This document shows, piece by piece, positions 1-64,000 of a stretch of DNA of 64,000 nt. Positions within the stretch are counted from its first letter, which is position 1, and each line of letters opens with the position of its first letter. The notes under the pieces are model-generated. The model saw only the letters and a program-made list of their open reading frames with translations. It searched no databases and had not been told where the DNA came from. Source of the stretch: a virus; IMG/VR virus record IMGVR_UViG_3300042991_001118, positions 52,167 through 116,166 of that record. One strand, written 5' to 3'. The translations under genes and the position numbers were made by a program.

Positions 1-177
1 CTCACAACTGAATGGATTATATTCAATTTTTGGTTTTTTTATGGTCTGCTGGATAATAATCCATTCAGTTGTGTCCATTGAGACACGTATTGATATCTTA
101 AGGGAATATGTCTCCCCGATATCTACGCTTTGCCTTCTCAATTCGTCCCCCAACATTTTAATCAGAGCGCATTTCAT
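1..177 (-). CDS. hypothetical protein, runs off the window edge (MKCALIKMLGDELRRQ...)
   Basis: Manual translation; ATG at 177 overlaps the stop of 174..617 (ATGA coupling); open to the edge. Confidence 0.5.
   Translation of the reverse strand, partial: MKCALIKMLGDELRRQSVDIGETYSLKISIRVSMDTTEWIIIQQTIKKPKIEYNPFSCE
3..73. repeat. perfect 18-bp inverted repeat, 35-nt spacer
   Basis: cacaactgaatggattat (3-20) / ataatccattcagttgtg (56-73). Confidence 0.9.
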
Positions 178-617
178 AATAGTTTCCCTCTAAATATTTT
201 TGCTGTCACGATGGTGTATTCTTCCAGGATTTCAAAACACTTTTTTATAATTGGTGTCCCGTCGGGTATTCCATCCGATGCATAAAGTATCCAGTCTTCT
301 TTCTGGATTTTATCGAATTTTTGATAGATATCAGGGGCATCGGTCGATGCCCAAATTTTTATGCATTTACCCGGATTGCCTTTTTGTGAAAATATCTGGA
401 TCGGAATTTTTTGGTTTGTCTTTGTTATCACGATATCCCCTATAAGAGATATCCTTCGTGCGAAAAACGATGTACCACGCTTTTCGAGATATTGCACCCT
501 TTCACTTTTTTCTCGATTTTTAGATTTTGCATTCCTCCTCAACGCAATCTTTTGTTTCTTGAGATTTCGTGCGCTCTGATTGCGTATCCTTTGTTTTTTT
601 AGACGTGGATTCTCCAT
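174..617 (-). CDS. hypothetical protein, basic N-terminus
   Basis: ORF in the tightly packed minus-strand run; purine-rich RBS-like AGAGGGA upstream. Confidence 0.6.
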   Translation of the reverse strand: MENPRLKKQRIRNQSARNLKKQKIALRRNAKSKNREKSERVQYLEKRGTSFFARRISLIGDIVITKTNQKIPIQIFSQKGNPGKCIKIWASTDAPDIYQKFDKIQKEDWILYASDGIPDGTPIIKKCFEILEEYTIVTAKIFRGKLL

Positions 618-625
618 GTTCCCTC

Positions 626-1237
626 TTATTTTCTTATTGATGTATTTGAAAGAGTCAATGCCCTATTGTGGCGAATACAGGATTGGCATTCGCCACATGG
701 TCTGGATTCGTCTCCTTGGCAAAACCAAATGTTTTCTAGGCATTTTTTTTGTACTTTGTCAGACATCATATTCTCTATGATTTCCGATTTTTCCATGTTA
801 ATTATTGGAAAGGAAATAGAGATGCCTTTTCTTGTTATCGAATTGTACTCAGAAGCGATCCCTTTAATTTCGTGGAGATATTGGATCGCCACATCTCCCG
901 AAACATACCCAAGATAAAGAGTCTCTTCTGGCATTGCATGTATTAGTCCTAAAAAAGCCCATATCGCGGGTTGTGCTATTCCATCTTCACCTGCTGGTCC
1001 AAGCCAGTATCTTTTGCTTTCATAAGAAAGAGATATTTCAGTATGAAAGAATTTCCAGCCCTCGTCATTGAGAATTTTTTTGATTTTATTTCGACTTCCC
1101 CTGCATTTCTTCGATCCAGATATCTGCGGGCAATTGAGAGAAATTGTTCTAATTACATGTGGAGAATCTTGCTGTTCTATGAGCGTCTTTATCAAGAGAT
1201 ATGTACTGTCTAGTCCACCAGACCATAAAATCAACAT
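626..1237 (-). CDS. queC: QueC-like PP-loop ATPase (7-cyano-7-deazaguanine synthase family, divergent)
   Basis: SGGLDST PP-loop; C-terminal Zn cluster WFC...PCGECQSC; KSEII motif. Confidence 0.75.
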   Translation of the reverse strand: MLILWSGGLDSTYLLIKTLIEQQDSPHVIRTISLNCPQISGSKKCRGSRNKIKKILNDEGWKFFHTEISLSYESKRYWLGPAGEDGIAQPAIWAFLGLIHAMPEETLYLGYVSGDVAIQYLHEIKGIASEYNSITRKGISISFPIINMEKSEIIENMMSDKVQKKCLENIWFCQGDESRPCGECQSCIRHNRALTLSNTSIRK

Positions 1238-1250
1238 GTTTTATTTTCCT

Positions 1251-1670
1251 TTATGATATTGGGTTTGGTACCACTGGTTTTGGTTCAAGAAAAAATTCGA
1301 TGAATTCAGCAGATGTTACCTTGTCTATATCTTTGGGATCGTCCGATGAGGTTTTTATTTTATAACCTAAAACATACATGTCTGAGACATTCAGACTTTT
1401 GGACTCGTACAGTGCCTTCGCGATATATCTGCACGCCGAGTTTTTTCTGGGGCTGTCCAGTATCAATTGGCACTGAACAGATTCTATAACGGAATTTTTT
1501 GGTTTGTCTTTATATGTGCAGAGAAACGAAAATTCCTTTAGTATACCGATTGGATGTCCCTCCAGAAGAATGGGAATTTCTCCATGGTATTTTGCCACGA
1601 TTTTAACAAATTCTTTATGCCAATCAATGCCCTGAATAGGCATTGGCAGCTTGATATTTACATATTCCAT
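1251..1670 (-). CDS. hypothetical protein
   Basis: Packed ORF, RBS GGAG. Confidence 0.6.
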   Translation of the reverse strand: MEYVNIKLPMPIQGIDWHKEFVKIVAKYHGEIPILLEGHPIGILKEFSFLCTYKDKPKNSVIESVQCQLILDSPRKNSACRYIAKALYESKSLNVSDMYVLGYKIKTSSDDPKDIDKVTSAEFIEFFLEPKPVVPNPIS

Positions 1671-1672
1671 CG

Positions 1673-1873
1673 CTAATTTTCTCCTAACTTTTCCATCCTC
1701 TTATCAATTTCCATGGCGCATTCCATACAGCAAGTATGCATCTCTAGGATAGAGATTGCGCTAAATTTTACGGTACGGATATACCAATCTTTAGGCTGTA
1801 TGGAACTCCCGTTAATATTTATCCTGGCAGGTTCCTGCTTTCCACATGCGTCACACTGGTATTTTACAGACAT
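1673..1873 (-). CDS. small Zn-finger protein
   Basis: CDAC...HTCCMEC. Confidence 0.6.
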   Translation of the reverse strand: MSVKYQCDACGKQEPARININGSSIQPKDWYIRTVKFSAISILEMHTCCMECAMEIDKRMEKLGEN

Positions 1874-1885
1874 ATTGTGTCCTTT

Positions 1886-2467
1886 TTACTGAGCCAACAA
1901 GAGTGTTGTCTTATCAGCCCAGATATCGTATTCGCTCGCATTCTTTTCGTAATCGATATATTTCTTCTCAATTTCTTGTAAAACATCTTGGTATTCATTT
2001 ACATCAAGATGTTTTATTTGAGTTCTCTCCATCTGCTTTTCAATGAACTCTCTCTGCTTTTGTAAGGTTAAAATGTTGTCTTTTTGATATGGGAACAGAG
2101 GCAGAGTTTCCAATATTTCCACGGCATTTTTAAATCCTTTTACATGCCTTCCCGTCCAGGTTTGGAGCAGATATGTATAGGCTTCTAAGAGGTATCCCAA
2201 TAGTCGAAGACTCTTTATTATTGGTTCTATTTTTCGATGTGGTGGATCGACATCTTCTGTGGCATATGTCTTGTCTTTTTTATATTCTCCCTGTTCCAAA
2301 TCCAGGGAATTTTTGATTCCATATATTAGAGGGAGAACCCTTGATTTTTTGTCAAGGAATCTGACGTTGATATATGGAATCAAAGATTCTATTTTTTCTG
2401 TTTTCATGTTTTGTCTTTTACCAGGAGAATATATCCTGGCGTTCCTTCCCTGAAATATGCAGAACAA
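1886..2467 (-). CDS. hypothetical protein (true start probably MKTEK near 2407)
   Basis: Packed ORF; the longer start overlaps the upstream MTase. Confidence 0.55.
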   Translation of the reverse strand: MFCIFQGRNARIYSPGKRQNMKTEKIESLIPYINVRFLDKKSRVLPLIYGIKNSLDLEQGEYKKDKTYATEDVDPPHRKIEPIIKSLRLLGYLLEAYTYLLQTWTGRHVKGFKNAVEILETLPLFPYQKDNILTLQKQREFIEKQMERTQIKHLDVNEYQDVLQEIEKKYIDYEKNASEYDIWADKTTLLLAQ

Positions 2468-3119
2468 CTTCTGTTGTCTTTTTCCTTAATCCTACGATTT
2501 CTCCCAGTTTAGACTTAAATGGCATCCAGTTTGCGCCAAGAGATTCGCATACTATTTTTTGTCCAAGTCTTGTTTCAATCCAGAATGCCAGGGCTTTATA
2601 GTCCAGGTTGTTCCCGACCTTATAGTTTTTCCCTGCAACTTGGTAAGGCGGATCGATGAACCAAGTTGCTTTTATGTCAGGTGACAGAAGATAACTGCCC
2701 TGGACGAATTTCCAATGGCGTATCTTATAGAGATTTTCCGCTATGTATTTCAATCGTTTCCCTTGGGATTCTGGTCTATCTATCGTCCGCCATCTCGTAG
2801 GCATTCTCCTTGGACTTTCAGGCGCAGCCGAAATAATAAAGCCAACTAGGTCTTTCTGTTCTTTGCAATCCCAGGAGAAGTCATCCACGCATTCTCCTAA
2901 TTTCATTTGGCGTATCCCAAGGATATCTTTCTCGGTACACCCCTGTAGCCATTTCCAAAGATTGATAATGACATCATATGCGTCAACTAGAATGACATCA
3001 TTCTCCCAATATCTCAAGGAATATTGTGCGCTTCCGGCGAATGGTTCAATGATCGTCGAGAATTCTGGTTTTGGATATTTTTTGGCCAGACGAAATTTAG
3101 AACCAAAATATGGGAACAT
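2418..3119 (-). CDS. DNA adenine methyltransferase, Dam/D12-like
   Basis: FPYFGSK, EPFAGSA (motif I), FIDPPY (motif IV). Confidence 0.85.
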   Translation of the reverse strand: MFPYFGSKFRLAKKYPKPEFSTIIEPFAGSAQYSLRYWENDVILVDAYDVIINLWKWLQGCTEKDILGIRQMKLGECVDDFSWDCKEQKDLVGFIISAAPESPRRMPTRWRTIDRPESQGKRLKYIAENLYKIRHWKFVQGSYLLSPDIKATWFIDPPYQVAGKNYKVGNNLDYKALAFWIETRLGQKIVCESLGANWMPFKSKLGEIVGLRKKTTEVVLHISGKERQDIFSW

Positions 3120-3123
3120 ATCT

Positions 3124-3429
3124 TTACTCCTTCAACAAGGATTCCATTTTTTTAATGATTTCCAGCAGTTTTTCCTTTTCGCTCCTAATCTCTCTGGAAA
3201 GCAGGTAATGCGCAACGCTATATTCCACAGCCCATTCGTCTACTTTGTACATTTTTGAACCAACTTTCAATTGACCTTTTCTTGGGGCATTGAAGTTTAC
3301 TATGACGATTTTCTTTCCATTTTGGTATTGAGCATAGCCTTCACTAATATCTTCTTTCACGAATTTTATTTTTTGCAATCCATTTTTACATGGATTTTTG
3401 AGCAAAAATAGTTCATTTGGGTATTCCAT
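3124..3429 (-). CDS. hypothetical protein
   Basis: Packed ORF. Confidence 0.55.
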   Translation of the reverse strand: MEYPNELFLLKNPCKNGLQKIKFVKEDISEGYAQYQNGKKIVIVNFNAPRKGQLKVGSKMYKVDEWAVEYSVAHYLLSREIRSEKEKLLEIIKKMESLLKE

Positions 3430-3431
3430 AT

Positions 3432-3848
3432 TTAGTCCTTTAAATAGGCTGCAAAATATTCCATTTTCCCTGGTCCATAAGTGTGCGATTTTACTCTAAT
3501 TTTTACGGAGGAATCTTCTATAACATGAAAAGAATCAAAGAGCATTTCTGTACTTAGAATATTTTCTAATGCTTTAAGACATGGCAGAAATAATTTCGTC
3601 CTGTCTATAAATTCTGTTTTCAAAATAGGTTCAAAATTCATATAAAATATATGGTGAACTACTGGGGGATTCCCCACAAGGGAACTTTCGTTTTCATATT
3701 TTGAGTAGTGGGAAAACAATATATGGTTTTCTCTTGCCTTTAAATAACTGAAGAGAAACGACCTATTTTGTGGCTTATTGTCTATTTCTTCCTTTCCGTT
3801 TCCACCCTCTCGTTCTATACATAGTTTTTCTAACGCTCTCTCATCCAT
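3432..3848 (-). CDS. hypothetical protein
   Basis: Packed ORF. Confidence 0.55.
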   Translation of the reverse strand: MDERALEKLCIEREGGNGKEEIDNKPQNRSFLFSYLKARENHILFSHYSKYENESSLVGNPPVVHHIFYMNFEPILKTEFIDRTKLFLPCLKALENILSTEMLFDSFHVIEDSSVKIRVKSHTYGPGKMEYFAAYLKD

Positions 3849-4198
3849 TTAGCATCCTCTCTTTCCATCTTTATCGCTTCTTGTTCTGCCTCGTATCTGA
3901 TAAACCACCACCAGAACTTTCCATCTTCTGTTGTTTCCCATTCCCCAGTTTTCCAGGATTCCCATTTCTTCTCCCATTTGCGCACCATTGCTTCGTCGCT
4001 CATGGTGTCGCATCCTTCGCAAGTGATGGGATTCCCAAAGATTTTTTTATGATTTGTCGTGATGATTCGGAAATAATCTCCCAGAACGAATTTCTTTCCA
4101 CAGAATGCACACCTACAATACTCTCCAGGCTTACCACGAAGCCACCTAGATTTTAAATGTGATTCCGCTATGCGTTGTGGTTTTCCATGAAATTGCAT
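3830..4198 (-). CDS. Zn-finger, Trp-rich hypothetical protein (start MQFHGK)
   Basis: CAFC...CEGC; start chosen to avoid a long overlap with 4168..4485. Confidence 0.55.
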   Translation of the reverse strand: MQFHGKPQRIAESHLKSRWLRGKPGEYCRCAFCGKKFVLGDYFRIITTNHKKIFGNPITCEGCDTMSDEAMVRKWEKKWESWKTGEWETTEDGKFWWWFIRYEAEQEAIKMEREDAKWMRER

Positions 4199-4485
4199 TT
4201 TTTCCAATCCTTCTCTGCAATAATTTTGCTGCGTAACAAGAATTCTTCTACGTCCTGTAGAAGCGTTTTCTTGATGGATGCTGATTTGGTAATCGCAAAG
4301 CGCACTTTGTTTTCCTGTAAAGAATTTTCTACAGGGACATATATCAGGGTGCAGAGGAATCCAGTGGTTCCAAGTCCCAATTTTGGAACCGTGCATTGCA
4401 GCAAATTTGGGACAAAAACTACTTCTAGTCTTACCCGATAAAGTCTAGATTTCAAATGGGATTCTAAGTTTTCTAAAATATCCAT
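4168..4485 (-). CDS. hypothetical protein
   Basis: Strong RBS GGAGG upstream. Confidence 0.6.
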   Translation of the reverse strand: MDILENLESHLKSRLYRVRLEVVFVPNLLQCTVPKLGLGTTGFLCTLIYVPVENSLQENKVRFAITKSASIKKTLLQDVEEFLLRSKIIAEKDWKKCNFMENHNA

Positions 4486-4496
4486 ATTCCTCCTAT

Positions 4497-4517
4497 GAGG
4501 TCGCGTATTGCGACCTC
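4497..4517 (-). promoter_or_regulatory. 8-bp GC-rich hairpin directly upstream of an RBS
   Basis: gaggtcgc-gtatt-gcgacctc, intergenic, no U-tract. Confidence 0.45.
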
Positions 4518-4521
4518 TCCT

Positions 4522-4953
4522 TTAGAATGGGCATTCAGGTTTTGTTGACGGTTGGAGAATTTTTTCTTCTGTTTGTGGATATTCTATCCCAGATATTTGT
4601 GCTGTTTTTAGTGGTAAAGGTATCTTTAAAGGCACTTCTTGTTTTACGATTTTTTTTGGCTTTGTCTTGTGTTTTTGTTCTTCCGCTGAGACGTACGAAT
4701 ACGAAAGAACAATCCCATCCTTCAATTGAAGGAAAAATTTTGCGATTAAATAAACATCTCCCGTAGAATACTCCACAGTGGAACTCTCATGAATTCCCTT
4801 CCCGCATAAGTATCCCACTCTCTCATCAGATGGGGAGTCCTCGGCAATTACCTTCCCACCCGACATGATTTTAAAGGTACCTGGGACTATCGGAGTAAAC
4901 TCCGTCTTCCCAATAATTTTGGTTTGGCACATTGATTCTTTCTTGATATTCAC
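4522..4953 (-). CDS. stand-alone copy of the recurrent virion module plus Lys/Pro-rich tail
   Basis: PIVPGTFKI...STVEYSTGDVYL...LSYSY resembles inserts in capsid, sheath and baseplate; RBS GGAGG. Confidence 0.6.
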   Translation of the reverse strand: MNIKKESMCQTKIIGKTEFTPIVPGTFKIMSGGKVIAEDSPSDERVGYLCGKGIHESSTVEYSTGDVYLIAKFFLQLKDGIVLSYSYVSAEEQKHKTKPKKIVKQEVPLKIPLPLKTAQISGIEYPQTEEKILQPSTKPECPF

Positions 4954-4969
4954 TTATTTTTCCTCCAGG

Positions 4970-5059
4970 TTAAGATGTTTTCTTGCATCTCATACAAAAA
5001 ACTTTGTTATTTTGTCTCTCTATCGTCATACGAGACCCACAATTTGGACAAGGTTTCAT
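4970..5059 (-). CDS. 29-aa Zn-ribbon microprotein (MKPCPNCGSRMTIERQNNKVFCMRCKKTS)
   Basis: Manual translation; fills the gap between genes; CPNC...CMRC. Confidence 0.6.
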   Translation of the reverse strand: MKPCPNCGSRMTIERQNNKVFCMRCKKTS

Positions 5060-5062
5060 TTT

Positions 5063-5758
5063 TTATCCCCAAAATAATCTTTTGATTTCCTCACAAGAAG
5101 TGTTTAAAACCTCTTCTTGTCCCTTCGCTGCGTCTATCTCTACAATTTTCGTCATGGGCGGGACATGAGAGAAGACGTACTTGTAGTTTTCCTTCACATT
5201 TTCGAGTGTCGCATCGAAAATGTCGCTATGTTGCCCATCTCGCGATTTTCTTCTTTTCCCTGCGACCTCAATCGGCAAATTGAGATACAGCACGATATCT
5301 GGTAGAGGTATTGAAGAGAAAGACATTCCATTTATTCCGATCAGCCAAGACCAAAGACTCCGGTCCTTGTCCAGTTGGTATGCTAGCGTTGAGTATACAT
5401 ACCTGTCACAGATAATGTTGTACCCAGACAATAATGCCGGGCGCAGCACGTTATTGATATGATCTATCCTGTCAGCCGCAAAGAGCAGCGATAGCTCGGC
5501 GATTGCTAATTCATTGTATGTTTTTGCTGCTGATGGGTTATTTAAACCCTCTGCCGTAAAGAGGGAAGTCCTTCCCGTGATGAATTGCTTTAAAAGACAT
5601 CCAACCGGACCGTCCGTTGGCTCTTTTGTTCCTAATATTGGGACTTCTTTACTTTTAAAGTATGACACGATCCCTTTTTGGAGCGTCGTGATTCCGCTAC
5701 CATCAATACCTTCTATCACGATAAATTTCCCAATATTCATACGTATTCCTCTTTCCAT
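5063..5758 (-). CDS. tmk: thymidylate kinase family protein, P-loop Lys replaced by Ile
   Basis: FIVIEGIDGSGITT, KEP, LLFAADR, ICDRY, PDIVLYL. Confidence 0.85.
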   Translation of the reverse strand: MERGIRMNIGKFIVIEGIDGSGITTLQKGIVSYFKSKEVPILGTKEPTDGPVGCLLKQFITGRTSLFTAEGLNNPSAAKTYNELAIAELSLLFAADRIDHINNVLRPALLSGYNIICDRYVYSTLAYQLDKDRSLWSWLIGINGMSFSSIPLPDIVLYLNLPIEVAGKRRKSRDGQHSDIFDATLENVKENYKYVFSHVPPMTKIVEIDAAKGQEEVLNTSCEEIKRLFWG

Positions 5759-6036
5759 CTTGGTCGTAATAGAGGGAAGGCGTTCTTGTGGTTCCCCTTT
5801 AGCATGTCAAATAACATATACCCTAGTCCTAGTGACTTCAATCCAAAATCTCCTTTCAATTCTTTCAAAAACTCTTTACACAAATCCTCCGGTGGTTCAG
5901 ATTTAAACACCAAGATTCCATTGATGTTTAAATCTGGATTTTTTAAAAACATTACAAAACCACCGCCACTTTCTAAATTTGGCTTTGGATCGAATACAAG
6001 CCTTTTATATTGGCTTTGTTGTTCTAGAATAGGCAT
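5737..6036 (-). CDS. hypothetical protein
   Basis: Overlaps both neighbours by a few codons; RBS GGAGG. Confidence 0.55.
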   Translation of the reverse strand: MPILEQQSQYKRLVFDPKPNLESGGGFVMFLKNPDLNINGILVFKSEPPEDLCKEFLKELKGDFGLKSLGLGYMLFDMLKGNHKNAFPLLRPRWKEEYV

Positions 6037-6923
6037 TTTTTGCCCTCCATGTAACTAAAAATATGCGCAACTACATCTACGGTCCACCCATTCCCCAGCA
6101 TTTTATACCTCTGAAAATTTGATACACCATAGGTGTACCCAATCGGGACGGTCTGTAATTTTTCGCACTCTTCCGGGGTGAACTTCCGTAGCTCTCCGTG
6201 GACGTTTATTTTATTATTTTCTATCCAACTACCGTTGGATGTAATGGTTGGTGTAATGTCAAAAAACTTTTTACCTTTGTTGTATCCATGTGCCCTTTGG
6301 TCTACATAGACCATCGTCCTCTGCGATCTACCTCGCAGATAGTCGTTTCTCCCACATTTAGCATACGTTGCCGTTAAGCAGTATGCTAACTGTCGGTCTA
6401 CCATGCCGGATTCGATTATGTCTTCCAGCACGACATTTCTCTTATCCGGTTGCGGAAAAGGCCAATTCGCCCAATACATTCTTTTCCTAGACTGTGCTGA
6501 GACTAAGGAGGAATCGACCTTTACTGGACGTATCCCTATCCTGTCTGAAATCACATCTAGCCATTCTTGTTTCATGCATACGTTTTCTAAAAAAACGTAT
6601 TTTGGCTTTATCGCTTGGACAATAGAGATAAATTCCAGAACCAACTGACTTCTTGGGTCTTTAAATCCCAGGGATTTACCACATATTGAAAACCCCTGGC
6701 ATGGAGACCCACCCATGACTAAATCGATTTTCGGTAGCGTTCCGATCCAATCACTCCACTCCTTGATATCTCCAAGCTGAATCGTGGAGGGGAAATTTTT
6801 CTGGGTAATCGAAATACAATATTTATCGGTCTCTGACGAAAAATATTGATCTACCGGAATCCCTGCTTTTTTTAGTGCTATCTGTCCACACGACATCCCA
6901 TCGAAACAAGACAAAACATTCAT
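6024..6923 (-). CDS. DNA (cytosine-5) methyltransferase
   Basis: FDGMSC (I), GGSPCQGFS (IV), ENV (VI), QSRKR (VIII), LGNGW (X). Confidence 0.93.
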   Translation of the reverse strand: MNVLSCFDGMSCGQIALKKAGIPVDQYFSSETDKYCISITQKNFPSTIQLGDIKEWSDWIGTLPKIDLVMGGSPCQGFSICGKSLGFKDPRSQLVLEFISIVQAIKPKYVFLENVCMKQEWLDVISDRIGIRPVKVDSSLVSAQSRKRMYWANWPFPQPDKRNVVLEDIIESGMVDRQLAYCLTATYAKCGRNDYLRGRSQRTMVYVDQRAHGYNKGKKFFDITPTITSNGSWIENNKINVHGELRKFTPEECEKLQTVPIGYTYGVSNFQRYKMLGNGWTVDVVAHIFSYMEGKKCLF

Positions 6924-6947
6924 GTCTAATCCTCCTTTCTAAGGATG

Positions 6948-6976
6948 ATTGTACCTGTTTTGTCTTGTATTGTCAA
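6948..6976 (-). promoter_or_regulatory. sigma70-type promoter of the methyltransferase/accessory operon
   Basis: TTGACA (6976-6971), 17-nt spacer, TACAAT (6953-6948), then RBS AGGAGG. Confidence 0.8.
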
Positions 6977-6986
6977 GAATAAAATT

Positions 6987-7038
6987 ATAAAAAATATAGC
7001 ATAAAGGTTAAGAAAATTTTATATGCTATATTTTTTAT
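6987..7038. terminator. 17-bp perfect inverted repeat, probable terminator or operator
   Basis: ataaaaaatatagcata / tatgctatattttttat, 18-nt loop, just after the 7046..7645 stop. Confidence 0.6.
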
Positions 7039-7045
7039 TAGGATG

Positions 7046-7645
7046 TTATCCGTTTAGGATTTGCCGGATAAAATTCTGTTTCTGTCGTGATAGTAAATGT
7101 TCCAATATCTCGAAGACATCTGGTTCTATTGCATAAAGCAATTCTAGGATTCTAGCATGTGCGGATACCTGCCCAAATTCTTTATCTATTGCTTTTGGCA
7201 GAAGTATCGGACCTGGTGTATAGAGCGCGTCTACTTTGATTTCATAGCTGGTGTAAATCCATGGGAGTTTGAATTTTTTTGCTAAAATCAATTCTGGATA
7301 TTTCTCCAGGTATACATCTTTTTCATATCCAACTGGCAAGACCGTCGTCCCGATTGGAAGGATTTGCCATGTGGATTTTTTCCATTTTTTATTTTTTGCC
7401 CAGTACTGGACATGCAGAGCCTCTTTTAACAAAATCCACTCGTTATTTTTTGTACACCATTTCCCCCAATATTCAAGCCTTTCCGCCACGGTATTAAATG
7501 AAATTAAGTCTCCAATAGAAGCTACAGAGATTTTATCTTCTGTGATATTCCTGTTTTTAATAACAGAATTTACCCAATCAATCGAGCTTCCTCGTGGAAT
7601 AGAAAATCCTATCATATCAATTTCCTTGGCCAATATTGTACACAT
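7046..7645 (-). CDS. hypothetical protein
   Basis: ORF track. Confidence 0.6.
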   Translation of the reverse strand: MCTILAKEIDMIGFSIPRGSSIDWVNSVIKNRNITEDKISVASIGDLISFNTVAERLEYWGKWCTKNNEWILLKEALHVQYWAKNKKWKKSTWQILPIGTTVLPVGYEKDVYLEKYPELILAKKFKLPWIYTSYEIKVDALYTPGPILLPKAIDKEFGQVSAHARILELLYAIEPDVFEILEHLLSRQKQNFIRQILNG

Positions 7646-8055
7646 TCATGTCCATTGGCTAAAAAACACTCCGTTGTATGGAACCTATTTAGTTTAATAG
7701 CAAAATCGATATCGTCTTTTTTTGCGATTAAATCTGGGAGAACGCCAGAAAACAAACGCTCTTCTGGCATCCTGCAATCGAAACAACGTACACATATAAA
7801 TTTTCGGAACACTACCATTTTGGATATTGGGACATCTTTGTCTAAATTTGGGACATTTTTGTCTGGAGTAGATGCCGTGGTATACCAAGCCTTCTGTGGA
7901 ATTTTGTTCCCAGACAATGCGATAATGCAGAGAATTTCATTACAAGAATCAATAAAGCCTAAATCTAGCATGGCTTTGTGTATTTCGTTAGGTTTACTGA
8001 TTGGTGATATTCCAATTTTTTTATTCAATACATGTTCGGACATGACATGCCACAT
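7612..8055 (-). CDS. hypothetical protein
   Basis: ORF track. Confidence 0.55.
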   Translation of the reverse strand: MWHVMSEHVLNKKIGISPISKPNEIHKAMLDLGFIDSCNEILCIIALSGNKIPQKAWYTTASTPDKNVPNLDKDVPISKMVVFRKFICVRCFDCRMPEERLFSGVLPDLIAKKDDIDFAIKLNRFHTTECFLANGHECVQYWPRKLI

Positions 8056-8059
8056 TGCC

Positions 8060-8467
8060 TTACCCTCGAAATATATCCTTTAGTCTACTTGGTGGTGATT
8101 CTTGTTCTTTTTGTTTTTGCTTGCCAGTTTCTTGTTCCGGTTGTTCGACGGTTGCGCCACTATTTAGCAACAAGAGAGAGACAATTGAGTCTAGTGAATC
8201 TTTGATTTCCTGCAAAGTCTTCATGACTTTGTCGTCTGTTTCATGTGAAAGGATGGCTGAAATAACTTTGCAAACGTATACTTTGTCCTGGCTATTGCCA
8301 TTCTTGGCATACAAAATCAATTCTGGAATTAACCCAGCCAGATCAAATCCGGTATCTTTAAGCTGTACTTTTATCCCAGTTCCATAGAGAAGTTGTAGGG
8401 CAGATTCTTTTTCATCATGCACCTGGCTAAACATCATTTCTTTCAGAAAATTTAACAAATTATCCAT
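8060..8467 (-). CDS. hypothetical helical protein
   Basis: Coupled to the upstream ORF. Confidence 0.6.
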   Translation of the reverse strand: MDNLLNFLKEMMFSQVHDEKESALQLLYGTGIKVQLKDTGFDLAGLIPELILYAKNGNSQDKVYVCKVISAILSHETDDKVMKTLQEIKDSLDSIVSLLLLNSGATVEQPEQETGKQKQKEQESPPSRLKDIFRG

Positions 8468-8948
8468 TTCCGAACTCCAATATTTCCGTAAGGACTTCCT
8501 TTGATTTTTGTTTTGACTTTGGAATAGATTCCTGAGATTTGGAAATTGTATTTTCCAATACCTTCACGCTTTTCCAAAGCTGCATGATTTGCATTTCTTG
8601 TTTCACGTCTTCTGAGTTTAGATTCCCTGCCATGGATTTCAATGATTCGATAGATAGAGTTGTTTCCCTAACGGAGGATAATTCATGTCCCAATGAGGAC
8701 ACCTTTTGCTCCAATATAGAAACCCTAGAAATCAAAGCTATCACCTCCTGCGATAGCTTGTCGTTAATAATGACTTCTAGCCTTTCCCTTGTTAGGGAGT
8801 CTAGTCTTTTTAACAGTGCTTCGGATTCTGGGTCTTTGTCGCTTTTGATTTCAGTATTGAATGCCTGGAAAATTGGCTTTATGATAGTCCGCATAATCCA
8901 AACGATAATTCCTACTTTGTCCGACATAAATACACCTTCCCATATCAC
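8460..8948 (-). CDS. coiled-coil protein with hydrophobic N-terminus
   Basis: VGIIVWIM; heptad-like LISRVSILEQKVSSLGHELSSV; follows the kinase. Confidence 0.6.
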   Translation of the reverse strand: MIWEGVFMSDKVGIIVWIMRTIIKPIFQAFNTEIKSDKDPESEALLKRLDSLTRERLEVIINDKLSQEVIALISRVSILEQKVSSLGHELSSVRETTLSIESLKSMAGNLNSEDVKQEMQIMQLWKSVKVLENTISKSQESIPKSKQKSKEVLTEILEFGNG

Positions 8949-9997
8949 TTTGTTTCGTCCTTAATTGGGGCAAAATTTAGGACGTTTTCCTTGGCCATTT
9001 GCATTAGAAGTTCCCATTCGGCCAAATTCATGTTAAATATTTTTTTTACCTTTCCCGTGTTCCCCCCACACAGGATTAAAAAATCAGAAAATGCCCTAGC
9101 TACAGACAACGCATCTTGCGCTATGATTTTCTTTTCTTCTCCAAGATTAAATTCTGGGAATGCGTCTATAATGTCCTGAAAAAATTCGACAGTATTTCCT
9201 GGTCTTCGTTCTCTATCATCTTGCCATGCTTTTGGCAAGGTCATTAGGAGTTCTACCGGGAGATTTTCTGGGGCAAATTCATCGTCATTCGCAACCATGA
9301 AATAACATATCTTTGCGAGTGCAAAGATATCTGCTCTTTCATCGACATTCCCAGCGTCCTCCATCTGTTCTGGTGCGGCATATCCAGGCGTGCCAAGAAT
9401 TGCATTAGTCCTCGTCAGGACATTTTCTATTCCAGACATCGCTATACCGAAATCTATGAGCTTTGCCTGTCCAGATTCCGTTATGATGATATTGTCAGGT
9501 TTTAAGTCCCGATGCACGACGTTATATGAATGCAGTAGCCCGACTCCCTGCACTATTTGTTTAAATAACAACAACTTGTCTTTTAGAGACAAGGACGCAC
9601 CCTGTGTTTGTATATATTTTCTTAGGTTGCTTCCTTTGCAATACTCGCATACAAAGTAGAATGGGGATTCTCTTAAGTCATATACCAGGGGGAATGGAGG
9701 AATTCTTCCAGACAAGATTTCACTATCTGATATCGTTGCCATTATTCTAGTGCTTCTGATAAACCTTTTTTCGTTCTCTTGACTGAGGTCAGGGAGTCTA
9801 ATATTGAGAACTCTCTTTTGATTCAAAAGCATGTCTTTGTATAAAATGACTAGTTTTTCAGATCCCATTCCGAGGGTTTCTAAATACTCTCCCTGTGGTA
9901 CGCAATCCCGTATCATGGAATTTGCATACATATCGACATTCCCAGCCATGAAGAGTTTTAATTTTTCGTAAAAATTTTTGTCTTTTCTCCCCAACAT
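8945..9997 (-). CDS. Hanks-type Ser/Thr protein kinase with atypical (WNK-like) N-lobe
   Basis: HRDLKPDN, DFGIA, GTPGYAAPEQ, ADIFAL; Gly loop GMGSEKLV; beta3 VLNIR. Confidence 0.9.
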   Translation of the reverse strand: MLGRKDKNFYEKLKLFMAGNVDMYANSMIRDCVPQGEYLETLGMGSEKLVILYKDMLLNQKRVLNIRLPDLSQENEKRFIRSTRIMATISDSEILSGRIPPFPLVYDLRESPFYFVCEYCKGSNLRKYIQTQGASLSLKDKLLLFKQIVQGVGLLHSYNVVHRDLKPDNIIITESGQAKLIDFGIAMSGIENVLTRTNAILGTPGYAAPEQMEDAGNVDERADIFALAKICYFMVANDDEFAPENLPVELLMTLPKAWQDDRERRPGNTVEFFQDIIDAFPEFNLGEEKKIIAQDALSVARAFSDFLILCGGNTGKVKKIFNMNLAEWELLMQMAKENVLNFAPIKDETK

Positions 9998-10007
9998 AGT
10001 TCGCTCC

Positions 10008-11492
10008 TCATTTACTTGGTGTGGGGTTTTTCTTTTCTTCTATTGGTGTCCATTTACAGACAACTCCACCAGAATTTTTTAAAAGCAAATCTTTAAATTC
10101 GATTGGAGTTTTTTTCTTATCGAAATAATCTACCAAAGTTTGTGGATCCGTGGTGGACAGAACACATATCGTCTCTTCTGTTAATCCAGAAAATTGAGAT
10201 TCTGCATTGACCTTGTCTTTTATCCCAGAACCCCATTTTGCCCTAGACTCTGAATAGAACGCCGAGTTTTTATTTTTTGTTTTTAATACGATATTGCATT
10301 CTTCAAGTCCTATAAAATTGGCAGAATTTCCTAAAATAGAGACGATTCCGATAGAGCAAATAGCTTTTCCGCGAAGTTGGGGACACCAGTACGAGTCTAA
10401 TTTATGCAAAAATAATGGGCCAGAACTATAAACAAATTCTGTAGTTTGTATCAGAGAGAATAGCCCAGCGAATAGCATAAGCTGTGTTGTAAAATCTCCT
10501 CCTGTTTGGTTCTGGAAGGAACAAAAAATTAAATTATTGCTGTTGTCTACGCCTTTCTTCCCTATCGAAAAATTTTGCAATTGCTTATCAAATGCAGTAC
10601 ACGTGATATTGGTATCCACATCGAATCTTTGCAGCGATAAAATCATTGTTGCAGCTTGTTGTCTCACGGTTTCTTGATATAGCAAGACAGAGAAAACCCC
10701 TTCCATTCCGGGCATTAAGGCACTTAAAAGCAATAAGTCTTCTTGTGTTAGGGCTTCTTTGTCCTCTAATGTGTCAATGTATAGAATTCCGATAAGTGTA
10801 TCGCTATGGAACATAGGAAAGCATATGGAGCTACAAACCTTATTTTCAACAATGCTCCTGGATAGGTCGTCAGGGTCTTCGACTTCTGTTGTCGAGAATC
10901 TTTTTGCTTCTTTCGTCTCCCAAACTTGATCTAAGATATACCGTGGCGGAACGAAGTTTTGTGGTGCTTTTGCTACGATAGGTATCCATTTTTTATTATC
11001 TACACGGTATACCACGCCACGATTGATATGGAAATTTTGTTCTAGGAAGTCCAATAAAAATTTTGAAAATTGTGAAAGACTCCTGGGCATCCGGTTAAAA
11101 AAATCGCGTGACAATTTTTCTGCCACGTTCTTTTTATTGATTAGCTCCACGCCAATAGCCCGGACCTTACTTGTCTCCATTCTCCTGGTAGCCTGAGCTT
11201 CGTCTTTAAAAATTACAATGCACCCCTGTTTGGGATGCCCCAAGACAATCACGTCGTTGTGATTTATCTTTATCGTGCTACTTGGTGCGATGGATACCCC
11301 ATTGACCCAGGTGGATCCATCTAGAGTTTCCATTATGACGCTTTCTGAATCGCGTCGTATTCTCGCATGTGCTGCCGATACGTTTTTACATTTTAATCCT
11401 AATGCTTGTAGCCATTCTAGGCTAAAAATGACAGGGTCATCACCTAGTATGATATTTTTCCCTGATTCTTGCAAGACGATATATGCGGGCAT
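10008..11492 (-). CDS. FHA-GAF-degenerate PP2C (SpoIIE-like) signalling protein
   Basis: FHA: VSAAHARI...TWVNG...DVIVLG; GAF: SRSIV..SSICFPM..LIGILYID..TQEDLLLL; C-terminal TGGDF remnant (weakest call). Confidence 0.75.
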   Translation of the reverse strand: MPAYIVLQESGKNIILGDDPVIFSLEWLQALGLKCKNVSAAHARIRRDSESVIMETLDGSTWVNGVSIAPSSTIKINHNDVIVLGHPKQGCIVIFKDEAQATRRMETSKVRAIGVELINKKNVAEKLSRDFFNRMPRSLSQFSKFLLDFLEQNFHINRGVVYRVDNKKWIPIVAKAPQNFVPPRYILDQVWETKEAKRFSTTEVEDPDDLSRSIVENKVCSSICFPMFHSDTLIGILYIDTLEDKEALTQEDLLLLSALMPGMEGVFSVLLYQETVRQQAATMILSLQRFDVDTNITCTAFDKQLQNFSIGKKGVDNSNNLIFCSFQNQTGGDFTTQLMLFAGLFSLIQTTEFVYSSGPLFLHKLDSYWCPQLRGKAICSIGIVSILGNSANFIGLEECNIVLKTKNKNSAFYSESRAKWGSGIKDKVNAESQFSGLTEETICVLSTTDPQTLVDYFDKKKTPIEFKDLLLKNSGGVVCKWTPIEEKKNPTPSK

Positions 11493-11496
11493 GCCT

Positions 11497-12075
11497 TTAC
11501 CCCTTTCTCTTCGTCACCCAGACCTTTACTTTGTCTTCACGCTCTTCTGATGCGTTTAATTGCAAACATCTGATGACGCAAACAACAAAAACACCATGCA
11601 ACGCGATGTATTTTGTATTGTTAGACGAAAAGTCAATCCCGAATAAAATTGCGGAGAACATGAGAAGGAAAATCAACAACATGAATGTTGAAGACCACAA
11701 AACAAACATAAATCCTTTCGTCGCTACGATAAATTCGTACAACAAGGAAGCAAATTTTTTCTGCACCACAACGCAATTATCCGTACGCTTTTTTTGTTCT
11801 GTATGATTTTCCTTTTGTGTTTCTTGTGATGTTTTTGGGTTTTCCACGATAGGTTCCGGTGTTTCTTGTGATGTTTTTGGGTTTTCCACGATAGGTTCCG
11901 GTGTTTCTTGCTCTATTTTGGGATTTTCCACAATAGGTACCTGTGTTACCTTTGGTGTCCCGATTACAAATTCGTCCTGTAGTATTGGTTTTTTAAAATT
12001 CATGAGCATTGTTTGATCTACTGGGGATGTTTCACACACCGTTGATGCCGCATCATTCTTTTCTTCGTTTTGCAT
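11497..12075 (-). CDS. membrane protein with Pro/Glu repeats and two C-terminal hydrophobic segments
   Basis: PIVENPK repeats; long hydrophobic stretches; RBS AAGGAG. Confidence 0.7.
   Translation of the reverse strand: MQNEEKNDAASTVCETSPVDQTMLMNFKKPILQDEFVIGTPKVTQVPIVENPKIEQETPEPIVENPKTSQETPEPIVENPKTSQETQKENHTEQKKRTDNCVVVQKKFASLLYEFIVATKGFMFVLWSSTFMLLIFLLMFSAILFGIDFSSNNTKYIALHGVFVVCVIRCLQLNASEEREDKVKVWVTKRKG
11819..11937. repeat. 42-bp tandem repeat, about 2.8 copies (PEPIVENPKTSQET)
   Basis: Units start at 11819, 11861 and 11903. Confidence 0.9.
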
Positions 12076-12229
12076 CTAAAAACTCCTTTATTATATTCAT
12101 ACATGTCAACATATGACGGGCTGTTCCTGCTGGCTGTTGTGATATCCAGGCGCATTCTATCGGGATAAGAGCGTCTGGATATTTCATAGAAACCAGCATC
12201 TCTCGATATAAAGATGCTTCTGTGGACAT
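12053..12229 (-). CDS. possible 58-aa protein (MSTEASLYREMLV...)
   Basis: Manual translation; fills the gap; overlaps two hairpins. Confidence 0.4.
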   Translation of the reverse strand: MSTEASLYREMLVSMKYPDALIPIECAWISQQPAGTARHMLTCMNIIKEFLDAKRRKE

Positions 12230-12230
12230 T

Positions 12231-12866
12231 TTATTGAGCCTTTAACGTCAAAGATATTCCTCTCAAGGATTCGATACCTTCCTTCACGGATAAGGAAAAA
12301 ATTTCTTGCATGGATGCGATCACTTTGTTTGAATTTTCGGATATTGCTGATGCGAATTCACGTGATGCAAAGTATTCCTTTAGCCTGGTCGAAAATCCAT
12401 TGAGTATCAAATTGACAACATTGGTCATGTCTTGAGACGCAATCATTTTTCCACCTATTGTCACAATGTTCTTTTGAGCATCTGCATCGGCTACTAGCCG
12501 TTTGAATCCAGCGTATACTCCTTCTGACACTACTCCCTTGGCATTCTCACTTGTGATTGCAGCGTTTAGAATATTGGTTATTCCCGTTTTAGAACTTTCA
12601 TCAGTTAGTAGGTTTTTCAAAACCCCTGTAATGGTTTTTTCTAAACTTCCATTCGCTACGATATTGCTCCAACCTGTTTTTAATGCGGAGCTAAATTTTT
12701 CCGTTACGGACTCTGAGGTAAGGGCAGAGACAATCGCATCCTGAAATTGGTCCACCAAATTTGATAGTCCAAGCAGGTTTTGCAAAACCTTGCTTGCATC
12801 ATTATTGGATTGGTTGGATACAGCATTGGATGCGGTATTGTTTGGAATTGTTGGAACTGTTGGCAT
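12231..12866 (-). CDS. helical Ala/Ser/Asn-rich hypothetical protein (start MPTVP)
   Basis: RBS GGAG before 12866. Confidence 0.65.
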   Translation of the reverse strand: MPTVPTIPNNTASNAVSNQSNNDASKVLQNLLGLSNLVDQFQDAIVSALTSESVTEKFSSALKTGWSNIVANGSLEKTITGVLKNLLTDESSKTGITNILNAAITSENAKGVVSEGVYAGFKRLVADADAQKNIVTIGGKMIASQDMTNVVNLILNGFSTRLKEYFASREFASAISENSNKVIASMQEIFSLSVKEGIESLRGISLTLKAQ

Positions 12867-12876
12867 ATTTTTTCTC

Positions 12877-13035
12877 CTATTTGAACGCAGCCCATATAAA
12901 CACTCGAACACTGAATCCAATGATCGCCGCGATTATGGGCGCAAATAACAATGACAAGACCATAAGGCTTATTATAGCCTTACAGTATTCCTCGAAAGTT
13001 TTTTCACTTTTAGCTTTTTCATTTTTGTCTTCCAT
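12877..13035 (-). CDS. 52-aa membrane microprotein (MEDKNEKAKS...IISLMVLSLLFAPIIAAIIGFSVRVFIWAAFK)
   Basis: Manual translation; fills the gap exactly. Confidence 0.6.
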   Translation of the reverse strand: MEDKNEKAKSEKTFEEYCKAIISLMVLSLLFAPIIAAIIGFSVRVFIWAAFK

Positions 13036-13038
13036 CGC

Positions 13039-13446
13039 TTAAGTTTCCTTACTGTCCTTACCTATTTTTTTCGCAGAAGTTATAACAAATTGATTATAGC
13101 TTATTTCTTCAATCTTGTCTAGTTTCTTTGTAACTTTAGACAAATTTGTATCTATTGATGACAAAACATCTAAGAGGAAAAGGCACAAAACACAAAGATA
13201 AATCAATATGCAAAGTCCAATAATACATGCGTTCCGCACAAGAAGAGTTAAACCAGCCGTTAAAACATAAAATAGCCCTACTATCAGCATTAAAATAGCC
13301 AGGACAAACAAGGCAAAGACAATCGCCCCCAAGATGCTAGATGCAGAAGAAAACTTCCGTGTTAGGAAAAAAGTTGGAGTGCATATTGTTGAATTCTTTT
13401 CATTCCTATCGTTCATTTTAATCTCTTTCTCGCCTTTCCATTCCAT
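13039..13446 (-). CDS. membrane protein with two TM segments
   Basis: Two long hydrophobic stretches. Confidence 0.65.
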   Translation of the reverse strand: MEWKGEKEIKMNDRNEKNSTICTPTFFLTRKFSSASSILGAIVFALFVLAILMLIVGLFYVLTAGLTLLVRNACIIGLCILIYLCVLCLFLLDVLSSIDTNLSKVTKKLDKIEEISYNQFVITSAKKIGKDSKET

Positions 13447-14336
13447 GGGTTAGCCTCTTTTGATAACCGAATTGGGCGGTATTTCATAAAACGCTTTAAA
13501 TCAGCAATCATTGAATCTTTTCCTGGAAGCTCAGATTCCCTCTTTAGCATAACGTCCTCAGAGACCACCCTGACGATTACTTTATGTACACACCTCATAA
13601 GACAAGGCGTATCGCCTCCGCGTGGCACAGTGGGCATTGTGCGCTGCGTGAAGGGTGAATGATTCACCATGTAGGTACATCCAGGACACATTCTTCCTAG
13701 TTTCTTTTCTGGATACCAAAATAGTAGGACGTTTTTAGGCAATCCTGACAGCCTTCCGGCATTGAATACAGCCTGCATATTTTTTACGTACATTTCAAGT
13801 CTTAAAGCTGGGTCAAATTTCGTTTTTTTCTCGTTGTAGGAATCTGACATGAATTTTTGCCAGAACGCAGCTTCCGTTGATACCAGATTATTGAACCACT
13901 TGGTTTCCTTAGCCGTAATCGGTATTGGTGTATCATAAAATGTTCCGGATGATTTTCGACCTAGCTCCCAGGCTTTTCTGTAATATTTATCGAATAGCCT
14001 AGAACCCCGTAGTTGGTTCAATTTAGATAGAGAATCTCTATCTAGAATTTTTATGAGAGATTTTTCAAAATCTAGTTCTAACTCGGCATATTGTTTAGCT
14101 GCGTCATTTTCTTCTTTCTGAACGAATTTTTTATATTCTTCTCCATCTTCAATACTTGGATGTCTTTTGGACATCGGTTGTCCGGCAAATGACCTGATCC
14201 CCTCCATCAAATGGAAGGATTTGCAATGTTTTAGATACGCGATGTCAAATTGTTGTCCTTCTGATATCCCAGATAATGGAGATTTACCATCGCATCCGTC
14301 CTCATGGCAGTAGATAAACATTCCAGCCTCAATCAT
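13413..14336 (-). CDS. head morphogenesis protein (SPP1 gp7/Mu gpF-like)
   Basis: MCPGC...PTVP.GG.TPCLMRC; near portal. Confidence 0.55.
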   Translation of the reverse strand: MIEAGMFIYCHEDGCDGKSPLSGISEGQQFDIAYLKHCKSFHLMEGIRSFAGQPMSKRHPSIEDGEEYKKFVQKEENDAAKQYAELELDFEKSLIKILDRDSLSKLNQLRGSRLFDKYYRKAWELGRKSSGTFYDTPIPITAKETKWFNNLVSTEAAFWQKFMSDSYNEKKTKFDPALRLEMYVKNMQAVFNAGRLSGLPKNVLLFWYPEKKLGRMCPGCTYMVNHSPFTQRTMPTVPRGGDTPCLMRCVHKVIVRVVSEDVMLKRESELPGKDSMIADLKRFMKYRPIRLSKEANPWNGKARKRLK

Positions 14337-14799
14337 TTTTCCCTTTCTTCATGCTTTTTCTTTCGGCCTTGGATTTAACCGATCCATCGTCTAGGATATC
14401 ACAATAGTTGTAAATTGCCTTCCGGATATTTGCTCTTCCATTTGGATTTAGGTATATGTGTACCGACATACCAAATTTCTTTTCGTATCCTTTATACTTC
14501 CTGGCAGCCTGTACCGTGGCATTTGGTGCCGTTGTTTTGACTTGTAACCATCCTATTCCATGTAGGACAACGGGGTATGTCGTTCCTAATGCAAATCGTA
14601 AAGTTTCTAAGTATGTCATAATGATTTGTTGAAGTTTTTTCTTGGAATATCCCAATTTTTTCAGTTTATTGACAGTGCTATCCATAATTTCTTTTTGGCT
14701 AATCCTGGCACGAATTTGTGTAGGAATTTTTTTTTCTTTGTTATAGTCACGCATATGTTTTCTCCGAAATTCCCGCATAACGTTTTTTACAACGTTCAA
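14329..14799 (-). CDS. basic HU/IHF-like DNA-binding protein
   Basis: Helix followed by ALG..VVLHGIGWLQVK, resembling HU VxLxGFGxF. Confidence 0.5.
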   Translation of the reverse strand: MNVVKNVMREFRRKHMRDYNKEKKIPTQIRARISQKEIMDSTVNKLKKLGYSKKKLQQIIMTYLETLRFALGTTYPVVLHGIGWLQVKTTAPNATVQAARKYKGYEKKFGMSVHIYLNPNGRANIRKAIYNYCDILDDGSVKSKAERKSMKKGKND

Positions 14800-16495
14800 T
14801 TACGAGATTTTTTATAAACGATTTTGTCGTAGAATTTTCGACTAAATTAGACAATTCTACGGGATTTATATCTTTTGGCAGATAGAAATTTGAAGAAGAG
14901 ACCACTGCACTTGCTCCTCCATCACGCAAAAGTTCTATCGCTTTTTTTGATCGTGGTCTACTTTCCAATAAAGAAAAGACCTCCATTCTTTCTTTTTCTT
15001 CATTTTCAATACTCTCTAAGGTGTCCATCGCTTGTCCTATTTCTTCTTTTGGTTCTTCTGGCGGTTTTTGCAACAATTTCTCCACCATAGAAGGTGTAAA
15101 TTGGGCATATTCCGTCATAACGTGTTTGGTCCAGAATTCGGAATTCCACTCGTGCTCTTTCCCTAAACTTAGTGCTCTATCCAATAAATCAAATCTGAGA
15201 GCTAAAAGCTCCTTCCGTTCCAATTCTTGGTAGACAGATACAGGCTGCATCATCAAGACGAAACTATTTTGTGGATCTCGGGTATTGATATTGTGCCAGG
15301 CAAGATGGGTTTCTAGAATTGTCGCGAGGGTTTTTAAAAATGCATGTTGCGGACGGATACATGCTGTCGAGAATCCAACGTCCTGTTTTGCTAGGGATTC
15401 TTTCCTATCATATGACCCACCCAAATCAAGACCGAGATACCCGGCAGGGAAGTTCAATACGGCAAATAGCCTAGCCATAATCATATTTGCATCGTCCAAA
15501 GACGCTACGTTTCCGGCAGAAACGTGAGAAATTGATGTCCTATTATCACCGCATGTCGGGATGACGAAAGCCCGCATTTCACCCCAGGCGGCAGGTGATG
15601 TCAACATCTCTCCAGTTTCTGGATTAGAATACAACGTTTGGTACATCCGTTCCTGCCATTCTTTACATGCTAAGAATGCGTCTTCTGTGGACATTCCACC
15701 TACATCCAACGTAATCATTTCTTTGTCTGAACGTCGCAGCCTTTCTATCAAAATTTTATCCCAGCACCATTGTAGTTCTTGCCAGTATTCTCGAATATTG
15801 AAAAGTAAGGAGCATTCAGACCCATACCAGGCTGTCCTCTTTCTATTTGGCATTCTAAAATGTGCGACAGAATAGTATGGGACACTATTTGTCGCGTCCA
15901 CAGGTTTCCCTTCATTGTCCGCATGAGAATAAGCAGATACTTTTCTGCTTTCATCAAAACAACACGCAAGTTCCCATGGTTCGTATGGAAGTAAAGATAT
16001 AATTCCCTGGTCTTGATTTGCTGGCAAATATTCAAAATGGTCGCCGAGATGGTACATTGTCCGCAACATCGCGAATGTATTTTCATCGAGGGCATGGGTG
16101 TCTAAAAATTTGTAAAGAATATTTTCGATGTCTTTATTCGCAGAATAAAGCCAAACTGCTCTACCAGCCTCCACACCCGAAGTATCTGTGTTGAACTGTG
16201 TACAGGCACCAGCATATGCGTCCAAGACTCTTCCTATCAATGGGTCTTGTTCTATCTCGACATATGTGGCGTAAAGCTGAATGCGATTGTAATCATGTAA
16301 TGCCCTAAAGTAGTCGTGCATTACATTGTGTGCTGTTCGATGTGGATTTATGCTGCTACCTTTTGAGAACGAATTTTGCACCACGGGTTCCCTATAAAAG
16401 TTGTGGACTGCCCGGAGCGCACTAATGGGATGTGCGATATATTCCAAAATCTTATCCATGTGATCTTCCTTTGATAATTTGTAGATATTCGTCAT
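14747..16495 (-). CDS. portal protein, T4 gp20-like
   Basis: VAHFR, ITLDVGGM, LFAVLNFPAGYL; follows terminase. Confidence 0.8.
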   Translation of the reverse strand: MTNIYKLSKEDHMDKILEYIAHPISALRAVHNFYREPVVQNSFSKGSSINPHRTAHNVMHDYFRALHDYNRIQLYATYVEIEQDPLIGRVLDAYAGACTQFNTDTSGVEAGRAVWLYSANKDIENILYKFLDTHALDENTFAMLRTMYHLGDHFEYLPANQDQGIISLLPYEPWELACCFDESRKVSAYSHADNEGKPVDATNSVPYYSVAHFRMPNRKRTAWYGSECSLLFNIREYWQELQWCWDKILIERLRRSDKEMITLDVGGMSTEDAFLACKEWQERMYQTLYSNPETGEMLTSPAAWGEMRAFVIPTCGDNRTSISHVSAGNVASLDDANMIMARLFAVLNFPAGYLGLDLGGSYDRKESLAKQDVGFSTACIRPQHAFLKTLATILETHLAWHNINTRDPQNSFVLMMQPVSVYQELERKELLALRFDLLDRALSLGKEHEWNSEFWTKHVMTEYAQFTPSMVEKLLQKPPEEPKEEIGQAMDTLESIENEEKERMEVFSLLESRPRSKKAIELLRDGGASAVVSSSNFYLPKDINPVELSNLVENSTTKSFIKNLVIERCKKRYAGISEKTYA

Positions 16496-19400
16496 ACGCT
16501 AATTTGTTTGGAACATGAACGTCTTTTACGTCTGTAGGGCTTATTGTGTCAATAAGACAAGCGTATGTCGCACCAGCAAGAGCATCGGATGTGTCTTTTG
16601 ACCCGCCCTCTGGGTGATCTACTTTGTTTTCAGCCAAGTTAAAATCTAAGTCTAGCAATTCCTGTTCTAGAATCGGGATAATTGGCATATTCATTTTTTT
16701 TGCATTTATTGTGTTTCGCGTGATTAAGTATGGCTTCACATCCCGGTCGATCGAAATCACGACAGCCTTAATTCCTGCTTCTGTTAATCTTTGGATAGAG
16801 TCTTCCGATTGCCATGAATCGTATGATACTTGGCGTATCCAAAAATTTAATTTTCGTAAAAAAAAGATTAGTCTTCTGATATTGTCAAAATCAATTGGCT
16901 GTTTATTACGACCGCCTTCCAATGCAATAACGAAATCTACCTCTATTTCTTTGCATATGTCCAGTAAATTCAAGTCTTCATTTTGTGTCGAATAGGGTGT
17001 CAGGATATGCTTGCTAGGATGTACACAAGCGATTCCAGCACGACATGTGTTTTTAGCCAAGTCAACATGTAGATATCTTGGACAATCGGGATGCCTTCTT
17101 GGGTAGTATTGGCTACCACGAATCGTGCAGCCTATTTTTTCCAAAAACAAAGAGGCCAATTCAATTCCACAACCCAAATGAATCTGCATTATATCAGATT
17201 CAAATAAATTCTTCAAATCCTTATTTTGACAAGAGAGCACCCGTTCTTTATTTGAGAAGAGTTTCATAAAGCTCTTGGTTGAAATCCCTGCGAGATTCCT
17301 TGTCGCGCTTTCGCAGTCAATATCGAAAGCGTCGAAATGCTCTACAGGAACTTCAAAAACCTGACAATTTACGTTTGCTTCACATCGTGGAGAGGTTGTG
17401 TAGTTGCCTAGTTCATCTTTTATCACGTCATCTAAAACCTTACAGTCGGATGTGTTATTTCCCAGTTGTACATGGAATTTCTTTCCGCAATACGCAACTT
17501 TTTGATTGAAATCCCAAATAGATCCTCGGACGACATATCTACCAGCCTTATTCTTTACGGTTTTGATTCTTTTTTCAATAAAGTCGTCTTCCGATCCAGC
17601 ACTCCCTATAAAGACCGCAACTCCAGGGATATCTCCACTTCTTTGTATAAAACGTGATTCTAGACGTGTTGCCACGGCATTGGCTAAGTCGTATGCTCGT
17701 TTTGCGGTAGCCTGCCCTTTCCTCATCAGGTTCATTTCATCGACGGAGATAAAAAACAAGTTTTTTCCAGCCGCATGCAATGCCTGTGATCCCGTCATCA
17801 CGACTAAGGATTTTGGGAATATCATTTCTTCTGTGCCAAAAGGGCTTCTACGATAGAGGTTTTGGAAAAAGGGTGAGTCTTTGAGAATTTGGTCACGGAG
17901 AATATAAAATCCAGTATCCTCTGCACTTTTTAGGTCGTAAGAATAAATTCCAAAGACGATTTTTGATTTGCGTCCAAGTCCAAAAAATTTAGCTGGGTCA
18001 CGGAGGCACAGCACACGATGCAGTTGGTATGCCGCGATTACTCCATTTGCGATTGTGCTATTATGCGTTACAAAGCCATTTGCCACATATGACGGATTTC
18101 CATCGACTGTTAAATCAAAACATGGAGCACATCCCTTCGTGATAGAAATAACCTTATTTTGGCAAATGTCTCCATCAACTATCTTTTTTAGCAGACATGG
18201 CATCCCATTTCCCAAGATGCTGTCTATTTTTTCAAGAATTCCAATCGTTATATCTTGCGATCCCATCTTGCAATTTACAAACATATTCCTATATGGTTTT
18301 CTACTCGGTACTCTTCCTTTTAAATTTTCCCATGCCATTCTTATAAGATTGGAGCAGTTGTAAATAGATTCGCAATCATTTTTCCCACCACAATTAAGCT
18401 GCTGGCTGATTTTTTCAAGTTTTCTTTTATTGGAAAATCCGATTTTTTTGAGAAACGTTATCTTAGAACGATTCCCTTTAATCCTTATAGTCCATGCCCT
18501 GTTATGTCCGATACCTTTAATTTGTGGTATTTTACTTGTTCTACTTGTTCTAATCCCTAAAGCCAATAATGCTATTTGTGCTTGTCTTCCTAATTCTTCG
18601 CTTATCGTAGTAAATTCGATAATGTTTTTTCCATATACCGTACCATCCGTATCGAATAATCCACGTAAAAATGCACATAGCAAATCAGGATGAGACAAAA
18701 CGCATCCTGGTATACTTTTATTGATAGCCCCAGTTTTTATGCCAAATGATTTCCATCGAAGGTATATTGTTTTGTTTGTCTGTTTTAACGCAAATCTGTA
18801 ACATTGATATTCCTTTATGTTGTATCTAAAATTTATTTTGTTGCATAATTGCGATAAATGTTCGATGTATTGTTTGTCTTGGAATCCTATTGATATGGAA
18901 ATTGCACCAGAATCTTCATACCAATGTCCATTTCCTGTCCAGCTACCAAGAATTTCTGCTTCAGCCAAATCCATCACGGCTTTGTATTCACAATTTGCCC
19001 TTTTATCTTCCAAAGAAAATACTAGGACATCATCAATTGATATGTCCTGTAAAAATTTCCATATCAATTCTCCATTTTTGTTCCAGGCACGGACTCTATG
19101 CTCTCCCCTTCCTTCTATCTCATATCCATCTAAAGTCTTTATTTTAATTGTATCGGATACCCCAGCATCATATACGCCATCCACTCTTCTAAATCCATCT
19201 TCGGTTAAAACTTTTTTACCAATTTCAATCTTCCCTAATTCGCATAGGAAATCAGCACTGGATTTACATAATGTATTATCTCTTAGGCATTTGCCTATAC
19301 CCATTGCGCCCGTTAGAATTACCTCAAATACTGGCTTAACGGGATCGCATATTTTGAGGATATGCGGCCACCAAGCCTTAAAAATTTCCTCTTTGAAATG

Positions 19401-19733
19401 TCCTAGATAATCCTGGTGCGTGAAAAAGGTTTCTGGATCTACCCTTTTGTGTTCGTAGTCCACGCTATAGAGTTCGTCCAAGAGGGCATCGTTTCCAGCC
19501 ATCATAGAATCCATTACTTGCCGGACGTACTCTCTAGATTCTGGATTAAGACCCTTAAACATCTCTGAGTATCCCTTATGGAATTCATTGAGGCATTTCT
19601 CCAGGACTTCGTCCGTCACTAATTTCTGCTGGTTTTCTATCGTGTTCATTGCTGGAATCCCCAGGAATGGAGGAGGACATGATTCCTTTTTGTTCGTCTT
19701 GTCTTTCAGTTGCTGTTCCATTTGCTGTTCCAT
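16452..19733 (-). CDS. terL: terminase large subunit, intein-interrupted
   Basis: Walker A GAMGIGK|ST, Walker B ISVDE, nuclease HVDLA...YDSWQS...DHP.GGSKDTSDA. Confidence 0.92.
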   Translation of the reverse strand: MEQQMEQQLKDKTNKKESCPPPFLGIPAMNTIENQQKLVTDEVLEKCLNEFHKGYSEMFKGLNPESREYVRQVMDSMMAGNDALLDELYSVDYEHKRVDPETFFTHQDYLGHFKEEIFKAWWPHILKICDPVKPVFEVILTGAMGIGKCLRDNTLCKSSADFLCELGKIEIGKKVLTEDGFRRVDGVYDAGVSDTIKIKTLDGYEIEGRGEHRVRAWNKNGELIWKFLQDISIDDVLVFSLEDKRANCEYKAVMDLAEAEILGSWTGNGHWYEDSGAISISIGFQDKQYIEHLSQLCNKINFRYNIKEYQCYRFALKQTNKTIYLRWKSFGIKTGAINKSIPGCVLSHPDLLCAFLRGLFDTDGTVYGKNIIEFTTISEELGRQAQIALLALGIRTSRTSKIPQIKGIGHNRAWTIRIKGNRSKITFLKKIGFSNKRKLEKISQQLNCGGKNDCESIYNCSNLIRMAWENLKGRVPSRKPYRNMFVNCKMGSQDITIGILEKIDSILGNGMPCLLKKIVDGDICQNKVISITKGCAPCFDLTVDGNPSYVANGFVTHNSTIANGVIAAYQLHRVLCLRDPAKFFGLGRKSKIVFGIYSYDLKSAEDTGFYILRDQILKDSPFFQNLYRRSPFGTEEMIFPKSLVVMTGSQALHAAGKNLFFISVDEMNLMRKGQATAKRAYDLANAVATRLESRFIQRSGDIPGVAVFIGSAGSEDDFIEKRIKTVKNKAGRYVVRGSIWDFNQKVAYCGKKFHVQLGNNTSDCKVLDDVIKDELGNYTTSPRCEANVNCQVFEVPVEHFDAFDIDCESATRNLAGISTKSFMKLFSNKERVLSCQNKDLKNLFESDIMQIHLGCGIELASLFLEKIGCTIRGSQYYPRRHPDCPRYLHVDLAKNTCRAGIACVHPSKHILTPYSTQNEDLNLLDICKEIEVDFVIALEGGRNKQPIDFDNIRRLIFFLRKLNFWIRQVSYDSWQSEDSIQRLTEAGIKAVVISIDRDVKPYLITRNTINAKKMNMPIIPILEQELLDLDFNLAENKVDHPEGGSKDTSDALAGATYACLIDTISPTDVKDVHVPNKLAYDEYLQIIKGRSHG
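18060..19289 (-). mobile_element. 410-aa intein with LAGLIDADG homing endonuclease
   Basis: Starts CLRDNT, ends FDLTV...NGFVTHN before Ser; motifs LGSWTGNG and FLRGLFDTDG. Confidence 0.93.
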
Positions 19734-20409
19734 TTGGTTCCATTTCTATCACGGTTCTCTGTACCAACGCCATTTTTTCCGCTAAAATCTCGGTTAAAAG
19801 GCGTATTTTTTCTCTTTGCTGCGGGTCTGGTATCAAGCTCGGTAATTTGTCAAATTTTCCAGAGAAAACGCTTTCCGTTCCGGTCTGTGGTTTACCTAGT
19901 ACCGCCTTATTTTCGGATATCGCCCAGGTCATCAGATTTGATATCCCGCCAGAAATTTTATCTATCACGGAATTCGCATATTCTCCTATGCGAATTTTAT
20001 CTGCTATTTTTAACGGTTTCCCGTCGTCATCCATTTGTACACGCCAATTGTGATTCAGGTCATTCAGCACCCTCGTCGCGAGTTCGACAGATTTTGTAAA
20101 CATTTCTAGACGGGATACCAGCGTTGTGAAATACAATTGGGATGCGTGTTTTGTAAAATTTTTCGTTATGACACGCATCTCTGATTTGACAATTGTGTCC
20201 CGTTGTTCTTCCGGCGACAACTCTTGCATAGCCTTTGAAATAATTTCTTTCATTGGGAAGACCGAGACAGCATGCATTTGCTTTTGTGGAGAGATAATGT
20301 CTCCATGTTTTTCCTTGTATTGTCGCATATTCATGTCATGACAGCTTTGGAGATGAAACTCCGTTATCGTCATGAAATACTCGCCACATTCTCTGCATTG
20401 CACTCTCAT
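19585..20409 (-). CDS. Zn-finger protein, candidate terminase small subunit
   Basis: CREC...HLQSCH..MRQYKEKH (MucR/Ros-like); directly upstream of terL. Confidence 0.5.
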   Translation of the reverse strand: MRVQCRECGEYFMTITEFHLQSCHDMNMRQYKEKHGDIISPQKQMHAVSVFPMKEIISKAMQELSPEEQRDTIVKSEMRVITKNFTKHASQLYFTTLVSRLEMFTKSVELATRVLNDLNHNWRVQMDDDGKPLKIADKIRIGEYANSVIDKISGGISNLMTWAISENKAVLGKPQTGTESVFSGKFDKLPSLIPDPQQREKIRLLTEILAEKMALVQRTVIEMEPNGTANGTATERQDEQKGIMSSSIPGDSSNEHDRKPAEISDGRSPGEMPQ

Positions 20410-20756
20410 TCTTTTCCGCCTTCCAACTCAACGAATAAGAAATTTTGTACCCAATAATGAACACGACCGTCTGGTAGAACTATGTTGAGGTTTAACAAAT
20501 TTTCGCATTTATTGAGATTCATCTCACTGTCTGGAAGACCAGCCAATGCACACCATTGGGACAAAGAGATGGCATTGAGAGAATCTCTGTTTTTTCCATG
20601 TGGCATTGCTGCCCAGACTGATACTAATTTTCTCATCGCGATATCGTCTTTTATCACAAGGCACTTCATCTGTTCCGATGGTGCCTTTGTCCCCTTAAAA
20701 ATTTCTCCACACCACTTCTCGAATTCTTCTAATTCTGTCATTTGCTTTATCTCCAT
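20406..20756 (-). CDS. hypothetical protein
   Basis: Coupled ORF. Confidence 0.55.
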   Translation of the reverse strand: MEIKQMTELEEFEKWCGEIFKGTKAPSEQMKCLVIKDDIAMRKLVSVWAAMPHGKNRDSLNAISLSQWCALAGLPDSEMNLNKCENLLNLNIVLPDGRVHYWVQNFLFVELEGGKE

Positions 20757-21246
20757 ATAGTAAAATCAAAAATTCCTCTAGGGATACCATATCAAAACTT
20801 GTATACCCCACATCTTTGCATTGTGTAAGTAATTCTGATATGGGGAAAAAGGATATAAATTGATTTAACGAAAATTCTTTATCGTCGAATTGCGTAAATT
20901 GAATTGTTTCAATATCGCCCAATATCGATAAAAAGGTACATAAAACACCAAATTTCTTGGGACTTTCCAAATATTGTATAAATGGCCAAGATTCCGTTTT
21001 ATAAAAAAATCTTTGCAAAGCCGTCTCAACATTGATTTTTTTCATGGCGGATTTCCACCAATTTTCGTTCTGATAATATATCGTCTTTGAGTGTGCAAAT
21101 TCGGCGTAAAAATAATCTATTATCCTTTTACATTCTAGTGGTGAAATTAACAGTTGTGCCGAGATTCCTACATAGTCTAGCACTTTCCTATATTGTGCCA
21201 AATGTAGAGTTTCCATCTTAATGTATTCATTTGTTTTCAAGTTCAT
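20695..21246 (-). CDS. hypothetical protein
   Basis: ORF track. Confidence 0.55.
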   Translation of the reverse strand: MNLKTNEYIKMETLHLAQYRKVLDYVGISAQLLISPLECKRIIDYFYAEFAHSKTIYYQNENWWKSAMKKINVETALQRFFYKTESWPFIQYLESPKKFGVLCTFLSILGDIETIQFTQFDDKEFSLNQFISFFPISELLTQCKDVGYTSFDMVSLEEFLILLYGDKANDRIRRIREVVWRNF

Positions 21247-21398
21247 CTTTATATTTTTTGAATAATTTGATGTATAAATTGATTGAGATTCCCAACAATG
21301 CGGATATCTCTTTTATATTTTTGTGAAAATTCAATGTCATGAAAACAGGATACGATTTATATCCAGAATTTATTGAATATTGATTTAGGGAATCCATT

Positions 21399-21902
21399 TT
21401 ACACAACGCCTATACAAAAAATTTTTTCTTGTAGTATGACCTTTTTTGTCTTTTTAATTGCCTCTTTTTTTTCTTTCAGAGATAAGTCTTTGAAATTGAT
21501 TTTCCTCAACCTTTTAATCACAACATCTGGTATCCATATGCCTTGTTTCAAATCAATCAATGTTGGTAATTTCCCACATTCTATCCAATTCAATATTGTT
21601 TTATATGAGACATATAAAATTTTTTGTAATTGGAATGGTGGATATAATAACGACACGGAATTATCTGATAAATGTATAATCCTTGGCATGTTGCTACCTC
21701 TTGGACTTTTGCTTTTCTTATTCTTTTCTCTATATTTTTTTAGTCTATCTATTATCCCTTTTCGGTATGTCTCATCCATTTCCCATTTATTCTTTTTCTT
21801 TTCCTGTATTCTTTTTTTGTTTTCTTGATAATATAGTTTGTTGTACTCTTTTTGAGAGAGATTTCTCTTCAAAATTTTTTTAGTATGTATCAATTTGGGC
21901 AT
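21399..21902 (-). CDS. basic HTH-like DNA-binding protein
   Basis: ILYVSYKTILNWIECGKLP (MerR/Xis-like HTH). Confidence 0.55.
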   Translation of the reverse strand: MPKLIHTKKILKRNLSQKEYNKLYYQENKKRIQEKKKNKWEMDETYRKGIIDRLKKYREKNKKSKSPRGSNMPRIIHLSDNSVSLLYPPFQLQKILYVSYKTILNWIECGKLPTLIDLKQGIWIPDVVIKRLRKINFKDLSLKEKKEAIKKTKKVILQEKIFCIGVV

Positions 21903-23287
21903 ATATTTCCCCTGTTGAAATCAAATTTTACATCCAAATGTGGAATCTGTATTTCTGAGAATGATGCATTTTCGGCAAGCCATTTCCATTTCCTGGATAT
22001 CCCTTTATTCTTTAACGGAATCCAGTAGTCATCGATTATATCGATGATTATAGGGGTTTTCTTATCAGGGTATTCTCTTTCTATCCTACCCTTAAGCTGT
22101 TTGATATTCGATGGTGGTGGTGTCGCGCAAATTATTGTGTCTTTCCATGGCGCGTTAAGCCCCTCGTTCCCCATAGAATATGTCGTAAAAGTTATTTTTT
22201 TATTTACTGCATCATTGAGTTGTTTTGCAGTTTCATCCCCTGTGAATTTTCCACTTTCCTCTAAAATATTTTGCGGTAGACTAGATATCAATCTTTCCAG
22301 TGGCAATTTCAATGCGTGAAAAACTAAAATGTTTCGTCCCATCTCCCATAATTGGGTAATTATCGTGGTGATTATTTGGTTTCTTTTGTGGTTCGCTGCT
22401 AATTTTTTAGCGACGATGACCCTTAATTCTGTTTTCCCTTGACATGATTTATGCGCAAAAAAATTTGATAGTGATAGCTGGATTACTTTAGTCTTTTCCG
22501 CGCATGTTGGTGCCTTAGCCTCCGCTAGGGTTTCCCCTATCAGCAAGGAAAACATGTTTTGTAAATTATCGCTGCGATGGAAAGACGCAGTCAATCCAAA
22601 CATGTATTGGCTTCTCAGCCTTCCCAGTGCAGACAAATACATCCCTGCTGGTAAATGGTGGCACTCATCAAATAAAACCACGCCAAATCGATTGTAAAAA
22701 TCGGTATCATTGTTATCCATGAGAGAGTTTATGACGCATAACACAATGGAATGCTCGATGTCTTTCACGCCAGATTTAATTACTCCTAATTGCAACGGGG
22801 ATCCATTTTCTGTAAAACTTTCATTTCCTTCTTTTTTCCATTGATCTATTTGAAATTGTCTGCTGACGATAACGAGAGCAGACATTCCCATGCGTCGAAT
22901 CAATTCCAATCCCATCAAGGTTTTTCCTACACCACATGGTGCCAATCCATATCCACCAATTCCATTTTGTAGAGCCTTTTGCCTCATATTTTCTATCCAA
23001 TTTTCTTGATCTACTCCTTTCCAATTCAACGACTTCCCTGGCACCATGGAAATATCTAGTTTTGTAAATTTTTGGGTATAATCTTGCTGGATTATATTTA
23101 TCGGATAGCATCTCGGCACGACGAATAAGTAAGAGTCTTCCTTCTTCGTCTCTGACCAACAATGGAACGGGACATTTCTCTTTTCTATGTAGTCAAATCT
23201 TTGGTATGTTAAATCCGTCCTTATTTTTTCTGCATCTTGTTCTGACGCTTTAATCCAGGAAACTCCGCCTTTTATCACGGCTTTCAA
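21890..23287 (-). CDS. superfamily II helicase (UvsW/XPB-like)
   Basis: APCGVGKT, FDECHH, GLTAS, EGLN, QLKGRIER. Confidence 0.88.
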   Translation of the reverse strand: MKAVIKGGVSWIKASEQDAEKIRTDLTYQRFDYIEKRNVPFHCWSETKKEDSYLFVVPRCYPINIIQQDYTQKFTKLDISMVPGKSLNWKGVDQENWIENMRQKALQNGIGGYGLAPCGVGKTLMGLELIRRMGMSALVIVSRQFQIDQWKKEGNESFTENGSPLQLGVIKSGVKDIEHSIVLCVINSLMDNNDTDFYNRFGVVLFDECHHLPAGMYLSALGRLRSQYMFGLTASFHRSDNLQNMFSLLIGETLAEAKAPTCAEKTKVIQLSLSNFFAHKSCQGKTELRVIVAKKLAANHKRNQIITTIITQLWEMGRNILVFHALKLPLERLISSLPQNILEESGKFTGDETAKQLNDAVNKKITFTTYSMGNEGLNAPWKDTIICATPPPSNIKQLKGRIEREYPDKKTPIIIDIIDDYWIPLKNKGISRKWKWLAENASFSEIQIPHLDVKFDFNRGNICPN

Positions 23288-23298
23288 TTTTTTCTCCT

Positions 23299-23324
23299 AA
23301 TAAAATGGGCGGCATTTGCCGCCC
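23299..23324 (-). terminator. probable intrinsic terminator after ssb
   Basis: gggcggc-attt-gccgccc hairpin followed by AUUUUAUU on the minus strand. Confidence 0.6.
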
Positions 23325-23363
23325 GTAAGCTGAAAGGAAATCATAAAAAAGGAGTATTGCATT

Positions 23364-24350
23364 CTAGGAAGGTTTTTGCCCTATGGACTGTTGTGGTTGA
23401 GAACCTGCCAAGACTTGGGGCGGTGGTTGAATATTTTCAAAATCAAAATTGTTTATGTCTTCCGTTGTTCCGAAGGCATTTCCGGAAATGGTCGGGTTCT
23501 GTTGATGTAAAAATGCCGTTCCTCCTGACGACGTATCTTTCTGAGAAGCGTATTGTGTATTTTCCCATCCATGCTCCATAGATGGTGGAGGTGTTGATGG
23601 TGAACTACCACTAAATGTCCGTTTTCTCCGAATCGCCGCCATGAAATATTGAATTTTCTTTTGATCTGGGGTAAAGGCATCAATGCTCCAATTCAGAAAG
23701 TATTCTTGTACCCCTTGTTCTGCCGTCAATTGCTTGCCTTCACCTGCACACTTCTTTAGGTACCATGCTAATCTTGGACTTCCAAGGCAGTACTGGTTGA
23801 TATCAAATGTCTTCACGTAGACAAATGTATCCCCATATTGTGGAGCGTTTTGTTTAACACGTGAGACCTTAAATCCCATGCCCAGACATTTTCCATCTGG
23901 ATTCACGGCTTTGATGTACTTTTCTAGCATCGTGATAGTGTCTTTTCGTGCCATCATCCATTTAGGCGTGTCCGTCCAGGTCGTACCTGTTTCGTCTTTA
24001 AATGGGGTGTGGTCTATCACTCTTAGCGGAACAACGAGAGTTCTCTTTATTGTGCTGTCGAATAGCCCCTCGTTACATATTGGGCATACTTTGGGGTCTG
24101 TCCCGTCGCTGCTGAAAGATGCACAAGTTACTCTCAACTTACTCGCATCTTTATCACGGAACTGATTTGCGTGGTCATAAATATAGTGTTCGTAAAAGAA
24201 TGAAATTTCGTTTATGTTTGGTGTAAGGAAAACAATTTGGCTTTCCTTTTCCTTAAAGACTATAAGTCTTTTTTCAAACTCAGGAGTCATGTGGGTATTT
24301 ATAGCCGCATCCTTAAGATTGGCCAGCCCAGTTTTAAAAAATTGAGTCAT
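23364..24350 (-). CDS. single-stranded DNA-binding protein, T4 gp32-like
   Basis: EHY...TC...CPIC Zn ligands; low-complexity tail; next to helicase. Confidence 0.6.
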   Translation of the reverse strand: MTQFFKTGLANLKDAAINTHMTPEFEKRLIVFKEKESQIVFLTPNINEISFFYEHYIYDHANQFRDKDASKLRVTCASFSSDGTDPKVCPICNEGLFDSTIKRTLVVPLRVIDHTPFKDETGTTWTDTPKWMMARKDTITMLEKYIKAVNPDGKCLGMGFKVSRVKQNAPQYGDTFVYVKTFDINQYCLGSPRLAWYLKKCAGEGKQLTAEQGVQEYFLNWSIDAFTPDQKKIQYFMAAIRRKRTFSGSSPSTPPPSMEHGWENTQYASQKDTSSGGTAFLHQQNPTISGNAFGTTEDINNFDFENIQPPPQVLAGSQPQQSIGQKPS

Positions 24351-24384
24351 TGACTCTTCCTTTCAAAATAGAGAACATGATAAT

Positions 24385-24416
24385 ATCTATATCATTTTAT
24401 TTTGTTTTGTCAAGAA
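24385..24416 (-). promoter_or_regulatory. probable promoter for ssb/helicase
   Basis: TTGACA at 24413-24408; same TTCTTGACAAwACAArAyAAAA context as the 6976 promoter; -10 imperfect. Confidence 0.5.
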
Positions 24417-24426
24417 GGTATGTGCT

Positions 24427-24460
24427 AAAAAATAAAAAAGGGTTGGTGGTGCCAACCCTT
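24427..24460 (-). terminator. intrinsic terminator ending the tail operon
   Basis: aagggttgg-tggtg-ccaaccctt with U-tract on the minus strand. Confidence 0.75.
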
Positions 24461-24511
24461 ACTTATGCGTACTATGTACTATCGGTAAGGTGTAAGGGAC
24501 GCATAGAAAAT

Positions 24512-24877
24512 CTATATGGCTATTGCAGATTTTATCAAAATGGATATTGCTACGGTCGCAACTCTTCTAACTGTTTCCCAAAATATTTTTTTAATCGGGA
24601 AATATTTTGCGACTGTAATATTTCCAAGTGTCGCATTAACGATTTTTATTTCTTGCTGTAGTGAATCAGAATTATCAGATAAAGCTCTAATCTGTAATTT
24701 TGCGGCATCTGATGCGCATGATTTTAAAAGTTCTAAGTCTTTTTTTGTTAAAGAATCCCATGCGGATCCCATAAATTCTTTCAGGTTCCCTTGTATTTCT
24801 TGCTCCAGTTTAGATAGATTTACTTCCATGGGACACCTATTTCGGGCTTTCTTTGAGAGAAGATTCTGTGTTTTCAA
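24512..24877 (-). CDS. helical protein with hydrophobic C-terminus (start probably 24829)
   Basis: Last gene of the tail operon. Confidence 0.6.
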   Translation of the reverse strand: MKTQNLLSKKARNRCPMEVNLSKLEQEIQGNLKEFMGSAWDSLTKKDLELLKSCASDAAKLQIRALSDNSDSLQQEIKIVNATLGNITVAKYFPIKKIFWETVRRVATVAISILIKSAIAI

Positions 24878-25103
24878 TCCTCAATTTCCAGGATTGAATT
24901 AAACTTTCACGTCGGCTGATTTGTTCCGATGAAAATTTTGCTGTTTTTCCATCATCTTCTTTCGCGTTTTTAACAAGCCCAATATATTCTTCTGCGATTG
25001 AATCCATTGTCGCTTTGTCTGCGACAATATACCCACGCAATTCCTCATTGGCGCATCCAGAAATCAACAATATACAAAGTATACAAAAAAATATTTTCTT
25101 CAT
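24837..25103 (-). CDS. small lipoprotein
   Basis: MKKIFFCILCILLISG-C lipobox. Confidence 0.75.
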   Translation of the reverse strand: MKKIFFCILCILLISGCANEELRGYIVADKATMDSIAEEYIGLVKNAKEDDGKTAKFSSEQISRRESLIQSWKLRIENTESSLKESPK

Positions 25104-25115
25104 CTTTGATATCTC

Positions 25116-25649
25116 CTAAATAATTTCGATTGTTGCCAAAGGCGTTTTTGCTGTAGTTCTCAATGCGTTGAACGCTCTTTGTGATATTGATAACCTAATT
25201 GTTTTGTTCTCTGCCGGAGCAGTAAATATTGTGTCGAGAAAATTAAGGGTTCCACTTAAAATCCATTTTTTTTGTGATAATACTCCACCATCATTCTTTA
25301 ATGAGACTTCTCCATTTGGGTAAAAATCGACATCATTGTCTGTTTTAAATTTAACTCTCAACGTTAGGGCATTTCCCATGTCTAATTCTTCCGGTGTTGA
25401 GAGTTCTATTTCCGAACCATTTATCATTTTGTAAAGATAGATGTAATATTTTGGTGCCAAGACGACTTCACCACTTTCTACAATATATAAATTTGGATTT
25501 TCTACAACGGTTAAGTTGTTTGGCTTTTCTAATGTGGCACAATTCTCGTCAAGCGATAGCCCAGGGAAATCTTCTAAACTCGGTGTTTTGTTCGGTCCAT
25601 ATAAAATCGTTACGATTTCTTTCGTATTTGTGTTGTAAATAATAAGCAT
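25116..25649 (-). CDS. tail-associated protein, possible fibre chaperone
   Basis: Position after the fibre genes. Confidence 0.4.
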   Translation of the reverse strand: MLIIYNTNTKEIVTILYGPNKTPSLEDFPGLSLDENCATLEKPNNLTVVENPNLYIVESGEVVLAPKYYIYLYKMINGSEIELSTPEELDMGNALTLRVKFKTDNDVDFYPNGEVSLKNDGGVLSQKKWILSGTLNFLDTIFTAPAENKTIRLSISQRAFNALRTTAKTPLATIEII

Positions 25650-25663
25650 TTCATTCCCCTCAA

Positions 25664-26161
25664 TTATCTTACGTCAAATTTTAATTCGACAGCAAACCAG
25701 TATGTTCCCTGATGTACATGATCTCCATAACTGTTTTCTGCTATTCTAAAAACATATGGACTTGTAGAATATGGATTGGATGAGATGAGAGAATTTCCTG
25801 GACCCCAAGACTCAGAGTTAGATGCACCCGCAAAGCATACTAAGACTAATGTCTTTTTATAATCAAATCCTGAACTCCCAAGTATAACACCACTTGTTGT
25901 TGTCAAATCCGTTAAATTTATTGATACGGTTCTCGAACTGTCTCCACTTCCACCAAAACCTATCGTTTTTCCCTGTGCAAATTTTATAGGGTCTAAAAAT
26001 TTGGGGTCAGTTTCTGTTACAAATTTATTGTCTGTTCCAGGGGTACCATATGTTCCAGTTAAGGCTTGTTTAATTGCGTCCGTTGGAATATTTTCATGAT
26101 TAAAAGTCGGACCAACAAATAAATGTCCATCTTCAAATGCGGGATATAATAAATTAGCCAT
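25664..26161 (-). CDS. short tail-fibre tip paralogue
   Basis: C-terminal ~100 aa homologous to that of 26177..27298. Confidence 0.6.
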   Translation of the reverse strand: MANLLYPAFEDGHLFVGPTFNHENIPTDAIKQALTGTYGTPGTDNKFVTETDPKFLDPIKFAQGKTIGFGGSGDSSRTVSINLTDLTTTSGVILGSSGFDYKKTLVLVCFAGASNSESWGPGNSLISSNPYSTSPYVFRIAENSYGDHVHQGTYWFAVELKFDVR

Positions 26162-26176
26162 AAAAATTCTCCATTA

Positions 26177-27298
26177 TCATCGGACTGCTATATTTAATTC
26201 TAATGCCATCCAATACGTACCCCTGTGTATATGATCTCCATAACTCTCTTCATATACATTAAAGACAAATGGGCTTGTCGTTGCTGGGACAGCCGATACC
26301 TGAGAATATCCAGGACCCCAAATTTCTGCATTCCCACCACCAGAAAATGAGCCATACATTAAAGTTTTTGTTGGTTCAAAATTATCATGCCCCAAAATTG
26401 TTCCATTTGATGCAGTCTTGCTTGTAAGGTTGATACTAACAGTTCTTGTGGCATCCCCTGAACCTCCAAATGGCGTGGTTTTTCCCATTATGGCTTTCGT
26501 TATGGCAATTTGAGATGTAACCCACGGCATCGTTGCAAAAAGATTTGCTGCGGATGGTTTGTATGGTGCTGATGGTCCGAGCATCGCTGCGGCCTGTGCC
26601 GCATTTGCGTGATATAATTCATCTAAAACACCTTCGGGTGCCCGTTGTAGCCCCTCGTGTTTGTTGTGGGGGTGTTCAAATAGAGCCTGATCTAATTTCC
26701 CAATTGCGTTTCGGACTGGATCATTCTCTAAGATGTAATTGTGATCCGTAAAGGCAGAATAATCTGGTAGTGTCTGTATGAGAGAATCTTTTCCTATAAA
26801 CCCGGATTTTCTGGCTGTTTCCTGGTCTAAGGCTTCTAATGCATTCTTATAATATAGCCCTACGGCGAGGGAATATAAGGATGTAAAAGCCCTATCCTCC
26901 ATTAAATTGCTCATGGTTCGGAGGTCTATAATATCACTTTGCTCTACAATCACTGTTCCAGTCTCTGTGATTTTTATTCCAGCAACAGGACATCCATAAG
27001 CAGGAATTAAAGGAAGCCCAAACAAATCTGGTATGGGATTCACGTTTTCAGTACCAGGAAGAATTCTTGCATCTCCAAGTAAATCAATATAAACCAAATC
27101 CCATCTGGTTCTATTTGATGTAGTCACAGGATTGAATCCAACAGTGTTCTGTTGTTCGGGTTTCCAAATCAAATTGGATCCATCCTTTAACACACCTTTT
27201 CCTACACGAATTTGGTTTCCTACTGGGTCTTCTGCTTGTGGTATAAAACTTTCCGCAAATCCTAATTCAAGTTGTCTTGCAGTTAATTTTGTTAGCAT
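26177..27298 (-). CDS. tail fibre protein
   Basis: RWDLVYID...P..P..PVAGI attachment-type region; AIGKLD coiled segment; tip with GDHIH. Confidence 0.6.
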   Translation of the reverse strand: MLTKLTARQLELGFAESFIPQAEDPVGNQIRVGKGVLKDGSNLIWKPEQQNTVGFNPVTTSNRTRWDLVYIDLLGDARILPGTENVNPIPDLFGLPLIPAYGCPVAGIKITETGTVIVEQSDIIDLRTMSNLMEDRAFTSLYSLAVGLYYKNALEALDQETARKSGFIGKDSLIQTLPDYSAFTDHNYILENDPVRNAIGKLDQALFEHPHNKHEGLQRAPEGVLDELYHANAAQAAAMLGPSAPYKPSAANLFATMPWVTSQIAITKAIMGKTTPFGGSGDATRTVSINLTSKTASNGTILGHDNFEPTKTLMYGSFSGGGNAEIWGPGYSQVSAVPATTSPFVFNVYEESYGDHIHRGTYWMALELNIAVR

Positions 27299-27307
27299 AG
27301 GTATCTC

Positions 27308-28129
27308 CTACATCAATTCTCTATTTACGACGTATATTTCATTGTCTGGATTTAACGAAAAGCCCATAAATTTAATTCCTTTTGATGTTCCAGTCAGGAC
27401 GCTTTCATAATAATTCTTGTTATAAGCTAATCTTTGTCCATTTAGGAAAACATCGAGATTTTTTGTTCCAGGAGTAAAATCGATTGGGATAACCAACTCT
27501 GTTTCGCCTCCGGTAGCTTCGTAAAAATAATCATAGCAAATCGTATCTCTGCCTACAATAGATACGCCAGAACATCCACTTTGCCCTGAATTATTGATTT
27601 GAAAAACGATTGTCCAGGTAAACTGGAGTGAAAATGCATTTGTCTTTGTTATTTTACCAAAAGTTTTCCTTGCGAACAATAGCCCAGTTAGGAATGGAGA
27701 AGTAAAAACTCCTGCCTCTGTATAGTCATATCCATTCCCGTCGTCCACTCCCCATGTGGCTTCTAGAATTACAGAATTGCTATTTATCGTTCCTGTAACT
27801 GCTTTGCTTTGTCCTGTCGATTGCTGTAACGTTGTGTCGGCTAAATCAGGTGCTTGTGCTGGGTCTGGATCGCCCAATTCTATATATGAAAATTGTCTTA
27901 ATCCCGCAGACATTTGCGCCATGACAATTTCGCTTTGTTTTACCACGAGATTTTTCTCATCGACTATTTTCTCTTTTTTCCCGTTTGGATAAATAGCCGT
28001 AATTTCTAAATTTCCTTTAATTTTGAATGGGCTATTTTCCTTATTTTCCGTGGTAACAGAACCACGAATGCGATTTTCTTTTTTTAAAATTTCTTGTCGA
28101 GTTCTTTGTATTTCCTGGAAGAAATTCAT
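27308..28129 (-). CDS. baseplate/tail-fibre attachment protein
   Basis: KNLVV...TEAGVF...LFARKTF..ITKT...FTWTI; C-terminal DVFLNGQRL. Confidence 0.65.
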   Translation of the reverse strand: MNFFQEIQRTRQEILKKENRIRGSVTTENKENSPFKIKGNLEITAIYPNGKKEKIVDEKNLVVKQSEIVMAQMSAGLRQFSYIELGDPDPAQAPDLADTTLQQSTGQSKAVTGTINSNSVILEATWGVDDGNGYDYTEAGVFTSPFLTGLLFARKTFGKITKTNAFSLQFTWTIVFQINNSGQSGCSGVSIVGRDTICYDYFYEATGGETELVIPIDFTPGTKNLDVFLNGQRLAYNKNYYESVLTGTSKGIKFMGFSLNPDNEIYVVNRELM

Positions 28130-28132
28130 TTT

Positions 28133-28588
28133 TTACCCTACCACTATAATTTTCCCAGTTATCCCTAATCTATGCTGAACGATAACTCGGTTTACAGATG
28201 CATGCGTAATTGATTCTGGCACGACGACGTTCCCTTCGTTATCCAACACTTCTGTTGAAGGGAAATTACCCAAATCATGATCAAAAACCCATGTCGGTGT
28301 TGCTGTATCAAAACTCTTTTCTTTCACTCTTGCCGATTTCGTTGCATTCCCAGTTTGGAATAAGGTGATCCAGCCATCAATATACGTCTGCAAGTAAACT
28401 ATTTTTAACACTTTGTCATAATAGATACGGAGCATGCCATTCCTTGGTGTTTTGGGATATTCAGGATCGGTCGTGTAGTTAGACCGTCCTAATGCCTCAA
28501 AGTTTTCCCGTATCAACTTTGCCGTTGCCATTGTATTATTTTGCGGCAAATCAAACCTGAATTGCTCCATGTAAAAATTCCTTACCAA
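28133..28588 (-). CDS. tail/baseplate protein
   Basis: W.F.HDLG.FP..EVLD motif; synteny. Confidence 0.5.
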   Translation of the reverse strand: MVRNFYMEQFRFDLPQNNTMATAKLIRENFEALGRSNYTTDPEYPKTPRNGMLRIYYDKVLKIVYLQTYIDGWITLFQTGNATKSARVKEKSFDTATPTWVFDHDLGNFPSTEVLDNEGNVVVPESITHASVNRVIVQHRLGITGKIIVVG

Positions 28589-29769
28589 TATTGTATCTCT
28601 TCACCAATTCTGATCTTTAATGTTTCAGGGAAATATGTGTTGATAAGACAGTTGTCGTCTAATATCGCAATCTTTTCCTCGTTATTTTTTGTCAAAATTA
28701 AGATTTCATCTTGGTTTAGAGGAACTCCATCAACAGGGTATGCACGATAATTATCATCTCTCGGATCCATCGCGATTAACTGTCCACAAGATACCGAATC
28801 CGTGGCGAAATCGTTGACTATGTCTTCTGGCAATAACGCCAAGACAACCAATCTTAATAAGACATGGATCGGACGGACTTCCTCTGCCATCGCAATAATT
28901 TTGTCCAGCAATTTTGTCGTCAAAAATTCAGAAGAATCTTCATGTGCAGCAAAATAGACATCTAGATCTATTCTCGCAGCAGAATATGGGAATTCATCTG
29001 TAATATGTTCGTAATCTGTTTTCACGTCTTCTGTCGTCGCAGACGTGAAAGATAAGGAAAATTTTCCAGTCGCATAATTTATCTTTCCAGAACAATTCTG
29101 ACCTAACAAAGAACCATATTTTTCGTCTAGAGAATTTCCGATATCTCTTAAAGAATAATCGCTAGAATAGACGAACACACTACCAGGCTTAATTGGAAGC
29201 TTTGCAAAGAATCCAGTATACTCCGCACTGCCCATTGTTGCAAGAACTTCTTTAGTTATTTTTTCCGTTGTATATCTATGCCTGGAATATTGATTATTTG
29301 ACTCGTGAATGTTTTTTTTGTAGAGAGGAATCGGGTTGACCTTTATCCCCAATGTCCGATAAAAAGCTGTCCAAGAAATTGGCGTACCTCTCGTTTTATT
29401 TAAAGCCACGATGCTTTTTACAATTTCACGTTGCTCTATCTCTGGCTTCGACGTATCCAGGGGATACCCAAAAGATTCTGATAAATTTCGTAAAAATTTC
29501 AATGGGCATCTATCTGGGTCTATAAGGTCTGTCAGCTTAGAGATTTCCATCTCGTCATGGGTCTCTTCCTGCTCGATACCATAATATAGATTTTTTATTA
29601 CTGGAAGGAGTCCTATTTCATCCCAGAACTTACCCTCATCCCATACAAACAAAGGGTCATCCCAAAATGTTATGTTAGAATATACTCCGGTCTTTATGTC
29701 TTCTCTTATGATTGCAGGAATTAACCGCCCATACAAATCTACCGGAAGATGATTTCCAGGATTTGTCAT
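28582..29769 (-). CDS. baseplate wedge protein (P2 gpI / T4 gp7-like)
   Basis: DPDRCPLKFL..L..SFG...RGT; VRPIHV. Confidence 0.7.
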   Translation of the reverse strand: MTNPGNHLPVDLYGRLIPAIIREDIKTGVYSNITFWDDPLFVWDEGKFWDEIGLLPVIKNLYYGIEQEETHDEMEISKLTDLIDPDRCPLKFLRNLSESFGYPLDTSKPEIEQREIVKSIVALNKTRGTPISWTAFYRTLGIKVNPIPLYKKNIHESNNQYSRHRYTTEKITKEVLATMGSAEYTGFFAKLPIKPGSVFVYSSDYSLRDIGNSLDEKYGSLLGQNCSGKINYATGKFSLSFTSATTEDVKTDYEHITDEFPYSAARIDLDVYFAAHEDSSEFLTTKLLDKIIAMAEEVRPIHVLLRLVVLALLPEDIVNDFATDSVSCGQLIAMDPRDDNYRAYPVDGVPLNQDEILILTKNNEEKIAILDDNCLINTYFPETLKIRIGEEIQYW

Positions 29770-32657
29770 ATGTCTAACTCCTCAATAGTTTCAGTTAGGG
29801 ATACCACAGACAATGCAGGCATGATGTGAGATGGGACATTCAAATTTCTATATCTTGAGGAAAAATATGTATCGTAATCAATTGTGAAATTCTTTCCCAC
29901 AATGGGTTGATATGTAAGGTCTGCCTTTAAATGCCCTGTATCGTAGTCCAGATTGGAATATGGATAAGCGTTCGATAAGGTTCCAAACAGATGTCCGGAA
30001 TTCTCTGCCAAGAGAATCTTTCTAGTCGAACCAAAATAATAGCCTACTAAAGGCGTGTACAACAACAAGGTTGTCCCGATAAATACTACAGGGAAATTCC
30101 TTGATGCCCCCACAGGTAAAGCCTCCTTAAAATATACAAGACCTGTACCCGTAGAATAGTCTACAGTATTCTGTTCATGCGCATCTATATTTACCCCATC
30201 AAAATTCCCAGTTCCATTGTCATAAGCCGCATCATAGCTTGCAACAATGGTGTCTAGATATAGTTTTATCCTGCCATAATTTTCCTGAAAATTTACCTGT
30301 GTTCCGTCCTTGTCTGGGAGTGTCCAGGTTGAAAAGGTGAATTTTTTACGGATGCCATCGGGAGTTTCCTCAAGATATCCAAATCGAAATGTTTCTATTT
30401 CTGGTGCCGGATTAGTATTCCAAACAAAATTTACTTGCCCAGAATCATAGTTGATTTTTCCTCCGGACGCAACATCTCCAAGAATATTGCCTTCGCCATC
30501 ATCATACGCTAGAAGCTGTCCACCAGATTGCATACCATAATGGTCATATCCCCCAATGAACGCAACATGGTGTTTCTGGAATGGCAGATACTCTTCAGGC
30601 AAAATTAAAGAGACATCCGTTCCAGAACACAACCCAATATTCCTACGTTTTAAAATTGGGCTATATGCTGCGATAAAATCTACAGAATTTGTTTCTGGTA
30701 TCTTTAAAGACTCAACCGTATTCATTTTCGCTTCAAAACGGCATTCTGCCATGACGAATTCCGCTACACCTGGAGCATTTTTAAATGTTGCAGTAAATTT
30801 CCCGCCAAGATAATCTATTGCGTTCTCTCCACTTTCGTCTATATCTCCACCCAACGTTCCATCGCCATTGTCGGATATCTTTTGCAGTCCTCCTGAAATC
30901 GCAAAGGATTTTGGGATTATTTGTTGTCCACGAGGGAAATTGAATACGCCTTCAAATGTCGTTTTTAAAGAGGTATTTTGCCCATAATCGATTGAAGTTT
31001 TTGTTGTCCCAATGATGTTTTTAATCGTAACATGAGAAATCTGTGGAGCTTCTAATATTTTGTCTACTAGTAAGGACATCGCTAAATCCACGCCTGGTCT
31101 AACCACGGCGGAATTAAAATAGTTCTCCAATAAAGTTGATACTGCCTCCGACGCATCGGACAACGAATACCCAGATTTTAAAGCGACATCAAGTTCAATA
31201 TCAAAATAAAGAACCTCTCCATCTATAATTTCTATCGTTACACACGTGGATTTATGCGCATTCATGAAATTCAAAAGTCCATATTTCAAAGCAGAGGTCG
31301 CTTTGGAAATTCTTCCATCCGAATCTCTACTCCAAAGTGCCAGTTGTACAGTGTTCAATTCTGGAATTTTTTGTTTCAATTTAGCATGTGCAAATGATGG
31401 CGAACCATATTTTTCATCATTGTATGACATCGCCAAGACTGAATAATCCTGCGACCTTACAGCCTTTTTGGAAGTCATGGCGTATTTAGGAGCAAGAAAT
31501 TTGACCCTGTCAAAACTTTCAGCATCCTCTCCACCACTTCCAGATTCCGCATTGAATACCAAGACATTTACCCCAGAACCAGACGATATGTAACCCCTGA
31601 TCGACGTGTTGATAAGACCACGCGATATATTACCCTTCACGCCATTTCCTACACGATATGTGCATTCAATAGACGCACCTTCTTGAGGTATTCTTCCATA
31701 TGTCCCATCGCCAAAACGAATAGAAATTTTTCCATCAAGAGAATGGCTTGTAACAAATCTCTTTTGTGAACCAGAGATCAAATAGTGGACATCTATCGCC
31801 ACACCATCGCCTGGTGCCGATGCACTGTCTACATCACCAAACATTATCACGGATTCCCCATCTTCGTTTTGGTCTATCTTATACTCCATCGGAGAACCCG
31901 AAAATTCATCTACCATAGCCCAGCTTTGATTTCCGATGGAGACAGAAGGTGTATGCTCTTCCTTGTTTATTATAGCGTTGAGCAACGTCAATTTGTATGA
32001 TTGAGAACTCTCTCCATTGCCGAAAAAAATATCACTTGCTATAGTATTTCCCTCTATAAGGATGAGAGAATCTGTCTTCTCCCAAGATTCGCCATCAATT
32101 TCTATTTTGAGAGAATTTTGTAGAAAATTAGGCTGTGACAACTGAAATGTTTGGAACGGCGTACCAGATGAAATAAAGTTTTCTTTCTTAGTTTCCCCCT
32201 CGCTAAAAATTGCTATAGTTGAGTCCTCTTCTCTTGGCCAGGAAACAGCGTTCGGCGGAATAACGTAAGTTTCAATTGATTCAAAATAAAGGCCATCTGC
32301 TGTAATCTTTTCTCCTTTTTTGATAGTTATCGGAACATGCTGCGTAGGCTGTGGAGAAAATATAACAGGGACTGACGCACCCGTAGATAATCTACGTTCA
32401 TATCCTAGCTGCCTAGCCAATACCAGGATGTGTTCAGGCAACGTTGCAGTTTCTAAAAAGCTGTTCCTCGCCTGCATATCGTAATAATAAGCCCTTTGCC
32501 CATGCGCCCAGGCTACGGAATCTATCAAGGCCATACCAATTCCAGTATCAACAATCTCTGGCCAGTCCTTCGGAAATCTGATTTTAATCCAATTTATTAA
32601 AGCCGCACGGACGCTTTGAAAACTTCGATCTGTATAGGAAATTTTAGGCTCAACCAT
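29766..32657 (-). CDS. baseplate wedge protein (T4 gp6 / gpJ-like) with C-terminal module repeats
   Basis: YTDRSF, FLETA, FGDG..GRIP, YRVG.G..GN, GGEDAES, AV...DY. Confidence 0.85.
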   Translation of the reverse strand: MVEPKISYTDRSFQSVRAALINWIKIRFPKDWPEIVDTGIGMALIDSVAWAHGQRAYYYDMQARNSFLETATLPEHILVLARQLGYERRLSTGASVPVIFSPQPTQHVPITIKKGEKITADGLYFESIETYVIPPNAVSWPREEDSTIAIFSEGETKKENFISSGTPFQTFQLSQPNFLQNSLKIEIDGESWEKTDSLILIEGNTIASDIFFGNGESSQSYKLTLLNAIINKEEHTPSVSIGNQSWAMVDEFSGSPMEYKIDQNEDGESVIMFGDVDSASAPGDGVAIDVHYLISGSQKRFVTSHSLDGKISIRFGDGTYGRIPQEGASIECTYRVGNGVKGNISRGLINTSIRGYISSGSGVNVLVFNAESGSGGEDAESFDRVKFLAPKYAMTSKKAVRSQDYSVLAMSYNDEKYGSPSFAHAKLKQKIPELNTVQLALWSRDSDGRISKATSALKYGLLNFMNAHKSTCVTIEIIDGEVLYFDIELDVALKSGYSLSDASEAVSTLLENYFNSAVVRPGVDLAMSLLVDKILEAPQISHVTIKNIIGTTKTSIDYGQNTSLKTTFEGVFNFPRGQQIIPKSFAISGGLQKISDNGDGTLGGDIDESGENAIDYLGGKFTATFKNAPGVAEFVMAECRFEAKMNTVESLKIPETNSVDFIAAYSPILKRRNIGLCSGTDVSLILPEEYLPFQKHHVAFIGGYDHYGMQSGGQLLAYDDGEGNILGDVASGGKINYDSGQVNFVWNTNPAPEIETFRFGYLEETPDGIRKKFTFSTWTLPDKDGTQVNFQENYGRIKLYLDTIVASYDAAYDNGTGNFDGVNIDAHEQNTVDYSTGTGLVYFKEALPVGASRNFPVVFIGTTLLLYTPLVGYYFGSTRKILLAENSGHLFGTLSNAYPYSNLDYDTGHLKADLTYQPIVGKNFTIDYDTYFSSRYRNLNVPSHIMPALSVVSLTETIEELDI

Positions 32658-32659
32658 AT

Positions 32660-33043
32660 TTATTCCTTCGCGAACTGTAAAGTCGTTTGTTGTTGGATTC
32701 GATCATGGTCGTCTTGATCTTCATAATTTATTACGATGACAATCTTTTTTTGCTCACGCTTAATGGAAATATTCGTTACTTTAATCCTAGAATCTTGTTC
32801 TAAATCTTTTTGGACATAAAAATAGATCAAATTGATCACGGAATCCGTAATTAAATCGAATACGAGATATGGTATCCAGGAACCGAATTCTGGATTCCAA
32901 ACAACCGTACCCTTGGGTGTCGTTAAAATCAATTCTATTGAAGTCCGAAGCGAATCTCTCCGTTTTTTATTCCCAATGATACCTTTTATCGTCGTACCAA
33001 AAGGAAATGCGGCATCCGATTTTTTTTCGCTTATCTGTCCCAT
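32660..33043 (-). CDS. baseplate protein gp25/gpW-like
   Basis: ILTTPKG...PEFGS...DSRI. Confidence 0.85.
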   Translation of the reverse strand: MGQISEKKSDAAFPFGTTIKGIIGNKKRRDSLRTSIELILTTPKGTVVWNPEFGSWIPYLVFDLITDSVINLIYFYVQKDLEQDSRIKVTNISIKREQKKIVIVINYEDQDDHDRIQQQTTLQFAKE

Positions 33044-33044
33044 A

Positions 33045-33758
33045 TTACGATCCCTTTATATTCACTGTTGCGTGTTCATCTTCTGTTGCTTGTTGCTCTG
33101 GAATCCCCGTAGTAGTCACAGTACCATCTCCTGGTATATACTTGTGAGTGTGAGAATTGTATAAATCCAACATCGCTTTCGTTAGTAATTTTTTTGCCTG
33201 TGCTTCCTGTCCTAAAATAATATTTGTACACACTAAAGTGAAAACTCCAGAAACCGTCGCTGTCAATGCAGCAGAAAACGATAGCATTGCAGCCGCAATC
33301 ACGGACATGGTAAATGTCGCTCCGAGTGTTATTTTTAACGCCATGGCCTTTAAATTCATATCCTGCGATGCAACAATGTCTATCTTCCGATTTTTATCGT
33401 CAAGCAAAAGATAATTTCCGCCAGGAGATTGTATCAGATAATTTTTTGGATCTGGGGTATACGCAATATTGGATAATTTTTCCTTATTACTTACCCAAGA
33501 ACCAATCCAAATAGGAGAATCTGTATATCCAGCGAGGAACATAATCCATATCCCAGTCCCAATTTCTGGAATCATGAAAAACCCAGAATTTTTTCCAATA
33601 AATGGAAAACATGGGAAGGCCCAGGGTAAATCAGAATTCGATATTCCATCTTGTTCTGTTCCAAAAATTTGTTCAACTCGTATCTTAACCCGTCCTTGTT
33701 GCAGTGGGTCTTTATTATCAATGACAATTCCTGGATAGATTCCGTGATAATTTTTCAA
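33045..33758 (-). CDS. baseplate spike (gp5 OB-fold / gpV)
   Basis: DNKDP...GRVKIRV...LPWA...PEIG...F..G....PIW; C-terminal HTH metal-binding motif. Confidence 0.85.
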   Translation of the reverse strand: MKNYHGIYPGIVIDNKDPLQQGRVKIRVEQIFGTEQDGISNSDLPWAFPCFPFIGKNSGFFMIPEIGTGIWIMFLAGYTDSPIWIGSWVSNKEKLSNIAYTPDPKNYLIQSPGGNYLLLDDKNRKIDIVASQDMNLKAMALKITLGATFTMSVIAAAMLSFSAALTATVSGVFTLVCTNIILGQEAQAKKLLTKAMLDLYNSHTHKYIPGDGTVTTTGIPEQQATEDEHATVNIKGS

Positions 33759-34975
33759 TTTAGCCTCCTAGCCGAAATTTTAGAAGACATATCCCTTTCT
33801 GATTCTGTTGGAATATACGAATCACTTCCCTGTGCTGAGTAAACCTGTCCATCAACATTTAATGTTCCATAATTGAAAGTTTGCCTAAAGCCAGCAATTG
33901 TCGTTGTGAAAACTAAAGGATTTTCAGCAGGGCTATACTGGTATAGGATTTCATGTACAGGGTATTTCCCATTCATGCAAGAAACTCCCTTAGAATCCTT
34001 AGCCACTAATTCTACCATGTCTCCTAGTGAAATGTCAACCTCTCCGATAAGGGTAGCCTGATAGTCGAATTTCTTTTGTGCTGTATAGGAAAAAAACGCA
34101 TTGGACATCATCTGCAATTCAGAATAACTCTGTTTCCCAGTAATAATTCTCTTTATCCCCGTACCAATTTGAGAATGCATTTTTTGTGATAGAGATGGGA
34201 ATTCTCCCTTCTTTGGGGATGCATCTAGGAGTTTTTTATTTAAGATATCGTATCCGATAACATGGAGTTCAGACCCACCATTATTATCAATCTCGTCACC
34301 ATTACACGAAAAATTTATACTATCTATTCTGTCATCTCCGGATCCTATCCCGTATTTCTTACTGATTGGATTGGCGTATTTTAAAGACCTCAAAAATATC
34401 GTCCGATTCTTGACGTAAAGATATGGATAAAATGCTCCACCTGTAAATGCAATGTCTTCCCTCAAAGCCTGCAACATTTCCCAATCCGTCATGCTTGTTT
34501 GATACCATGTTCCAGAATACGGGATGTCATCCGAGTCTACTAATAACCCATATTCATTTGCTATTAAAGACAAAACGTTCCGGACTGGCATTTGAACAAA
34601 TGCACGAAATTTTTCTTTTTGTTGGAGTAGAGAACTCAAAGATTTTCCATGTACCGCAACAACAGGCGTTGTCCCATAAAAAAAAAGAGTTGTTTTAACA
34701 ACTCTAAATAATCTCCAGGCTGTTGATTGCTCAAAATTATTCTTTTTTACGGATATCTTCACGGCGTGAATTTGCTTACTGAATTGCAATTCTTCATCGG
34801 ATGAGACATTGGATGGGATGAATTGAAAATTAAAATAGGATTCTCCCGAAAGAATAGATTCCAACATCGTGAAATTGATAATTTTATCAGTATAGTCAAT
34901 TCCAATCAGTTTTGTGTCTATAAAATCCGGAACATTTAACGCTAAATTGATAGAAACAGAATTTATTTTCCCCAT
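33755..34975 (-). CDS. baseplate hub (gp27/gpD-like)
   Basis: YQ..MTDWE.L; G...I..GD.VEL...NGKY; synteny. Confidence 0.7.
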   Translation of the reverse strand: MGKINSVSINLALNVPDFIDTKLIGIDYTDKIINFTMLESILSGESYFNFQFIPSNVSSDEELQFSKQIHAVKISVKKNNFEQSTAWRLFRVVKTTLFFYGTTPVVAVHGKSLSSLLQQKEKFRAFVQMPVRNVLSLIANEYGLLVDSDDIPYSGTWYQTSMTDWEMLQALREDIAFTGGAFYPYLYVKNRTIFLRSLKYANPISKKYGIGSGDDRIDSINFSCNGDEIDNNGGSELHVIGYDILNKKLLDASPKKGEFPSLSQKMHSQIGTGIKRIITGKQSYSELQMMSNAFFSYTAQKKFDYQATLIGEVDISLGDMVELVAKDSKGVSCMNGKYPVHEILYQYSPAENPLVFTTTIAGFRQTFNYGTLNVDGQVYSAQGSDSYIPTESERDMSSKISARRLN

Positions 34976-34976
34976 T

Positions 34977-35291
34977 TTACTGTCCCAATAATGCAGATTT
35001 AATATTTTCCAATTTAGGGATAACCAAAGGTTTCCCTGGGACTACTTCTGTATTCAAATTTTTGATTCCATTTACGTATGCAATACACCACCATAGGTCG
35101 CTATCACCATATTCTTTGAATGCTATAGTATTCAATTGACCAAGCATCCCTCTGTTGACCGTGATGATTTTCTCATCACCATCTAATCGAATGTATGGTG
35201 GATTCCACATCCCAAAAAACGCCTTCCCACTGGATGTGTACAGCGATGTCGTTTTAAATCTGGACGTGAAAGGGAGTGTTAATTCTATCAT
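34977..35291 (-). CDS. LysM/gp53-like baseplate protein
   Basis: IAFKEYGDSDLWWCIAYVNGI...G..L.IP. Confidence 0.8.
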   Translation of the reverse strand: MIELTLPFTSRFKTTSLYTSSGKAFFGMWNPPYIRLDGDEKIITVNRGMLGQLNTIAFKEYGDSDLWWCIAYVNGIKNLNTEVVPGKPLVIPKLENIKSALLGQ

Positions 35292-35914
35292 GACTTCACT
35301 CCTAGCGAACTATCTGATCCTAATGGTGGAAGCGATTCTCTACAACTTGCCCGTTGCACGATGTCATACCAGTCTGAATAGTAAGATGCCACTCTTTTAA
35401 TCGATAAAGAGACCTCTGCAACTTTTGGTCTGACGGTTTCTGGCTGTAATTGAGACCATTGAATATTTACGCGTTGAACAACGCCTTGGACTCGCGTAAA
35501 CTGTCCAAACGTTACCAAAACGAATGGCGGAGAACCGACCGCCATAAATCTTTTTTCAGAAGATGATCGTCGAATCGTAGGCTTTGGGAAGGCTAATGCC
35601 TGTAGCCAACGCGCCTTATTCTCTAGGTCTATTAAGTCCTGTTCAAGATTTTGTTTTCTTTGAGCATCATTTTGTGCTGGGACTCTAGAAACATGCATCC
35701 CCGCAACGAAAACCAATTTCAAATCTAAATCTCCAAAATCTCCGCCAGAATATTGCGCCGTTACAGCTTCTGAGGCTCTTCCTCGTTTCCCACTATAACT
35801 ACAGCCGTAATTCTCGTCTAGCCCGTCAGGAGGAAATGACTCGAATGCCATTCTCTGAGTTGGATCATCAAGTAAAGCGATAGAGCATTCAATGGGTGGT
35901 CCCTGTGTCGCCAT
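35288..35914 (-). CDS. tail tube initiator-like protein
   Basis: PPFVLVTFG...GVV..V.I; lies between tape measure and LysM genes. Confidence 0.6.
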   Translation of the reverse strand: MATQGPPIECSIALLDDPTQRMAFESFPPDGLDENYGCSYSGKRGRASEAVTAQYSGGDFGDLDLKLVFVAGMHVSRVPAQNDAQRKQNLEQDLIDLENKARWLQALAFPKPTIRRSSSEKRFMAVGSPPFVLVTFGQFTRVQGVVQRVNIQWSQLQPETVRPKVAEVSLSIKRVASYYSDWYDIVQRASCRESLPPLGSDSSLGVKS

Positions 35915-38197
35915 TTAGCTTCCGCCTCCAATAAATCCTGTTAATGCGAATTTGATATCTGGTCCGGTACGTATCGGGACATCCTGTGATGCTTTTTGAC
36001 GTAATAAGTCTTTCAACAATGCGACCTCTTCTCTCAATAAAGAGATGATTGTCCGATTGATTTCCGTGTTATCATCCACCACGATTTTAGATTGTGTCGG
36101 GAACATCGTTGGTAAAATTTCTTGGATAATCTCTGGCTTTAACGGCAAAATCATTTCTGGACCAGCTTCTCCGACAATTGCCCTGGTCGGAGTGCGAACT
36201 ACCCCACCTTCGGCAAAAGGCGTTGGAAGTTCTAATCCGAACAAAGAGGCTAAAGATTCGCCGATAATGGGAATTTGTCCTGTTAAGGCATATCGTAATG
36301 GTTCAACGAGAGATGTATTGATAAGGCTTTTCATTATCTCTAAAGGCGATTGAATTAGGGATAGCATAGATGAGAAAACGCTTCCGACATTGTCAATGGC
36401 TGAATCGAAGCCGAGCACAGACATCACGCTGGAACCGAAACTTGAGAAAAAATCTAAGACAGCATTGAATGCGTCAGATACAGCCGTAGGCAACCACGTA
36501 AAAAATTTCCCAATATTGACGAAAATATCATCGAATACCCCGACAACGGTTTCGCCATATTCTCGGAAAACATCCCCTAAGATTTCAGAAAACCACTCGA
36601 CCACAAATGCTGCAAGTTCCAAAATCTTCGACAAAGCCCAAATCACAGGAGGCAAAACTTTGCTGAACACATTGGCTAAGATTTTTACGATTGCGCTTAG
36701 TGCTGGTGCCAATGCGATAGCTAATTGCCCTATCGCTCTAAATGCCTTTTCCAACACAGGCATGACATCCACTAAGGCTTCGCCAATGGTCTTTAGGAGA
36801 GGAGGCAACGCAGTCGCCAATGTCGAGAAAACGGTCTTCCATACCGAGAATATTGTCTGTAAAAGTGTGCGAATTGCTGGCAGCAAAGAATTTACCAAAT
36901 TTTTAAAAACCGGAGCCAAGACCGTTCCAATTTCTCTAAAAATAGGGACTAAGGTCTTTGCCATTTCCTGAACAATTCCAATCATTTCGGAAAACAATGG
37001 TGTCAGGATAGGGATAATTGTCTCCATGATAAAAGAAAACATCCCGACTAAAATCTCTCCTATTCCAGACACCACTTGGCTCATGAAATTTAATCCTTCT
37101 GAAAATCCTTTGCTTTCAGTCATGAGTTTATTGACATAATCCAATGATTTCAAAAGAATTTCTGATATTGCCAAGAAAAATGGAGTCAAAACTCTGGCAA
37201 CAACTTCCGAAAGCCTGCCCGCCAGTTGCAGTAGAATATTTGACATTGGTTCAAAAACTGTTTCTATCGTTTCTGAAACTACAGAAAATGCTTCAAACAT
37301 GCTTCCAAATTCGTCGCCTGAACCCCAGACAAATTTTTTAATCATCGCGAGGGCGGCACCGACACCAGTCACTTGAAGTGCAAAAGTCACAAATTTCTGG
37401 GCTCCCATGAGGGCATAAGTAATCCCAGATATTTTCCCAAGGAATAGCGTAATATCTTTGCTTTTTTGGTAAAGTGTAACCCCTAAATCTAAGGCAATTT
37501 TGCCGACAGCCAACATAGAAATCCCTGCATTTTGGAAGGTATTTAAAATTGCGGATCCATAAGATTTTAAAAAATCGATACCCTTTCCGATCATTTGAGG
37601 TATTTCTACTACGGTCTTCGCTACACCTAAACTCGCAACCTTTGCCATTAACCAGGTACCTTCGATTGCCTTTGCGACTTTGGGATAGTTTGTTAATACG
37701 TGGTTGATTGTTGTATCATATATTTCTTTAGACAGTTGATATGCTTTTCCTATCGTCGCAGCATAAGTTTTTTCCGCAAAATCCGAGACGAATCCATATG
37801 CAATATTAAATTTCTCTTTCACGAAATCCACTGCTATGGATGCCTTATCTTTCATTTCAGAAATCGCCTTATTCAAAGGCGATAAAAAACTGTTTTGCAA
37901 TTGCGTGAAAATAGCAGGTTGAGAAATTCCCATAACCTTTGCCAGGTCTGCATACCAAATCTCTAAATTAGACAATGCTTTATTATATTGGATAGACAGA
38001 GATTGATTTATCCCAGACGTGCTTTTATCTATAAGTTCTACGGCTTTTTCTGGAAGACTCTTAGCGGACTCAAATCCATCCTGAATCCCTTTAATAATGT
38101 CTAAAGAGGCTTTTTCAACTCTTGAAAGTTGACTCTCAAAAGCTGGTAACTCCCTTAGTCCAAACAAAACCTCTATTGTGTTCAATGTGTCTGACAT
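35915..38197 (-). CDS. tape measure protein
   Basis: Long amphipathic repeats; FAEGGVV..PT.AIVGEAGPEMILPL. Confidence 0.8.
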   Translation of the reverse strand: MSDTLNTIEVLFGLRELPAFESQLSRVEKASLDIIKGIQDGFESAKSLPEKAVELIDKSTSGINQSLSIQYNKALSNLEIWYADLAKVMGISQPAIFTQLQNSFLSPLNKAISEMKDKASIAVDFVKEKFNIAYGFVSDFAEKTYAATIGKAYQLSKEIYDTTINHVLTNYPKVAKAIEGTWLMAKVASLGVAKTVVEIPQMIGKGIDFLKSYGSAILNTFQNAGISMLAVGKIALDLGVTLYQKSKDITLFLGKISGITYALMGAQKFVTFALQVTGVGAALAMIKKFVWGSGDEFGSMFEAFSVVSETIETVFEPMSNILLQLAGRLSEVVARVLTPFFLAISEILLKSLDYVNKLMTESKGFSEGLNFMSQVVSGIGEILVGMFSFIMETIIPILTPLFSEMIGIVQEMAKTLVPIFREIGTVLAPVFKNLVNSLLPAIRTLLQTIFSVWKTVFSTLATALPPLLKTIGEALVDVMPVLEKAFRAIGQLAIALAPALSAIVKILANVFSKVLPPVIWALSKILELAAFVVEWFSEILGDVFREYGETVVGVFDDIFVNIGKFFTWLPTAVSDAFNAVLDFFSSFGSSVMSVLGFDSAIDNVGSVFSSMLSLIQSPLEIMKSLINTSLVEPLRYALTGQIPIIGESLASLFGLELPTPFAEGGVVRTPTRAIVGEAGPEMILPLKPEIIQEILPTMFPTQSKIVVDDNTEINRTIISLLREEVALLKDLLRQKASQDVPIRTGPDIKFALTGFIGGGS

Positions 38198-38198
38198 C

Positions 38199-38399
38199 TT
38201 AGCGACTCCTCATTTTATGCTCTTGTGCATGCTGCGCGTCTTCCATTTGTTTCTTTTGCTCTTTGGCTCTTTTTACATATCTTCGGATATAGTCGTCTCT
38301 TTGCCATGGAACCATCGTTGCCCATTCATCATAAGACCGTGAACAATAGAACATTAAATCTGCTCTTTGTTCACGGATATCTTCTAATCTAGGAACCAA
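38199..38399 (-). CDS. tail chaperone C-terminal segment (possible frameshift extension)
   Basis: W..M....R..YI motif; lies between chaperone and tape measure; TTG start. Confidence 0.55.
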   Translation of the reverse strand: MVPRLEDIREQRADLMFYCSRSYDEWATMVPWQRDDYIRRYVKRAKEQKKQMEDAQHAQEHKMRSR

Positions 38400-39129
38400 G
38401 GCTCCGAAAAAAGTCTAAAGGCAACTCCACTGCGAATTTAGCGTTGCACTCCGGACAGGCAACCTCTGTTCGCGTATTGTAACCAGTCTCTTTTTCTTTA
38501 ATTGCACGGCGGAACACACGCAAGTCGCCACCTAGTGCCTTTTCAATCCAAGACATCTTTTCCATATCCGTCATGTTTTGATTCCCGTTAATCGCAATAA
38601 TATGCTGTGCCAAAGTATACGTTTCTGTTTTATTCTTGGGCAAATTGAAACGGGATTGCTCTGAACTGAAATTTTCGATGATTTGCCAATCTCTCATCCT
38701 TAACATCCGAAACGTAACTTTGTGTTTTTCCATTGGCAATTCTTCTGTATCAAATGGCTCTTGCCATTTAGCACCAGTTGGAGCCATAACACATTTTAAA
38801 TCGGTCATTTTCTTAGAGACAGACACGCTTTTATTGCATCCAGGACATGTTGGATTCAATTTTACGTCAGGGCCGTAAGAAAAAGAAAAAATATTTATGA
38901 GTAAAGCAAACCAGTCATTGATGAGGAGGTCTTGAGAATTGAATTTTTGTGGAAATTGCACAAGCTCAGAAATCAAATGGTGAAGCAAAACTATATGATT
39001 TTGCTTTCCACTTCCCGCAAATAATTCTTCTTGTTCTCCACGGATTGGTAAAATAATCACATTCCCATCTGGGATCGCTCCTTGGTACAGGATACCACGT
39101 GATGGCAATGTATATGGTAATGATAACAT
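38389..39129 (-). CDS. tail assembly chaperone / T4 gp26-like protein
   Basis: LPSRG..Y, CP.C...CPEC, ends LDFFR. Confidence 0.7.
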   Translation of the reverse strand: MLSLPYTLPSRGILYQGAIPDGNVIILPIRGEQEELFAGSGKQNHIVLLHHLISELVQFPQKFNSQDLLINDWFALLINIFSFSYGPDVKLNPTCPGCNKSVSVSKKMTDLKCVMAPTGAKWQEPFDTEELPMEKHKVTFRMLRMRDWQIIENFSSEQSRFNLPKNKTETYTLAQHIIAINGNQNMTDMEKMSWIEKALGGDLRVFRRAIKEKETGYNTRTEVACPECNAKFAVELPLDFFRSLGS

Positions 39130-39154
39130 TCTGTGTCCCTTTCACCTTATGCTT

Positions 39155-39757
39155 TTATATTTGGCTTGTCTCGCCTTGGAATGCTGGAGTTCCAATCGTT
39201 ACAACTTCGACAATATCGCTAAATTTTTCTTCAAACCAGTCTACCGAAAAACTCATATCGATTGTGACTAGACTTCCAGACTTGTAGTCCACATTAGGGA
39301 ATGAAGGGTCTTGCGTTGGCCAAAGCCCATGCATCTCATATTTCATTCTTGGCATGCCATTCCGGTCAAAAAGTATCGCCACACCATCTGCTTTTAAATC
39401 AGATACTGGTGCGCCAAGTCCTGTTCTCTCGTCAAAAACTAGGTCAAACCATTTATGCAATACCCTGCGCTGTCTACCATTTATGTAGTCATTAAAAGTG
39501 CAAGACAAATCACCAGCTTTCCCAACTTTCCCAGGATAATTGACGCTGCCAAACAAATAATTGATCGTCTCAGGAGATACTTTTCGAGTTTCAGGCAATT
39601 TAAAATCAGATAAGCCAATCATTAGGGCCGCCTTACCTTCCGGTATACCAATTCGTGAAAGATGCAATTCTAGCATCCCCATATTGGACATCTGAGGCGC
39701 AAGACCAAGAGACCCCAATGCCGTCGCATTGAAATCATAATTTAATTGTACCGCCAT
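39155..39757 (-). CDS. tail tube protein (gp19-like)
   Basis: YPGK, W.DLV.D, GLWPT, FSVD; follows sheath. Confidence 0.75.
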   Translation of the reverse strand: MAVQLNYDFNATALGSLGLAPQMSNMGMLELHLSRIGIPEGKAALMIGLSDFKLPETRKVSPETINYLFGSVNYPGKVGKAGDLSCTFNDYINGRQRRVLHKWFDLVFDERTGLGAPVSDLKADGVAILFDRNGMPRMKYEMHGLWPTQDPSFPNVDYKSGSLVTIDMSFSVDWFEEKFSDIVEVVTIGTPAFQGETSQI

Positions 39758-39767
39758 TTTTTACTCC

Positions 39768-42746
39768 TTAACCTGCTGGCGCAACATCGGCAAAACTTGC
39801 ATTTGTCGGTGTATAAATCATTTGGAATTCGATTTCTTCCGCAGCCTCAGCGAACTGTAAGAAAATTTTACACAAGGCTTTCTTTTGGGCAATAGAATCT
39901 GCCGTATTCGTTGTGCTGTCACACAATACCTGGAAATCATATATCCCACGTGCGGCTTTTATAGGACGCAATATACTCTCGACCATTGCTGAAATTTCAC
40001 GCCACAAAATCGAGTCGTTTAGCTCAAAGACAAAAGAACGGCCAATTCTGACAAGTTCCGCAGCAATTAAATTTGCAGTCCAACGGGAATGTATCCTATC
40101 CATCGATGTGGCTTTCCTCGCCATGGTATTTTCACCATACAGATAAATTCCATCACCGATAAACTCGACGATAGGATTGACAACCTCTATGTTGTCTCCA
40201 TACAGCCCTAGCATGCGTTCTCTCTCACCCTCATCTGGTGAATACCGGAGATCATCGACGTTGATATTCCCACGACCAATTCCGGACATCGGATACCATG
40301 GTTTGAACTGGATGTCAATTCGGGCCATCAATGCTAAAATATCTCCCTCAGGAGGCTCCCAGACATTTTTGTCTGAATACTGGTCGTAGTAATTTAGCCA
40401 GCCATAGAAACACATTGCCTGGTCTGAATTGATAGAGGCGAGAGGAGGATAAGGAACATCTGCCATAGGGATTGCTGAACCACCAGGTGTAATGGCATTG
40501 TATTCTCCATTCACGAAGGCTTTTGCATTATCACTATGCGGCAAATCCGGAATAGAGAAAATCCACATCCCTCTTCTGGCTTCCATCATCTCAATTCCTG
40601 CCAATTGTATCTGTCGATGGAATAGCCCTGGAGCCGTAGCGACATGTAGTGGCACTAATTCTGGATTAGCGAATAACTGTAATCCAGTCGAAACAGCTTC
40701 GATTTTTGTCCCAATTACATCCGACAACGTAAAAGCCCCAGACATCCCAATCTTTTGTCCGACGTAAGAATCATAGGAGACATCAGGTTCGCCCTGGAAA
40801 GCAGTTTCTTCCAATGTGATATACCTGGAACCATTTTCAGAATCATTCACTGTTTCAACTAATTCCTTCATGGTTTTCAAGCTATCAAAAGTTTCAATCG
40901 CCGTGGTTCCGGATCCATGGTTAAACATAACTCGTAATCGATACCATTGTGAAGATTCAGGGTCTTCTGGCGAGGATTCGCTTTTATCAATCCAAACGTA
41001 TAGTCCATCTGACAATATATCTCTCTCGTTTCCAATCGGACCAGGATATTTACTCGTGCTATGCAAAACTATTGCGTCTGAATAAATTTGGATAGGGTAA
41101 GCCAACGCGGGTGCGCCTATAAACGTGATAGAGAATTCTCCTGTGTTGTAATCAATCGAACCCGAACCACCAGAACCCTCAATATTCCCATCCCCATCAT
41201 CTACTAACGGAGATGTTCCGACTGCATAATAAATTTCTAAAGAACCAAGCTTTACAGGATATTCCTCAAGTGTTCCAGAAAACTCTAAGGTTGTTGAATC
41301 GCCATAAAAAACCGTCGCATGTCTGAAAAACGCATCATATGATCCGCCATCTTCTAGTCCAGGGATGTAATCTCCAAGTGTCACAAAAGTGTGTACCAAC
41401 GTCCACGAACCGGTTTGGTAATTTAAAGCACCAATAACCGAGCTTCCAGATAGAACGCCAGTGCCATCATCTCGGACAAAAATGTCATATCTCGCGATGA
41501 TAAGGGCTAAATTCTTCACGTTTGAGTTGAACTGGAACGCCACGGAACCACTTTGGTAATTGATGGTGCCAGGAATCGCCACATCTCCACTAAAGGTGCC
41601 ATCGACTGCATCTGTCGCGGTCATTTCGATAGAAGATGTGTTTAAGGCTTTTATACTCAAAGAACCAGGCTTAATATTCGCTCCCAAATTTATCGCATAT
41701 GAAGCCGATGCTCCATCGCCGATATCGCATTGATCTTTACGGGGAACCAAAACCGTAAAAAATCCTGGACGTATTCCATTCCTAGATATTATTCCAGAAT
41801 AACTCAATTGTGTAGACGACGTACTCCCAATAATTTCATTCGTTCCACTCTTATAGGAGACTATAATATTCGCGGTCGGCGCAGCATTGAATGTGACAGT
41901 CCAATCTCCTGTTTCGTAATTTATCCTGCCTGTACCACCATCATCTCCTGTTAAAATCCCTAGTCCGTTATCCGTAAAAGATTCGGCAGGCGTGGCGGTG
42001 CTTATTGTAAAAGTCCCTGGAGCAATCACCCTACCTTCGGAACGGGAAAATTCTAATTCCGTGTTCGCTGGGATTGTATAGCCCCAAGAATTCCTAGCGG
42101 AAATTCCTCCGGAAGATGAGCTACTTGATTTAGATGACGCGAAGGCACCATCATTTCCACCATTCAGCACCATTGGAACCATAACACCAGAAATCGGATC
42201 CAATGTCGAATCAGGGAACAACGCACCAGCATCTTCATGAAGTTCAACCGTGACATATGAAGGGGATGCGTTCATCACGTTCTTTATCGTAGAATTCGTA
42301 AGGTTAATAAATTTTTGTACTGGTTTGTCCAAAAAATAAATGTACACGTTGTATGAAGTCGCTGGACTTCCATTATGCGTAATGTTGATTTTTACCTGCC
42401 CGTTTGCCCAGGTACCAGCAGACGCTGCCTTAAACGTGATAATTGGGATATTCTGTCCAGAAACAACTTTGTATTGCGATACCGACGCGTATTCCAACAA
42501 GGTACCAGCGATGCGAATCGCATTGAGCCTATTCCCATATCGCAAATATCGTATTCCCGCACACACCATGTGTTCGCCATCTATTGGGCGACCAAAGGCA
42601 GAAACTAAATTACCCTCATCTGTAAAGGTAAGCCGTTGGTTCACTGGACCCTTGGCCGCCGCACCAATTATCCCAACAATTGCGTTAGAATTAGCTGGCG
42701 CGTACGCCGATAGGTCAAATTCTCGTACTTTAACTCCTGCAACCAT
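39768..42746 (-). CDS. tail sheath protein (gp18-like) with large insertion
   Basis: GVKVREFDLS, KGPVN, FG.P, G.WAN; PW....G..RG, VNPI, FE.ND, CD.TTNT. Confidence 0.92.
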   Translation of the reverse strand: MVAGVKVREFDLSAYAPANSNAIVGIIGAAAKGPVNQRLTFTDEGNLVSAFGRPIDGEHMVCAGIRYLRYGNRLNAIRIAGTLLEYASVSQYKVVSGQNIPIITFKAASAGTWANGQVKINITHNGSPATSYNVYIYFLDKPVQKFINLTNSTIKNVMNASPSYVTVELHEDAGALFPDSTLDPISGVMVPMVLNGGNDGAFASSKSSSSSSGGISARNSWGYTIPANTELEFSRSEGRVIAPGTFTISTATPAESFTDNGLGILTGDDGGTGRINYETGDWTVTFNAAPTANIIVSYKSGTNEIIGSTSSTQLSYSGIISRNGIRPGFFTVLVPRKDQCDIGDGASASYAINLGANIKPGSLSIKALNTSSIEMTATDAVDGTFSGDVAIPGTINYQSGSVAFQFNSNVKNLALIIARYDIFVRDDGTGVLSGSSVIGALNYQTGSWTLVHTFVTLGDYIPGLEDGGSYDAFFRHATVFYGDSTTLEFSGTLEEYPVKLGSLEIYYAVGTSPLVDDGDGNIEGSGGSGSIDYNTGEFSITFIGAPALAYPIQIYSDAIVLHSTSKYPGPIGNERDILSDGLYVWIDKSESSPEDPESSQWYRLRVMFNHGSGTTAIETFDSLKTMKELVETVNDSENGSRYITLEETAFQGEPDVSYDSYVGQKIGMSGAFTLSDVIGTKIEAVSTGLQLFANPELVPLHVATAPGLFHRQIQLAGIEMMEARRGMWIFSIPDLPHSDNAKAFVNGEYNAITPGGSAIPMADVPYPPLASINSDQAMCFYGWLNYYDQYSDKNVWEPPEGDILALMARIDIQFKPWYPMSGIGRGNINVDDLRYSPDEGERERMLGLYGDNIEVVNPIVEFIGDGIYLYGENTMARKATSMDRIHSRWTANLIAAELVRIGRSFVFELNDSILWREISAMVESILRPIKAARGIYDFQVLCDSTTNTADSIAQKKALCKIFLQFAEAAEEIEFQMIYTPTNASFADVAPAG

Positions 42747-42761
42747 TTTGTATCCTCTCTA

Positions 42762-43463
42762 CTATTCTGGTTCAGTTTCCGCTTTAAAAATCGTCTCTTC
42801 TGAGACTTTATCGATAAATTCGCATACTATCCCATGCGCGACTGGTACGGAATAGTATTGATGTGGAATCCATCCAAATAGAGTAAATGTGAAGGTTAGC
42901 CTGATTTCTGATTGTCTAAGTCCGCTATCCTCTAACGAGGAATTATCTACTAGACTATCTTCCTGTAAGAGTAAATCTTGATATCCTAAGATTTTAGCAA
43001 AAGAAAAAACATCATTGGGCGGTTGATACCATCTAGAATCTGTAAAATCTACAGGGATACCCGACCATCCGTCAACAAATAATCTTCTGAGTTGGAATTC
43101 AATAATCCCAGATTGCGTTAAATCTTTGCAATAAATATTGACTTCGCATTTTGATTTTACATACGATGGACTCCTCATCGCGTATCCAAACGAGGAATTT
43201 TTATTTGGAGTTATCCTATAAATTCCCTGTCCAGATAATTCTTTCGCTTCAACAAATGGGTCTCTCCAGGCCGCCATGAATGGACGTGGTATAGATGCCT
43301 CTCCGGAGGATACGCTGATTTCAACATTCCTTTCACGTTTGTACCACTCTCTGATTTGCGCATAGGCACGATCGCCTCCAGACCAGACACATGGTACGGC
43401 CTTCCCGTTCCATTTTATCTGTTGCATAAACCTCAAGATTGCATCGTTATATATTTCCATCAT
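42762..43463 (-). CDS. tail terminator/sheath stabiliser-like protein
   Basis: Upstream of sheath; C-terminal FTFTLFGW. Confidence 0.5.
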   Translation of the reverse strand: MMEIYNDAILRFMQQIKWNGKAVPCVWSGGDRAYAQIREWYKRERNVEISVSSGEASIPRPFMAAWRDPFVEAKELSGQGIYRITPNKNSSFGYAMRSPSYVKSKCEVNIYCKDLTQSGIIEFQLRRLFVDGWSGIPVDFTDSRWYQPPNDVFSFAKILGYQDLLLQEDSLVDNSSLEDSGLRQSEIRLTFTFTLFGWIPHQYYSVPVAHGIVCEFIDKVSEETIFKAETEPE

Positions 43464-43479
43464 GGCCTATATTCCAGTC

Positions 43480-44679
43480 CTATTCTTCGATATAGAAAAC
43501 AGCATAGAGATCAATTGTGATATTTTCATTTCCTGCCGTAGTCGCCCACGTTGCAGATGTGTCAATCATCGCGCCTAATTTTTGTCCAGAACCGAATACA
43601 GGCGTTCCACTATAATGACTAATAGGTATCGAATTTATTTGTTCAGAAGGAGCTATAGAATCAAGCTGTATCTGCAATTCTGTATCAGTAGATGCAACCC
43701 CCTCAAAAGACGGCTTCGCCGTAAGGATACCAGCCGACCTAGGAGAAGATGATTGGACTGCTATTCCAACGATGAATCCGGCTAGTGGCATAACGATTGA
43801 TTGTCTTGAACCACTTTCGGAATGAACTGGAGCATCGACTTGGCTTTGGCCTGCGCCATTCCATTTCACGAAGGTGTATCTTATCGGAACAGTAATTTTG
43901 TCCGCTAAAGACAAAACAGGGTTGGTAGAATTTAAAGCATATTGAGAATGCTCTATAGCGTCAAAATCATTCTGTACCAAGTGGTAATATCCAGACGATG
44001 GGTCTCCACCATCTAGTCCAGACAACCCATTATGGTTCGCACCACTGCTCCACAGTACAATTTCGGATCCATTATAGGTATAGTGATTGCTGTCAGATTC
44101 TAGTAAAAATGCTGCTCCTGCCGTTAGGGTAATCGCGACAACAGATGTCCCGTTGTACTGGTATATCTTATTATCATGAGCATACGCACCACTATCTCCA
44201 GAAGTATCACTTCCATCAGACATGAAAACATAGCGTTCCCCAGTTGGGATGTCTGTTGCTGCACCCCACGCGCCAGAAGCTGATATGTAGATTTTCTTGT
44301 CAAAAGTATTTAGGCATATCTCGCCATCAACTGTAGGAGTTCCAGTTGGAGCACCAGTCGTGCTTTTTACATACTGAATTGGGAACTGCACTGAATTTTG
44401 CCAATCAAGACCATTGATATTGTCTTGTAAATACTGGACAGTTGCGAACCGATCTGTATTGCTTGGAGTATAACCTGTAGGTCCAAAGGCCGCAGCTTTT
44501 TGATCTGCTGTGAGCATCCTTGTGTCTGTTGTTGTAACAAATGCGTTCAACGCACCAGGTGTTCCATAAGAACCAGCCAATGCAGCCTTTTCTCCAGACG
44601 ATGGCACCAACGTTGGGTCAATCACGACATCGGGAGTCATCGTTCCATTTAAAACGCGAAAAATCTTTTCGTTCGCCAT
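43480..44679 (-). CDS. virion fibre/decoration protein
   Basis: GLDWQNSV motif; short motifs shared with the fibres. Confidence 0.5.
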   Translation of the reverse strand: MANEKIFRVLNGTMTPDVVIDPTLVPSSGEKAALAGSYGTPGALNAFVTTTDTRMLTADQKAAAFGPTGYTPSNTDRFATVQYLQDNINGLDWQNSVQFPIQYVKSTTGAPTGTPTVDGEICLNTFDKKIYISASGAWGAATDIPTGERYVFMSDGSDTSGDSGAYAHDNKIYQYNGTSVVAITLTAGAAFLLESDSNHYTYNGSEIVLWSSGANHNGLSGLDGGDPSSGYYHLVQNDFDAIEHSQYALNSTNPVLSLADKITVPIRYTFVKWNGAGQSQVDAPVHSESGSRQSIVMPLAGFIVGIAVQSSSPRSAGILTAKPSFEGVASTDTELQIQLDSIAPSEQINSIPISHYSGTPVFGSGQKLGAMIDTSATWATTAGNENITIDLYAVFYIEE

Positions 44680-44689
44680 GAATTTTCCT

Positions 44690-45250
44690 TTATGTTTTGA
44701 TAGTTAAATTTACCGTGATATTCGATTCTTGCGGTTCTGAAACAGGATCGCCAGTTAAAGAAACCTCAAGAAACGAACCCAAAACAAAACTATGTGTTAC
44801 CGTTGCTTCAAAAAAGCTCCGTGATGGATTTCCAGAATTTAAAATCAGTTCCATTTCAGGAATAACCACCCCGTTTATTGAAGGGGATGCCTTAACGAAA
44901 CCAGCAGTAATTGGATTAGAGGACAAGATTTCAATAGATGATAATTTTCCAGAAGAAGGCGGATAAATTTTTGTGTCATTTCCTAATGCGTCATAACATA
45001 CAACAATAGGACTTCTTGTGTTAAAAAGCCAATATTTGAAAGTAAAAATACACAGGCCATTTGAACTGCCGCCTCCGCCATTTGACAACACAACAAATCC
45101 AGATTCAAGTCCAGCGACAACACCAATTCCAGGCACAAAAAAAATTCTGCCTATTTGCTCTGGTCCAAAAGTTGGAATTATAGAAACGTGTTCTAATTTA
45201 AAATTCCAAGCCTGGAATAATTGATAATTTTCATTTCCTGTGTGTTTCAT
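44690..45250 (-). CDS. putative virion protein
   Basis: C-terminal half resembles the C-terminus of 43480..44679. Confidence 0.45.
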   Translation of the reverse strand: MKHTGNENYQLFQAWNFKLEHVSIIPTFGPEQIGRIFFVPGIGVVAGLESGFVVLSNGGGGSSNGLCIFTFKYWLFNTRSPIVVCYDALGNDTKIYPPSSGKLSSIEILSSNPITAGFVKASPSINGVVIPEMELILNSGNPSRSFFEATVTHSFVLGSFLEVSLTGDPVSEPQESNITVNLTIKT

Positions 45251-45260
45251 GCTGTGCCTT

Positions 45261-45464
45261 TTAGCTTATTGGAGTTTCTTGAAATTTCTGGATTCCAGAA
45301 TTCCAATACGCATCTTTTTCTTCAATGGAATATCCTATATTTTCGACAGTGGATATGATTTCCTCTGTGTCCGGGAGAAAACTCCCATCATTTGTAAAAT
45401 CACAATATCCATATCTGAGTACTTTTTTAGTCAATTTATCTAATACAAATGATTGCTCTATCAT
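45261..45464 (-). CDS. hypothetical protein
   Basis: Coupled ORF. Confidence 0.5.
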   Translation of the reverse strand: MIEQSFVLDKLTKKVLRYGYCDFTNDGSFLPDTEEIISTVENIGYSIEEKDAYWNSGIQKFQETPIS

Positions 45465-45682
45465 TTTATATCTTTGCTATGGTTTTCCCTGCTCCAGGAA
45501 TCCAAAATTCTATATTGCAAATCCAACATATGGTGATCGTTGTACACGTTAATTTGAGAATCAAATTTCGCGATTTCTCCACTTCGATAAATCGCTGCGG
45601 AAAAAATAAAATCTACACCAGCTTCCCTTAATTCCTGTAACATAGATAGAGATTCTTTTAAAATTTCTTCTTTCTCTTTCAT
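45461..45682 (-). CDS. hypothetical protein
   Basis: Coupled ORF. Confidence 0.5.
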   Translation of the reverse strand: MKEKEEILKESLSMLQELREAGVDFIFSAAIYRSGEIAKFDSQINVYNDHHMLDLQYRILDSWSRENHSKDIK

Positions 45683-45685
45683 AAT

Positions 45686-46435
45686 TTACTCCACATATCC
45701 CAAAACATCGACATATGATGCCCCGCCACCACCACCACTTGTCATTCTATAATCAATACTAGCAGATGATATTATTGGAAAACAAAGCATATTACATGCA
45801 TTAACTTCAACTCTGTTATATACATTTACATTAGAATCCGTTGGTCTAAAATATCCGATCTTCCTTGTGCATCTTATTTGTACAAATATTTTCTTTGCGG
45901 TAACTGGTACCAATGTTGAGCAATCTATCGTTGTATATATAGTCGCAGAACCGCCCGCAAGTACCCTTAGAACAGTATCGCTCTCATTTATCCAAACATA
46001 TTCTAAATTTTGTTGGTTCCGTCCAGAAAAAAAATTGTAAAAATGTCCCGAAAGATTATTTCTAACTATGCCCACACGCCTTTTCTTTGTAAATCCAGAT
46101 GGTAAAGTTGGAGTGGTATCGCTAATTGAAAAAACACCTGCAATTTCTTTCGTAGTCGGGTTGTATATCACGAAAACATAATACCATGTAGAGACTGCCT
46201 CAGAACCTGAATCCAATCCATTTTTACCGGAAACGGATATGTCCATGGATATCTGCGACGTTATAGATAAATTGGTATACTCCTCATCATCCAAAACTAT
46301 ATGCCCCGTATCAATTTTAATGGAGGAATTAGAAATCCAAATTAAACGACAATTATAAATATATCCAGGAGGATATGATGGATCGAATTCTTCATACCCA
46401 ACGGCATGTATAGCTATCGGTAATCTCTTTCCCAT
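45686..46435 (-). CDS. fibre-like virion protein
   Basis: NGLDSGSEA.STWYYV...PTLPSGFTKKRRVG. Confidence 0.6.
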   Translation of the reverse strand: MGKRLPIAIHAVGYEEFDPSYPPGYIYNCRLIWISNSSIKIDTGHIVLDDEEYTNLSITSQISMDISVSGKNGLDSGSEAVSTWYYVFVIYNPTTKEIAGVFSISDTTPTLPSGFTKKRRVGIVRNNLSGHFYNFFSGRNQQNLEYVWINESDTVLRVLAGGSATIYTTIDCSTLVPVTAKKIFVQIRCTRKIGYFRPTDSNVNVYNRVEVNACNMLCFPIISSASIDYRMTSGGGGGASYVDVLGYVE

Positions 46436-46438
46436 TTA

Positions 46439-46885
46439 CTATCCTCTTTTTATCGGAGTTCCTGGTGTTATAAGCAATTCTGTAGCCGTCAATGCTTTTC
46501 CAATAGACTGGACCACTGAACCAACACCAGAAGGAATACTTGTCGAAATAGCACCAGCCGTTACGCTACTTACAAAGTATACAGCAGCAGGTGTTAATCC
46601 TGTAAATCCAGAAAGGACATTAGTAAGCTGGACAGATATCGTTTCACCAGCAGCAGTTGCTGCCTGTATTGCCACTCCAATCGCCGACATGGTTCCTTCT
46701 GCATCAGCACGTGCTTTATATGCCCTGCTATCCGATGATTTAATATAAACTACATCATTTATCGCTAATGCCTCTCCTGCGATAATAGAGATTATATTTG
46801 GCGATGCATCATAAATATAATCAGTTGACTGCAATTCTTCTAATAGCCCATTCGATCCTAAAACAATTGGTTTTTTTAAAGCCAT
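46439..46885 (-). CDS. capsid decoration/cement-like protein
   Basis: AGEAL...DVVY...IGVA...GLTP..YFVS...G. Confidence 0.6.
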   Translation of the reverse strand: MALKKPIVLGSNGLLEELQSTDYIYDASPNIISIIAGEALAINDVVYIKSSDSRAYKARADAEGTMSAIGVAIQAATAAGETISVQLTNVLSGFTGLTPAAVYFVSSVTAGAISTSIPSGVGSVVQSIGKALTATELLITPGTPIKRG

Positions 46886-46886
46886 T

Positions 46887-47400
46887 TTACGCTCTCTTTA
46901 TGTAAATATCTAAATCAACTAAAATCTTAGTAGAAGTCAAAACATAACCAAGTTTTTGTAAATAACCAGATGTTGGAAATGGTGTCCCGAAAGCCCCGTT
47001 CCGTAAAACAAATAAAATTGCCCTTGGACTCAATGCCCATTCTGAATTTTCAAGAGTTCCAGAAAGCAATACTGGCCCTCGATTAAATGGTTCTATGTGT
47101 TGCATCGATATGCCATATGCAGGCATTGTAGATGCATCCAGACAATCACACAATTGCAAAACACCACTTCCAGACATGGAAACAACTGCCCCTTTAGGAA
47201 TTGGATAACTTGGTGCCAATTCTCTAGAAATTACATTTTGATTTACCTCTCCATGCGACAAAACTTTGATTACGCCTTCTTCTATATCTCTTAACGTCGC
47301 GATAGGATTAAATTTGCTTGGATCGTTAGCGTAATCAATCCCTTCCTTTTGTCTAGGAGAAATAAACACATTCGTCAAATTCTGTTGAACTTGTACCATG
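46887..47400 (-). CDS. paralogous decoration-like protein (start MVQV)
   Basis: C-terminal half aligns with 46439..46885. Confidence 0.5.
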
Positions 47401-48144
47401 CTACACCAACTTTGAAATCTCTTCTGTAAGTTTTTTTGAACCCAAATAATTTCCAAACTTAGACAGCACATCAGTCAACGTTGCTAAAAGTGGTCGCCAG
47501 TGAGGACGCGCTGGCAGTTTTATCCTAGTTCTCGTAAGGGTACCATCTAGATTTTTATGAACAATTGAGTAAGATGAAGTCCCAAACTCATGTATTTTCG
47601 CTAGTTTATTATACGTTATACTTGTGTTTGGTACTAATTTCCTCGGAACCGTTATGGTATAAAAAATATCCTTAGTATTTGCTGTAACTTTCCTTTTCAC
47701 GCAAATGCTTTCGATGTACCGCCCCGTGGCTATCAAAATCCTGGTGTCTAATCCAGCCTTTGCTTTGCGTTCCAAATATTTTTTATTGAGTTCCTTCAAG
47801 ATAAATGGGGATCGAGATTGCAATGGGACTTTAGACTCTCGAAATAAAACAATCTTTTTCCCAGTACCTTCTTTAGAAGACTCATTCAATTTTTGGAATT
47901 CTGGATCGGCATTGTTTTTATTCAAAGCTTCCTGCCGATAAATAAAAACTCGTTCAGGCTTCGGAACTGACGACAATAATTTGTCTACCAGATAGTCTTT
48001 CCCTGCATACGCTAAAGCCCTGATTTGTTCTGTTGAACCCCTGATATAACTGTCTTTTAAAGCAGAAAAAAAATTATTCACAGACTTAACTTTATATGTC
48101 TTCCCTGCGATTTTTAATGTACACAAAACCGTTACAGAACCCAT
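47401..48144 (-). CDS. neck/tail completion protein (HK97 gp10-like)
   Basis: IHEFGT...LPARPHWRP. Confidence 0.6.
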   Translation of the reverse strand: MGSVTVLCTLKIAGKTYKVKSVNNFFSALKDSYIRGSTEQIRALAYAGKDYLVDKLLSSVPKPERVFIYRQEALNKNNADPEFQKLNESSKEGTGKKIVLFRESKVPLQSRSPFILKELNKKYLERKAKAGLDTRILIATGRYIESICVKRKVTANTKDIFYTITVPRKLVPNTSITYNKLAKIHEFGTSSYSIVHKNLDGTLTRTRIKLPARPHWRPLLATLTDVLSKFGNYLGSKKLTEEISKLV

Positions 48145-48710
48145 AAAGGATGCTCCCCTTTAATCGGGTATTCCATCGGAGATAATGGTGTCCCGGTACC
48201 AACAGAATCCACTCTTAATTGGGTTGCATCGCCTTTCCATGTAACATATCTCTCGACAGGCGCGTAATATCTATCTGGGGCTAATTCGTGAATTTCATAA
48301 AGCGTATTGTTCCATTGATAAATATCCCCAGGGATTGGAAGATAGAATGAAAAATCTAATTTGGCATCATGCATTTTAAAAACTTCGCCTAGCCGAATAC
48401 ACTCTCCCAGGTCTATTCTGATTGAATGCTCAATCACGTCCTCAACACCTGATTTCTCTAATGGCTTTTTTGCACTTCCAACGTCTAATGCCAAATAAAT
48501 CGCGATAGGAGAAGAGTATTTTCTCTTAGAATATCCACTGCTTCTAAAAACAGACTCTTGCCCACTCTTTTCTATTTCAAATCTCCAAAACCAGATAGGC
48601 AACATTCTTCTCGCAGACATAATTTGAGTTCGGACTACATGCTCAAACATATGATCTGCTCGATACGCCCACATTCCATGTATATTTAAAATAGAAGAAA
48701 GTGTTTTCAC
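48132..48710 (-). CDS. head closure/neck protein (gp14-like)
   Basis: P.PGDI......YEI; synteny. Confidence 0.5.
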   Translation of the reverse strand: MKTLSSILNIHGMWAYRADHMFEHVVRTQIMSARRMLPIWFWRFEIEKSGQESVFRSSGYSKRKYSSPIAIYLALDVGSAKKPLEKSGVEDVIEHSIRIDLGECIRLGEVFKMHDAKLDFSFYLPIPGDIYQWNNTLYEIHELAPDRYYAPVERYVTWKGDATQLRVDSVGTGTPLSPMEYPIKGEHPLWVL

Positions 48711-48922
48711 GTCTTGAATCCTTCAAAAAGGTCGATCCAATACTGACATCTTTGATGGTGAATCGGCAAAAGTTTTTCTTTCAATTCCTGGGCATTTTGC
48801 AATAATCTTGGATTTTGTGTCGCTAAAACCTTGGGGATAATATTTTCGCTTTCGCCTTCGTGAAGAATAATTTTAGTAACCCAGGAGTAAAAAGATCTAG
48901 CCAATGCAAGTTGATTTGCCAT
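48707..48922 (-). CDS. hypothetical protein
   Basis: Packed ORF, RBS GAGG. Confidence 0.55.
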   Translation of the reverse strand: MANQLALARSFYSWVTKIILHEGESENIIPKVLATQNPRLLQNAQELKEKLLPIHHQRCQYWIDLFEGFKT

Positions 48923-48930
48923 ATGAACCT

Positions 48931-49662
48931 CTAAAAAATAGGCTTTGGCGGCATATGCCGCAAATTCTTATCTAGTTTTTTTTCTATCTCTTCAATGGCC
49001 TTTTCGCCCTCATTTTGGAGTTCATTACCATCTAAAGAAACATCACCACCAGCCGTGGGAATTGCTCCAAATTTTCTCAATTTCCTACCTAATGGCCTTT
49101 TAGCATACCCGACGGCACACTCCAAAAAATCAATTTCTAGAGAAAATGGAATATTTTCAATCGTCATTGGGGTTAAAAATAAGGCCGTCGCTAAAACCCC
49201 ACCAACATTGGCACAATTCGTGATAAATAGAGTCCTGGTCTTCTCATCCCAATGCCAGGTAGGCTGTATGCCGAGAAACGAGCTATACCTATCGTCAGCT
49301 TGTAATCTCTGGAAAACACGGCGTGGTTCACGAATACCCCAATACTGATCTGGCAGAGGATGATGGAATGGACGATAAAAATGATTGTGATGATTCTGAA
49401 ATTTTACATCCACCACACGTGTTCCCTGTTCCTCCATGGAGCAATCAAGTCTTAAATCCTGCGTTAAATGTCCGAGAGGTTTCCATCGCCATTCCGGATG
49501 GTATTTGTTAAATAGTGATAGAGCACACGCGATTGCATGATCTATATCTTTTTCAGACAATTCCTCGTTCCACGCAAATCCTCCGAGTGACATGACTATT
49601 TTCTCACGCCATTCTGAGAGCGTTTTTGATCTTGCACTTGTTGGTGGTGGAGTATTGTTCAT
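48931..49662 (-). CDS. neck protein (gp13-like)
   Basis: LG....EL...I..A; LGRKLRKF...GG...LDG..L..EG. Confidence 0.75.
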   Translation of the reverse strand: MNNTPPPTSARSKTLSEWREKIVMSLGGFAWNEELSEKDIDHAIACALSLFNKYHPEWRWKPLGHLTQDLRLDCSMEEQGTRVVDVKFQNHHNHFYRPFHHPLPDQYWGIREPRRVFQRLQADDRYSSFLGIQPTWHWDEKTRTLFITNCANVGGVLATALFLTPMTIENIPFSLEIDFLECAVGYAKRPLGRKLRKFGAIPTAGGDVSLDGNELQNEGEKAIEEIEKKLDKNLRHMPPKPIF

Positions 49663-49665
49663 GGC

Positions 49666-50070
49666 TTACTTCTTCTTCTTTACGATTTCTTCGCCAGACT
49701 TTTTCAAAGCCCATGCTTCTTTAATCCATTGTTCAGGCTTTATTCCATGCCTTTCTTGCCTGACCTCTTCCATTTCAATCAAAGTTTTTGCGGAGCATTT
49801 GCAACAAAGTTGTAATCGTGGAATTTTATGCACAATGACTAAATCGACGAAGTTTTTCCCACGTAGTCTATCGCCCTTCAACATCCGTACCGTAGTATTG
49901 TTGTTCTTACCCGAAGGTAACAGATATGGAGCATCCCCTAAATTTATGACCATATTTTCTGGACATTTTGTCGGGTCTGTCTCATAGGAAACTTCTTCTT
50001 CCTGTGCCTTTTCTGTATCAGCATTCAAAACGATTACATCCTCAGATTCTATTTTTTTTGAACTTACCAT
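49666..50070 (-). CDS. hypothetical protein
   Basis: Follows the capsid gene. Confidence 0.6.
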   Translation of the reverse strand: MVSSKKIESEDVIVLNADTEKAQEEEVSYETDPTKCPENMVINLGDAPYLLPSGKNNNTTVRMLKGDRLRGKNFVDLVIVHKIPRLQLCCKCSAKTLIEMEEVRQERHGIKPEQWIKEAWALKKSGEEIVKKKK

Positions 50071-50089
50071 TTTACGTCCCTTATTTATA

Positions 50090-50112
50090 CCCCACCCGCA
50101 GCGCGGGTAGGG
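50090..50112 (-). terminator. GC-rich hairpin after the capsid gene
   Basis: ccccacccgc-agc-gcgggtaggg; no clear U-tract. Confidence 0.5.
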
Positions 50113-50122
50113 CGATAGAAGA

Positions 50123-51568
50123 TTACAAATTGATAACCTGGATTGTCCCCATCATCTCTGCATTCATAACGTGAATGGCATACTCAGTAAGCATTGCAGC
50201 GTCTTTGTGGAATCCCTTTTGATGAACTGGAGATTTGTAAAGCGGAAGATACATTCCAACAGTCGCGGCTGTGTTAAAAATTTCCATCCCTCTAAATGTC
50301 AGGACTGCTGATCCCCCTGGAAAACTAGGATCGGCTATGCAAAGAATATTGTGCTCAGACAAAGTACCAACAATCTTTGGACCAGCCAATGCATCGCTTT
50401 GCCCTGGGGTACCTTCGCCCTGGAATCCTTTGGTGTGTTGGAACAAGAACCAGATATCAGGAGAAAGAACACAAACGTTTGGCCTTACCTTTTGTGTATG
50501 TTGCCAAATCTCATGCTGTAGTCTTCCCAACATTATACCGAACGCGTCAATGTGCTCTCTGTAAGTCAATGCAGGAGGTGTGGCGTTGTCAAAAACAAAA
50601 GAACCACCAGATGCCTTCCGGTACAAATGATTGACTACATGTCTGAACTTCTCAGCCGTGATGATCTTTCCACCAGCATCTAGTATGGTAGGCTCCGCAT
50701 CAATGCCCCAGTCGTTAATCAAATCGACAACCGCTTGATGTGACCACTCTGTCGATATTGCCCTTGGCAATGCCTCTACTTGGACACCACGCAACGCGAT
50801 TCCATACTTAGGATATTCCGTAGCAGCCTCGATATTGTATCCATAATTAGCCTCTACGTTTCCTGTAGTGGCTGCCGCAAATTGCAATGAAACATCACCT
50901 GTGACGTAATTGACAGTGTTCGTTATTCCACCGCCACCTGCTCCAACATCTCCAATCAAGTTTCCATTCCCATCATCCTGTACAACTTGATTTCCATCCG
51001 TGATTTCCACGGAACGTGGAAGGCAAGGTCTATATTCTAATCTGACAACATAATCCGTCGCACCAATCGCACCAATTGGCTCCCCATTGATTTTGTGAGA
51101 TCCAAAATCCTCAGTACCAGCAAAGCCACGGAGCGCATCAAACATGTGCAGCCCAGCAGGTATTCGTCCTTTGGCTTTCTCTGTCTGAATATCTAGGTAG
51201 TGAATTTTTCCACTTCGGCTTTGTAAAGGCTGTTCTGAAATGACTTTATCCGTCAAATCGTCAGCCTGGCTCGTCGTGATTAAAGCAAGTCCAGTCTTTA
51301 CCCATTTTGGGAGATCGGCACGCGATGTTTCGTCTAGGGAAGCCTTTGTTTCTCTGACGAAATTTTCGCAAAGAATTGCCACCTTCGTCATCTTATAGTC
51401 GTTAGAATTTCCGCCCAGTGGAGCCAAGACGTTCATGGGCCTTGTTATTCCTAGCGAATCGTCCGTGAAATTTGAAAAGTGTTCGACAATGTATTTGTTT
51501 GTTGTGATAAATTGATCTTCGGAATACGAAGGTCTAGAGGGTTCTGTTTTCTTAGATTTGATAAGCAT
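50123..51568 (-). CDS. major capsid protein, T4 gp23-like, with inserted module
   Basis: EQPL....G.IHYL, VEA..R...EWS.....DL...GIDAE, YLPL, TEYA. Confidence 0.88.
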   Translation of the reverse strand: MLIKSKKTEPSRPSYSEDQFITTNKYIVEHFSNFTDDSLGITRPMNVLAPLGGNSNDYKMTKVAILCENFVRETKASLDETSRADLPKWVKTGLALITTSQADDLTDKVISEQPLQSRSGKIHYLDIQTEKAKGRIPAGLHMFDALRGFAGTEDFGSHKINGEPIGAIGATDYVVRLEYRPCLPRSVEITDGNQVVQDDGNGNLIGDVGAGGGGITNTVNYVTGDVSLQFAAATTGNVEANYGYNIEAATEYPKYGIALRGVQVEALPRAISTEWSHQAVVDLINDWGIDAEPTILDAGGKIITAEKFRHVVNHLYRKASGGSFVFDNATPPALTYREHIDAFGIMLGRLQHEIWQHTQKVRPNVCVLSPDIWFLFQHTKGFQGEGTPGQSDALAGPKIVGTLSEHNILCIADPSFPGGSAVLTFRGMEIFNTAATVGMYLPLYKSPVHQKGFHKDAAMLTEYAIHVMNAEMMGTIQVINL

Positions 51569-51604
51569 AATTGCGTCTCCAACGAAATTCTGTCCAGTGA
51601 AAAT

Positions 51605-53410
51605 CTATTTTCTAGATTTATGATCGGCCAGCCTTGTAAAAATATCTGGCACAGTTTTCACTCTACCTGGTTCGTCGGTGACGTGTGAGGCAGGTTTTAA
51701 CGTAGTCTCAACTAACTTTGGTTTAGATATAGTTTCATCCATAGGGACACCCTTACGGCGTTCTTTTACAACCATGGAAGGTTTCTTACGAAGGGCTTGA
51801 AGCAAAGCACTAGTTGTTTCTTGAAGTTTTGGCAACGTTTTGCATTTAGCTAAAATAGACCTGAACTCATGCAGTTCGGGAGTCTTCGCTAAAATACTTC
51901 CCAGTTCAAATCCAGTTACTTTTTCTTCAAAAATCTTTGCCATCTCAGTATTTATTATTTTAAGATTTGTGTTCTCGTTTTGCAAGAGCAAATTTTTCTT
52001 TCTTAGTGAAGAAATTTCTTCCTGCAATGATTTTTGGTATTGATTTTGTGCAACGCTTCTAGACTTTATAGATTCATTCCTTCCCATTTCTTTTCGTAAT
52101 GCACGTCTATAGGACTCGGTGGTTGGTTCGACGATAGTTTCTGGAGGAAGAGACGATTGCGGTTCTTCTGGTGCCTGGACATTATTTAACACTGGGATAG
52201 TAGCGTCAACCACAGGAACACTCGAAGCAGCCGGACTAACAGCAAAAATTGTACACAAAATGCCCTGCACAGCCTCTGGCGTGGCTGATTCATTTTTCTC
52301 TAGCTCTAAAGACAACTCAATAACATTGTCCTTCCACAACGCCACAATCTCTTTCGGGGCTAAATTCCTAGACGACAATTCTGACTTTATCAAGACCACA
52401 AGAGTTTCTAGACTTTCCCCAGGACGAAAAAGATTAAATTTCTTTTTGATATCCTCTCCTAATGCATCCAACGCGACACTAAAATTCGTAAGGAAAGTTA
52501 CCTTCGTCGTCGCTACGGCTGTGTCTACAGATGGAGGAGTGTCAATAGGTGTTGAAATAGGAATCTCCTCTTCATACATTCGACCATTTCGATATACGAC
52601 CTTTTTCGATCGTTTCATCACGCTATCTCCTATATTACGTTTTGTGTGCCGGACAAGAGTTTTCAATGTCTCCACGAGCAAACACAATTCATTTTTCCTA
52701 GAACTACGCTCGGCCAAAAATTTAGCATCGCTTAACCGAGGATCCCATGTCGGATTCCAACCTTCTTTTGTAATTTCTTCCTGTAAAGCACTTAGCTTCT
52801 CATAGCACAACTCGGCAGCCTCCTCTTTACGAACGGCATCCTCTCCGAGTGTATTAAGAGTTTTTTGCAAACTCTCGTGCAGCACTGCGCCAGGAGTAGA
52901 TGGCTCGGCTACTAAATCAAACGTCTCAGGCTCAAAATCCTCCATTACTTCGTCTACACCCGAACCTAAACGTTTTGTGCTTCCGTGCGCTCTGGATGAA
53001 ACTCCTATAGAAAGACCATCCTCGAACAACGCAGCCGCCGTTTTCCCCGCTTGTGTACGCAAAGTCTCTAACGTCCCCCATATCTCTCCATTTTCTTTTA
53101 GCTGCAAATCCGTAATGATAATAGCCGCCTCTTTAAGGTCCGGTCTTCCATCTTTAGGATGCTCTAGATGCCCCCATACACTCCTGGCTTTTATGGCACG
53201 CATAAATGGGCTATCCTCTTTGCAATGCCTTTCCCAAATATGCCGTGGATATATCCTGTTATTTTTGTTTACGACACCACAATGCTGAAACTTTCCACGG
53301 ACTCTCACTTTTCCGTCTGCTAACTTTGTAATCCCCTCCTGTAACATCTGCAAAGGGATTGTGTCTTCCAAAAGCAGCATTTTTATCCTCCAATACTTCA
53401 AATGTTCCAT
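51605..53410 (-). CDS. prohead protease (gp21-like) fused to scaffold-like region (start probably 53380)
   Basis: NKNNRIYP, GHLEHP, GVSSRAHGS, FDLVAEPSTPGA; coiled-coil C-terminus. Confidence 0.9.
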   Translation of the reverse strand: MEHLKYWRIKMLLLEDTIPLQMLQEGITKLADGKVRVRGKFQHCGVVNKNNRIYPRHIWERHCKEDSPFMRAIKARSVWGHLEHPKDGRPDLKEAAIIITDLQLKENGEIWGTLETLRTQAGKTAAALFEDGLSIGVSSRAHGSTKRLGSGVDEVMEDFEPETFDLVAEPSTPGAVLHESLQKTLNTLGEDAVRKEEAAELCYEKLSALQEEITKEGWNPTWDPRLSDAKFLAERSSRKNELCLLVETLKTLVRHTKRNIGDSVMKRSKKVVYRNGRMYEEEIPISTPIDTPPSVDTAVATTKVTFLTNFSVALDALGEDIKKKFNLFRPGESLETLVVLIKSELSSRNLAPKEIVALWKDNVIELSLELEKNESATPEAVQGILCTIFAVSPAASSVPVVDATIPVLNNVQAPEEPQSSLPPETIVEPTTESYRRALRKEMGRNESIKSRSVAQNQYQKSLQEEISSLRKKNLLLQNENTNLKIINTEMAKIFEEKVTGFELGSILAKTPELHEFRSILAKCKTLPKLQETTSALLQALRKKPSMVVKERRKGVPMDETISKPKLVETTLKPASHVTDEPGRVKTVPDIFTRLADHKSRK

Positions 53411-53705
53411 TACTCCTGTATAGGATATGGCAATGGAGCTTCAGGCAATCTAACATCTCCATGCCATTTTTTAAATGCAAAATATAAGCAGTATCCCTTG
53501 CATTGTCTAAACGCAAATAATAAGTGTCTGACTCTTCAAACTTCTCATCCGGTATTTGCAAGACAATGCGATTCTTATTCTTCTCTGGATTATAATGAAA
53601 ACAAACAATGCTAAATTTTGCTAAACTTTCCGGTGGCTTTAAATTACTGTTCATAATCCCAGTTGACCGAAATACTTGACTGGTCTTCTTTCCCATCAGA
53701 TGCAT
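53259..53705 (-). CDS. hypothetical protein (start probably MNSN near 53655)
   Basis: Fills the gap before the protease; 3' end overlaps it. Confidence 0.45.
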   Translation of the reverse strand: MHLMGKKTSQVFRSTGIMNSNLKPPESLAKFSIVCFHYNPEKNKNRIVLQIPDEKFEESDTYYLRLDNARDTAYILHLKNGMEMLDCLKLHCHILYRSNGTFEVLEDKNAAFGRHNPFADVTGGDYKVSRRKSESPWKVSALWCRKQK

Positions 53706-54504
53706 ATTCGTACGACACTAAAATATTCGTGCCATTCTTGGGAACAAAATCTGGCGAAAAATGGAGTACACCCTTGCCTGTCCTGTAATCTATCAAACTC
53801 TCTTTGTCATTTAAGGCAAAAAATTCAGTTGGAACAGAACCAAACTTTCCATATCCATTATCTCGTATTCCATCTAAATATGTGTCCGACGATCCCGTAA
53901 AAGTGATCTTTATCGATGATGGACATATTGGAGCATTCGCTAAGGAAAAATTAAATTCTGTTTTTGTCCCATCTCCAATTCCCAATACCTCGTCAATAAT
54001 ATCGGAATCATATGCCCTTCTGATTTTCAACACAGGGGTTTTTAATGGTTTAGAACCAGAGGCGTAAATAATCAGTGTTGTCGTAGAATAAGCACATGGA
54101 AGTTTTAATCTATTTCCGACCAATAATCCAGCATCTCCTAAGATAGAAATGTCCGATCCGTTCCAGGCACAAACCTGTACAGCGTGAAGGATTGGAATAT
54201 CTTTATAAGATGTGCTGCTAGCAGTTCTCTTTTGCACCAACGTTCCCAATCCTTTATCAAAATTTCTAATCTCAAGCTCTTTGGTGTCGTATTTGTAAAA
54301 AAATGGAGGTAAGGCGGATTCACATCGGACGTAACATGGGAAGCGGTTCGATTCTGCTGGTTGAATATTGATACGAATTGGGCGGAACCCAACAATCGGA
54401 TGTAAGACTAGACCCTTTTCCCATAACTGGGTAAAAACAACCTGTGGAATATTTGCGCCCAATCGGCCTTCTTCACTACTACTGTGAACTACCGTCGTAT
54501 ACAT
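53644..54504 (-). CDS. putative virion protein with recurrent module
   Basis: GDGTKTEF...PICPSS...DNGYG...IDYRTG...SYEY. Confidence 0.65.
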   Translation of the reverse strand: MYTTVVHSSSEEGRLGANIPQVVFTQLWEKGLVLHPIVGFRPIRINIQPAESNRFPCYVRCESALPPFFYKYDTKELEIRNFDKGLGTLVQKRTASSTSYKDIPILHAVQVCAWNGSDISILGDAGLLVGNRLKLPCAYSTTTLIIYASGSKPLKTPVLKIRRAYDSDIIDEVLGIGDGTKTEFNFSLANAPICPSSIKITFTGSSDTYLDGIRDNGYGKFGSVPTEFFALNDKESLIDYRTGKGVLHFSPDFVPKNGTNILVSYEYASDGKEDQSSISVNWDYEQ

Positions 54505-54515
54505 CGTATTCTCCT

Positions 54516-54555
54516 AAAATCTCCACTAGGACAATAGCGTTCTAGTGGAGATTTT
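54516..54555. terminator. 14-bp inverted repeat, terminator-like
   Basis: aaaatctccactag / ctagtggagatttt. Confidence 0.65.
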
Positions 54556-54557
54556 TT

Positions 54558-55310
54558 TTAGTTGTTATGGTAAGGATATCCTGTGATCTCACCCTTTACG
54601 AGAACCGTTCCGACATGCGAATCATCTCCAAAATAGGAAACACAAAGATTCATCGTGGTAGATGGGTCTCCAGAAGTTTTCTTTTGAGCAAAAAATCCGA
54701 TCTCTTCCTGATCTTTGATTCCATCGATATAATTCTCGGCACCGTCTGGATAGACAATAACACTGCGTCTAGCTCCACCGCTAGATACATCAAAACCAAT
54801 TGGTGTCGTAAAATCGGACCAATCAGAATGTTTGTATCCAGATGAAACAGGCAACGTAACGGCATTATAAAACGTAAAATCAATTTTCCCTTCGTTATAA
54901 TTTACCGTTCCGACTTTCATTGGATATGTCGGTCCAACTGGTCCATTCGTTTGCCACAGGACTCCATCGCCATTGGTGTCTTCTACTCTTTGCGGAACAA
55001 CGGCATTCGTATCGACAATCACGACTGTCTGTGGAACAATTCGACGATTCTCGAAAATTCCACGGAATCTATCTGATGCAGCGACTCTCAAAGTTGTAAT
55101 AACCTCTGCCGGAATGGTGGAAACCACTCCTCTTTTTTTCAAAGAAAAAGTCAATACTCCACGTCCAGTGTTTTGGATATCAAAACCTTGTAATTGTTTG
55201 CAGCTAGGGAATGGCATCCTGGCGATGCATCGAGGGACAACATCATTTACTCCAAGCCCATTCATTTCCGCAGATTTATTCATGTATTCAGACATTTTAA
55301 TATCTACCAT
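54558..55310 (-). CDS. putative virion protein with recurrent module
   Basis: IVPQTV...DTNGDG...GTVNYNEGKIDFTF. Confidence 0.65.
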   Translation of the reverse strand: MVDIKMSEYMNKSAEMNGLGVNDVVPRCIARMPFPSCKQLQGFDIQNTGRGVLTFSLKKRGVVSTIPAEVITTLRVAASDRFRGIFENRRIVPQTVVIVDTNAVVPQRVEDTNGDGVLWQTNGPVGPTYPMKVGTVNYNEGKIDFTFYNAVTLPVSSGYKHSDWSDFTTPIGFDVSSGGARRSVIVYPDGAENYIDGIKDQEEIGFFAQKKTSGDPSTTMNLCVSYFGDDSHVGTVLVKGEITGYPYHNN

Positions 55311-55320
55311 GGTATACCTT

Positions 55321-55647
55321 TCAATTTAAATTTGGATTATCACCATTATGCACTCTAATAACCGTGATAAGAAGTTGAACATTGCCCTGGGCAAATAAAG
55401 CCAAGTCCCTGCTACTTGACTGGATTATTTGCCCATCGGACTGATTTGGAGGAATGGATTTGGATGTCCCCACAATTGTGGACCACGTTGTCCCGTCATT
55501 GGAAGACTCATAGTGAATTGCAGCAGACAAAGCATCATCCAAATTTTCCACGATTACATATACAGGAATAGCCGAATAATTTTTAAAAAACAAAATTCTA
55601 TTCCCAATACCGGGAGCTAACAAGGTTTGCCCTTCGGATTTTAACAT
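55321..55647 (-). CDS. small beta-rich putative virion protein
   Basis: YESSNDGTTWST. Confidence 0.55.
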   Translation of the reverse strand: MLKSEGQTLLAPGIGNRILFFKNYSAIPVYVIVENLDDALSAAIHYESSNDGTTWSTIVGTSKSIPPNQSDGQIIQSSSRDLALFAQGNVQLLITVIRVHNGDNPNLN

Positions 55648-55649
55648 TT

Positions 55650-58600
55650 TTAATAACTCCTGGCAACATATTCTAGTTTATGCCATAAATGCTTCATTTC
55701 TAAAGCCGACAAGTGGGAACACTCCTGATTCAACAACCGACCAATTTTAGCCTTATGCTGTCTGTGTACCATTTCAACTAAAGGGTATTTTTGAAGCAAC
55801 ATCGACAATGTCTTATCGACCCTTTCGCTCGCGACATCGGGCGATGTTCCAGCCTTATTCTCTATATCAGTAGTAGCTTCACCTGGGATGCTATCCTCTG
55901 TTTCATCCGGCACAGACGGTTCTTCTAATGGTTCAGGTTCCGTCGTAGAAGCGACTTCTGCTCCAATGCCAGACTCGACTGGTTCTGGTGCTTTAGGAAA
56001 TTCTTGAGTAAATTTCTCGTGAACATCCGAAAAATCAGACGCGGCCTTTTTTAATTCATCAGACGTTGCTAAAATCTGTTCTGAAAATTTCTCTAAACTA
56101 TCAGTCGTTTTCTTTCCCTGATCAATGCTTTTCAACAAAGCGGTTGCCTTCCCTATAATCCCTTGGAACTCCACAATGGATTTCATCGCGGCACCAAGAA
56201 GGGAAATTCCATCCGCAAAAGTGTTCGATATCACAGTAATCTCTTCACCTTCAGGGACTGACAACTGTTCAAAAAGCGTTCCATTCGGGTTAATCTCTAG
56301 TGCTGAATACGCCGGAACAATCTGCACAGAAACCGCAGCAAGAGACTCTACCAAATCGCGATATCGTGAATTACTAAGATTGGATATCGGAACCACAGCA
56401 GTCGTCCCATTTACGATATATCCAGAATTCTCTCGAACAATGGATTCAATTTTGAATTTCCCGACATTCTCTCTCAGATATGCGACAAGATATCTACGCT
56501 TTGTTTCTGATACATCTCGAAATTTTTGCAAATCCACAGACCGTATTGGCGTTGCCTGTACACGGCTGTACAGCCTCCGCCTTGCGATTTCTCTTAGCAT
56601 TCTTGGATTTCTAGCCATTTCATAAAGACAAGAGACTATAGAGGCATTCCCTGGGATTAAACGGACATGCTCAGACGAAATTTTACGTTTACCCGATTCC
56701 GTGCTTACTTCACATATTGTCCCTAAATTTGACAAGAGAATAGCTTCGGATTCCTGCTCAATGGGATTTTCGTAATCAATCTCAACAGAAGTTGTGTCCA
56801 TCTCTGGTGCAATTTCTATCGTAACATCACTTTTTTGTGGATTCTCGCCCATCGCGATTTCTGCCGTAGGATTTTCTGCTGCGACATCAGACACGCTAAA
56901 AATAGACTCAATCGCAGCGACAATGGTTTCCTCTGAGGCTTCAGGACAAATTGCTTTTGCCTTTTCTATAAGCAAAGCGTTTTCGACATCACTGTGTACC
57001 AAATCTAAAAATTCAGGATTACTGGTCAATTTCTGTATCACGTCATCGAGTCCAATTTCCTTTAAAGAATCAGGATTTTCTGTCGTGATAGGGGTTGTTG
57101 CTGTTGCGATGGCAGAGGCCGTTGCCACGGTTTCTACACCAGACATTGTTTCCTGTGCCGCCTGCATTTCTGGCGAAGTCTTAATCGCGACAACTTGGGT
57201 ATTCCCAGAGGCTGCAACAATTGGAGTTATCTCTGCCTGTTGAATTTCTTGCTCAAAAAGGAACCGATTAGAAAGACTCGATGTCCGGATTTGTCCGATT
57301 CCAAATCCCAATTCTTGTGGAGTATAGCTTCCAAGAACAGGAGATGACAAAGCCAAAGACAAAGCCTCGTGCATTCTTCCCTGAGAAATCTTTGATACTA
57401 TCCGGGGATTCTCAAGAATTCTTGAACAACACATACCCTGAGAAGCCGTTTTCAGAACATTGAAAGCCTCTATAATATCAGATTTATGGCATTTTTTACG
57501 TCCAATTTTTTGAAACAGATTTAATTCTTTGGAAGTAATTGGTGTCTTACTCTCTATGAGCAATGCCCGTTTATATCCCAGGAACTTCTTTATATTGTTT
57601 CGACACAATGATTCAACAGCACCTGCTGTACCTTCTTCTGGAACAGGTACGCCTCCTTTTTCTTCCGGAGGAGCGTCTTGTTGTTCTGGTACTTTTTCTT
57701 CGTCTTCATCATCTTCATCGTCTTTAGAATCCACATTAACAGGTTCTTCATCTTCAATTCCAGCATTCAACTGGTCAACCTCGTTTTGCAAAATCTTCGC
57801 GGCGATTTTCTTCGCGGTCTGCTTGTCGATAACATTTCCGTTAATTACGATATCCCCAGGATTTCCGCTTTCTCCATTATCTCCAGATTCAGAAGAATAC
57901 TCTGTTGGTGTAGCGTTTTCAGCTTCTGGAGAAACAGCATCGCTAGTCCCTGACATATCTTCTTCATGAAGCCGTTTTCTCCTAGACTTTATCATGCTAA
58001 CCCCTTCTTTCAAAACTTGCGCTTTTACTTTTTTATAATCTTGCGGCGGTTTATTATTGGTATAATCTTCCGATTTCAGCCAATTCTGAATTTTTCCCAT
58101 AAAATTGGATACATGTTTTTTCCCAGAAAATTTTTCTTTCCATTTTTCTATATCTGATTCATTAAAAATCTTCTCGTAAGCAAGAATTTGCAGCAAAATT
58201 CCAAATCCTGCTTCGACTTTTTGTTCTACATTTGGAAGATTATCATAAGAATCAGATAAAATTTCTATTATTTTTTTATCAGATTTTAAAATAGATATAC
58301 AATGAAAAAGATCAAGAGGATTATCAAATAATAAAAAAAATATTGCTAAGTTTCTGATATAATTATGGCGAGACTCTAACATCCCTTTATACAACTTAGC
58401 TCTAGCTTGTCCCGAAAAAGCATCTATTACGGTATATAAAAGTTTATACCTTTTTTCATTATGTGTTTTTTCTATAATTTCTGTCGCAATATACTCATCA
58501 ATCTCAAGAATCGCGGATATTGTTTTTTCCACATCCCGGCTATCTAGAATCAAGTCTTTTTCCACCACATTAGATAACTCTACGTCAAGATTATTCATTT

Positions 58601-61600
58601 TTAAACTATCTTCTTCTATATTTTGCGCAATGATAGCTTCTATAAAATCAGCTAATCCATGAGTATCCTTTTTATCGCCTGTATAGCCTCTAGCTTTCTT
58701 TGTATCATCTTTACCTTCCTCTGTATCATCTTCACCTTCCTCTGTATCATCTTCACCTTCCTCTGTATCATCTTCACCTTCCTCTGTATCATCTTCACCT
58801 TCCTCTGTATTGGCTTCATCACTAATAACAAAAGAATCCCCAAAATCACACTCTTTTCGTATAAAATCAGCGTCATCTTCTGAAACAGAATTGTTCCCTA
58901 CTAGTATCTCTTCAAATATACTTTCAAAATCTGCAAAATTTGATTTTATAATATTAGAAAAATTCCTAACTCTATCCCTATTCTTGGATAAAAGCTCTTT
59001 TAATGTCTTAACAGCTAAATCTTTAGCTTCCTTACGCGGAAAAACTTCATTCCCAAAAGCAGCATCTATAGCCGCAAATTTAACATCTAAATCACCAGAA
59101 TTAGAAGCATCCTCAATAGATTGCAATATATACTGTCTATCACGAGATTCTGCAATATGTTGAGCTACAATAGCTGCCTTGTCATCACTAGGAATATTCT
59201 CATTCTCCATGGACTTGGAATGTATTTCCTGCTTCTGCTCTGGTGGTACCTCTTTATCTGTAACCATACTTTTCACAAAGTCAGTTTTTTCTTTCGTAGT
59301 GATATCTTCTGCATCCATGATTTTATCAAATACATTAGGATTTTTCGCAGCCGCCTTAAGAAATTTTTTAGGTTCTCTCTTCTGAACTCCTGGCGCACAT
59401 CCCGGGAATTCTTCTAAAGCATTACCCATATCTTCTATAGAAAGACCACTTATTCCTTTCTCAACATCTTTCTTCGCCGAAGGAGATTGAGCAACAACAT
59501 CTAAAACTACTGGAGGGTTCCATGTTATAAAATCTTTGACGACTACGTTACCAATACCTACTTGAACACCTTTTGCTATCATATTCTGAGCATGTTCTGT
59601 TGTAGAATTCGTAGTTACATATTTTCTGAAATCAGACAGACTAATTCCTGCTACATCAAAAAATTCTGCTGGTGTTAATTTGAAATAATCTGCGCGAGTA
59701 GACGCAACTCCGCCTCGCGTTGAAGATGGAACAGTGTATACATGCCGTACCCACCAATTTTCAAGACCATCTAGAAAAATCAATTCCAAATTCCAGGCAG
59801 ATTGCAACGGGGTATCCTCGACATTTATTAAATATCCTGCTGGCAATGATGACTGGATAGACTGTTCTAATTCTCTAATTGCATTTTCTGTGTATATAGC
59901 AGCATCTTTATATTTTTCGTTCTTTATAAACTCTTGCTGTGTTTTCTCCAATTCTTCCCTAGCATCAATAATCTTCTTTACCACATCTGCTAGAGGGAAA
60001 AGACTCTTAGACGATGGCGGACGCTGATCGGTGGGGAAAATATTATAATCGCCAACTAGATTACCAAGGATAGAAGCCACTTTATTTTTAAATTTTTGGA
60101 AAATATTAGAGTCTCCAATTACAGGAAAATTCTCCAATTTTTTCAAAAATTCTACCTTACCGAACGCGACTTCTCCACCGCGAAAAGCATAAACATATCT
60201 CGGATATTTTTTAGCTGTGGTTTGTGCAACAATAATACTGCCAGACTGTACCAAACTTTTAGCGTCAGAAGGAACTACCTTTTTTTTACTCAAAAAACCA
60301 GAAAGCCATCCGCCAATGGTTCCTACTGCTAATGTCGTAAACCAAATAATCCCAGTAGTAGTCAAGAAATCAAAAAATTCTAATATTTTTCCATGTTTTC
60401 TTGTGCAACTTTCCTGCAATATTGTAGGGAGGCTAGTGTAAGTTTCACTGCTTTTATCAAGTACAATATTTGTATATTGATCATTTGAGAAATCAACATT
60501 AGAAAAATTATTTTTCAGATCTGGAATGATATTAGGATTTACTTCCCGAACAACCCTGATAAATTTCACATTAACTGGGGATTTAGTGTTCAATGGGAAA
60601 GAGAACTTGAAAACATATTCCAAATGCAACTGCGAATAATCTCCGACCCTGAAAAATTCTTTATTTAATGCCTTTATTAAAAAACCAAGCATAAAATCTG
60701 TTGCTTTTAATCCAGTAACTTTCGCTACGTTGAGCACACTCCAAAATCGACATTTCAAAGAAAAAACAACATAAATTTCAGGAGTATATTGCGACTTCGT
60801 TTCATTATATTTAGATATAAGTTCTTCTGCATCCACATTCCCTATAACACGCGCCGAAATATCAACAGCCTTGTCTGTTAAATTTTTAACAGACAATTCG
60901 CTGAATGGGTAATTATCTGGAGACATATTTTTAAAATCTATAACCATTCTATTAAATTTTGTAATATTCTCCTGTTTCTTTACCCACTCTGGATTTTCCC
61001 TATCTCCCTTTCTAGTAGGAACTCCAGTAGTATCTATGTCGTAAATTGAATTCTTGTCCTTTAACATACTAGGATTAGAATTCATATCTAATAACAAATC
61101 CAGAAGATTAGAATCTTGTTGTGTTTTTGACAGTGTATCTTTTAAAAAGGGGGCGTTTATTATTGCTAATAAATCATCCCTTAATTGTCTATAACAAAGA
61201 GAATTTAGTTCGGAGAACAATCCAGCAATACAAGAATATGCAAGTTTATAATGTTCAGACACAATTTTCATAACACCAGCATTCTCAATTGCTATAATAG
61301 CTGGTTGCAAAGAAGATTTTAAATTTGAGATATCAACCAAAAGATCACTTCTTAAATTATTAAAAGATCTCTCAATCTCCTTTGCCTTTATCTCTTTTTG
61401 CGAAACAGCCTGATCAATTGCCCTTTGGAATTTTAGAAGTTCAGAGTTGGACGATTTTTTTAATTCATCCTCGCGATCTTCTGCCGCCGAAATAAGTCTC
61501 TTTTCTACATCGTTAATTTGTATCTGAAATGCTTCTGGAGATTTAATTGTGTCTAAATCAACAAGTGCATCTACCATCTCTAACTTACCATCTTTATATG

Positions 61601-62219
61601 TATAACTTCCATCAGTATCTGCTTTTGGTACTTTATACTTTACAGAATATGCACTTTTGACCTTATCAACAAAATTTTCCCCAGTTTTTATAAGTTTTCC
61701 AGCGTCAGCAGCCTTAATCCTTATAATTTCTTCCGTCAAAGATGGTGTGGCATTCATCAGGACATGCAGTTTGTCTAGCAATTCCGGAGACGAAGACTGA
61801 ATTCGATTCTCCTTTAAAGCCTTCTCGTATCCCTCGTCAGAAAAAGAATAACGCAAATGCCTCTCAACGACCTTCGGATCGTAAACCTCACATAAAGATT
61901 GGAGATACGTCAAGGGAAGCCCTGCGTCCTCAACTCTCGGCAAATCGGATTCAATTTTGTTTTCACGAAGATAAGATTTTAAATCAAATGGCGCACACGA
62001 CCCTAATAAGGACCGTATTGCCTTTTGATTCTTCACGGAGCATTTTTTATATGCCTGTAGCAATCCAGGACTACTGTTCTGTATGGCACCCTCAAATAGG
62101 GCATCATTAAGAAGAACAGCCTCGTCAATTTCCTGGTCGCTAGACTGCAAACTAGCATATATCTGCCCGACCAAATGGTACAAAGAAATCTTCATTTCTT
62201 TCCCTTCTTTCTTAATCAC
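55650..62219 (-). CDS. 2189-aa putative prohead core/internal protein
   Basis: Single long ORF; acidic tracts; many hydrophobic-x-E motifs; one TM-like segment. Confidence 0.7.
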   Translation of the reverse strand: MIKKEGKEMKISLYHLVGQIYASLQSSDQEIDEAVLLNDALFEGAIQNSSPGLLQAYKKCSVKNQKAIRSLLGSCAPFDLKSYLRENKIESDLPRVEDAGLPLTYLQSLCEVYDPKVVERHLRYSFSDEGYEKALKENRIQSSSPELLDKLHVLMNATPSLTEEIIRIKAADAGKLIKTGENFVDKVKSAYSVKYKVPKADTDGSYTYKDGKLEMVDALVDLDTIKSPEAFQIQINDVEKRLISAAEDREDELKKSSNSELLKFQRAIDQAVSQKEIKAKEIERSFNNLRSDLLVDISNLKSSLQPAIIAIENAGVMKIVSEHYKLAYSCIAGLFSELNSLCYRQLRDDLLAIINAPFLKDTLSKTQQDSNLLDLLLDMNSNPSMLKDKNSIYDIDTTGVPTRKGDRENPEWVKKQENITKFNRMVIDFKNMSPDNYPFSELSVKNLTDKAVDISARVIGNVDAEELISKYNETKSQYTPEIYVVFSLKCRFWSVLNVAKVTGLKATDFMLGFLIKALNKEFFRVGDYSQLHLEYVFKFSFPLNTKSPVNVKFIRVVREVNPNIIPDLKNNFSNVDFSNDQYTNIVLDKSSETYTSLPTILQESCTRKHGKILEFFDFLTTTGIIWFTTLAVGTIGGWLSGFLSKKKVVPSDAKSLVQSGSIIVAQTTAKKYPRYVYAFRGGEVAFGKVEFLKKLENFPVIGDSNIFQKFKNKVASILGNLVGDYNIFPTDQRPPSSKSLFPLADVVKKIIDAREELEKTQQEFIKNEKYKDAAIYTENAIRELEQSIQSSLPAGYLINVEDTPLQSAWNLELIFLDGLENWWVRHVYTVPSSTRGGVASTRADYFKLTPAEFFDVAGISLSDFRKYVTTNSTTEHAQNMIAKGVQVGIGNVVVKDFITWNPPVVLDVVAQSPSAKKDVEKGISGLSIEDMGNALEEFPGCAPGVQKREPKKFLKAAAKNPNVFDKIMDAEDITTKEKTDFVKSMVTDKEVPPEQKQEIHSKSMENENIPSDDKAAIVAQHIAESRDRQYILQSIEDASNSGDLDVKFAAIDAAFGNEVFPRKEAKDLAVKTLKELLSKNRDRVRNFSNIIKSNFADFESIFEEILVGNNSVSEDDADFIRKECDFGDSFVISDEANTEEGEDDTEEGEDDTEEGEDDTEEGEDDTEEGKDDTKKARGYTGDKKDTHGLADFIEAIIAQNIEEDSLKMNNLDVELSNVVEKDLILDSRDVEKTISAILEIDEYIATEIIEKTHNEKRYKLLYTVIDAFSGQARAKLYKGMLESRHNYIRNLAIFFLLFDNPLDLFHCISILKSDKKIIEILSDSYDNLPNVEQKVEAGFGILLQILAYEKIFNESDIEKWKEKFSGKKHVSNFMGKIQNWLKSEDYTNNKPPQDYKKVKAQVLKEGVSMIKSRRKRLHEEDMSGTSDAVSPEAENATPTEYSSESGDNGESGNPGDIVINGNVIDKQTAKKIAAKILQNEVDQLNAGIEDEEPVNVDSKDDEDDEDEEKVPEQQDAPPEEKGGVPVPEEGTAGAVESLCRNNIKKFLGYKRALLIESKTPITSKELNLFQKIGRKKCHKSDIIEAFNVLKTASQGMCCSRILENPRIVSKISQGRMHEALSLALSSPVLGSYTPQELGFGIGQIRTSSLSNRFLFEQEIQQAEITPIVAASGNTQVVAIKTSPEMQAAQETMSGVETVATASAIATATTPITTENPDSLKEIGLDDVIQKLTSNPEFLDLVHSDVENALLIEKAKAICPEASEETIVAAIESIFSVSDVAAENPTAEIAMGENPQKSDVTIEIAPEMDTTSVEIDYENPIEQESEAILLSNLGTICEVSTESGKRKISSEHVRLIPGNASIVSCLYEMARNPRMLREIARRRLYSRVQATPIRSVDLQKFRDVSETKRRYLVAYLRENVGKFKIESIVRENSGYIVNGTTAVVPISNLSNSRYRDLVESLAAVSVQIVPAYSALEINPNGTLFEQLSVPEGEEITVISNTFADGISLLGAAMKSIVEFQGIIGKATALLKSIDQGKKTTDSLEKFSEQILATSDELKKAASDFSDVHEKFTQEFPKAPEPVESGIGAEVASTTEPEPLEEPSVPDETEDSIPGEATTDIENKAGTSPDVASERVDKTLSMLLQKYPLVEMVHRQHKAKIGRLLNQECSHLSALEMKHLWHKLEYVARSY
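58701..58810. repeat. 21-bp tandem repeat, 5 copies plus partial (EEGEDDT)
   Basis: Unit tgtatcatcttcaccttcctc. Confidence 0.95.
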
Positions 62220-63315
62220 TCATACTATTAACTAAGGCATCCAAATCGATATCCTTAGCAGCCTGATCTAAAACAGTATCGCTTTTTATCCCAATATCCC
62301 CAGCAATACTTGTATCTGACGATATTGTATCATTTTGTCCAGAATTTTTCATCAAATTTGTTGTTTTTTCTTCACGATAAATCGCAATACACCAGACATC
62401 ATCATCCTGTTCCGAAGACACCAACATCGCTGTACTATATTTCTGCTTAATCGTCATGAGGATAAACTCAATCTCTAATTTCTTCAAGATTGGGTCAAAA
62501 CAGAGAACAAGTCCAGTTTCCTCCTCATCGATTACCACATCGCACAAAGCGTCCAACATGTCAATTAAAACTAAACTCTGGATGACCTTATCCAGAACCT
62601 CATCAGCCGTCTCGTTCTCAATAGACTCTTTAAGAGAATTCCTGCTTAAATAATGCTTGTGTTCTGAGGAAAAATAAAACTCTGCACCACAAGACTCCAC
62701 GATAAAATCTGGAACAAAGACAACCTCGTCTACCTGAAAAAAATCCCTAAAAACACCAGGCAATGAATCTGGAACCCTACCCTGGTCTTTAAATCCAGTA
62801 AGGCGTAATTTATTATCCGAGAAGGTATAAATCGAACTGACATCCTTTGTGGATGAATAGACGACGATCTTGGCAGGATGAGAAACGTAAAAAATCATCT
62901 GGACATCATTTGGCAATGGATCCGAGGAAAAATAAACCTTCATAGCATGTTTAAATTGCTCAGAAAGTAACGTAAAGATGAATTGACCATCTCTTGTAAA
63001 AAGCACTCGCAATTCCCTACAAAAATCCTGGTATAGATTTGTCGGGAATGCCGATAACGTATTTAAGAAATAATCAAAATTTTGAGAGATAACTTCTGCG
63101 GACCCACGAAAAGTCTTATTCAATGCAGCATATTTACGAAAATCGTTGTCCCCCGTCACGGATATCGTCTTGGGCTTAGAGGACGCACAAATCGCGACAC
63201 TCATGTTCGCGTTCTCTCCATTCAGCACAGGAAGCGTAAGGTTTACTTCTGGGTTGTCCTTTTGGAGAAGCTCGTAAACAGCTTGTCCTTTGTTAAAAAT
63301 CGAAAATATGTCCAC
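62212..63315 (-). CDS. hypothetical protein, possibly head-associated
   Basis: RBS AGGAG; FIVES and SLKES motifs. Confidence 0.6.
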   Translation of the reverse strand: MDIFSIFNKGQAVYELLQKDNPEVNLTLPVLNGENANMSVAICASSKPKTISVTGDNDFRKYAALNKTFRGSAEVISQNFDYFLNTLSAFPTNLYQDFCRELRVLFTRDGQFIFTLLSEQFKHAMKVYFSSDPLPNDVQMIFYVSHPAKIVVYSSTKDVSSIYTFSDNKLRLTGFKDQGRVPDSLPGVFRDFFQVDEVVFVPDFIVESCGAEFYFSSEHKHYLSRNSLKESIENETADEVLDKVIQSLVLIDMLDALCDVVIDEEETGLVLCFDPILKKLEIEFILMTIKQKYSTAMLVSSEQDDDVWCIAIYREEKTTNLMKNSGQNDTISSDTSIAGDIGIKSDTVLDQAAKDIDLDALVNSMSD

Positions 63316-63332
63316 AACAACTCCTTTAACAT

Positions 63333-63983
63333 TTAAATAACGTAGTGCATTTCTCTAATTTTCCATCCATATGATTTATATTTTTTCTCAATATTGTTTA
63401 ATTCACGATTCGCATCATCAATAAGTTTTTTAGCACGAGATATGTGATTTTCTTTTGCTACTCCCTTAAATTTGGGCCAATGAGAATCAACATATTTTTT
63501 AACAGAAGCAACCTCCTCTTCAAATTTTTTTCTAGCAGATTCCTTCTCATCCTTTTCCTTCTGACTCCATCCGAATATCTCATTTAACTCAACAGACTCA
63601 GCCTGTACACTCGCCTGCATAGAATTCAATGCCTTGGTCTTTCTAGCCTCTATCTCCGCTAATCTCTCTTTAAACTTCTGCTCTTCCAATTCCATTTCTT
63701 CTCTGGTTGATGCAATATTATTCTGGAACTCAGTTTTCATCTTGTTCCATTCAGATTTCAACATCAATATCTCATTTTTATATCTTGCCATGACGATTGC
63801 GCGTTCTTTATCTTCAAAAAGCAACCCACATGGAAACTCTGCTAAAAGTGATTTTCCATGTGATTTTTGGGACAAACTCAATGATTCTTGAAGCTGCACA
63901 AAATCTGTCATGTCATTATAACACCTGATTACGCAATCTTTCTTAGGAATAAATCCACATGATTGCTTCAATCCCCTAAACAA
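63333..63983 (-). CDS. coiled-coil protein, possibly head-associated
   Basis: LQES, LFED, LNE motifs; 5' end near the window edge. Confidence 0.55.
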   Translation of the reverse strand: MFRGLKQSCGFIPKKDCVIRCYNDMTDFVQLQESLSLSQKSHGKSLLAEFPCGLLFEDKERAIVMARYKNEILMLKSEWNKMKTEFQNNIASTREEMELEEQKFKERLAEIEARKTKALNSMQASVQAESVELNEIFGWSQKEKDEKESARKKFEEEVASVKKYVDSHWPKFKGVAKENHISRAKKLIDDANRELNNIEKKYKSYGWKIREMHYVI

Positions 63984-64000
63984 TGCACCGATAATTCGCT

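Follow-up and report, generated by a model that had tools for sequence, protein, structure and literature searches.

A candidate pseudophosphatase-kinase signalling pair shared by related large myoviruses

Four open reading frames (ORFs), all on the minus strand, form the locus described here, which lies in a 64,000-nt window (positions 52,167 to 116,166) of IMG/VR virus record IMGVR_UViG_3300042991_001118. The first (10008..11492) encodes P0001, a 494-aa FHA-GAF-pseudoPP2C protein delineated from its ORF and translation, an AF2 model, fold matches and a homologue family. The second (8945..9997) encodes P0002, a 350-aa Hanks-type Ser/Thr kinase recognized by Pfam Pkinase, AF2 and VIA. An initial reading of the DNA made from the sequence alone had placed these two genes 10 nt apart, and this distance was confirmed; the gap holds a GAGGAG Shine-Dalgarno sequence upstream of the kinase that overlaps the stop codon of the 494-aa ORF. 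The remaining two ORFs are small, and the overlap reported between them was also confirmed, at 8 nt (ATGGATAA). P0003 (8460..8948) has 162 aa if read from the GTG at 8948 and 155 aa if translation begins at the ATG at 8927, the more likely start, which has a GGAAGG site upstream. Its N-terminus is hydrophobic and is followed by a coiled-coil-like region. P0004 (8060..8467, 135 aa) is helical; in ESM Atlas its features resemble those of HEAT-repeat clusters (score 0.95), but few features are shared, which makes this a weak lead toward a HEAT/TPR-like protein. Searches of Pfam, PHROGs, PADLOC and NCBIfam returned no significant family match for P0003 and no family match for P0004. Tight translational coupling is the one tie of both proteins to the module, in which their membership is putative.

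The source record, which comes from a cave metagenome, is a 116-kb fragment of a large tailed phage. The same strand carries genes for the major head protein, protease, sheath, tape measure, baseplate and portal. The module sits mid-record with morphogenesis genes on one flank and DNA-modification genes (two for methyltransferases and one QueC-like) on the other. Contigs of related phages reach about 130 kb. No further kinase, FHA domain or canonical PP2C was found elsewhere in the 116-kb record, six-frame searches included, and no integrase or other lysogeny marker was found in this fragment.

P0001 was reported to have an FHA-GAF-PP2C architecture, which was borne out by fold matches and, for the FHA and GAF domains, by Pfam: the AF2 model has a pLDDT of 83.4, and each of its three domains matches solved structures. 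Residues 1-99 (11196..11492) form a degenerate FHA domain, detected both by Pfam (PF00498, 25.9 bits with the cut-off at 20.7, E 1.3e-5) and by comparison of the AF2 model with VIA (Z 13-14, rmsd 1.5-2.0 Å over 83-90 residues), with 24-26% identity to the FHA domains of DgcB, EmbR and FhaA. Residues were mapped with an alignment of P0001 to five intact bacterial FHA-GAF-SpoIIE proteins (alignment A3). In A3 the canonical GR motif corresponds to S24-L25, placing L25 at the Arg position, and the SxNG loop is shortened by two residues and carries G59 where the Asn would be; S39 and H42 of the SxxH motif are retained. P0001 therefore has an incomplete set of phosphothreonine-binding residues (the Arg of the β3-β4 GR, the Ser and His of SxxH, the Ser and Asn of SxNG). 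Across the family G59 is nearly invariant (90% or more), and while the Asn is present in none of nine members, four of the nine have the Arg. The earlier claim that Arg and Asn are both missing thus holds for P0001 itself, although the GR position is S24-L25 rather than the LGDD first proposed, and the loss of Arg does not extend to all relatives.

The GAF domain (PF01590/PF13185; residues about 119-276, 10665..11138) falls just below the Pfam cut-off (22.3 bits against 22.4), with borderline GAF/GAF_2 E values of 2e-4 for P0001 itself; nine of the 11 family members match GAF or GAF_2, the best at E 2e-6. The fold of residues 119-276 matches 3p01, 1vhm, 3mf0 and 3trc with VIA Z scores of 14-16. 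By eye, the P0001 sequence has no NKFDE-like motif of the kind found in cNMP-binding GAF domains. Averaged over the family, identity reaches 48% in the GAF domain as compared to 34% in the FHA and 22% in the PP2C-like domain, and the description of the GAF as well preserved is accurate in this relative sense.

Residues 291-483 (10044..10622) clearly match the alpha-beta-beta-alpha PP2C fold of the SpoIIE/RsbU type in VIA and ESM Atlas, so that the C-terminus does have this fold; its metal site is incomplete. The best VIA matches are 3es2 (RssB, Z 16.0), 6k4e (SiaA, Z 15.9) and 3ke6 (Rv1364c-RsbU, Z 15.7), followed by 5ucg (Z 14.7) and 3w40 (RsbX, Z 14.4), with 179-202 residues aligned at rmsd values of 3.1-3.4 Å. 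Foldseek matched P0001 to SpoIIE (E 2.5e-6) and RssB (E 5e-6), and ESM Atlas gave TM values of 0.70-0.76 between the PP2C-like domain and SpoIIE clusters. At the level of sequence profiles, RsbX is a weak match (E 0.26), none of 11 family members matched the Pfam SpoIIE (PF07228), PP2C or PP2C_2 profiles at E values up to 1, and SpoIIE/PP2C profiles found nothing in six-frame searches of the record.

Of the four metal-binding Asp positions, P0001 keeps one, D333, which corresponds to the Asp of DxSGxG; the GxG that follows is lost. In A3 the GGD Asp is replaced by Asn, TDG by S446-T447-T448 and the terminal DD by G475-G476, a mapping that comes from low-identity alignments (hhalign probability below 1%) and is backed by the RsbX HMM alignment and hhalign. 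The losses of GxG, the TDG Asp and DD (the last to a conserved GG) run through the whole family, and D333 is kept in most members. The sequence-only reading had credited the domain with TGGDF alone, DxxGHG and TDG being absent; loss of GxG and TDG stands, but D333 aligns to the DxxGxG Asp and not to GGDxxD. Judged from these residues, P0001 can probably be neither a phosphatase nor a phosphothreonine reader.

In Sorangium, fusions of SpoIIE-like phosphatases with FHA or GAF domains have been described (PMC2887360). Remote homologues of P0001, found through its FHA-GAF part, include bacterial FHA-GAF-SpoIIE proteins (P0165, P0175, P0193, P0194 and P0203), which agree with it in domain order, are spaced much alike and also have helical linkers. 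Unlike the phage family, which is about 60 aa shorter and scores nothing with SpoIIE, these cellular proteins keep GGDxxD, DxSGxG, TDG and DD and match Pfam SpoIIE at E values of 1e-44 to 1e-49. The phage FHA domains lack the Asn, and in P0001 also the Arg; two of the five cellular proteins (P0165 and P0203) likewise have a degenerate FHA. Because the remote matches include intact-motif proteins of the same domain order, descent of P0001 from bacterial FHA-GAF-SpoIIE phosphatases is plausible. It had been suggested that the phage captured a host circuit; the capture is not a recent one, since the best cellular kinase matches are distant (about 30-36% identity, as compared to 41-55% inside the phage family) and no full-length cellular homologue of P0001 above E 1e-7 was found. 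Nor was there a counterpart of the full FHA-GAF-PP2C architecture in the viral structure and sequence collections searched, BFVD included, or an FHA-GAF-PP2C partner within 8 kb of 12 other kinases on IMG/VR viral contigs, some of them giant-virus records.

The family of P0001 comprises about 10 full-length homologues of 460-501 aa at 30-38% identity, with 12 matches at E<1e-30, and truncation occurs only at contig ends. P0001 thus stays full length across deep divergence and shows no decay. In a subcluster of close relatives, the partner is 90-94% identical as compared to 94-97% for the kinase. In eight relatives, homologues of the kinase and of its partner could be paired by identical contig sizes (130959, 131806, 13605, 4486, 8727, 11856, 8432 and 3295 bp), a coincidence from which co-location is deduced. 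Since two of these shared contigs are 4.5 kb or less, the pair appears to be syntenic, so that, by this measure, it recurs in related phages. Linkage to the kinase and the phage setting are accordingly both borne out, by the 10-nt gap, the shared contigs and the structural genes on the record.

The kinase domain of P0002 matches Pfam Pkinase (PF00069) at 107.6 bits against a cut-off of 31.7, and its AF2 model (pLDDT 83) aligns with AMPK (Z 24.1) and PknB (Z 23.9) in VIA; the N-lobe is atypical, and a three-helix extension follows at the C-terminus. Among 13 orthologues at 41-55% identity, HRD (162-164), N169, DFG (182-184) and APE (208-210) are invariant or nearly so, and the αF Asp, the αH-αI Arg and the catalytic-loop Lys are also invariant. 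An HMM alignment to Stk1/PknB places N65 at the β3 VAIK Lys and S82 at the αC Glu, the latter position being Gly in most orthologues. The Gly-loop reads G43-x-G45-x-x-K48, and K48, at the position of the third Gly and the start of predicted β2, is a Lys in 12 of the 13 orthologues. In WNK1 the ATP-binding Lys has migrated from β3 to β2 (PMC12599244). P0002 resembles WNK in the absence of the β3 Lys, in a Lys at the third-Gly position (GxGxxK) and in the retention of HRD and DFG, but lacks the αC Glu that WNK1 has. It has no specific homology to WNK, its best matches being bacterial kinases of the PknB/Stk1 type (27-28% identity). By a sequence-based definition (no β3 Lys), P0002 would count as a pseudokinase; most likely, though, it is active, with a non-canonical mode of ATP binding.

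In the explanation we favor, which we consider about evenly balanced between right and wrong, P0001 would be a GAF-bearing pseudophosphatase that regulates, or serves as an adaptor for, a WNK-like active kinase during infection, the two genes making up a conserved Ser/Thr-signalling module in a clade of large myoviruses. The losses common to about 10 homologues at 30-38% identity argue that P0001 is a maintained pseudoenzyme rather than a decay product, and its reading as a pseudophosphatase shares the standing of that joint explanation. P0001 would derive from a bacterial phosphatase of the FHA-GAF-SpoIIE(PP2C) architecture. Family-wide, the phosphothreonine pocket of the FHA domain is gone, as are three of the four metal-binding Asp residues of the PP2C domain, and the GAF sensor is the best-kept part. 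The kinase, predicted to be translationally coupled 10 nt downstream and with its catalytic C-lobe intact, could then have in P0001 a regulatory subunit responsive to a GAF ligand, or a substrate adaptor, acting without catalysis. Its substrates may be host or phage proteins phosphorylated in infection, for takeover or counter-defence, as with the T7 kinase. The analysis shows the folds, the lost residues, their conservation in the family, the sharing of contigs and the phage setting; we infer the binding of P0001 to the kinase, the activity of the kinase, a ligand for the GAF domain, the proteins targeted and what the pair does in biology. The parts that the sequence-only reading assigned to P0001, as a scaffold, a decoy or a gate on an infection decision, would likewise be conjectural.

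Known systems offer partial parallels to a pseudophosphatase regulator of this kind. TAB1 is a eukaryotic pseudo-PP2C that serves as a regulatory subunit activating the TAK1 kinase. The likeness to P0001 and its kinase is a functional analogy, TAB1 having neither FHA nor GAF and no sequence relationship to P0001 having been shown. The top structural match of the PP2C-like domain, Pseudomonas aeruginosa RssB (3es2/3eq2; Z 16.0, rmsd 3.1 Å over 198 residues, about 9% identity), resembles P0001 in joining a sensor domain through a long helix to a PP2C fold. It differs in being cellular, in having a receiver domain and no FHA-GAF, in acting on sigma-S/ClpXP and, in the structure matched, in its intact active site. 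Escherichia coli RssB, on the other hand, is a pseudophosphatase that lacks catalytic Asp residues and works as a protein adaptor (PMC6546054). Among phage-encoded Ser/Thr kinases, that of T7 broadly disarms host defenses (PMC13645617). P0002 shares with T7 gp0.7 and the phrog_2361 kinases that it is a phage-encoded Ser/Thr kinase and matches phrog_2361 ("serine-threonine kinase") at E 1.8e-35; it differs in its atypical N-lobe and, compared with the 12 other IMG/VR viral-contig kinases examined, in its adjoining FHA-GAF-PP2C partner.

The pair could instead be a defense carried by the phage, the kinase being an abortive-infection or superinfection-exclusion effector like PD-T4-6 or Stk2 and P0001 its sensor or brake, a reading we regard as rather unlikely. 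In such a system P0001 would free the kinase activity upon a competing phage or signal. P0002 matches the PADLOC PD-T4-6 model (PDLC04047) at 139.8 bits (E 2.5e-41), as well as the MADS6 and BREX PglW kinase models, a GAF sensor coupled to a kinase suits a trigger-effector logic, and the neighborhood is rich in DNA-modification genes. The PADLOC models are, however, generic Hanks domains without curated cut-offs, NCBIfam scores are far under the curated ones, and these matches amount to generic Hanks-domain similarity; a role in defense or superinfection exclusion is as compatible with the PD-T4-6 match as the role proposed above. Moreover, P0001, P0003 and P0004 have no defense-family match, the record (a fragment) carries no lysogeny marker, and core-like conservation in a clade of ~130-kb phages fits an infection function as well as exclusion.

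A more elaborate version of the favored explanation, and one we think quite unlikely, is a ligand-gated counter-defense holoenzyme, in which a doubly dead P0001 would sense a small molecule through its GAF domain and activate a WNK-style kinase lacking the β3 Lys, which would phosphorylate host defense or takeover targets. The ligand might, for example, be a metabolite of the host or a second messenger of immune signalling.

It is improbable that both proteins are dead, that is, that a pseudokinase and a pseudophosphatase act as non-catalytic binders or decoys sequestering host signalling proteins or nucleotides. The kinase does lack the β3 Lys and αC Glu, bacterial pseudokinase families such as DYD retain HRD and DFG without those residues (PMC12599244), and two domains of the partner are degenerate; against this, all C-lobe catalytic residues are invariant in the 13 orthologues, a pattern typical of active enzymes, and the WNK position carries a conserved Lys.

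Improbable, too, is that P0001 still works as a phosphatase through a metal site that has been rearranged, which would make the locus an ordinary reversible kinase/phosphatase pair of the sort common in bacterial operons. The fold is well predicted, D333, retained by most members, takes the place of the key bridging Asp, and D316 and D449 sit 1-3 residues from two of the lost Asp sites. With these two residues, and with a Glu 1-2 positions past the TDG site in some relatives, some residual metal binding may persist. The nearby acidic residues are not positionally conserved, however, and every family member lacks GxG, the TDG Asp and the terminal DD, with no Pfam signal for a SpoIIE or PP2C domain in the 11 searched. 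As for a decaying, functionless remnant of captured host DNA, the motif losses in two domains and the weak conservation of the PP2C-like domain (22%) are outweighed by full-length homologues in about 10 lineages, confidently predicted folds, tight coupling to neighboring genes and losses that are common to the whole family and hence old and maintained, so that decay is effectively refuted.

To our knowledge, how phage-encoded kinases that disarm defenses are regulated is largely unknown. Here a whole phage clade retains a kinase whose ATP site is non-canonical beside a sensor that resembles both a phosphatase and a phosphothreonine reader. A ligand-gated counter-defense kinase, if that reading is true, would be of a type for which no phage example has yet been described. 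Provided that the two proteins function as a unit, they would offer a compact case from a bacterial virus of pseudoenzyme-controlled kinase signalling, comparable to TAB1-TAK1 and STRAD-LKB1, and a testable kinase with a β2 Lys, as in WNK, outside eukaryotes. Should they not form one unit, P0001 would still be a clean example of a maintained phage pseudoenzyme.

The 494-aa FHA-GAF-pseudoPP2C protein P0001 (10008..11492, minus strand) was shown to be translationally coupled to, and co-inherited with, the 350-aa Hanks-type Ser/Thr kinase P0002 (8945..9997, minus strand), whose catalytic C-lobe is intact. Both genes, and the small ORFs P0003 (8460..8948) and P0004 (8060..8467) that follow them on the same strand, were present as described in the sequence-only reading and lie in a co-oriented, tightly packed gene array. 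The stop codon of the upstream ORF is 4 nt from the P0001 start, and 10 nt separate the P0001 stop, which is spanned by a GAGGAG site, from the kinase start. P0003 begins either at a GTGA overlapping the kinase stop or, more likely, at an ATG at 8927 behind GGAAGG; its overlap with P0004 is 8 nt, and a gap of 4 nt separates P0004 from the ORF that follows. Scans for consensus promoters and terminators found nothing delimiting a unit. The N-terminus of P0003 is hydrophobic and precedes a coiled-coil-like region; P0004 is helical with a weak HEAT/TPR-like lead. Neither these two nor four neighbouring ORFs had a significant match in Pfam, PHROGs, PADLOC or NCBIfam, and coupling to the kinase is the sole link of P0003 and P0004 to the module.

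Co-inheritance is read from eight cases in which the longest contigs carrying kinase and partner (P0001-like) homologues were equal in length (130959, 131806, 13605, 4486, 8727, 11856, 8432 and 3295 bp). The two genes together occupy ∼2.5 kb, and therefore must be neighbours on the 3.3-kb and 4.5-kb contigs; several contigs of 128-138 kb suggest a clade of phages near that size. A mirror-tree comparison of kinase and partner identities across six distinct lineages gave no significant correlation (r 0.23), and complex prediction for P0001 with the kinase scored 0.42 against 0.46 for the single control, which speaks neither for nor against binding.

The 116-kb virus record has an estimated completeness of 61%, and at that completeness no integrase was found in it. 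Nearly all long ORFs of the window are on the minus strand, including those for the major head protein, head protease, tail sheath, tape measure, baseplate wedge and portal. The module sits mid-record, with the portal gene (14747-16495) and five unassigned ORFs upstream. Downstream lies a minus-strand nucleotide/DNA-modification cluster (174-6923) with a C5 cytosine methyltransferase (6024-6923), a thymidylate kinase (5063-5758), a D12 N6-adenine methyltransferase-like ORF (2418-3119) and a QueC-like ORF (626-1237), the last of which hints at 7-deazaguanine DNA modification. Contamination with host DNA was rejected, since phage genes on one strand flank the module on either side in the middle of the record. 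The phage setting and the P0001-kinase linkage first read from the sequence are both supported. Two other minus-strand ORFs are unusual in size: a single 2189-aa ORF (55650-62219) adjoins the head and packaging genes, and a 1093-aa ORF (16452-19733) weakly matches terminase large subunit and endonuclease PHROGs. For a terminase the latter would be of exceptional length, which may reflect a fusion or an insertion.

The window DNA is found in a cave metagenome, from which it probably came. In a freshwater-sediment metagenome run, two 151-bp contigs are nearly the same as 8739-9010 (1-2 differences), so the phage may have a very close relative beyond the cave sample. No RNA datasets with the window DNA were listed among the matching sequencing runs, and these runs showed no variation usable for pN/pS.

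P0002 clearly belongs to the Hanks-type kinases (Pfam 107.6 bits; AlphaFold2 pLDDT 83; Z 24 to AMPK and PknB). It also matches the PD-T4-6 models, which brings in the main rival explanation of the locus, a phage-carried exclusion or defence kinase; however, the PD-T4-6 matches are generic. Across 13 orthologues with 41-55% identity, HRD (162-164), the catalytic-loop Lys and Asn, DFG (182-184), GTPxYxAPE, the αF Asp, the αH-αI Arg and two activation-loop Thr residues are all kept. The β3 Lys position is occupied by N65, within a conserved VLNIR (residues 63-67), and the αC Glu position by S82, where most orthologues have Gly. In the Gly loop (residues 43-48), K48 takes the third-Gly position of GxGxxK and is present in 12 of the 13. 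In WNK kinases a β2 Lys takes over ATP binding from the β3 Lys (PMC12599244), and the P0002 family resembles them in having a Lys at the same Gly-loop position as the WNK catalytic Lys and no β3 Lys. Since the C-lobe catalytic residues are invariant, we infer that P0002 is an active enzyme. A fully non-catalytic pair, to which the replaced β3 Lys and αC Glu could be referred, is less likely given the invariant C-lobe.

Beyond the catalytic domain, residues 299-341 (8975-9103, minus strand) form a conserved three-helix unit with GGNxGKVKK followed by EWExLM, which has no Pfam match and recalls a small Fis-type helix-turn-helix. Among the remote kinase matches, the cellular metagenome protein P0034 is a Hanks kinase fused to a SpoIIE-like domain (Pfam E 2e-6) that apparently lacks the DxxGxG and TDG motifs, and may unite in one chain what the kinase and pseudo-PP2C pairing divides between two.

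In P0001, Pfam detects only an FHA domain (E 1.3e-5) and a borderline GAF domain. An exhaustive HMMER search found about 10 full-length homologues (460-501 aa, 30-38% identity), and an AlphaFold2 model built with the family alignment (mean pLDDT 83.4) was compared with 48,161 PDB representatives. Residues 1-99 matched FHA domains (Z 13-14, rmsd 1.5-2.0 Å, 24-26% identity to DgcB, EmbR and FhaA), residues 119-276 matched GAF domains (Z 14-16), and residues 291-483 matched SpoIIE/RsbU-type PP2Cs (Z 16.0 to Pseudomonas aeruginosa RssB, 15.9 to SiaA, 15.7 to the Rv1364c RsbU domain, 14.7 to SpoIIE and 14.4 to RsbX). Foldseek likewise returned SpoIIE (E 2.5e-6) and RssB (E 5e-6), and in the ESM Atlas SpoIIE accounted for 28 of 30 feature matches to residues 285-494, with TM 0.70-0.76. 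Three structure searches thus place a PP2C fold at the C-terminus. The long helices of the model (residues 98-133 and 250-286) may correspond to the linkers that carry signals in GAF- and receiver-coupled PP2Cs.

Remote matches of P0001 include bacterial FHA-GAF-SpoIIE proteins with the same domain order and high-scoring SpoIIE domains (Pfam E 1e-44 to 1e-49); other FHA-GAF proteins carry HisKA, HD-GYP or cyclase outputs. Five intact FHA-GAF-SpoIIE proteins were aligned with nine P0001 family members at low identity (alignment A3). In the FHA domain, the 'GR' position is S24-L25, the 'SxxH' residues S39 and H42 are retained, and the 'SxNG' loop is two residues shorter, with its Asn replaced by G59, nearly invariant in the family. 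The Arg is retained by four relatives and the Asn by none. The loss of the phosphothreonine-binding Arg and Asn from P0001 thus stands as first read, but the LGDD then assigned to 'GR' lies one strand too early. Two of the five cellular proteins, P0165 and P0203, also lack the 'GR' Arg and/or 'SxNG', so degeneration of the FHA within this architecture extends beyond the phage family.

In the PP2C-like domain, the 'GGD' Asp position is Asn, with D316 1-3 residues upstream; the 'DxSGxG' Asp is kept as D333 and the GxG is lost; the 'TDG' position is S446-T447-T448, directly followed by D449; and the 'DD' position is a conserved G475-G476. TGGDF is retained and TDG is missing, as had been noted, with the mapping corrected so that the TGGDF Asp is that of 'DxSGxG'. 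An alignment to the RsbX HMM sets TDG against non-acidic residues, and local hhalign of the domain with five active SpoIIE domains, used as corroboration only at a probability of <1%, was topologically sensible and in the same register as A3. No family member gives a Pfam SpoIIE or PP2C signal. We conclude that P0001 is a putative pseudophosphatase with a non-canonical FHA, a reading drawn from low-identity alignments in which displaced acidic residues lie near the lost sites. A working phosphatase that uses such residues is less likely, set beside the replaced motifs.

The same losses are common to lineages only 30-38% identical, and every family member is full length unless a contig end truncates it, which speaks against recent gene decay, the reading that missing motifs alone might invite, and indicates that P0001 is maintained. 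Within the family, the GAF domain has a mean identity of 48%, the FHA domain 34% and the PP2C-like domain 22%, so the GAF sensor is the most constrained part. Identity in one subcluster of close relatives is 90-94% for the partner and 94-97% for the kinase. A more distant group that includes P0135 and P0136 (464-517 aa; E 1e-19 to 1e-22) matches P0001 residues about 52-276; these two come from JGI metagenome contigs of up to 54 kb. Pfam assigns nothing to the C-terminal halves of the group, which may form a sister family with a different output.

No second kinase, second FHA or canonical PP2C was found across the 116-kb record, and no FHA-GAF-PP2C partner within 8 kb of 12 other IMG/VR kinases. 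IMG/VR scans with P0001, the kinase and partner alignments, P0125 and P0008 returned no close relative, and tblastn against GenBank phages no orthologue (all matches <60% identity and <80% coverage). A metagenome scan with generic kinase motifs yielded kinases only (best full-length matches ≤34% identity), a DNA pattern derived from KRVLNIRLP gave 25 chance matches encoding no relatives, and word-based protein searches with P0001 and alignment A2 recovered only the query. BFVD held single-domain viral matches only (phage GAF proteins and giant-virus PP2Cs; TM by query ≤0.28), and a full-text literature search combining phage, FHA, GAF and SpoIIE/PP2C turned up no account of a module of this kind.

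The sequence-only observation of a degenerate FHA-GAF-PP2C protein beside a kinase is thus confirmed with two motif-mapping corrections, and its interpretation is partly supported: a captured host circuit would be ancient at best, and scaffold or decoy remains a putative role for P0001. The module combines known kinds, namely bacterial FHA-GAF-SpoIIE proteins, pseudo-PP2Cs and phage kinases. In our preferred reading, P0001 would serve the kinase as a regulatory subunit or adaptor, controlled through its GAF domain and without catalysis of its own. TAB1, itself a pseudo-PP2C, activates the TAK1 kinase and is one precedent for such a role. Another is Escherichia coli RssB, a pseudo-PP2C adaptor (PMC6546054). 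The kinase, for which the T7 kinase offers a precedent as a broad anti-defence factor (PMC13645617), would modify host or phage proteins during infection.

Follow-up and report, generated by a model that had tools for sequence, protein, structure and literature searches.

A large tailed phage encodes a protein kinase of the PknB (Hanks) type in which the lysine of strand beta3 is replaced and a lysine is found instead at the end of the Gly-rich loop, the position that this residue occupies in the eukaryotic WNK kinases. This pattern is conserved among the homologs of the phage kinase, is reciprocal with the retention of the beta3 lysine in sister sequences, and is of convergent origin. We favor, with somewhat better than even confidence, the interpretation that this protein, denoted P0001, is an active PknB-like (Hanks-type, RD-class) Ser/Thr kinase in which Lys48 anchors the ATP phosphates. 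An even chance seems to us appropriate for the complete scenario, in which a phage lineage independently reinvented the WNK architecture within a PknB-type kinase, through two steps readable in living relatives, with full activity and with Lys48 as the essential anchor.

'Kinase-dead' controls are routinely made by mutating the beta3 lysine, and automatic annotation labels proteins without it as pseudokinases. According to PMC1821047, no functional ePK family other than WNK lacks this lysine. If the favored interpretation is correct, P0001 would be the first example, the eukaryotic WNKs apart, of an active Hanks-type kinase with the loop-lysine solution, and a second, unrelated (bacterial-type and phage-borne) lineage would have reached the same position, a clean case of convergent active-site re-engineering, with sister sequences that still display the state before the lysine moved. 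It would then also caution against declaring such proteins dead from sequence alone, and it would provide a small and soluble protein, expressible in bacteria, in which to study how a kinase manages without the Lys-Glu pair; conceivably, it may carry WNK-like consequences, for example, an altered nucleotide pocket regulated by small anions or by an inhibitor protein.

The kinase gene and its active-site motifs

The sequence comes from a cave metagenome. The window, that is, the whole 64,000-nt stretch of DNA that was analysed, corresponds to positions 52,167-116,166 of IMG/VR virus record IMGVR_UViG_3300042991_001118. The original prediction, which was made from the DNA alone, had assigned the kinase to a phage, in agreement with the origin in a virus record and with the gene annotation, which includes portal, terminase, sheath, tape measure, baseplate and capsid genes. 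The kinase gene and its active-site elements are as follows.

8945..9997, minus strand: kinase gene P0001, 350 amino acids (ORF call and RBS); N-terminal two-helix extension, Hanks-type kinase domain, linker and C-terminal three-helix domain
9848..9871, minus strand: Gly-rich loop G43-M-G45-S-E47-K48-L-V50; family consensus G-x-G-G-[EQ]-K
9854..9856, minus strand: Lys48 (AAA), proposed relocated catalytic lysine; position of PKA Gly55 and of the WNK G-loop lysine
9803..9805, minus strand: Asn65 (AAT) at the canonical beta3 (VAIK) lysine position; aligned to the VAIK lysine of S. aureus PknB
9752..9754, minus strand: Ser82 at the alphaC Glu position; RF motif R78-F79 kept
9491..9514, minus strand: catalytic loop H162-R-D164-L-K166-P-D-N169 (HRDLKPDN, residues 162-169)
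9446..9454, minus strand: DFG, D182-F-G184
9368..9415, minus strand: activation segment, T195-R-T197 to A208-P-E210; TxT layout like that of PknB-type kinases

Translation starts at the ATG at position 9997, with GGAG 7 nt upstream. P0001 matches the Pfam Pkinase family (PF00069) with 107.6 bits (cut-off 31.7; E 9.1e-31), with only residues 74-242 covered, and this family is matched by all 18 members of the clade described below; P0001 also matches phrog_2361 (1.8e-35). The AF2 model (mean pLDDT 83.6) has the bilobal kinase fold, with a Foldseek E-value of 4.8e-16 to PknB and, in the comparison with M. tuberculosis PknB (5u94), a VIA Z of 25.8 and an rmsd of 2.6 Å over 233 residues. By sequence (E 9.5e-27) as well as by fold, the best matches are PknB, Stk1 and StkP (4EQM, 5U94, 1MRU).

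The original prediction had read an intact HRDLKPDN, DFG and APE (residues 162-169, 182-184 and 208-210), Asn for the beta3 lysine in RVLNIR (residues 62-67), Ser for the alphaC glutamate in RFIRST (residues 78-83) and Lys for the third glycine of the loop. These readings hold: in the phmmer alignment against solved structures, LGMGSEKLV (residues 42-50) is aligned with LGGGGMSTV of S. aureus PknB (4eqm), which places Lys48 on the third Gly-loop position, Asn65 on the VAIK lysine and Ser82 on the glutamate of RFxRE. Among the signatures of Hanks kinases, the HRD aspartate, the catalytic-loop asparagine, the DFG aspartate and the APE glutamate (D164, N169, D182, E210) are all present, and the paired beta3 lysine and alphaC glutamate are absent, an atypical feature. 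Among the signatures of the PknB type, the RF motif of bacterial kinases (described in bioRxiv 10.1101/2025.01.12.632604), the TxT activation loop and the RD catalytic loop are all present (R78, F79, T195 and R163 are invariant in the clade, and T197 is present). By contrast with PknB-type kinases, P0001 has replaced, in addition to the VAIK lysine and the alphaC glutamate, the G-loop methionine (by Glu) and the gatekeeper methionine (Cys117 is aligned to the PknB Met), has no transmembrane or PASTA part, and has acquired clade-specific N-terminal helices and the C-terminal three-helix domain. The formal sequence definition of a pseudokinase, namely, loss of the VAIK lysine, the HRD aspartate or the DFG aspartate, would include P0001, just as it includes WNK.

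Conservation of the trait among homologs

The clade of P0001 consists of 18 members, that is, a family of 13 without the beta3 lysine and five sister sequences that have the same C-terminal domain as this family. In the family, which is represented by 13 metagenomic homologs that are 42-55% identical, the beta3 lysine is absent throughout (N in nine, Q in three, H in one) and the loop lysine is present in 12 members, whereas all five sisters have the beta3 lysine and none has the loop lysine. The original prediction depended on the conservation of the loop lysine, which is kept in these 12 of 13, and the co-occurrence that it asked about, of a GxGSxK-type loop lysine with the loss of the beta3 lysine, is specific to the family when compared with the sisters (12/13 vs 0/5). 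Going by the alignments, the two changes together are a family trait rather than an oddity of a single sequence. In a maximum likelihood tree built with the trait columns removed, the 18-member clade has a support of 99/98 and the Lys-less group is monophyletic (80/94), with one trait change being enough; the reciprocal pattern is a single evolutionary event and so does not amount to statistically independent evidence.

In all 18 members, H162, R163, D164, K166, P167 and N169 are invariant, as are, across the clade, D182 and G184 (F183 nearly so), T195, G202, Y206, E210 and R265; the invariance of D164, K166, N169, D182, G184, T195, E210 and R265 is maintained despite a clade identity of only 30-55%. 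Position 47 is Glu or Gln in 18/18 members, as opposed to Met in 350 of 467 (75%) other kinases; it is uncommon to find such a residue at the loop tip, beside Lys48, and it might make phosphate binding less favorable, which would speak against activity. At the alphaC glutamate position, the family has mostly G or S, and the sisters with the beta3 lysine already have S or Q. A missing alphaC glutamate is, in many kinases, a mark of inactivity.

These data bear on the possibility that P0001 is a pseudokinase, with the fold of a kinase and perhaps an ability to bind nucleotide, that transfers no phosphate and serves instead as scaffold, decoy or allosteric partner, for instance of the FHA-GAF-PP2C-like neighbor described below or of a host kinase, phosphatase or defense sensor. 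Both members of the Lys-Glu pair that defines active Hanks kinases are absent, the standard sequence definition would apply this label, and the N-lobe is atypical because the Pfam match starts only at residue 74. Moreover, one family member, P0013, has neither lysine and keeps the remaining catalytic residues, so that either the loop lysine is dispensable or this particular copy is inactive. Against this, the HRD aspartate, the catalytic-loop lysine and asparagine, the DFG aspartate, the activation-loop threonine and the APE glutamate are invariant in the clade; such invariance is usual for catalytic kinases, and most bacterial pseudokinase families have lost it: of the seven described families without the VAIK lysine, six are also without the HRD aspartate (bioRxiv 10.1101/2025.01.12.632604). 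Furthermore, the conserved loop lysine is located exactly at the WNK position, and the WNK kinases and POMK are active precedents for this layout (PMC1821047; PMC12599244). On balance, we consider inactivity unlikely, at roughly one chance in four.

The kinase could also be active with an anchor other than Lys48, namely, Arg62, Arg67, Lys61 or the polar beta3 residue itself, with Lys48 engaged in substrate or regulatory contacts. Indeed, position 62 is K or R in 13/13 family members, Arg67, two residues past Asn65 on the same face of beta3, is Arg in 9/13, and the beta3 position is always polar (N, Q or H). However, positions 62 and 67 are basic also in several sisters that retain the beta3 lysine, so these residues did not arise with its loss; position 67 is M, C or L in four family members; and position 62, given strand alternation, should face away from the ATP site. 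In a scan of all columns, only Lys48 and Arg196 are basic in the Lys-less clade but not in the sisters and, because Arg196 belongs to the activation loop, Lys48 is the sole candidate in the N-lobe and the only one of the proposed anchors that changes in step with the loss of the beta3 lysine. A different anchor appears quite improbable to us.

The IMG/VR scan contained no relative above 30% identity, the matches listed from the metagenome scan were ordinary kinases at no more than 35% identity, and the genome scan gave one spurious 25-residue match. A word-based search with the N-lobe only (residues 1-110) recovered the query alone, which reflects a limit of the method and is not evidence of absence.

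Comparison with the WNK kinases

Of the 467 distinct kinase domains in a profile alignment, 17 have Lys at the loop position: 15 of this family, one true WNK homolog and one unrelated phage kinase, so that outside the family it is present in two of about 450 domains; judging from this background, the pattern in the family exceeds chance. The WNK homolog (L049) comes from a giant-virus contig in the same collection and matches WNK3 at 1.6e-64; it is 28% identical to P0001 and falls outside the clade. Lys48 and Asn65 share profile columns with its lysine and its beta3 residue, respectively.

The original prediction had given the WNK motif as a loop lysine with a cysteine at beta3 and had aligned the two N-lobes without gaps, lysine to lysine and cysteine to asparagine. 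Both points are confirmed: WNK3 (5o26) reads GRGAFKTVYKG...VAWCE, and the loop and beta3 positions lie 17 residues apart in each of the three proteins WNK3, S. aureus PknB and P0001, in agreement with the profile columns. A BLASTP alignment of P0001 with the giant-virus homolog, in which the N-lobe is shifted by two residues, was rejected because the profile alignment, the PknB alignment and the Gly-loop anchors all agree on the lysine-to-lysine and asparagine-to-asparagine/cysteine register. In the established kinase structure, the PKA pairs Gly55/Lys72 and Val57/Ala70 are cross-strand and, in the AF2 model of P0001, residues 48-55 and 60-67 form paired strands. The 17-residue spacing together with the PKA strand pairing implies that the loop and beta3 positions are cross-strand neighbors that face the ATP site.

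P0001 resembles WNK1 and WNK3 (1T4H, 5O26) in having Lys at the third Gly-loop position, at the start of beta2, a non-lysine residue at beta3, the identical spacing, and intact HRD, DFG and APE. There are also differences: there is no specific sequence kinship, the beta3 residue is Asn, Gln or His in the family of P0001 but Cys in WNK, the autoinhibitory and PF2 domains are absent, the carrier is a bacteriophage, and the alphaC glutamate that the family lacks is kept in WNK1 as Glu268 (PMC1821047).

The loop lysine and the non-lysine beta3 residue at identical spacing, along with a real WNK homolog on a giant-virus contig in the same collection, might suggest that P0001 is a true WNK-family kinase acquired horizontally rather than a product of convergence. 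This we find scarcely credible: the best solved relatives are bacterial Stk1, PknB and StkP (E 1e-26 to 1e-20), which lead the best 60 solved-structure matches, among which there is no WNK; PknB heads the fold ranking; the bacterial RF motif and the TxT loop are present; the sister sequences have a normal beta3 lysine; and the WNK-like protein is not a member of the clade. Since sequence and fold both place P0001 closest to PknB-type kinases and not to WNK, the likeness to WNK is, by these comparisons, convergent. This PknB kinship upholds the proposal of a convergent 'with-no-lysine' layout in a bacterial-type kinase, and the family looks like an independent reinvention of the rare WNK design.

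A putative relocation of the ATP anchor

Under the favored interpretation, the lysine that anchors the ATP phosphates would have moved in this family from beta3 to the adjacent strand beta2, where the Gly-rich loop ends (Lys48). In an earlier step, the lineage would have lost the alphaC glutamate, the normal partner of the lysine, and replaced the G-loop methionine with Glu or Gln; in a later step, the loop would have gained its lysine and the beta3 lysine would have given way to Gln, His or Asn. The rest of the phosphotransfer machinery (Asp164, Lys166, Asn169, Asp182 and the TxT activation loop) is unchanged, from which we infer that the enzyme probably binds Mg-ATP and autophosphorylates on Thr195 and Thr197.

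Relocation of this positive charge is not without parallel. In two independent cases, the Gly-rich loop contributes the positive charge of position 72: POMK (SGK196) does so with a G-loop lysine, and the CAK-chloro subfamily of choline/aminoglycoside kinases combines Met72 with Arg55 (PMC1821047; PMC12599244). Both are members of branches of the kinase-like superfamily other than that of P0001, with O-mannose and small molecules as substrates and with other accompanying changes (the DLD motif; Gln186 and Phe91). Also comparable are DYD, ActPs2, DLHK and other families of the Atlas of bacterial STKs, which, according to PMC12599244, have lost the beta3 lysine; in DYD, the alphaC glutamate is lost as well, HRD and DFG are kept, and ATP binding is still predicted. 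In contrast to P0001, families of this type, as presented there, put Arg in place of the lysine or also lose HRD or DFG. In the relevant passages of PMC12599244 and bioRxiv 10.1101/2025.01.12.632604, no bacterial pseudokinase or atypical family is described with a loop lysine at the WNK position, and neither paper uses the word 'phage'.

The adjacent FHA-GAF-PP2C-like gene

PknB-type kinases are frequently paired with FHA and PP2C proteins, and a similar arrangement is found here, with a co-oriented gene upstream of the kinase.

10008..11492, minus strand: upstream gene, 494 amino acids; FHA (~1-95), GAF (137-261) and PP2C/SpoIIE-like fold (265-490)
9206..9277, minus strand: predicted FHA docking surface on the kinase C-lobe, residues 241-264 (alphaG region by fold position); interface from complex prediction

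The spacer between this gene and the ATG of the kinase is 10 nt. The FHA and GAF domains have Pfam matches (1.3e-5 and 2e-4, respectively), and the PP2C-like part matches SpoIIE clusters among the Atlas structures (TM 0.74-0.76); the protein has no homolog in the protein search or in IMG/VR. By sequence, the PP2C-like part looks degenerate, and the FHA domain is without the canonical arginine of the GR motif. The model of the FHA-kinase complex, with its predicted docking of the FHA domain onto the C-lobe of the kinase, has an ipSAE of 0.70, compared with 0.00 for the best control. An ipSAE this high is attained by 58 of 80 solved complexes and by 2 of 110 mismatched pairs; the prediction included ATP and Mg, and the calibration was done without ligand and with different alignments. 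Contact agreement between the runs is at least 89% and the pLDDT of the partner is at least 87. The kinase and the adjacent FHA-GAF-PP2C-like protein probably form a pair.

In the infected cell, the kinase and this neighbor together probably target proteins of the phage or of its host. Phage-carried kinases are represented also by T7 gp0.7 (T7K) and its relatives; T7K phosphorylates many host proteins and disarms defense systems (PMC13645617). By analogy, targeting of host proteins in the manner of T7K is a plausible type of role for P0001, although T7K belongs to a different, highly divergent lineage, in which DPV replaces the DFG motif. A literature search on phage Hanks kinases found nothing relevant. 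A signaling cassette of a kinase, a phosphatase-like protein and an FHA domain would extend the repertoire of kinases carried by phages, and some of these have now been shown to disarm host defenses (PMC13645617).

The C-terminal domain

8975..9109, minus strand: C-terminal three-helix domain, clade-specific; motif G-G-N-x-G-K-V-K

In the AF2 model, the helices of this domain span residues 299-309, 314-321 and 325-341. The domain is kept across the 18-member clade and has no Pfam match in any of its members. A 66-residue single-sequence model (pLDDT 72) gave a top VIA Z of 6.0, a level that is noise for helical pieces, and Fis, at rank 31 with a Z of 4.6 and an rmsd of 3.1 Å over 52 residues, lies within the same noise. 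The G-G-N-x-G-K-V-K motif is, we presume, reminiscent of helix-turn-helix domains of the Fis/NtrC type.

The phage and its kinase gene

The 116-kb virus record that contains the window is about 61% complete according to CheckV. The genes of the window, which run on the minus strand throughout, include those for the portal, large terminase, tail sheath, tape measure, baseplate wedge, prohead protease and major capsid protein, and from this structural and packaging set it follows that the source is a large contractile-tailed phage. The GC content is about 39%, and the full stretch was found in a single public run, a cave metagenome, which is probably where it originates.

The kinase matches the Pfam Pkinase profile at E 9.1e-31 and, among PHROGs, the family annotated 'serine-threonine kinase' at E 1.8e-35; the Pfam alignment starts at residue 74 and leaves strands 1-3 of the N-lobe uncovered. 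A reading of the ORF recovered, codon for codon, every kinase motif named in the original prediction.

Kinase gene, its motifs and clade-specific segments
8945-9997, minus strand: kinase ORF, 350 aa; GGAG 7 nt upstream of the ATG; spacer of 10 nt from the stop of the preceding gene
Residues 42-50, LGMGSEKLV: Gly loop, Lys48 (codon 9854-9856)
Residues 62-67, RVLNIR: beta3, Asn65 (codon 9803-9805)
Residues 78-83, RFIRST: alphaC, Ser82
Residues 162-169, HRDLKPDN: Asp164
Residues 182-184, DFG: Asp182
Residues 208-210, APE: Glu210
9902-9988, minus strand (residues 4-32): N-terminal helices conserved in the clade, L-F-L-A-G-N-x-D-x-Y-A...C-V-P
Residues 93-103: conserved clade insert between alphaC and beta4, ending in P-P-F-P, about six residues longer than in PknB
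8975-9109, minus strand (residues 297-341): clade-specific C-terminal three-helix domain, conserved G-G-N-x-G-K-V-K...E-W-E

The C-terminal domain received no assignment in the Pfam search. Its motif spacing is reminiscent of Fis/NtrC-type helix-turn-helix domains but its last helix is acidic, and the fold-search score for Fis (Z 4.6) is within noise.

Conservation and origin of the lysine replacement

The kinase has 12 close relatives in a large protein database (42-55% identity, 334-353 aa), and five full-length relatives at greater distance that share the C-terminal domain (P0124, P0170, P0182, P0184 and P0238) came from an exhaustive search of representatives; P0015 was taken from the first search. 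In the resulting alignment of 18 sequences, the beta3 lysine is absent from 13 (replaced by Asn in nine, Gln in three and His in one). Twelve of these carry a lysine at the third Gly-loop position, with the consensus G-x-G-G-[EQ]-K, the sole exception being P0013, which has Ser; in the remaining five sequences (hereinafter sisters) the usual beta3 lysine is retained and the loop residue is Ala, Thr, Gly or Ser. Thus, the anticipated co-occurrence of the loop lysine with loss of the beta3 lysine was indeed observed (12 of 13 lysine-less sequences against 0 of 5 lysine-keeping ones). Moreover, when all columns were screened for a basic residue in 75% or more of the lysine-less group and in no more than 20% of the sisters, Lys48 and the activation-loop Arg196 were the only two to pass. 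The positions of Arg62 and Arg67, which had been named as alternative sources of the basic residue, are basic also in several sisters, and four family members have Met, Cys or Leu in place of Arg67.

In a careful maximum-likelihood tree, from which the Gly-loop, beta3 and alphaC trait columns were left out, the 18 sequences were separated from ordinary bacterial kinases with 99/98 support, the 13 lysine-less sequences formed one group (80/94), and the lysine-bearing P0184 was the sister of that group (88/81). A single state change suffices on this tree, and a quicker tree of 77 rows concurs. As reconstructed from the sequences, this shows the gain of the loop lysine and the loss of the beta3 lysine on the same branch, with the loop lysine retained down to about 45% identity; by the same alignments, the Lys48/Asn65 pattern is a conserved, clade-defining feature. 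Because the swap is one event, the reciprocity of the two lysines does not count as a statistical replicate. Three of the relatives are encoded on contigs of 130-138 kb; family members were not recovered in scans of IMG/VR and of genomes, nor among the matches listed for the metagenome scan.

The alphaC glutamate is already absent from all five sisters, where it is replaced by Ser or Gln. Given that these sequences keep the beta3 lysine, the Lys-Glu pair was dismantled from the glutamate side first, and this earlier loss may have eased the constraint on the site of the lysine. Position 47 of the loop is likewise already Glu in all five sisters, whereas it is Met in 75% of other kinases. In one family member, P0009, the alphaC residue is Glu, either by reversal or by retention.

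When 467 distinct kinase domains, drawn from the protein search hits and from ORFs on 160 viral and metagenomic loci, were placed on one profile, the loop position was most commonly Gly (323), Ala (75) or Ser (38) and was Lys in only 17. Fifteen of the latter belong to this family, cluster members included; the others are a WNK homolog from a giant virus (L049), which served as the positive control for the assignment of the loop column, and an unrelated phage kinase (L080; IMG/VR UViG_2832354953_000001, ORF from about nt 5116, plus strand). The L080 kinase has a G-G-Q-K loop motif, keeps the canonical beta3 lysine (A-V-L-K-V) and the alphaC glutamate and, carrying both lysines, may serve as a model for an intermediate.

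Relationship to PknB and WNK kinases

Among solved structures, S. aureus Stk1/PknB was the best phmmer match (E 9.5e-27), with StkP and M. tuberculosis PknB next. In the phmmer alignment with S. aureus PknB, Lys48 is aligned with the Ser of GGGGMS at the third Gly-loop position, the VAIK lysine is matched by Asn65, and Ser82 takes the place of the RFxRE glutamate. VIA-align superposed the kinase on PknB 5u94 with Z 25.8 and an rmsd of 2.6 A over 233 residues (29% identity), and the Foldseek ranking likewise favors PknB-type kinases. Since this kinship by sequence and fold is accompanied by the bacterial RF motif and a TxT activation loop, the protein lies outside the WNK family, in agreement with the convergent origin originally proposed as one of two readings, and any WNK-like build or mode of action is a convergence.

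The layout itself, with Lys in the loop and a residue other than Lys at beta3, is that of WNK. The loop-to-beta3 spacing is 17 residues in WNK3 (GRGAFKTVYKG...VAWCE, the reference sequence from the L049 search), the L049 kinase, S. aureus PknB and the phage kinase alike, which agrees with the gapless WNK N-lobe correspondence of the original prediction. In PKA, Gly55 pairs with Lys72 and Val57 with Ala70 across strands beta2 and beta3; the loop and beta3 positions are cross-strand neighbors with both side chains on the ATP-facing side, an arrangement that puts the phosphates within reach of a lysine at either of them. In the AF2 model, residues 48-55 and 60-67 form strands, in agreement with this pairing.

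L049 (GVMAG-M-3300020165-43, an IMG/VR giant-virus MAG contig) encodes a genuine WNK-family kinase (7935-8885, plus strand) that matched WNK3 (E 1.6e-64) and WNK1 at E about 1e-64. Its loop reads G-N-G-A-M-K, and its beta3 has Asn instead of Cys (I-A-W-N), a residue common to this kinase and the phage family.

Active enzyme or pseudokinase

In the clade alignment, with a mean column identity of 45%, H162, R163, D164, K166, P167, N169, D182, G184, T195, G202, Y206, E210 and R265 are invariant in all 18 members. A recent atlas covering about 300,000 bacterial STKs describes seven pseudokinase families, all of which vary the VAIK lysine and six of which have also lost the HRD aspartate (bioRxiv 10.1101/2025.01.12.632604); by contrast, the phage family keeps all phosphotransfer residues. 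A companion review lists Lys-to-Arg replacement or other compensations and cites WNK and POMK solely as precedents, from eukaryotes, for a loop lysine (PMC12599244). The main rival explanation, that the protein is a pseudokinase, draws on the loss of the alphaC glutamate, the acidic or amide side chain beside Lys48 and the serine of P0013, but is at odds with the complete conservation of the phosphotransfer residues and with a conserved lysine exactly where WNK has its own, and we consider it rather unlikely. An active enzyme would better fit this combination, and a convergent 'with-no-lysine' kinase is the best-supported reading of the sequences, one that we hold to be moderately probable. 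A phage kinase with a relocated lysine would be of interest to kinase biochemists.

Gene neighborhood

Genes adjacent to the kinase gene
10008-11492, minus strand: upstream gene, 494 aa, FHA and GAF domains by Pfam
11497-12075, minus strand: upstream of the FHA gene, 192 aa, tandem P-E-P-I-V-E-N-P-K-T-S-Q-E-T-type repeats, then a hydrophobic C-terminal half
8460-8948 and 8060-8467, minus strand: two small genes after the kinase gene, whose stops and starts overlap or abut

The C-terminal 225 residues of the FHA protein had no Pfam match; in the Atlas model, this part superposes on SpoIIE/PP2C phosphatase clusters (TM 0.74-0.76), so the protein appears to combine FHA, GAF and a PP2C/SpoIIE-like fold, the last visible by structure only. 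No homologs were detected in the protein search or in IMG/VR. The FHA domain reads G-D in place of the canonical G-R, without the arginine, and S-A-A-H in place of S-R-x-H, which makes classical phosphothreonine binding doubtful. Complex prediction with the kinase, FHA residues 1-110, ATP and Mg gave ipSAE values of 0.66, 0.70 and 0.70 (best of three controls, 0.00); the ipSAE mark was attained by 58 of 80 solved complexes and 2 of 110 mismatched pairs in a calibration that was ligand-free and used other alignments. Contact agreement between the runs was at least 89% and partner pLDDT at least 87. The models support binding in which the FHA domain (residues 6-11, 62-66, 77-83 and 87-94) would dock on kinase residues 241-264.

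A kinase, a PP2C phosphatase and an FHA protein form the standard bacterial Hanks signaling unit. The presence of such a set on a phage points either to a kinase regulated within the set itself or to entry into host phospho-signaling. Phage kinases such as T7K disarm host defenses via broad phosphorylation (PMC13645617) and, by analogy, a role of this kind is plausible here.

The 192-aa repeat protein may be a membrane protein of the same gene string. Downstream, a GTG overlaps the TGA of the kinase gene, and an ATG with a GGAAGG ribosome-binding site lies 20 nt further on; the 8460-8948 product has a coiled-coil look and a weak match to DUF6674 (E 0.0025). Elsewhere in the window, the large-terminase ORF (16452-19733, minus strand) is unusually long, at 1093 aa; the terminase profile match is confined to residues 524-625 and an 'endonuclease' PHROG matches residues 261-370, so this protein may contain an inserted or fused nuclease module.
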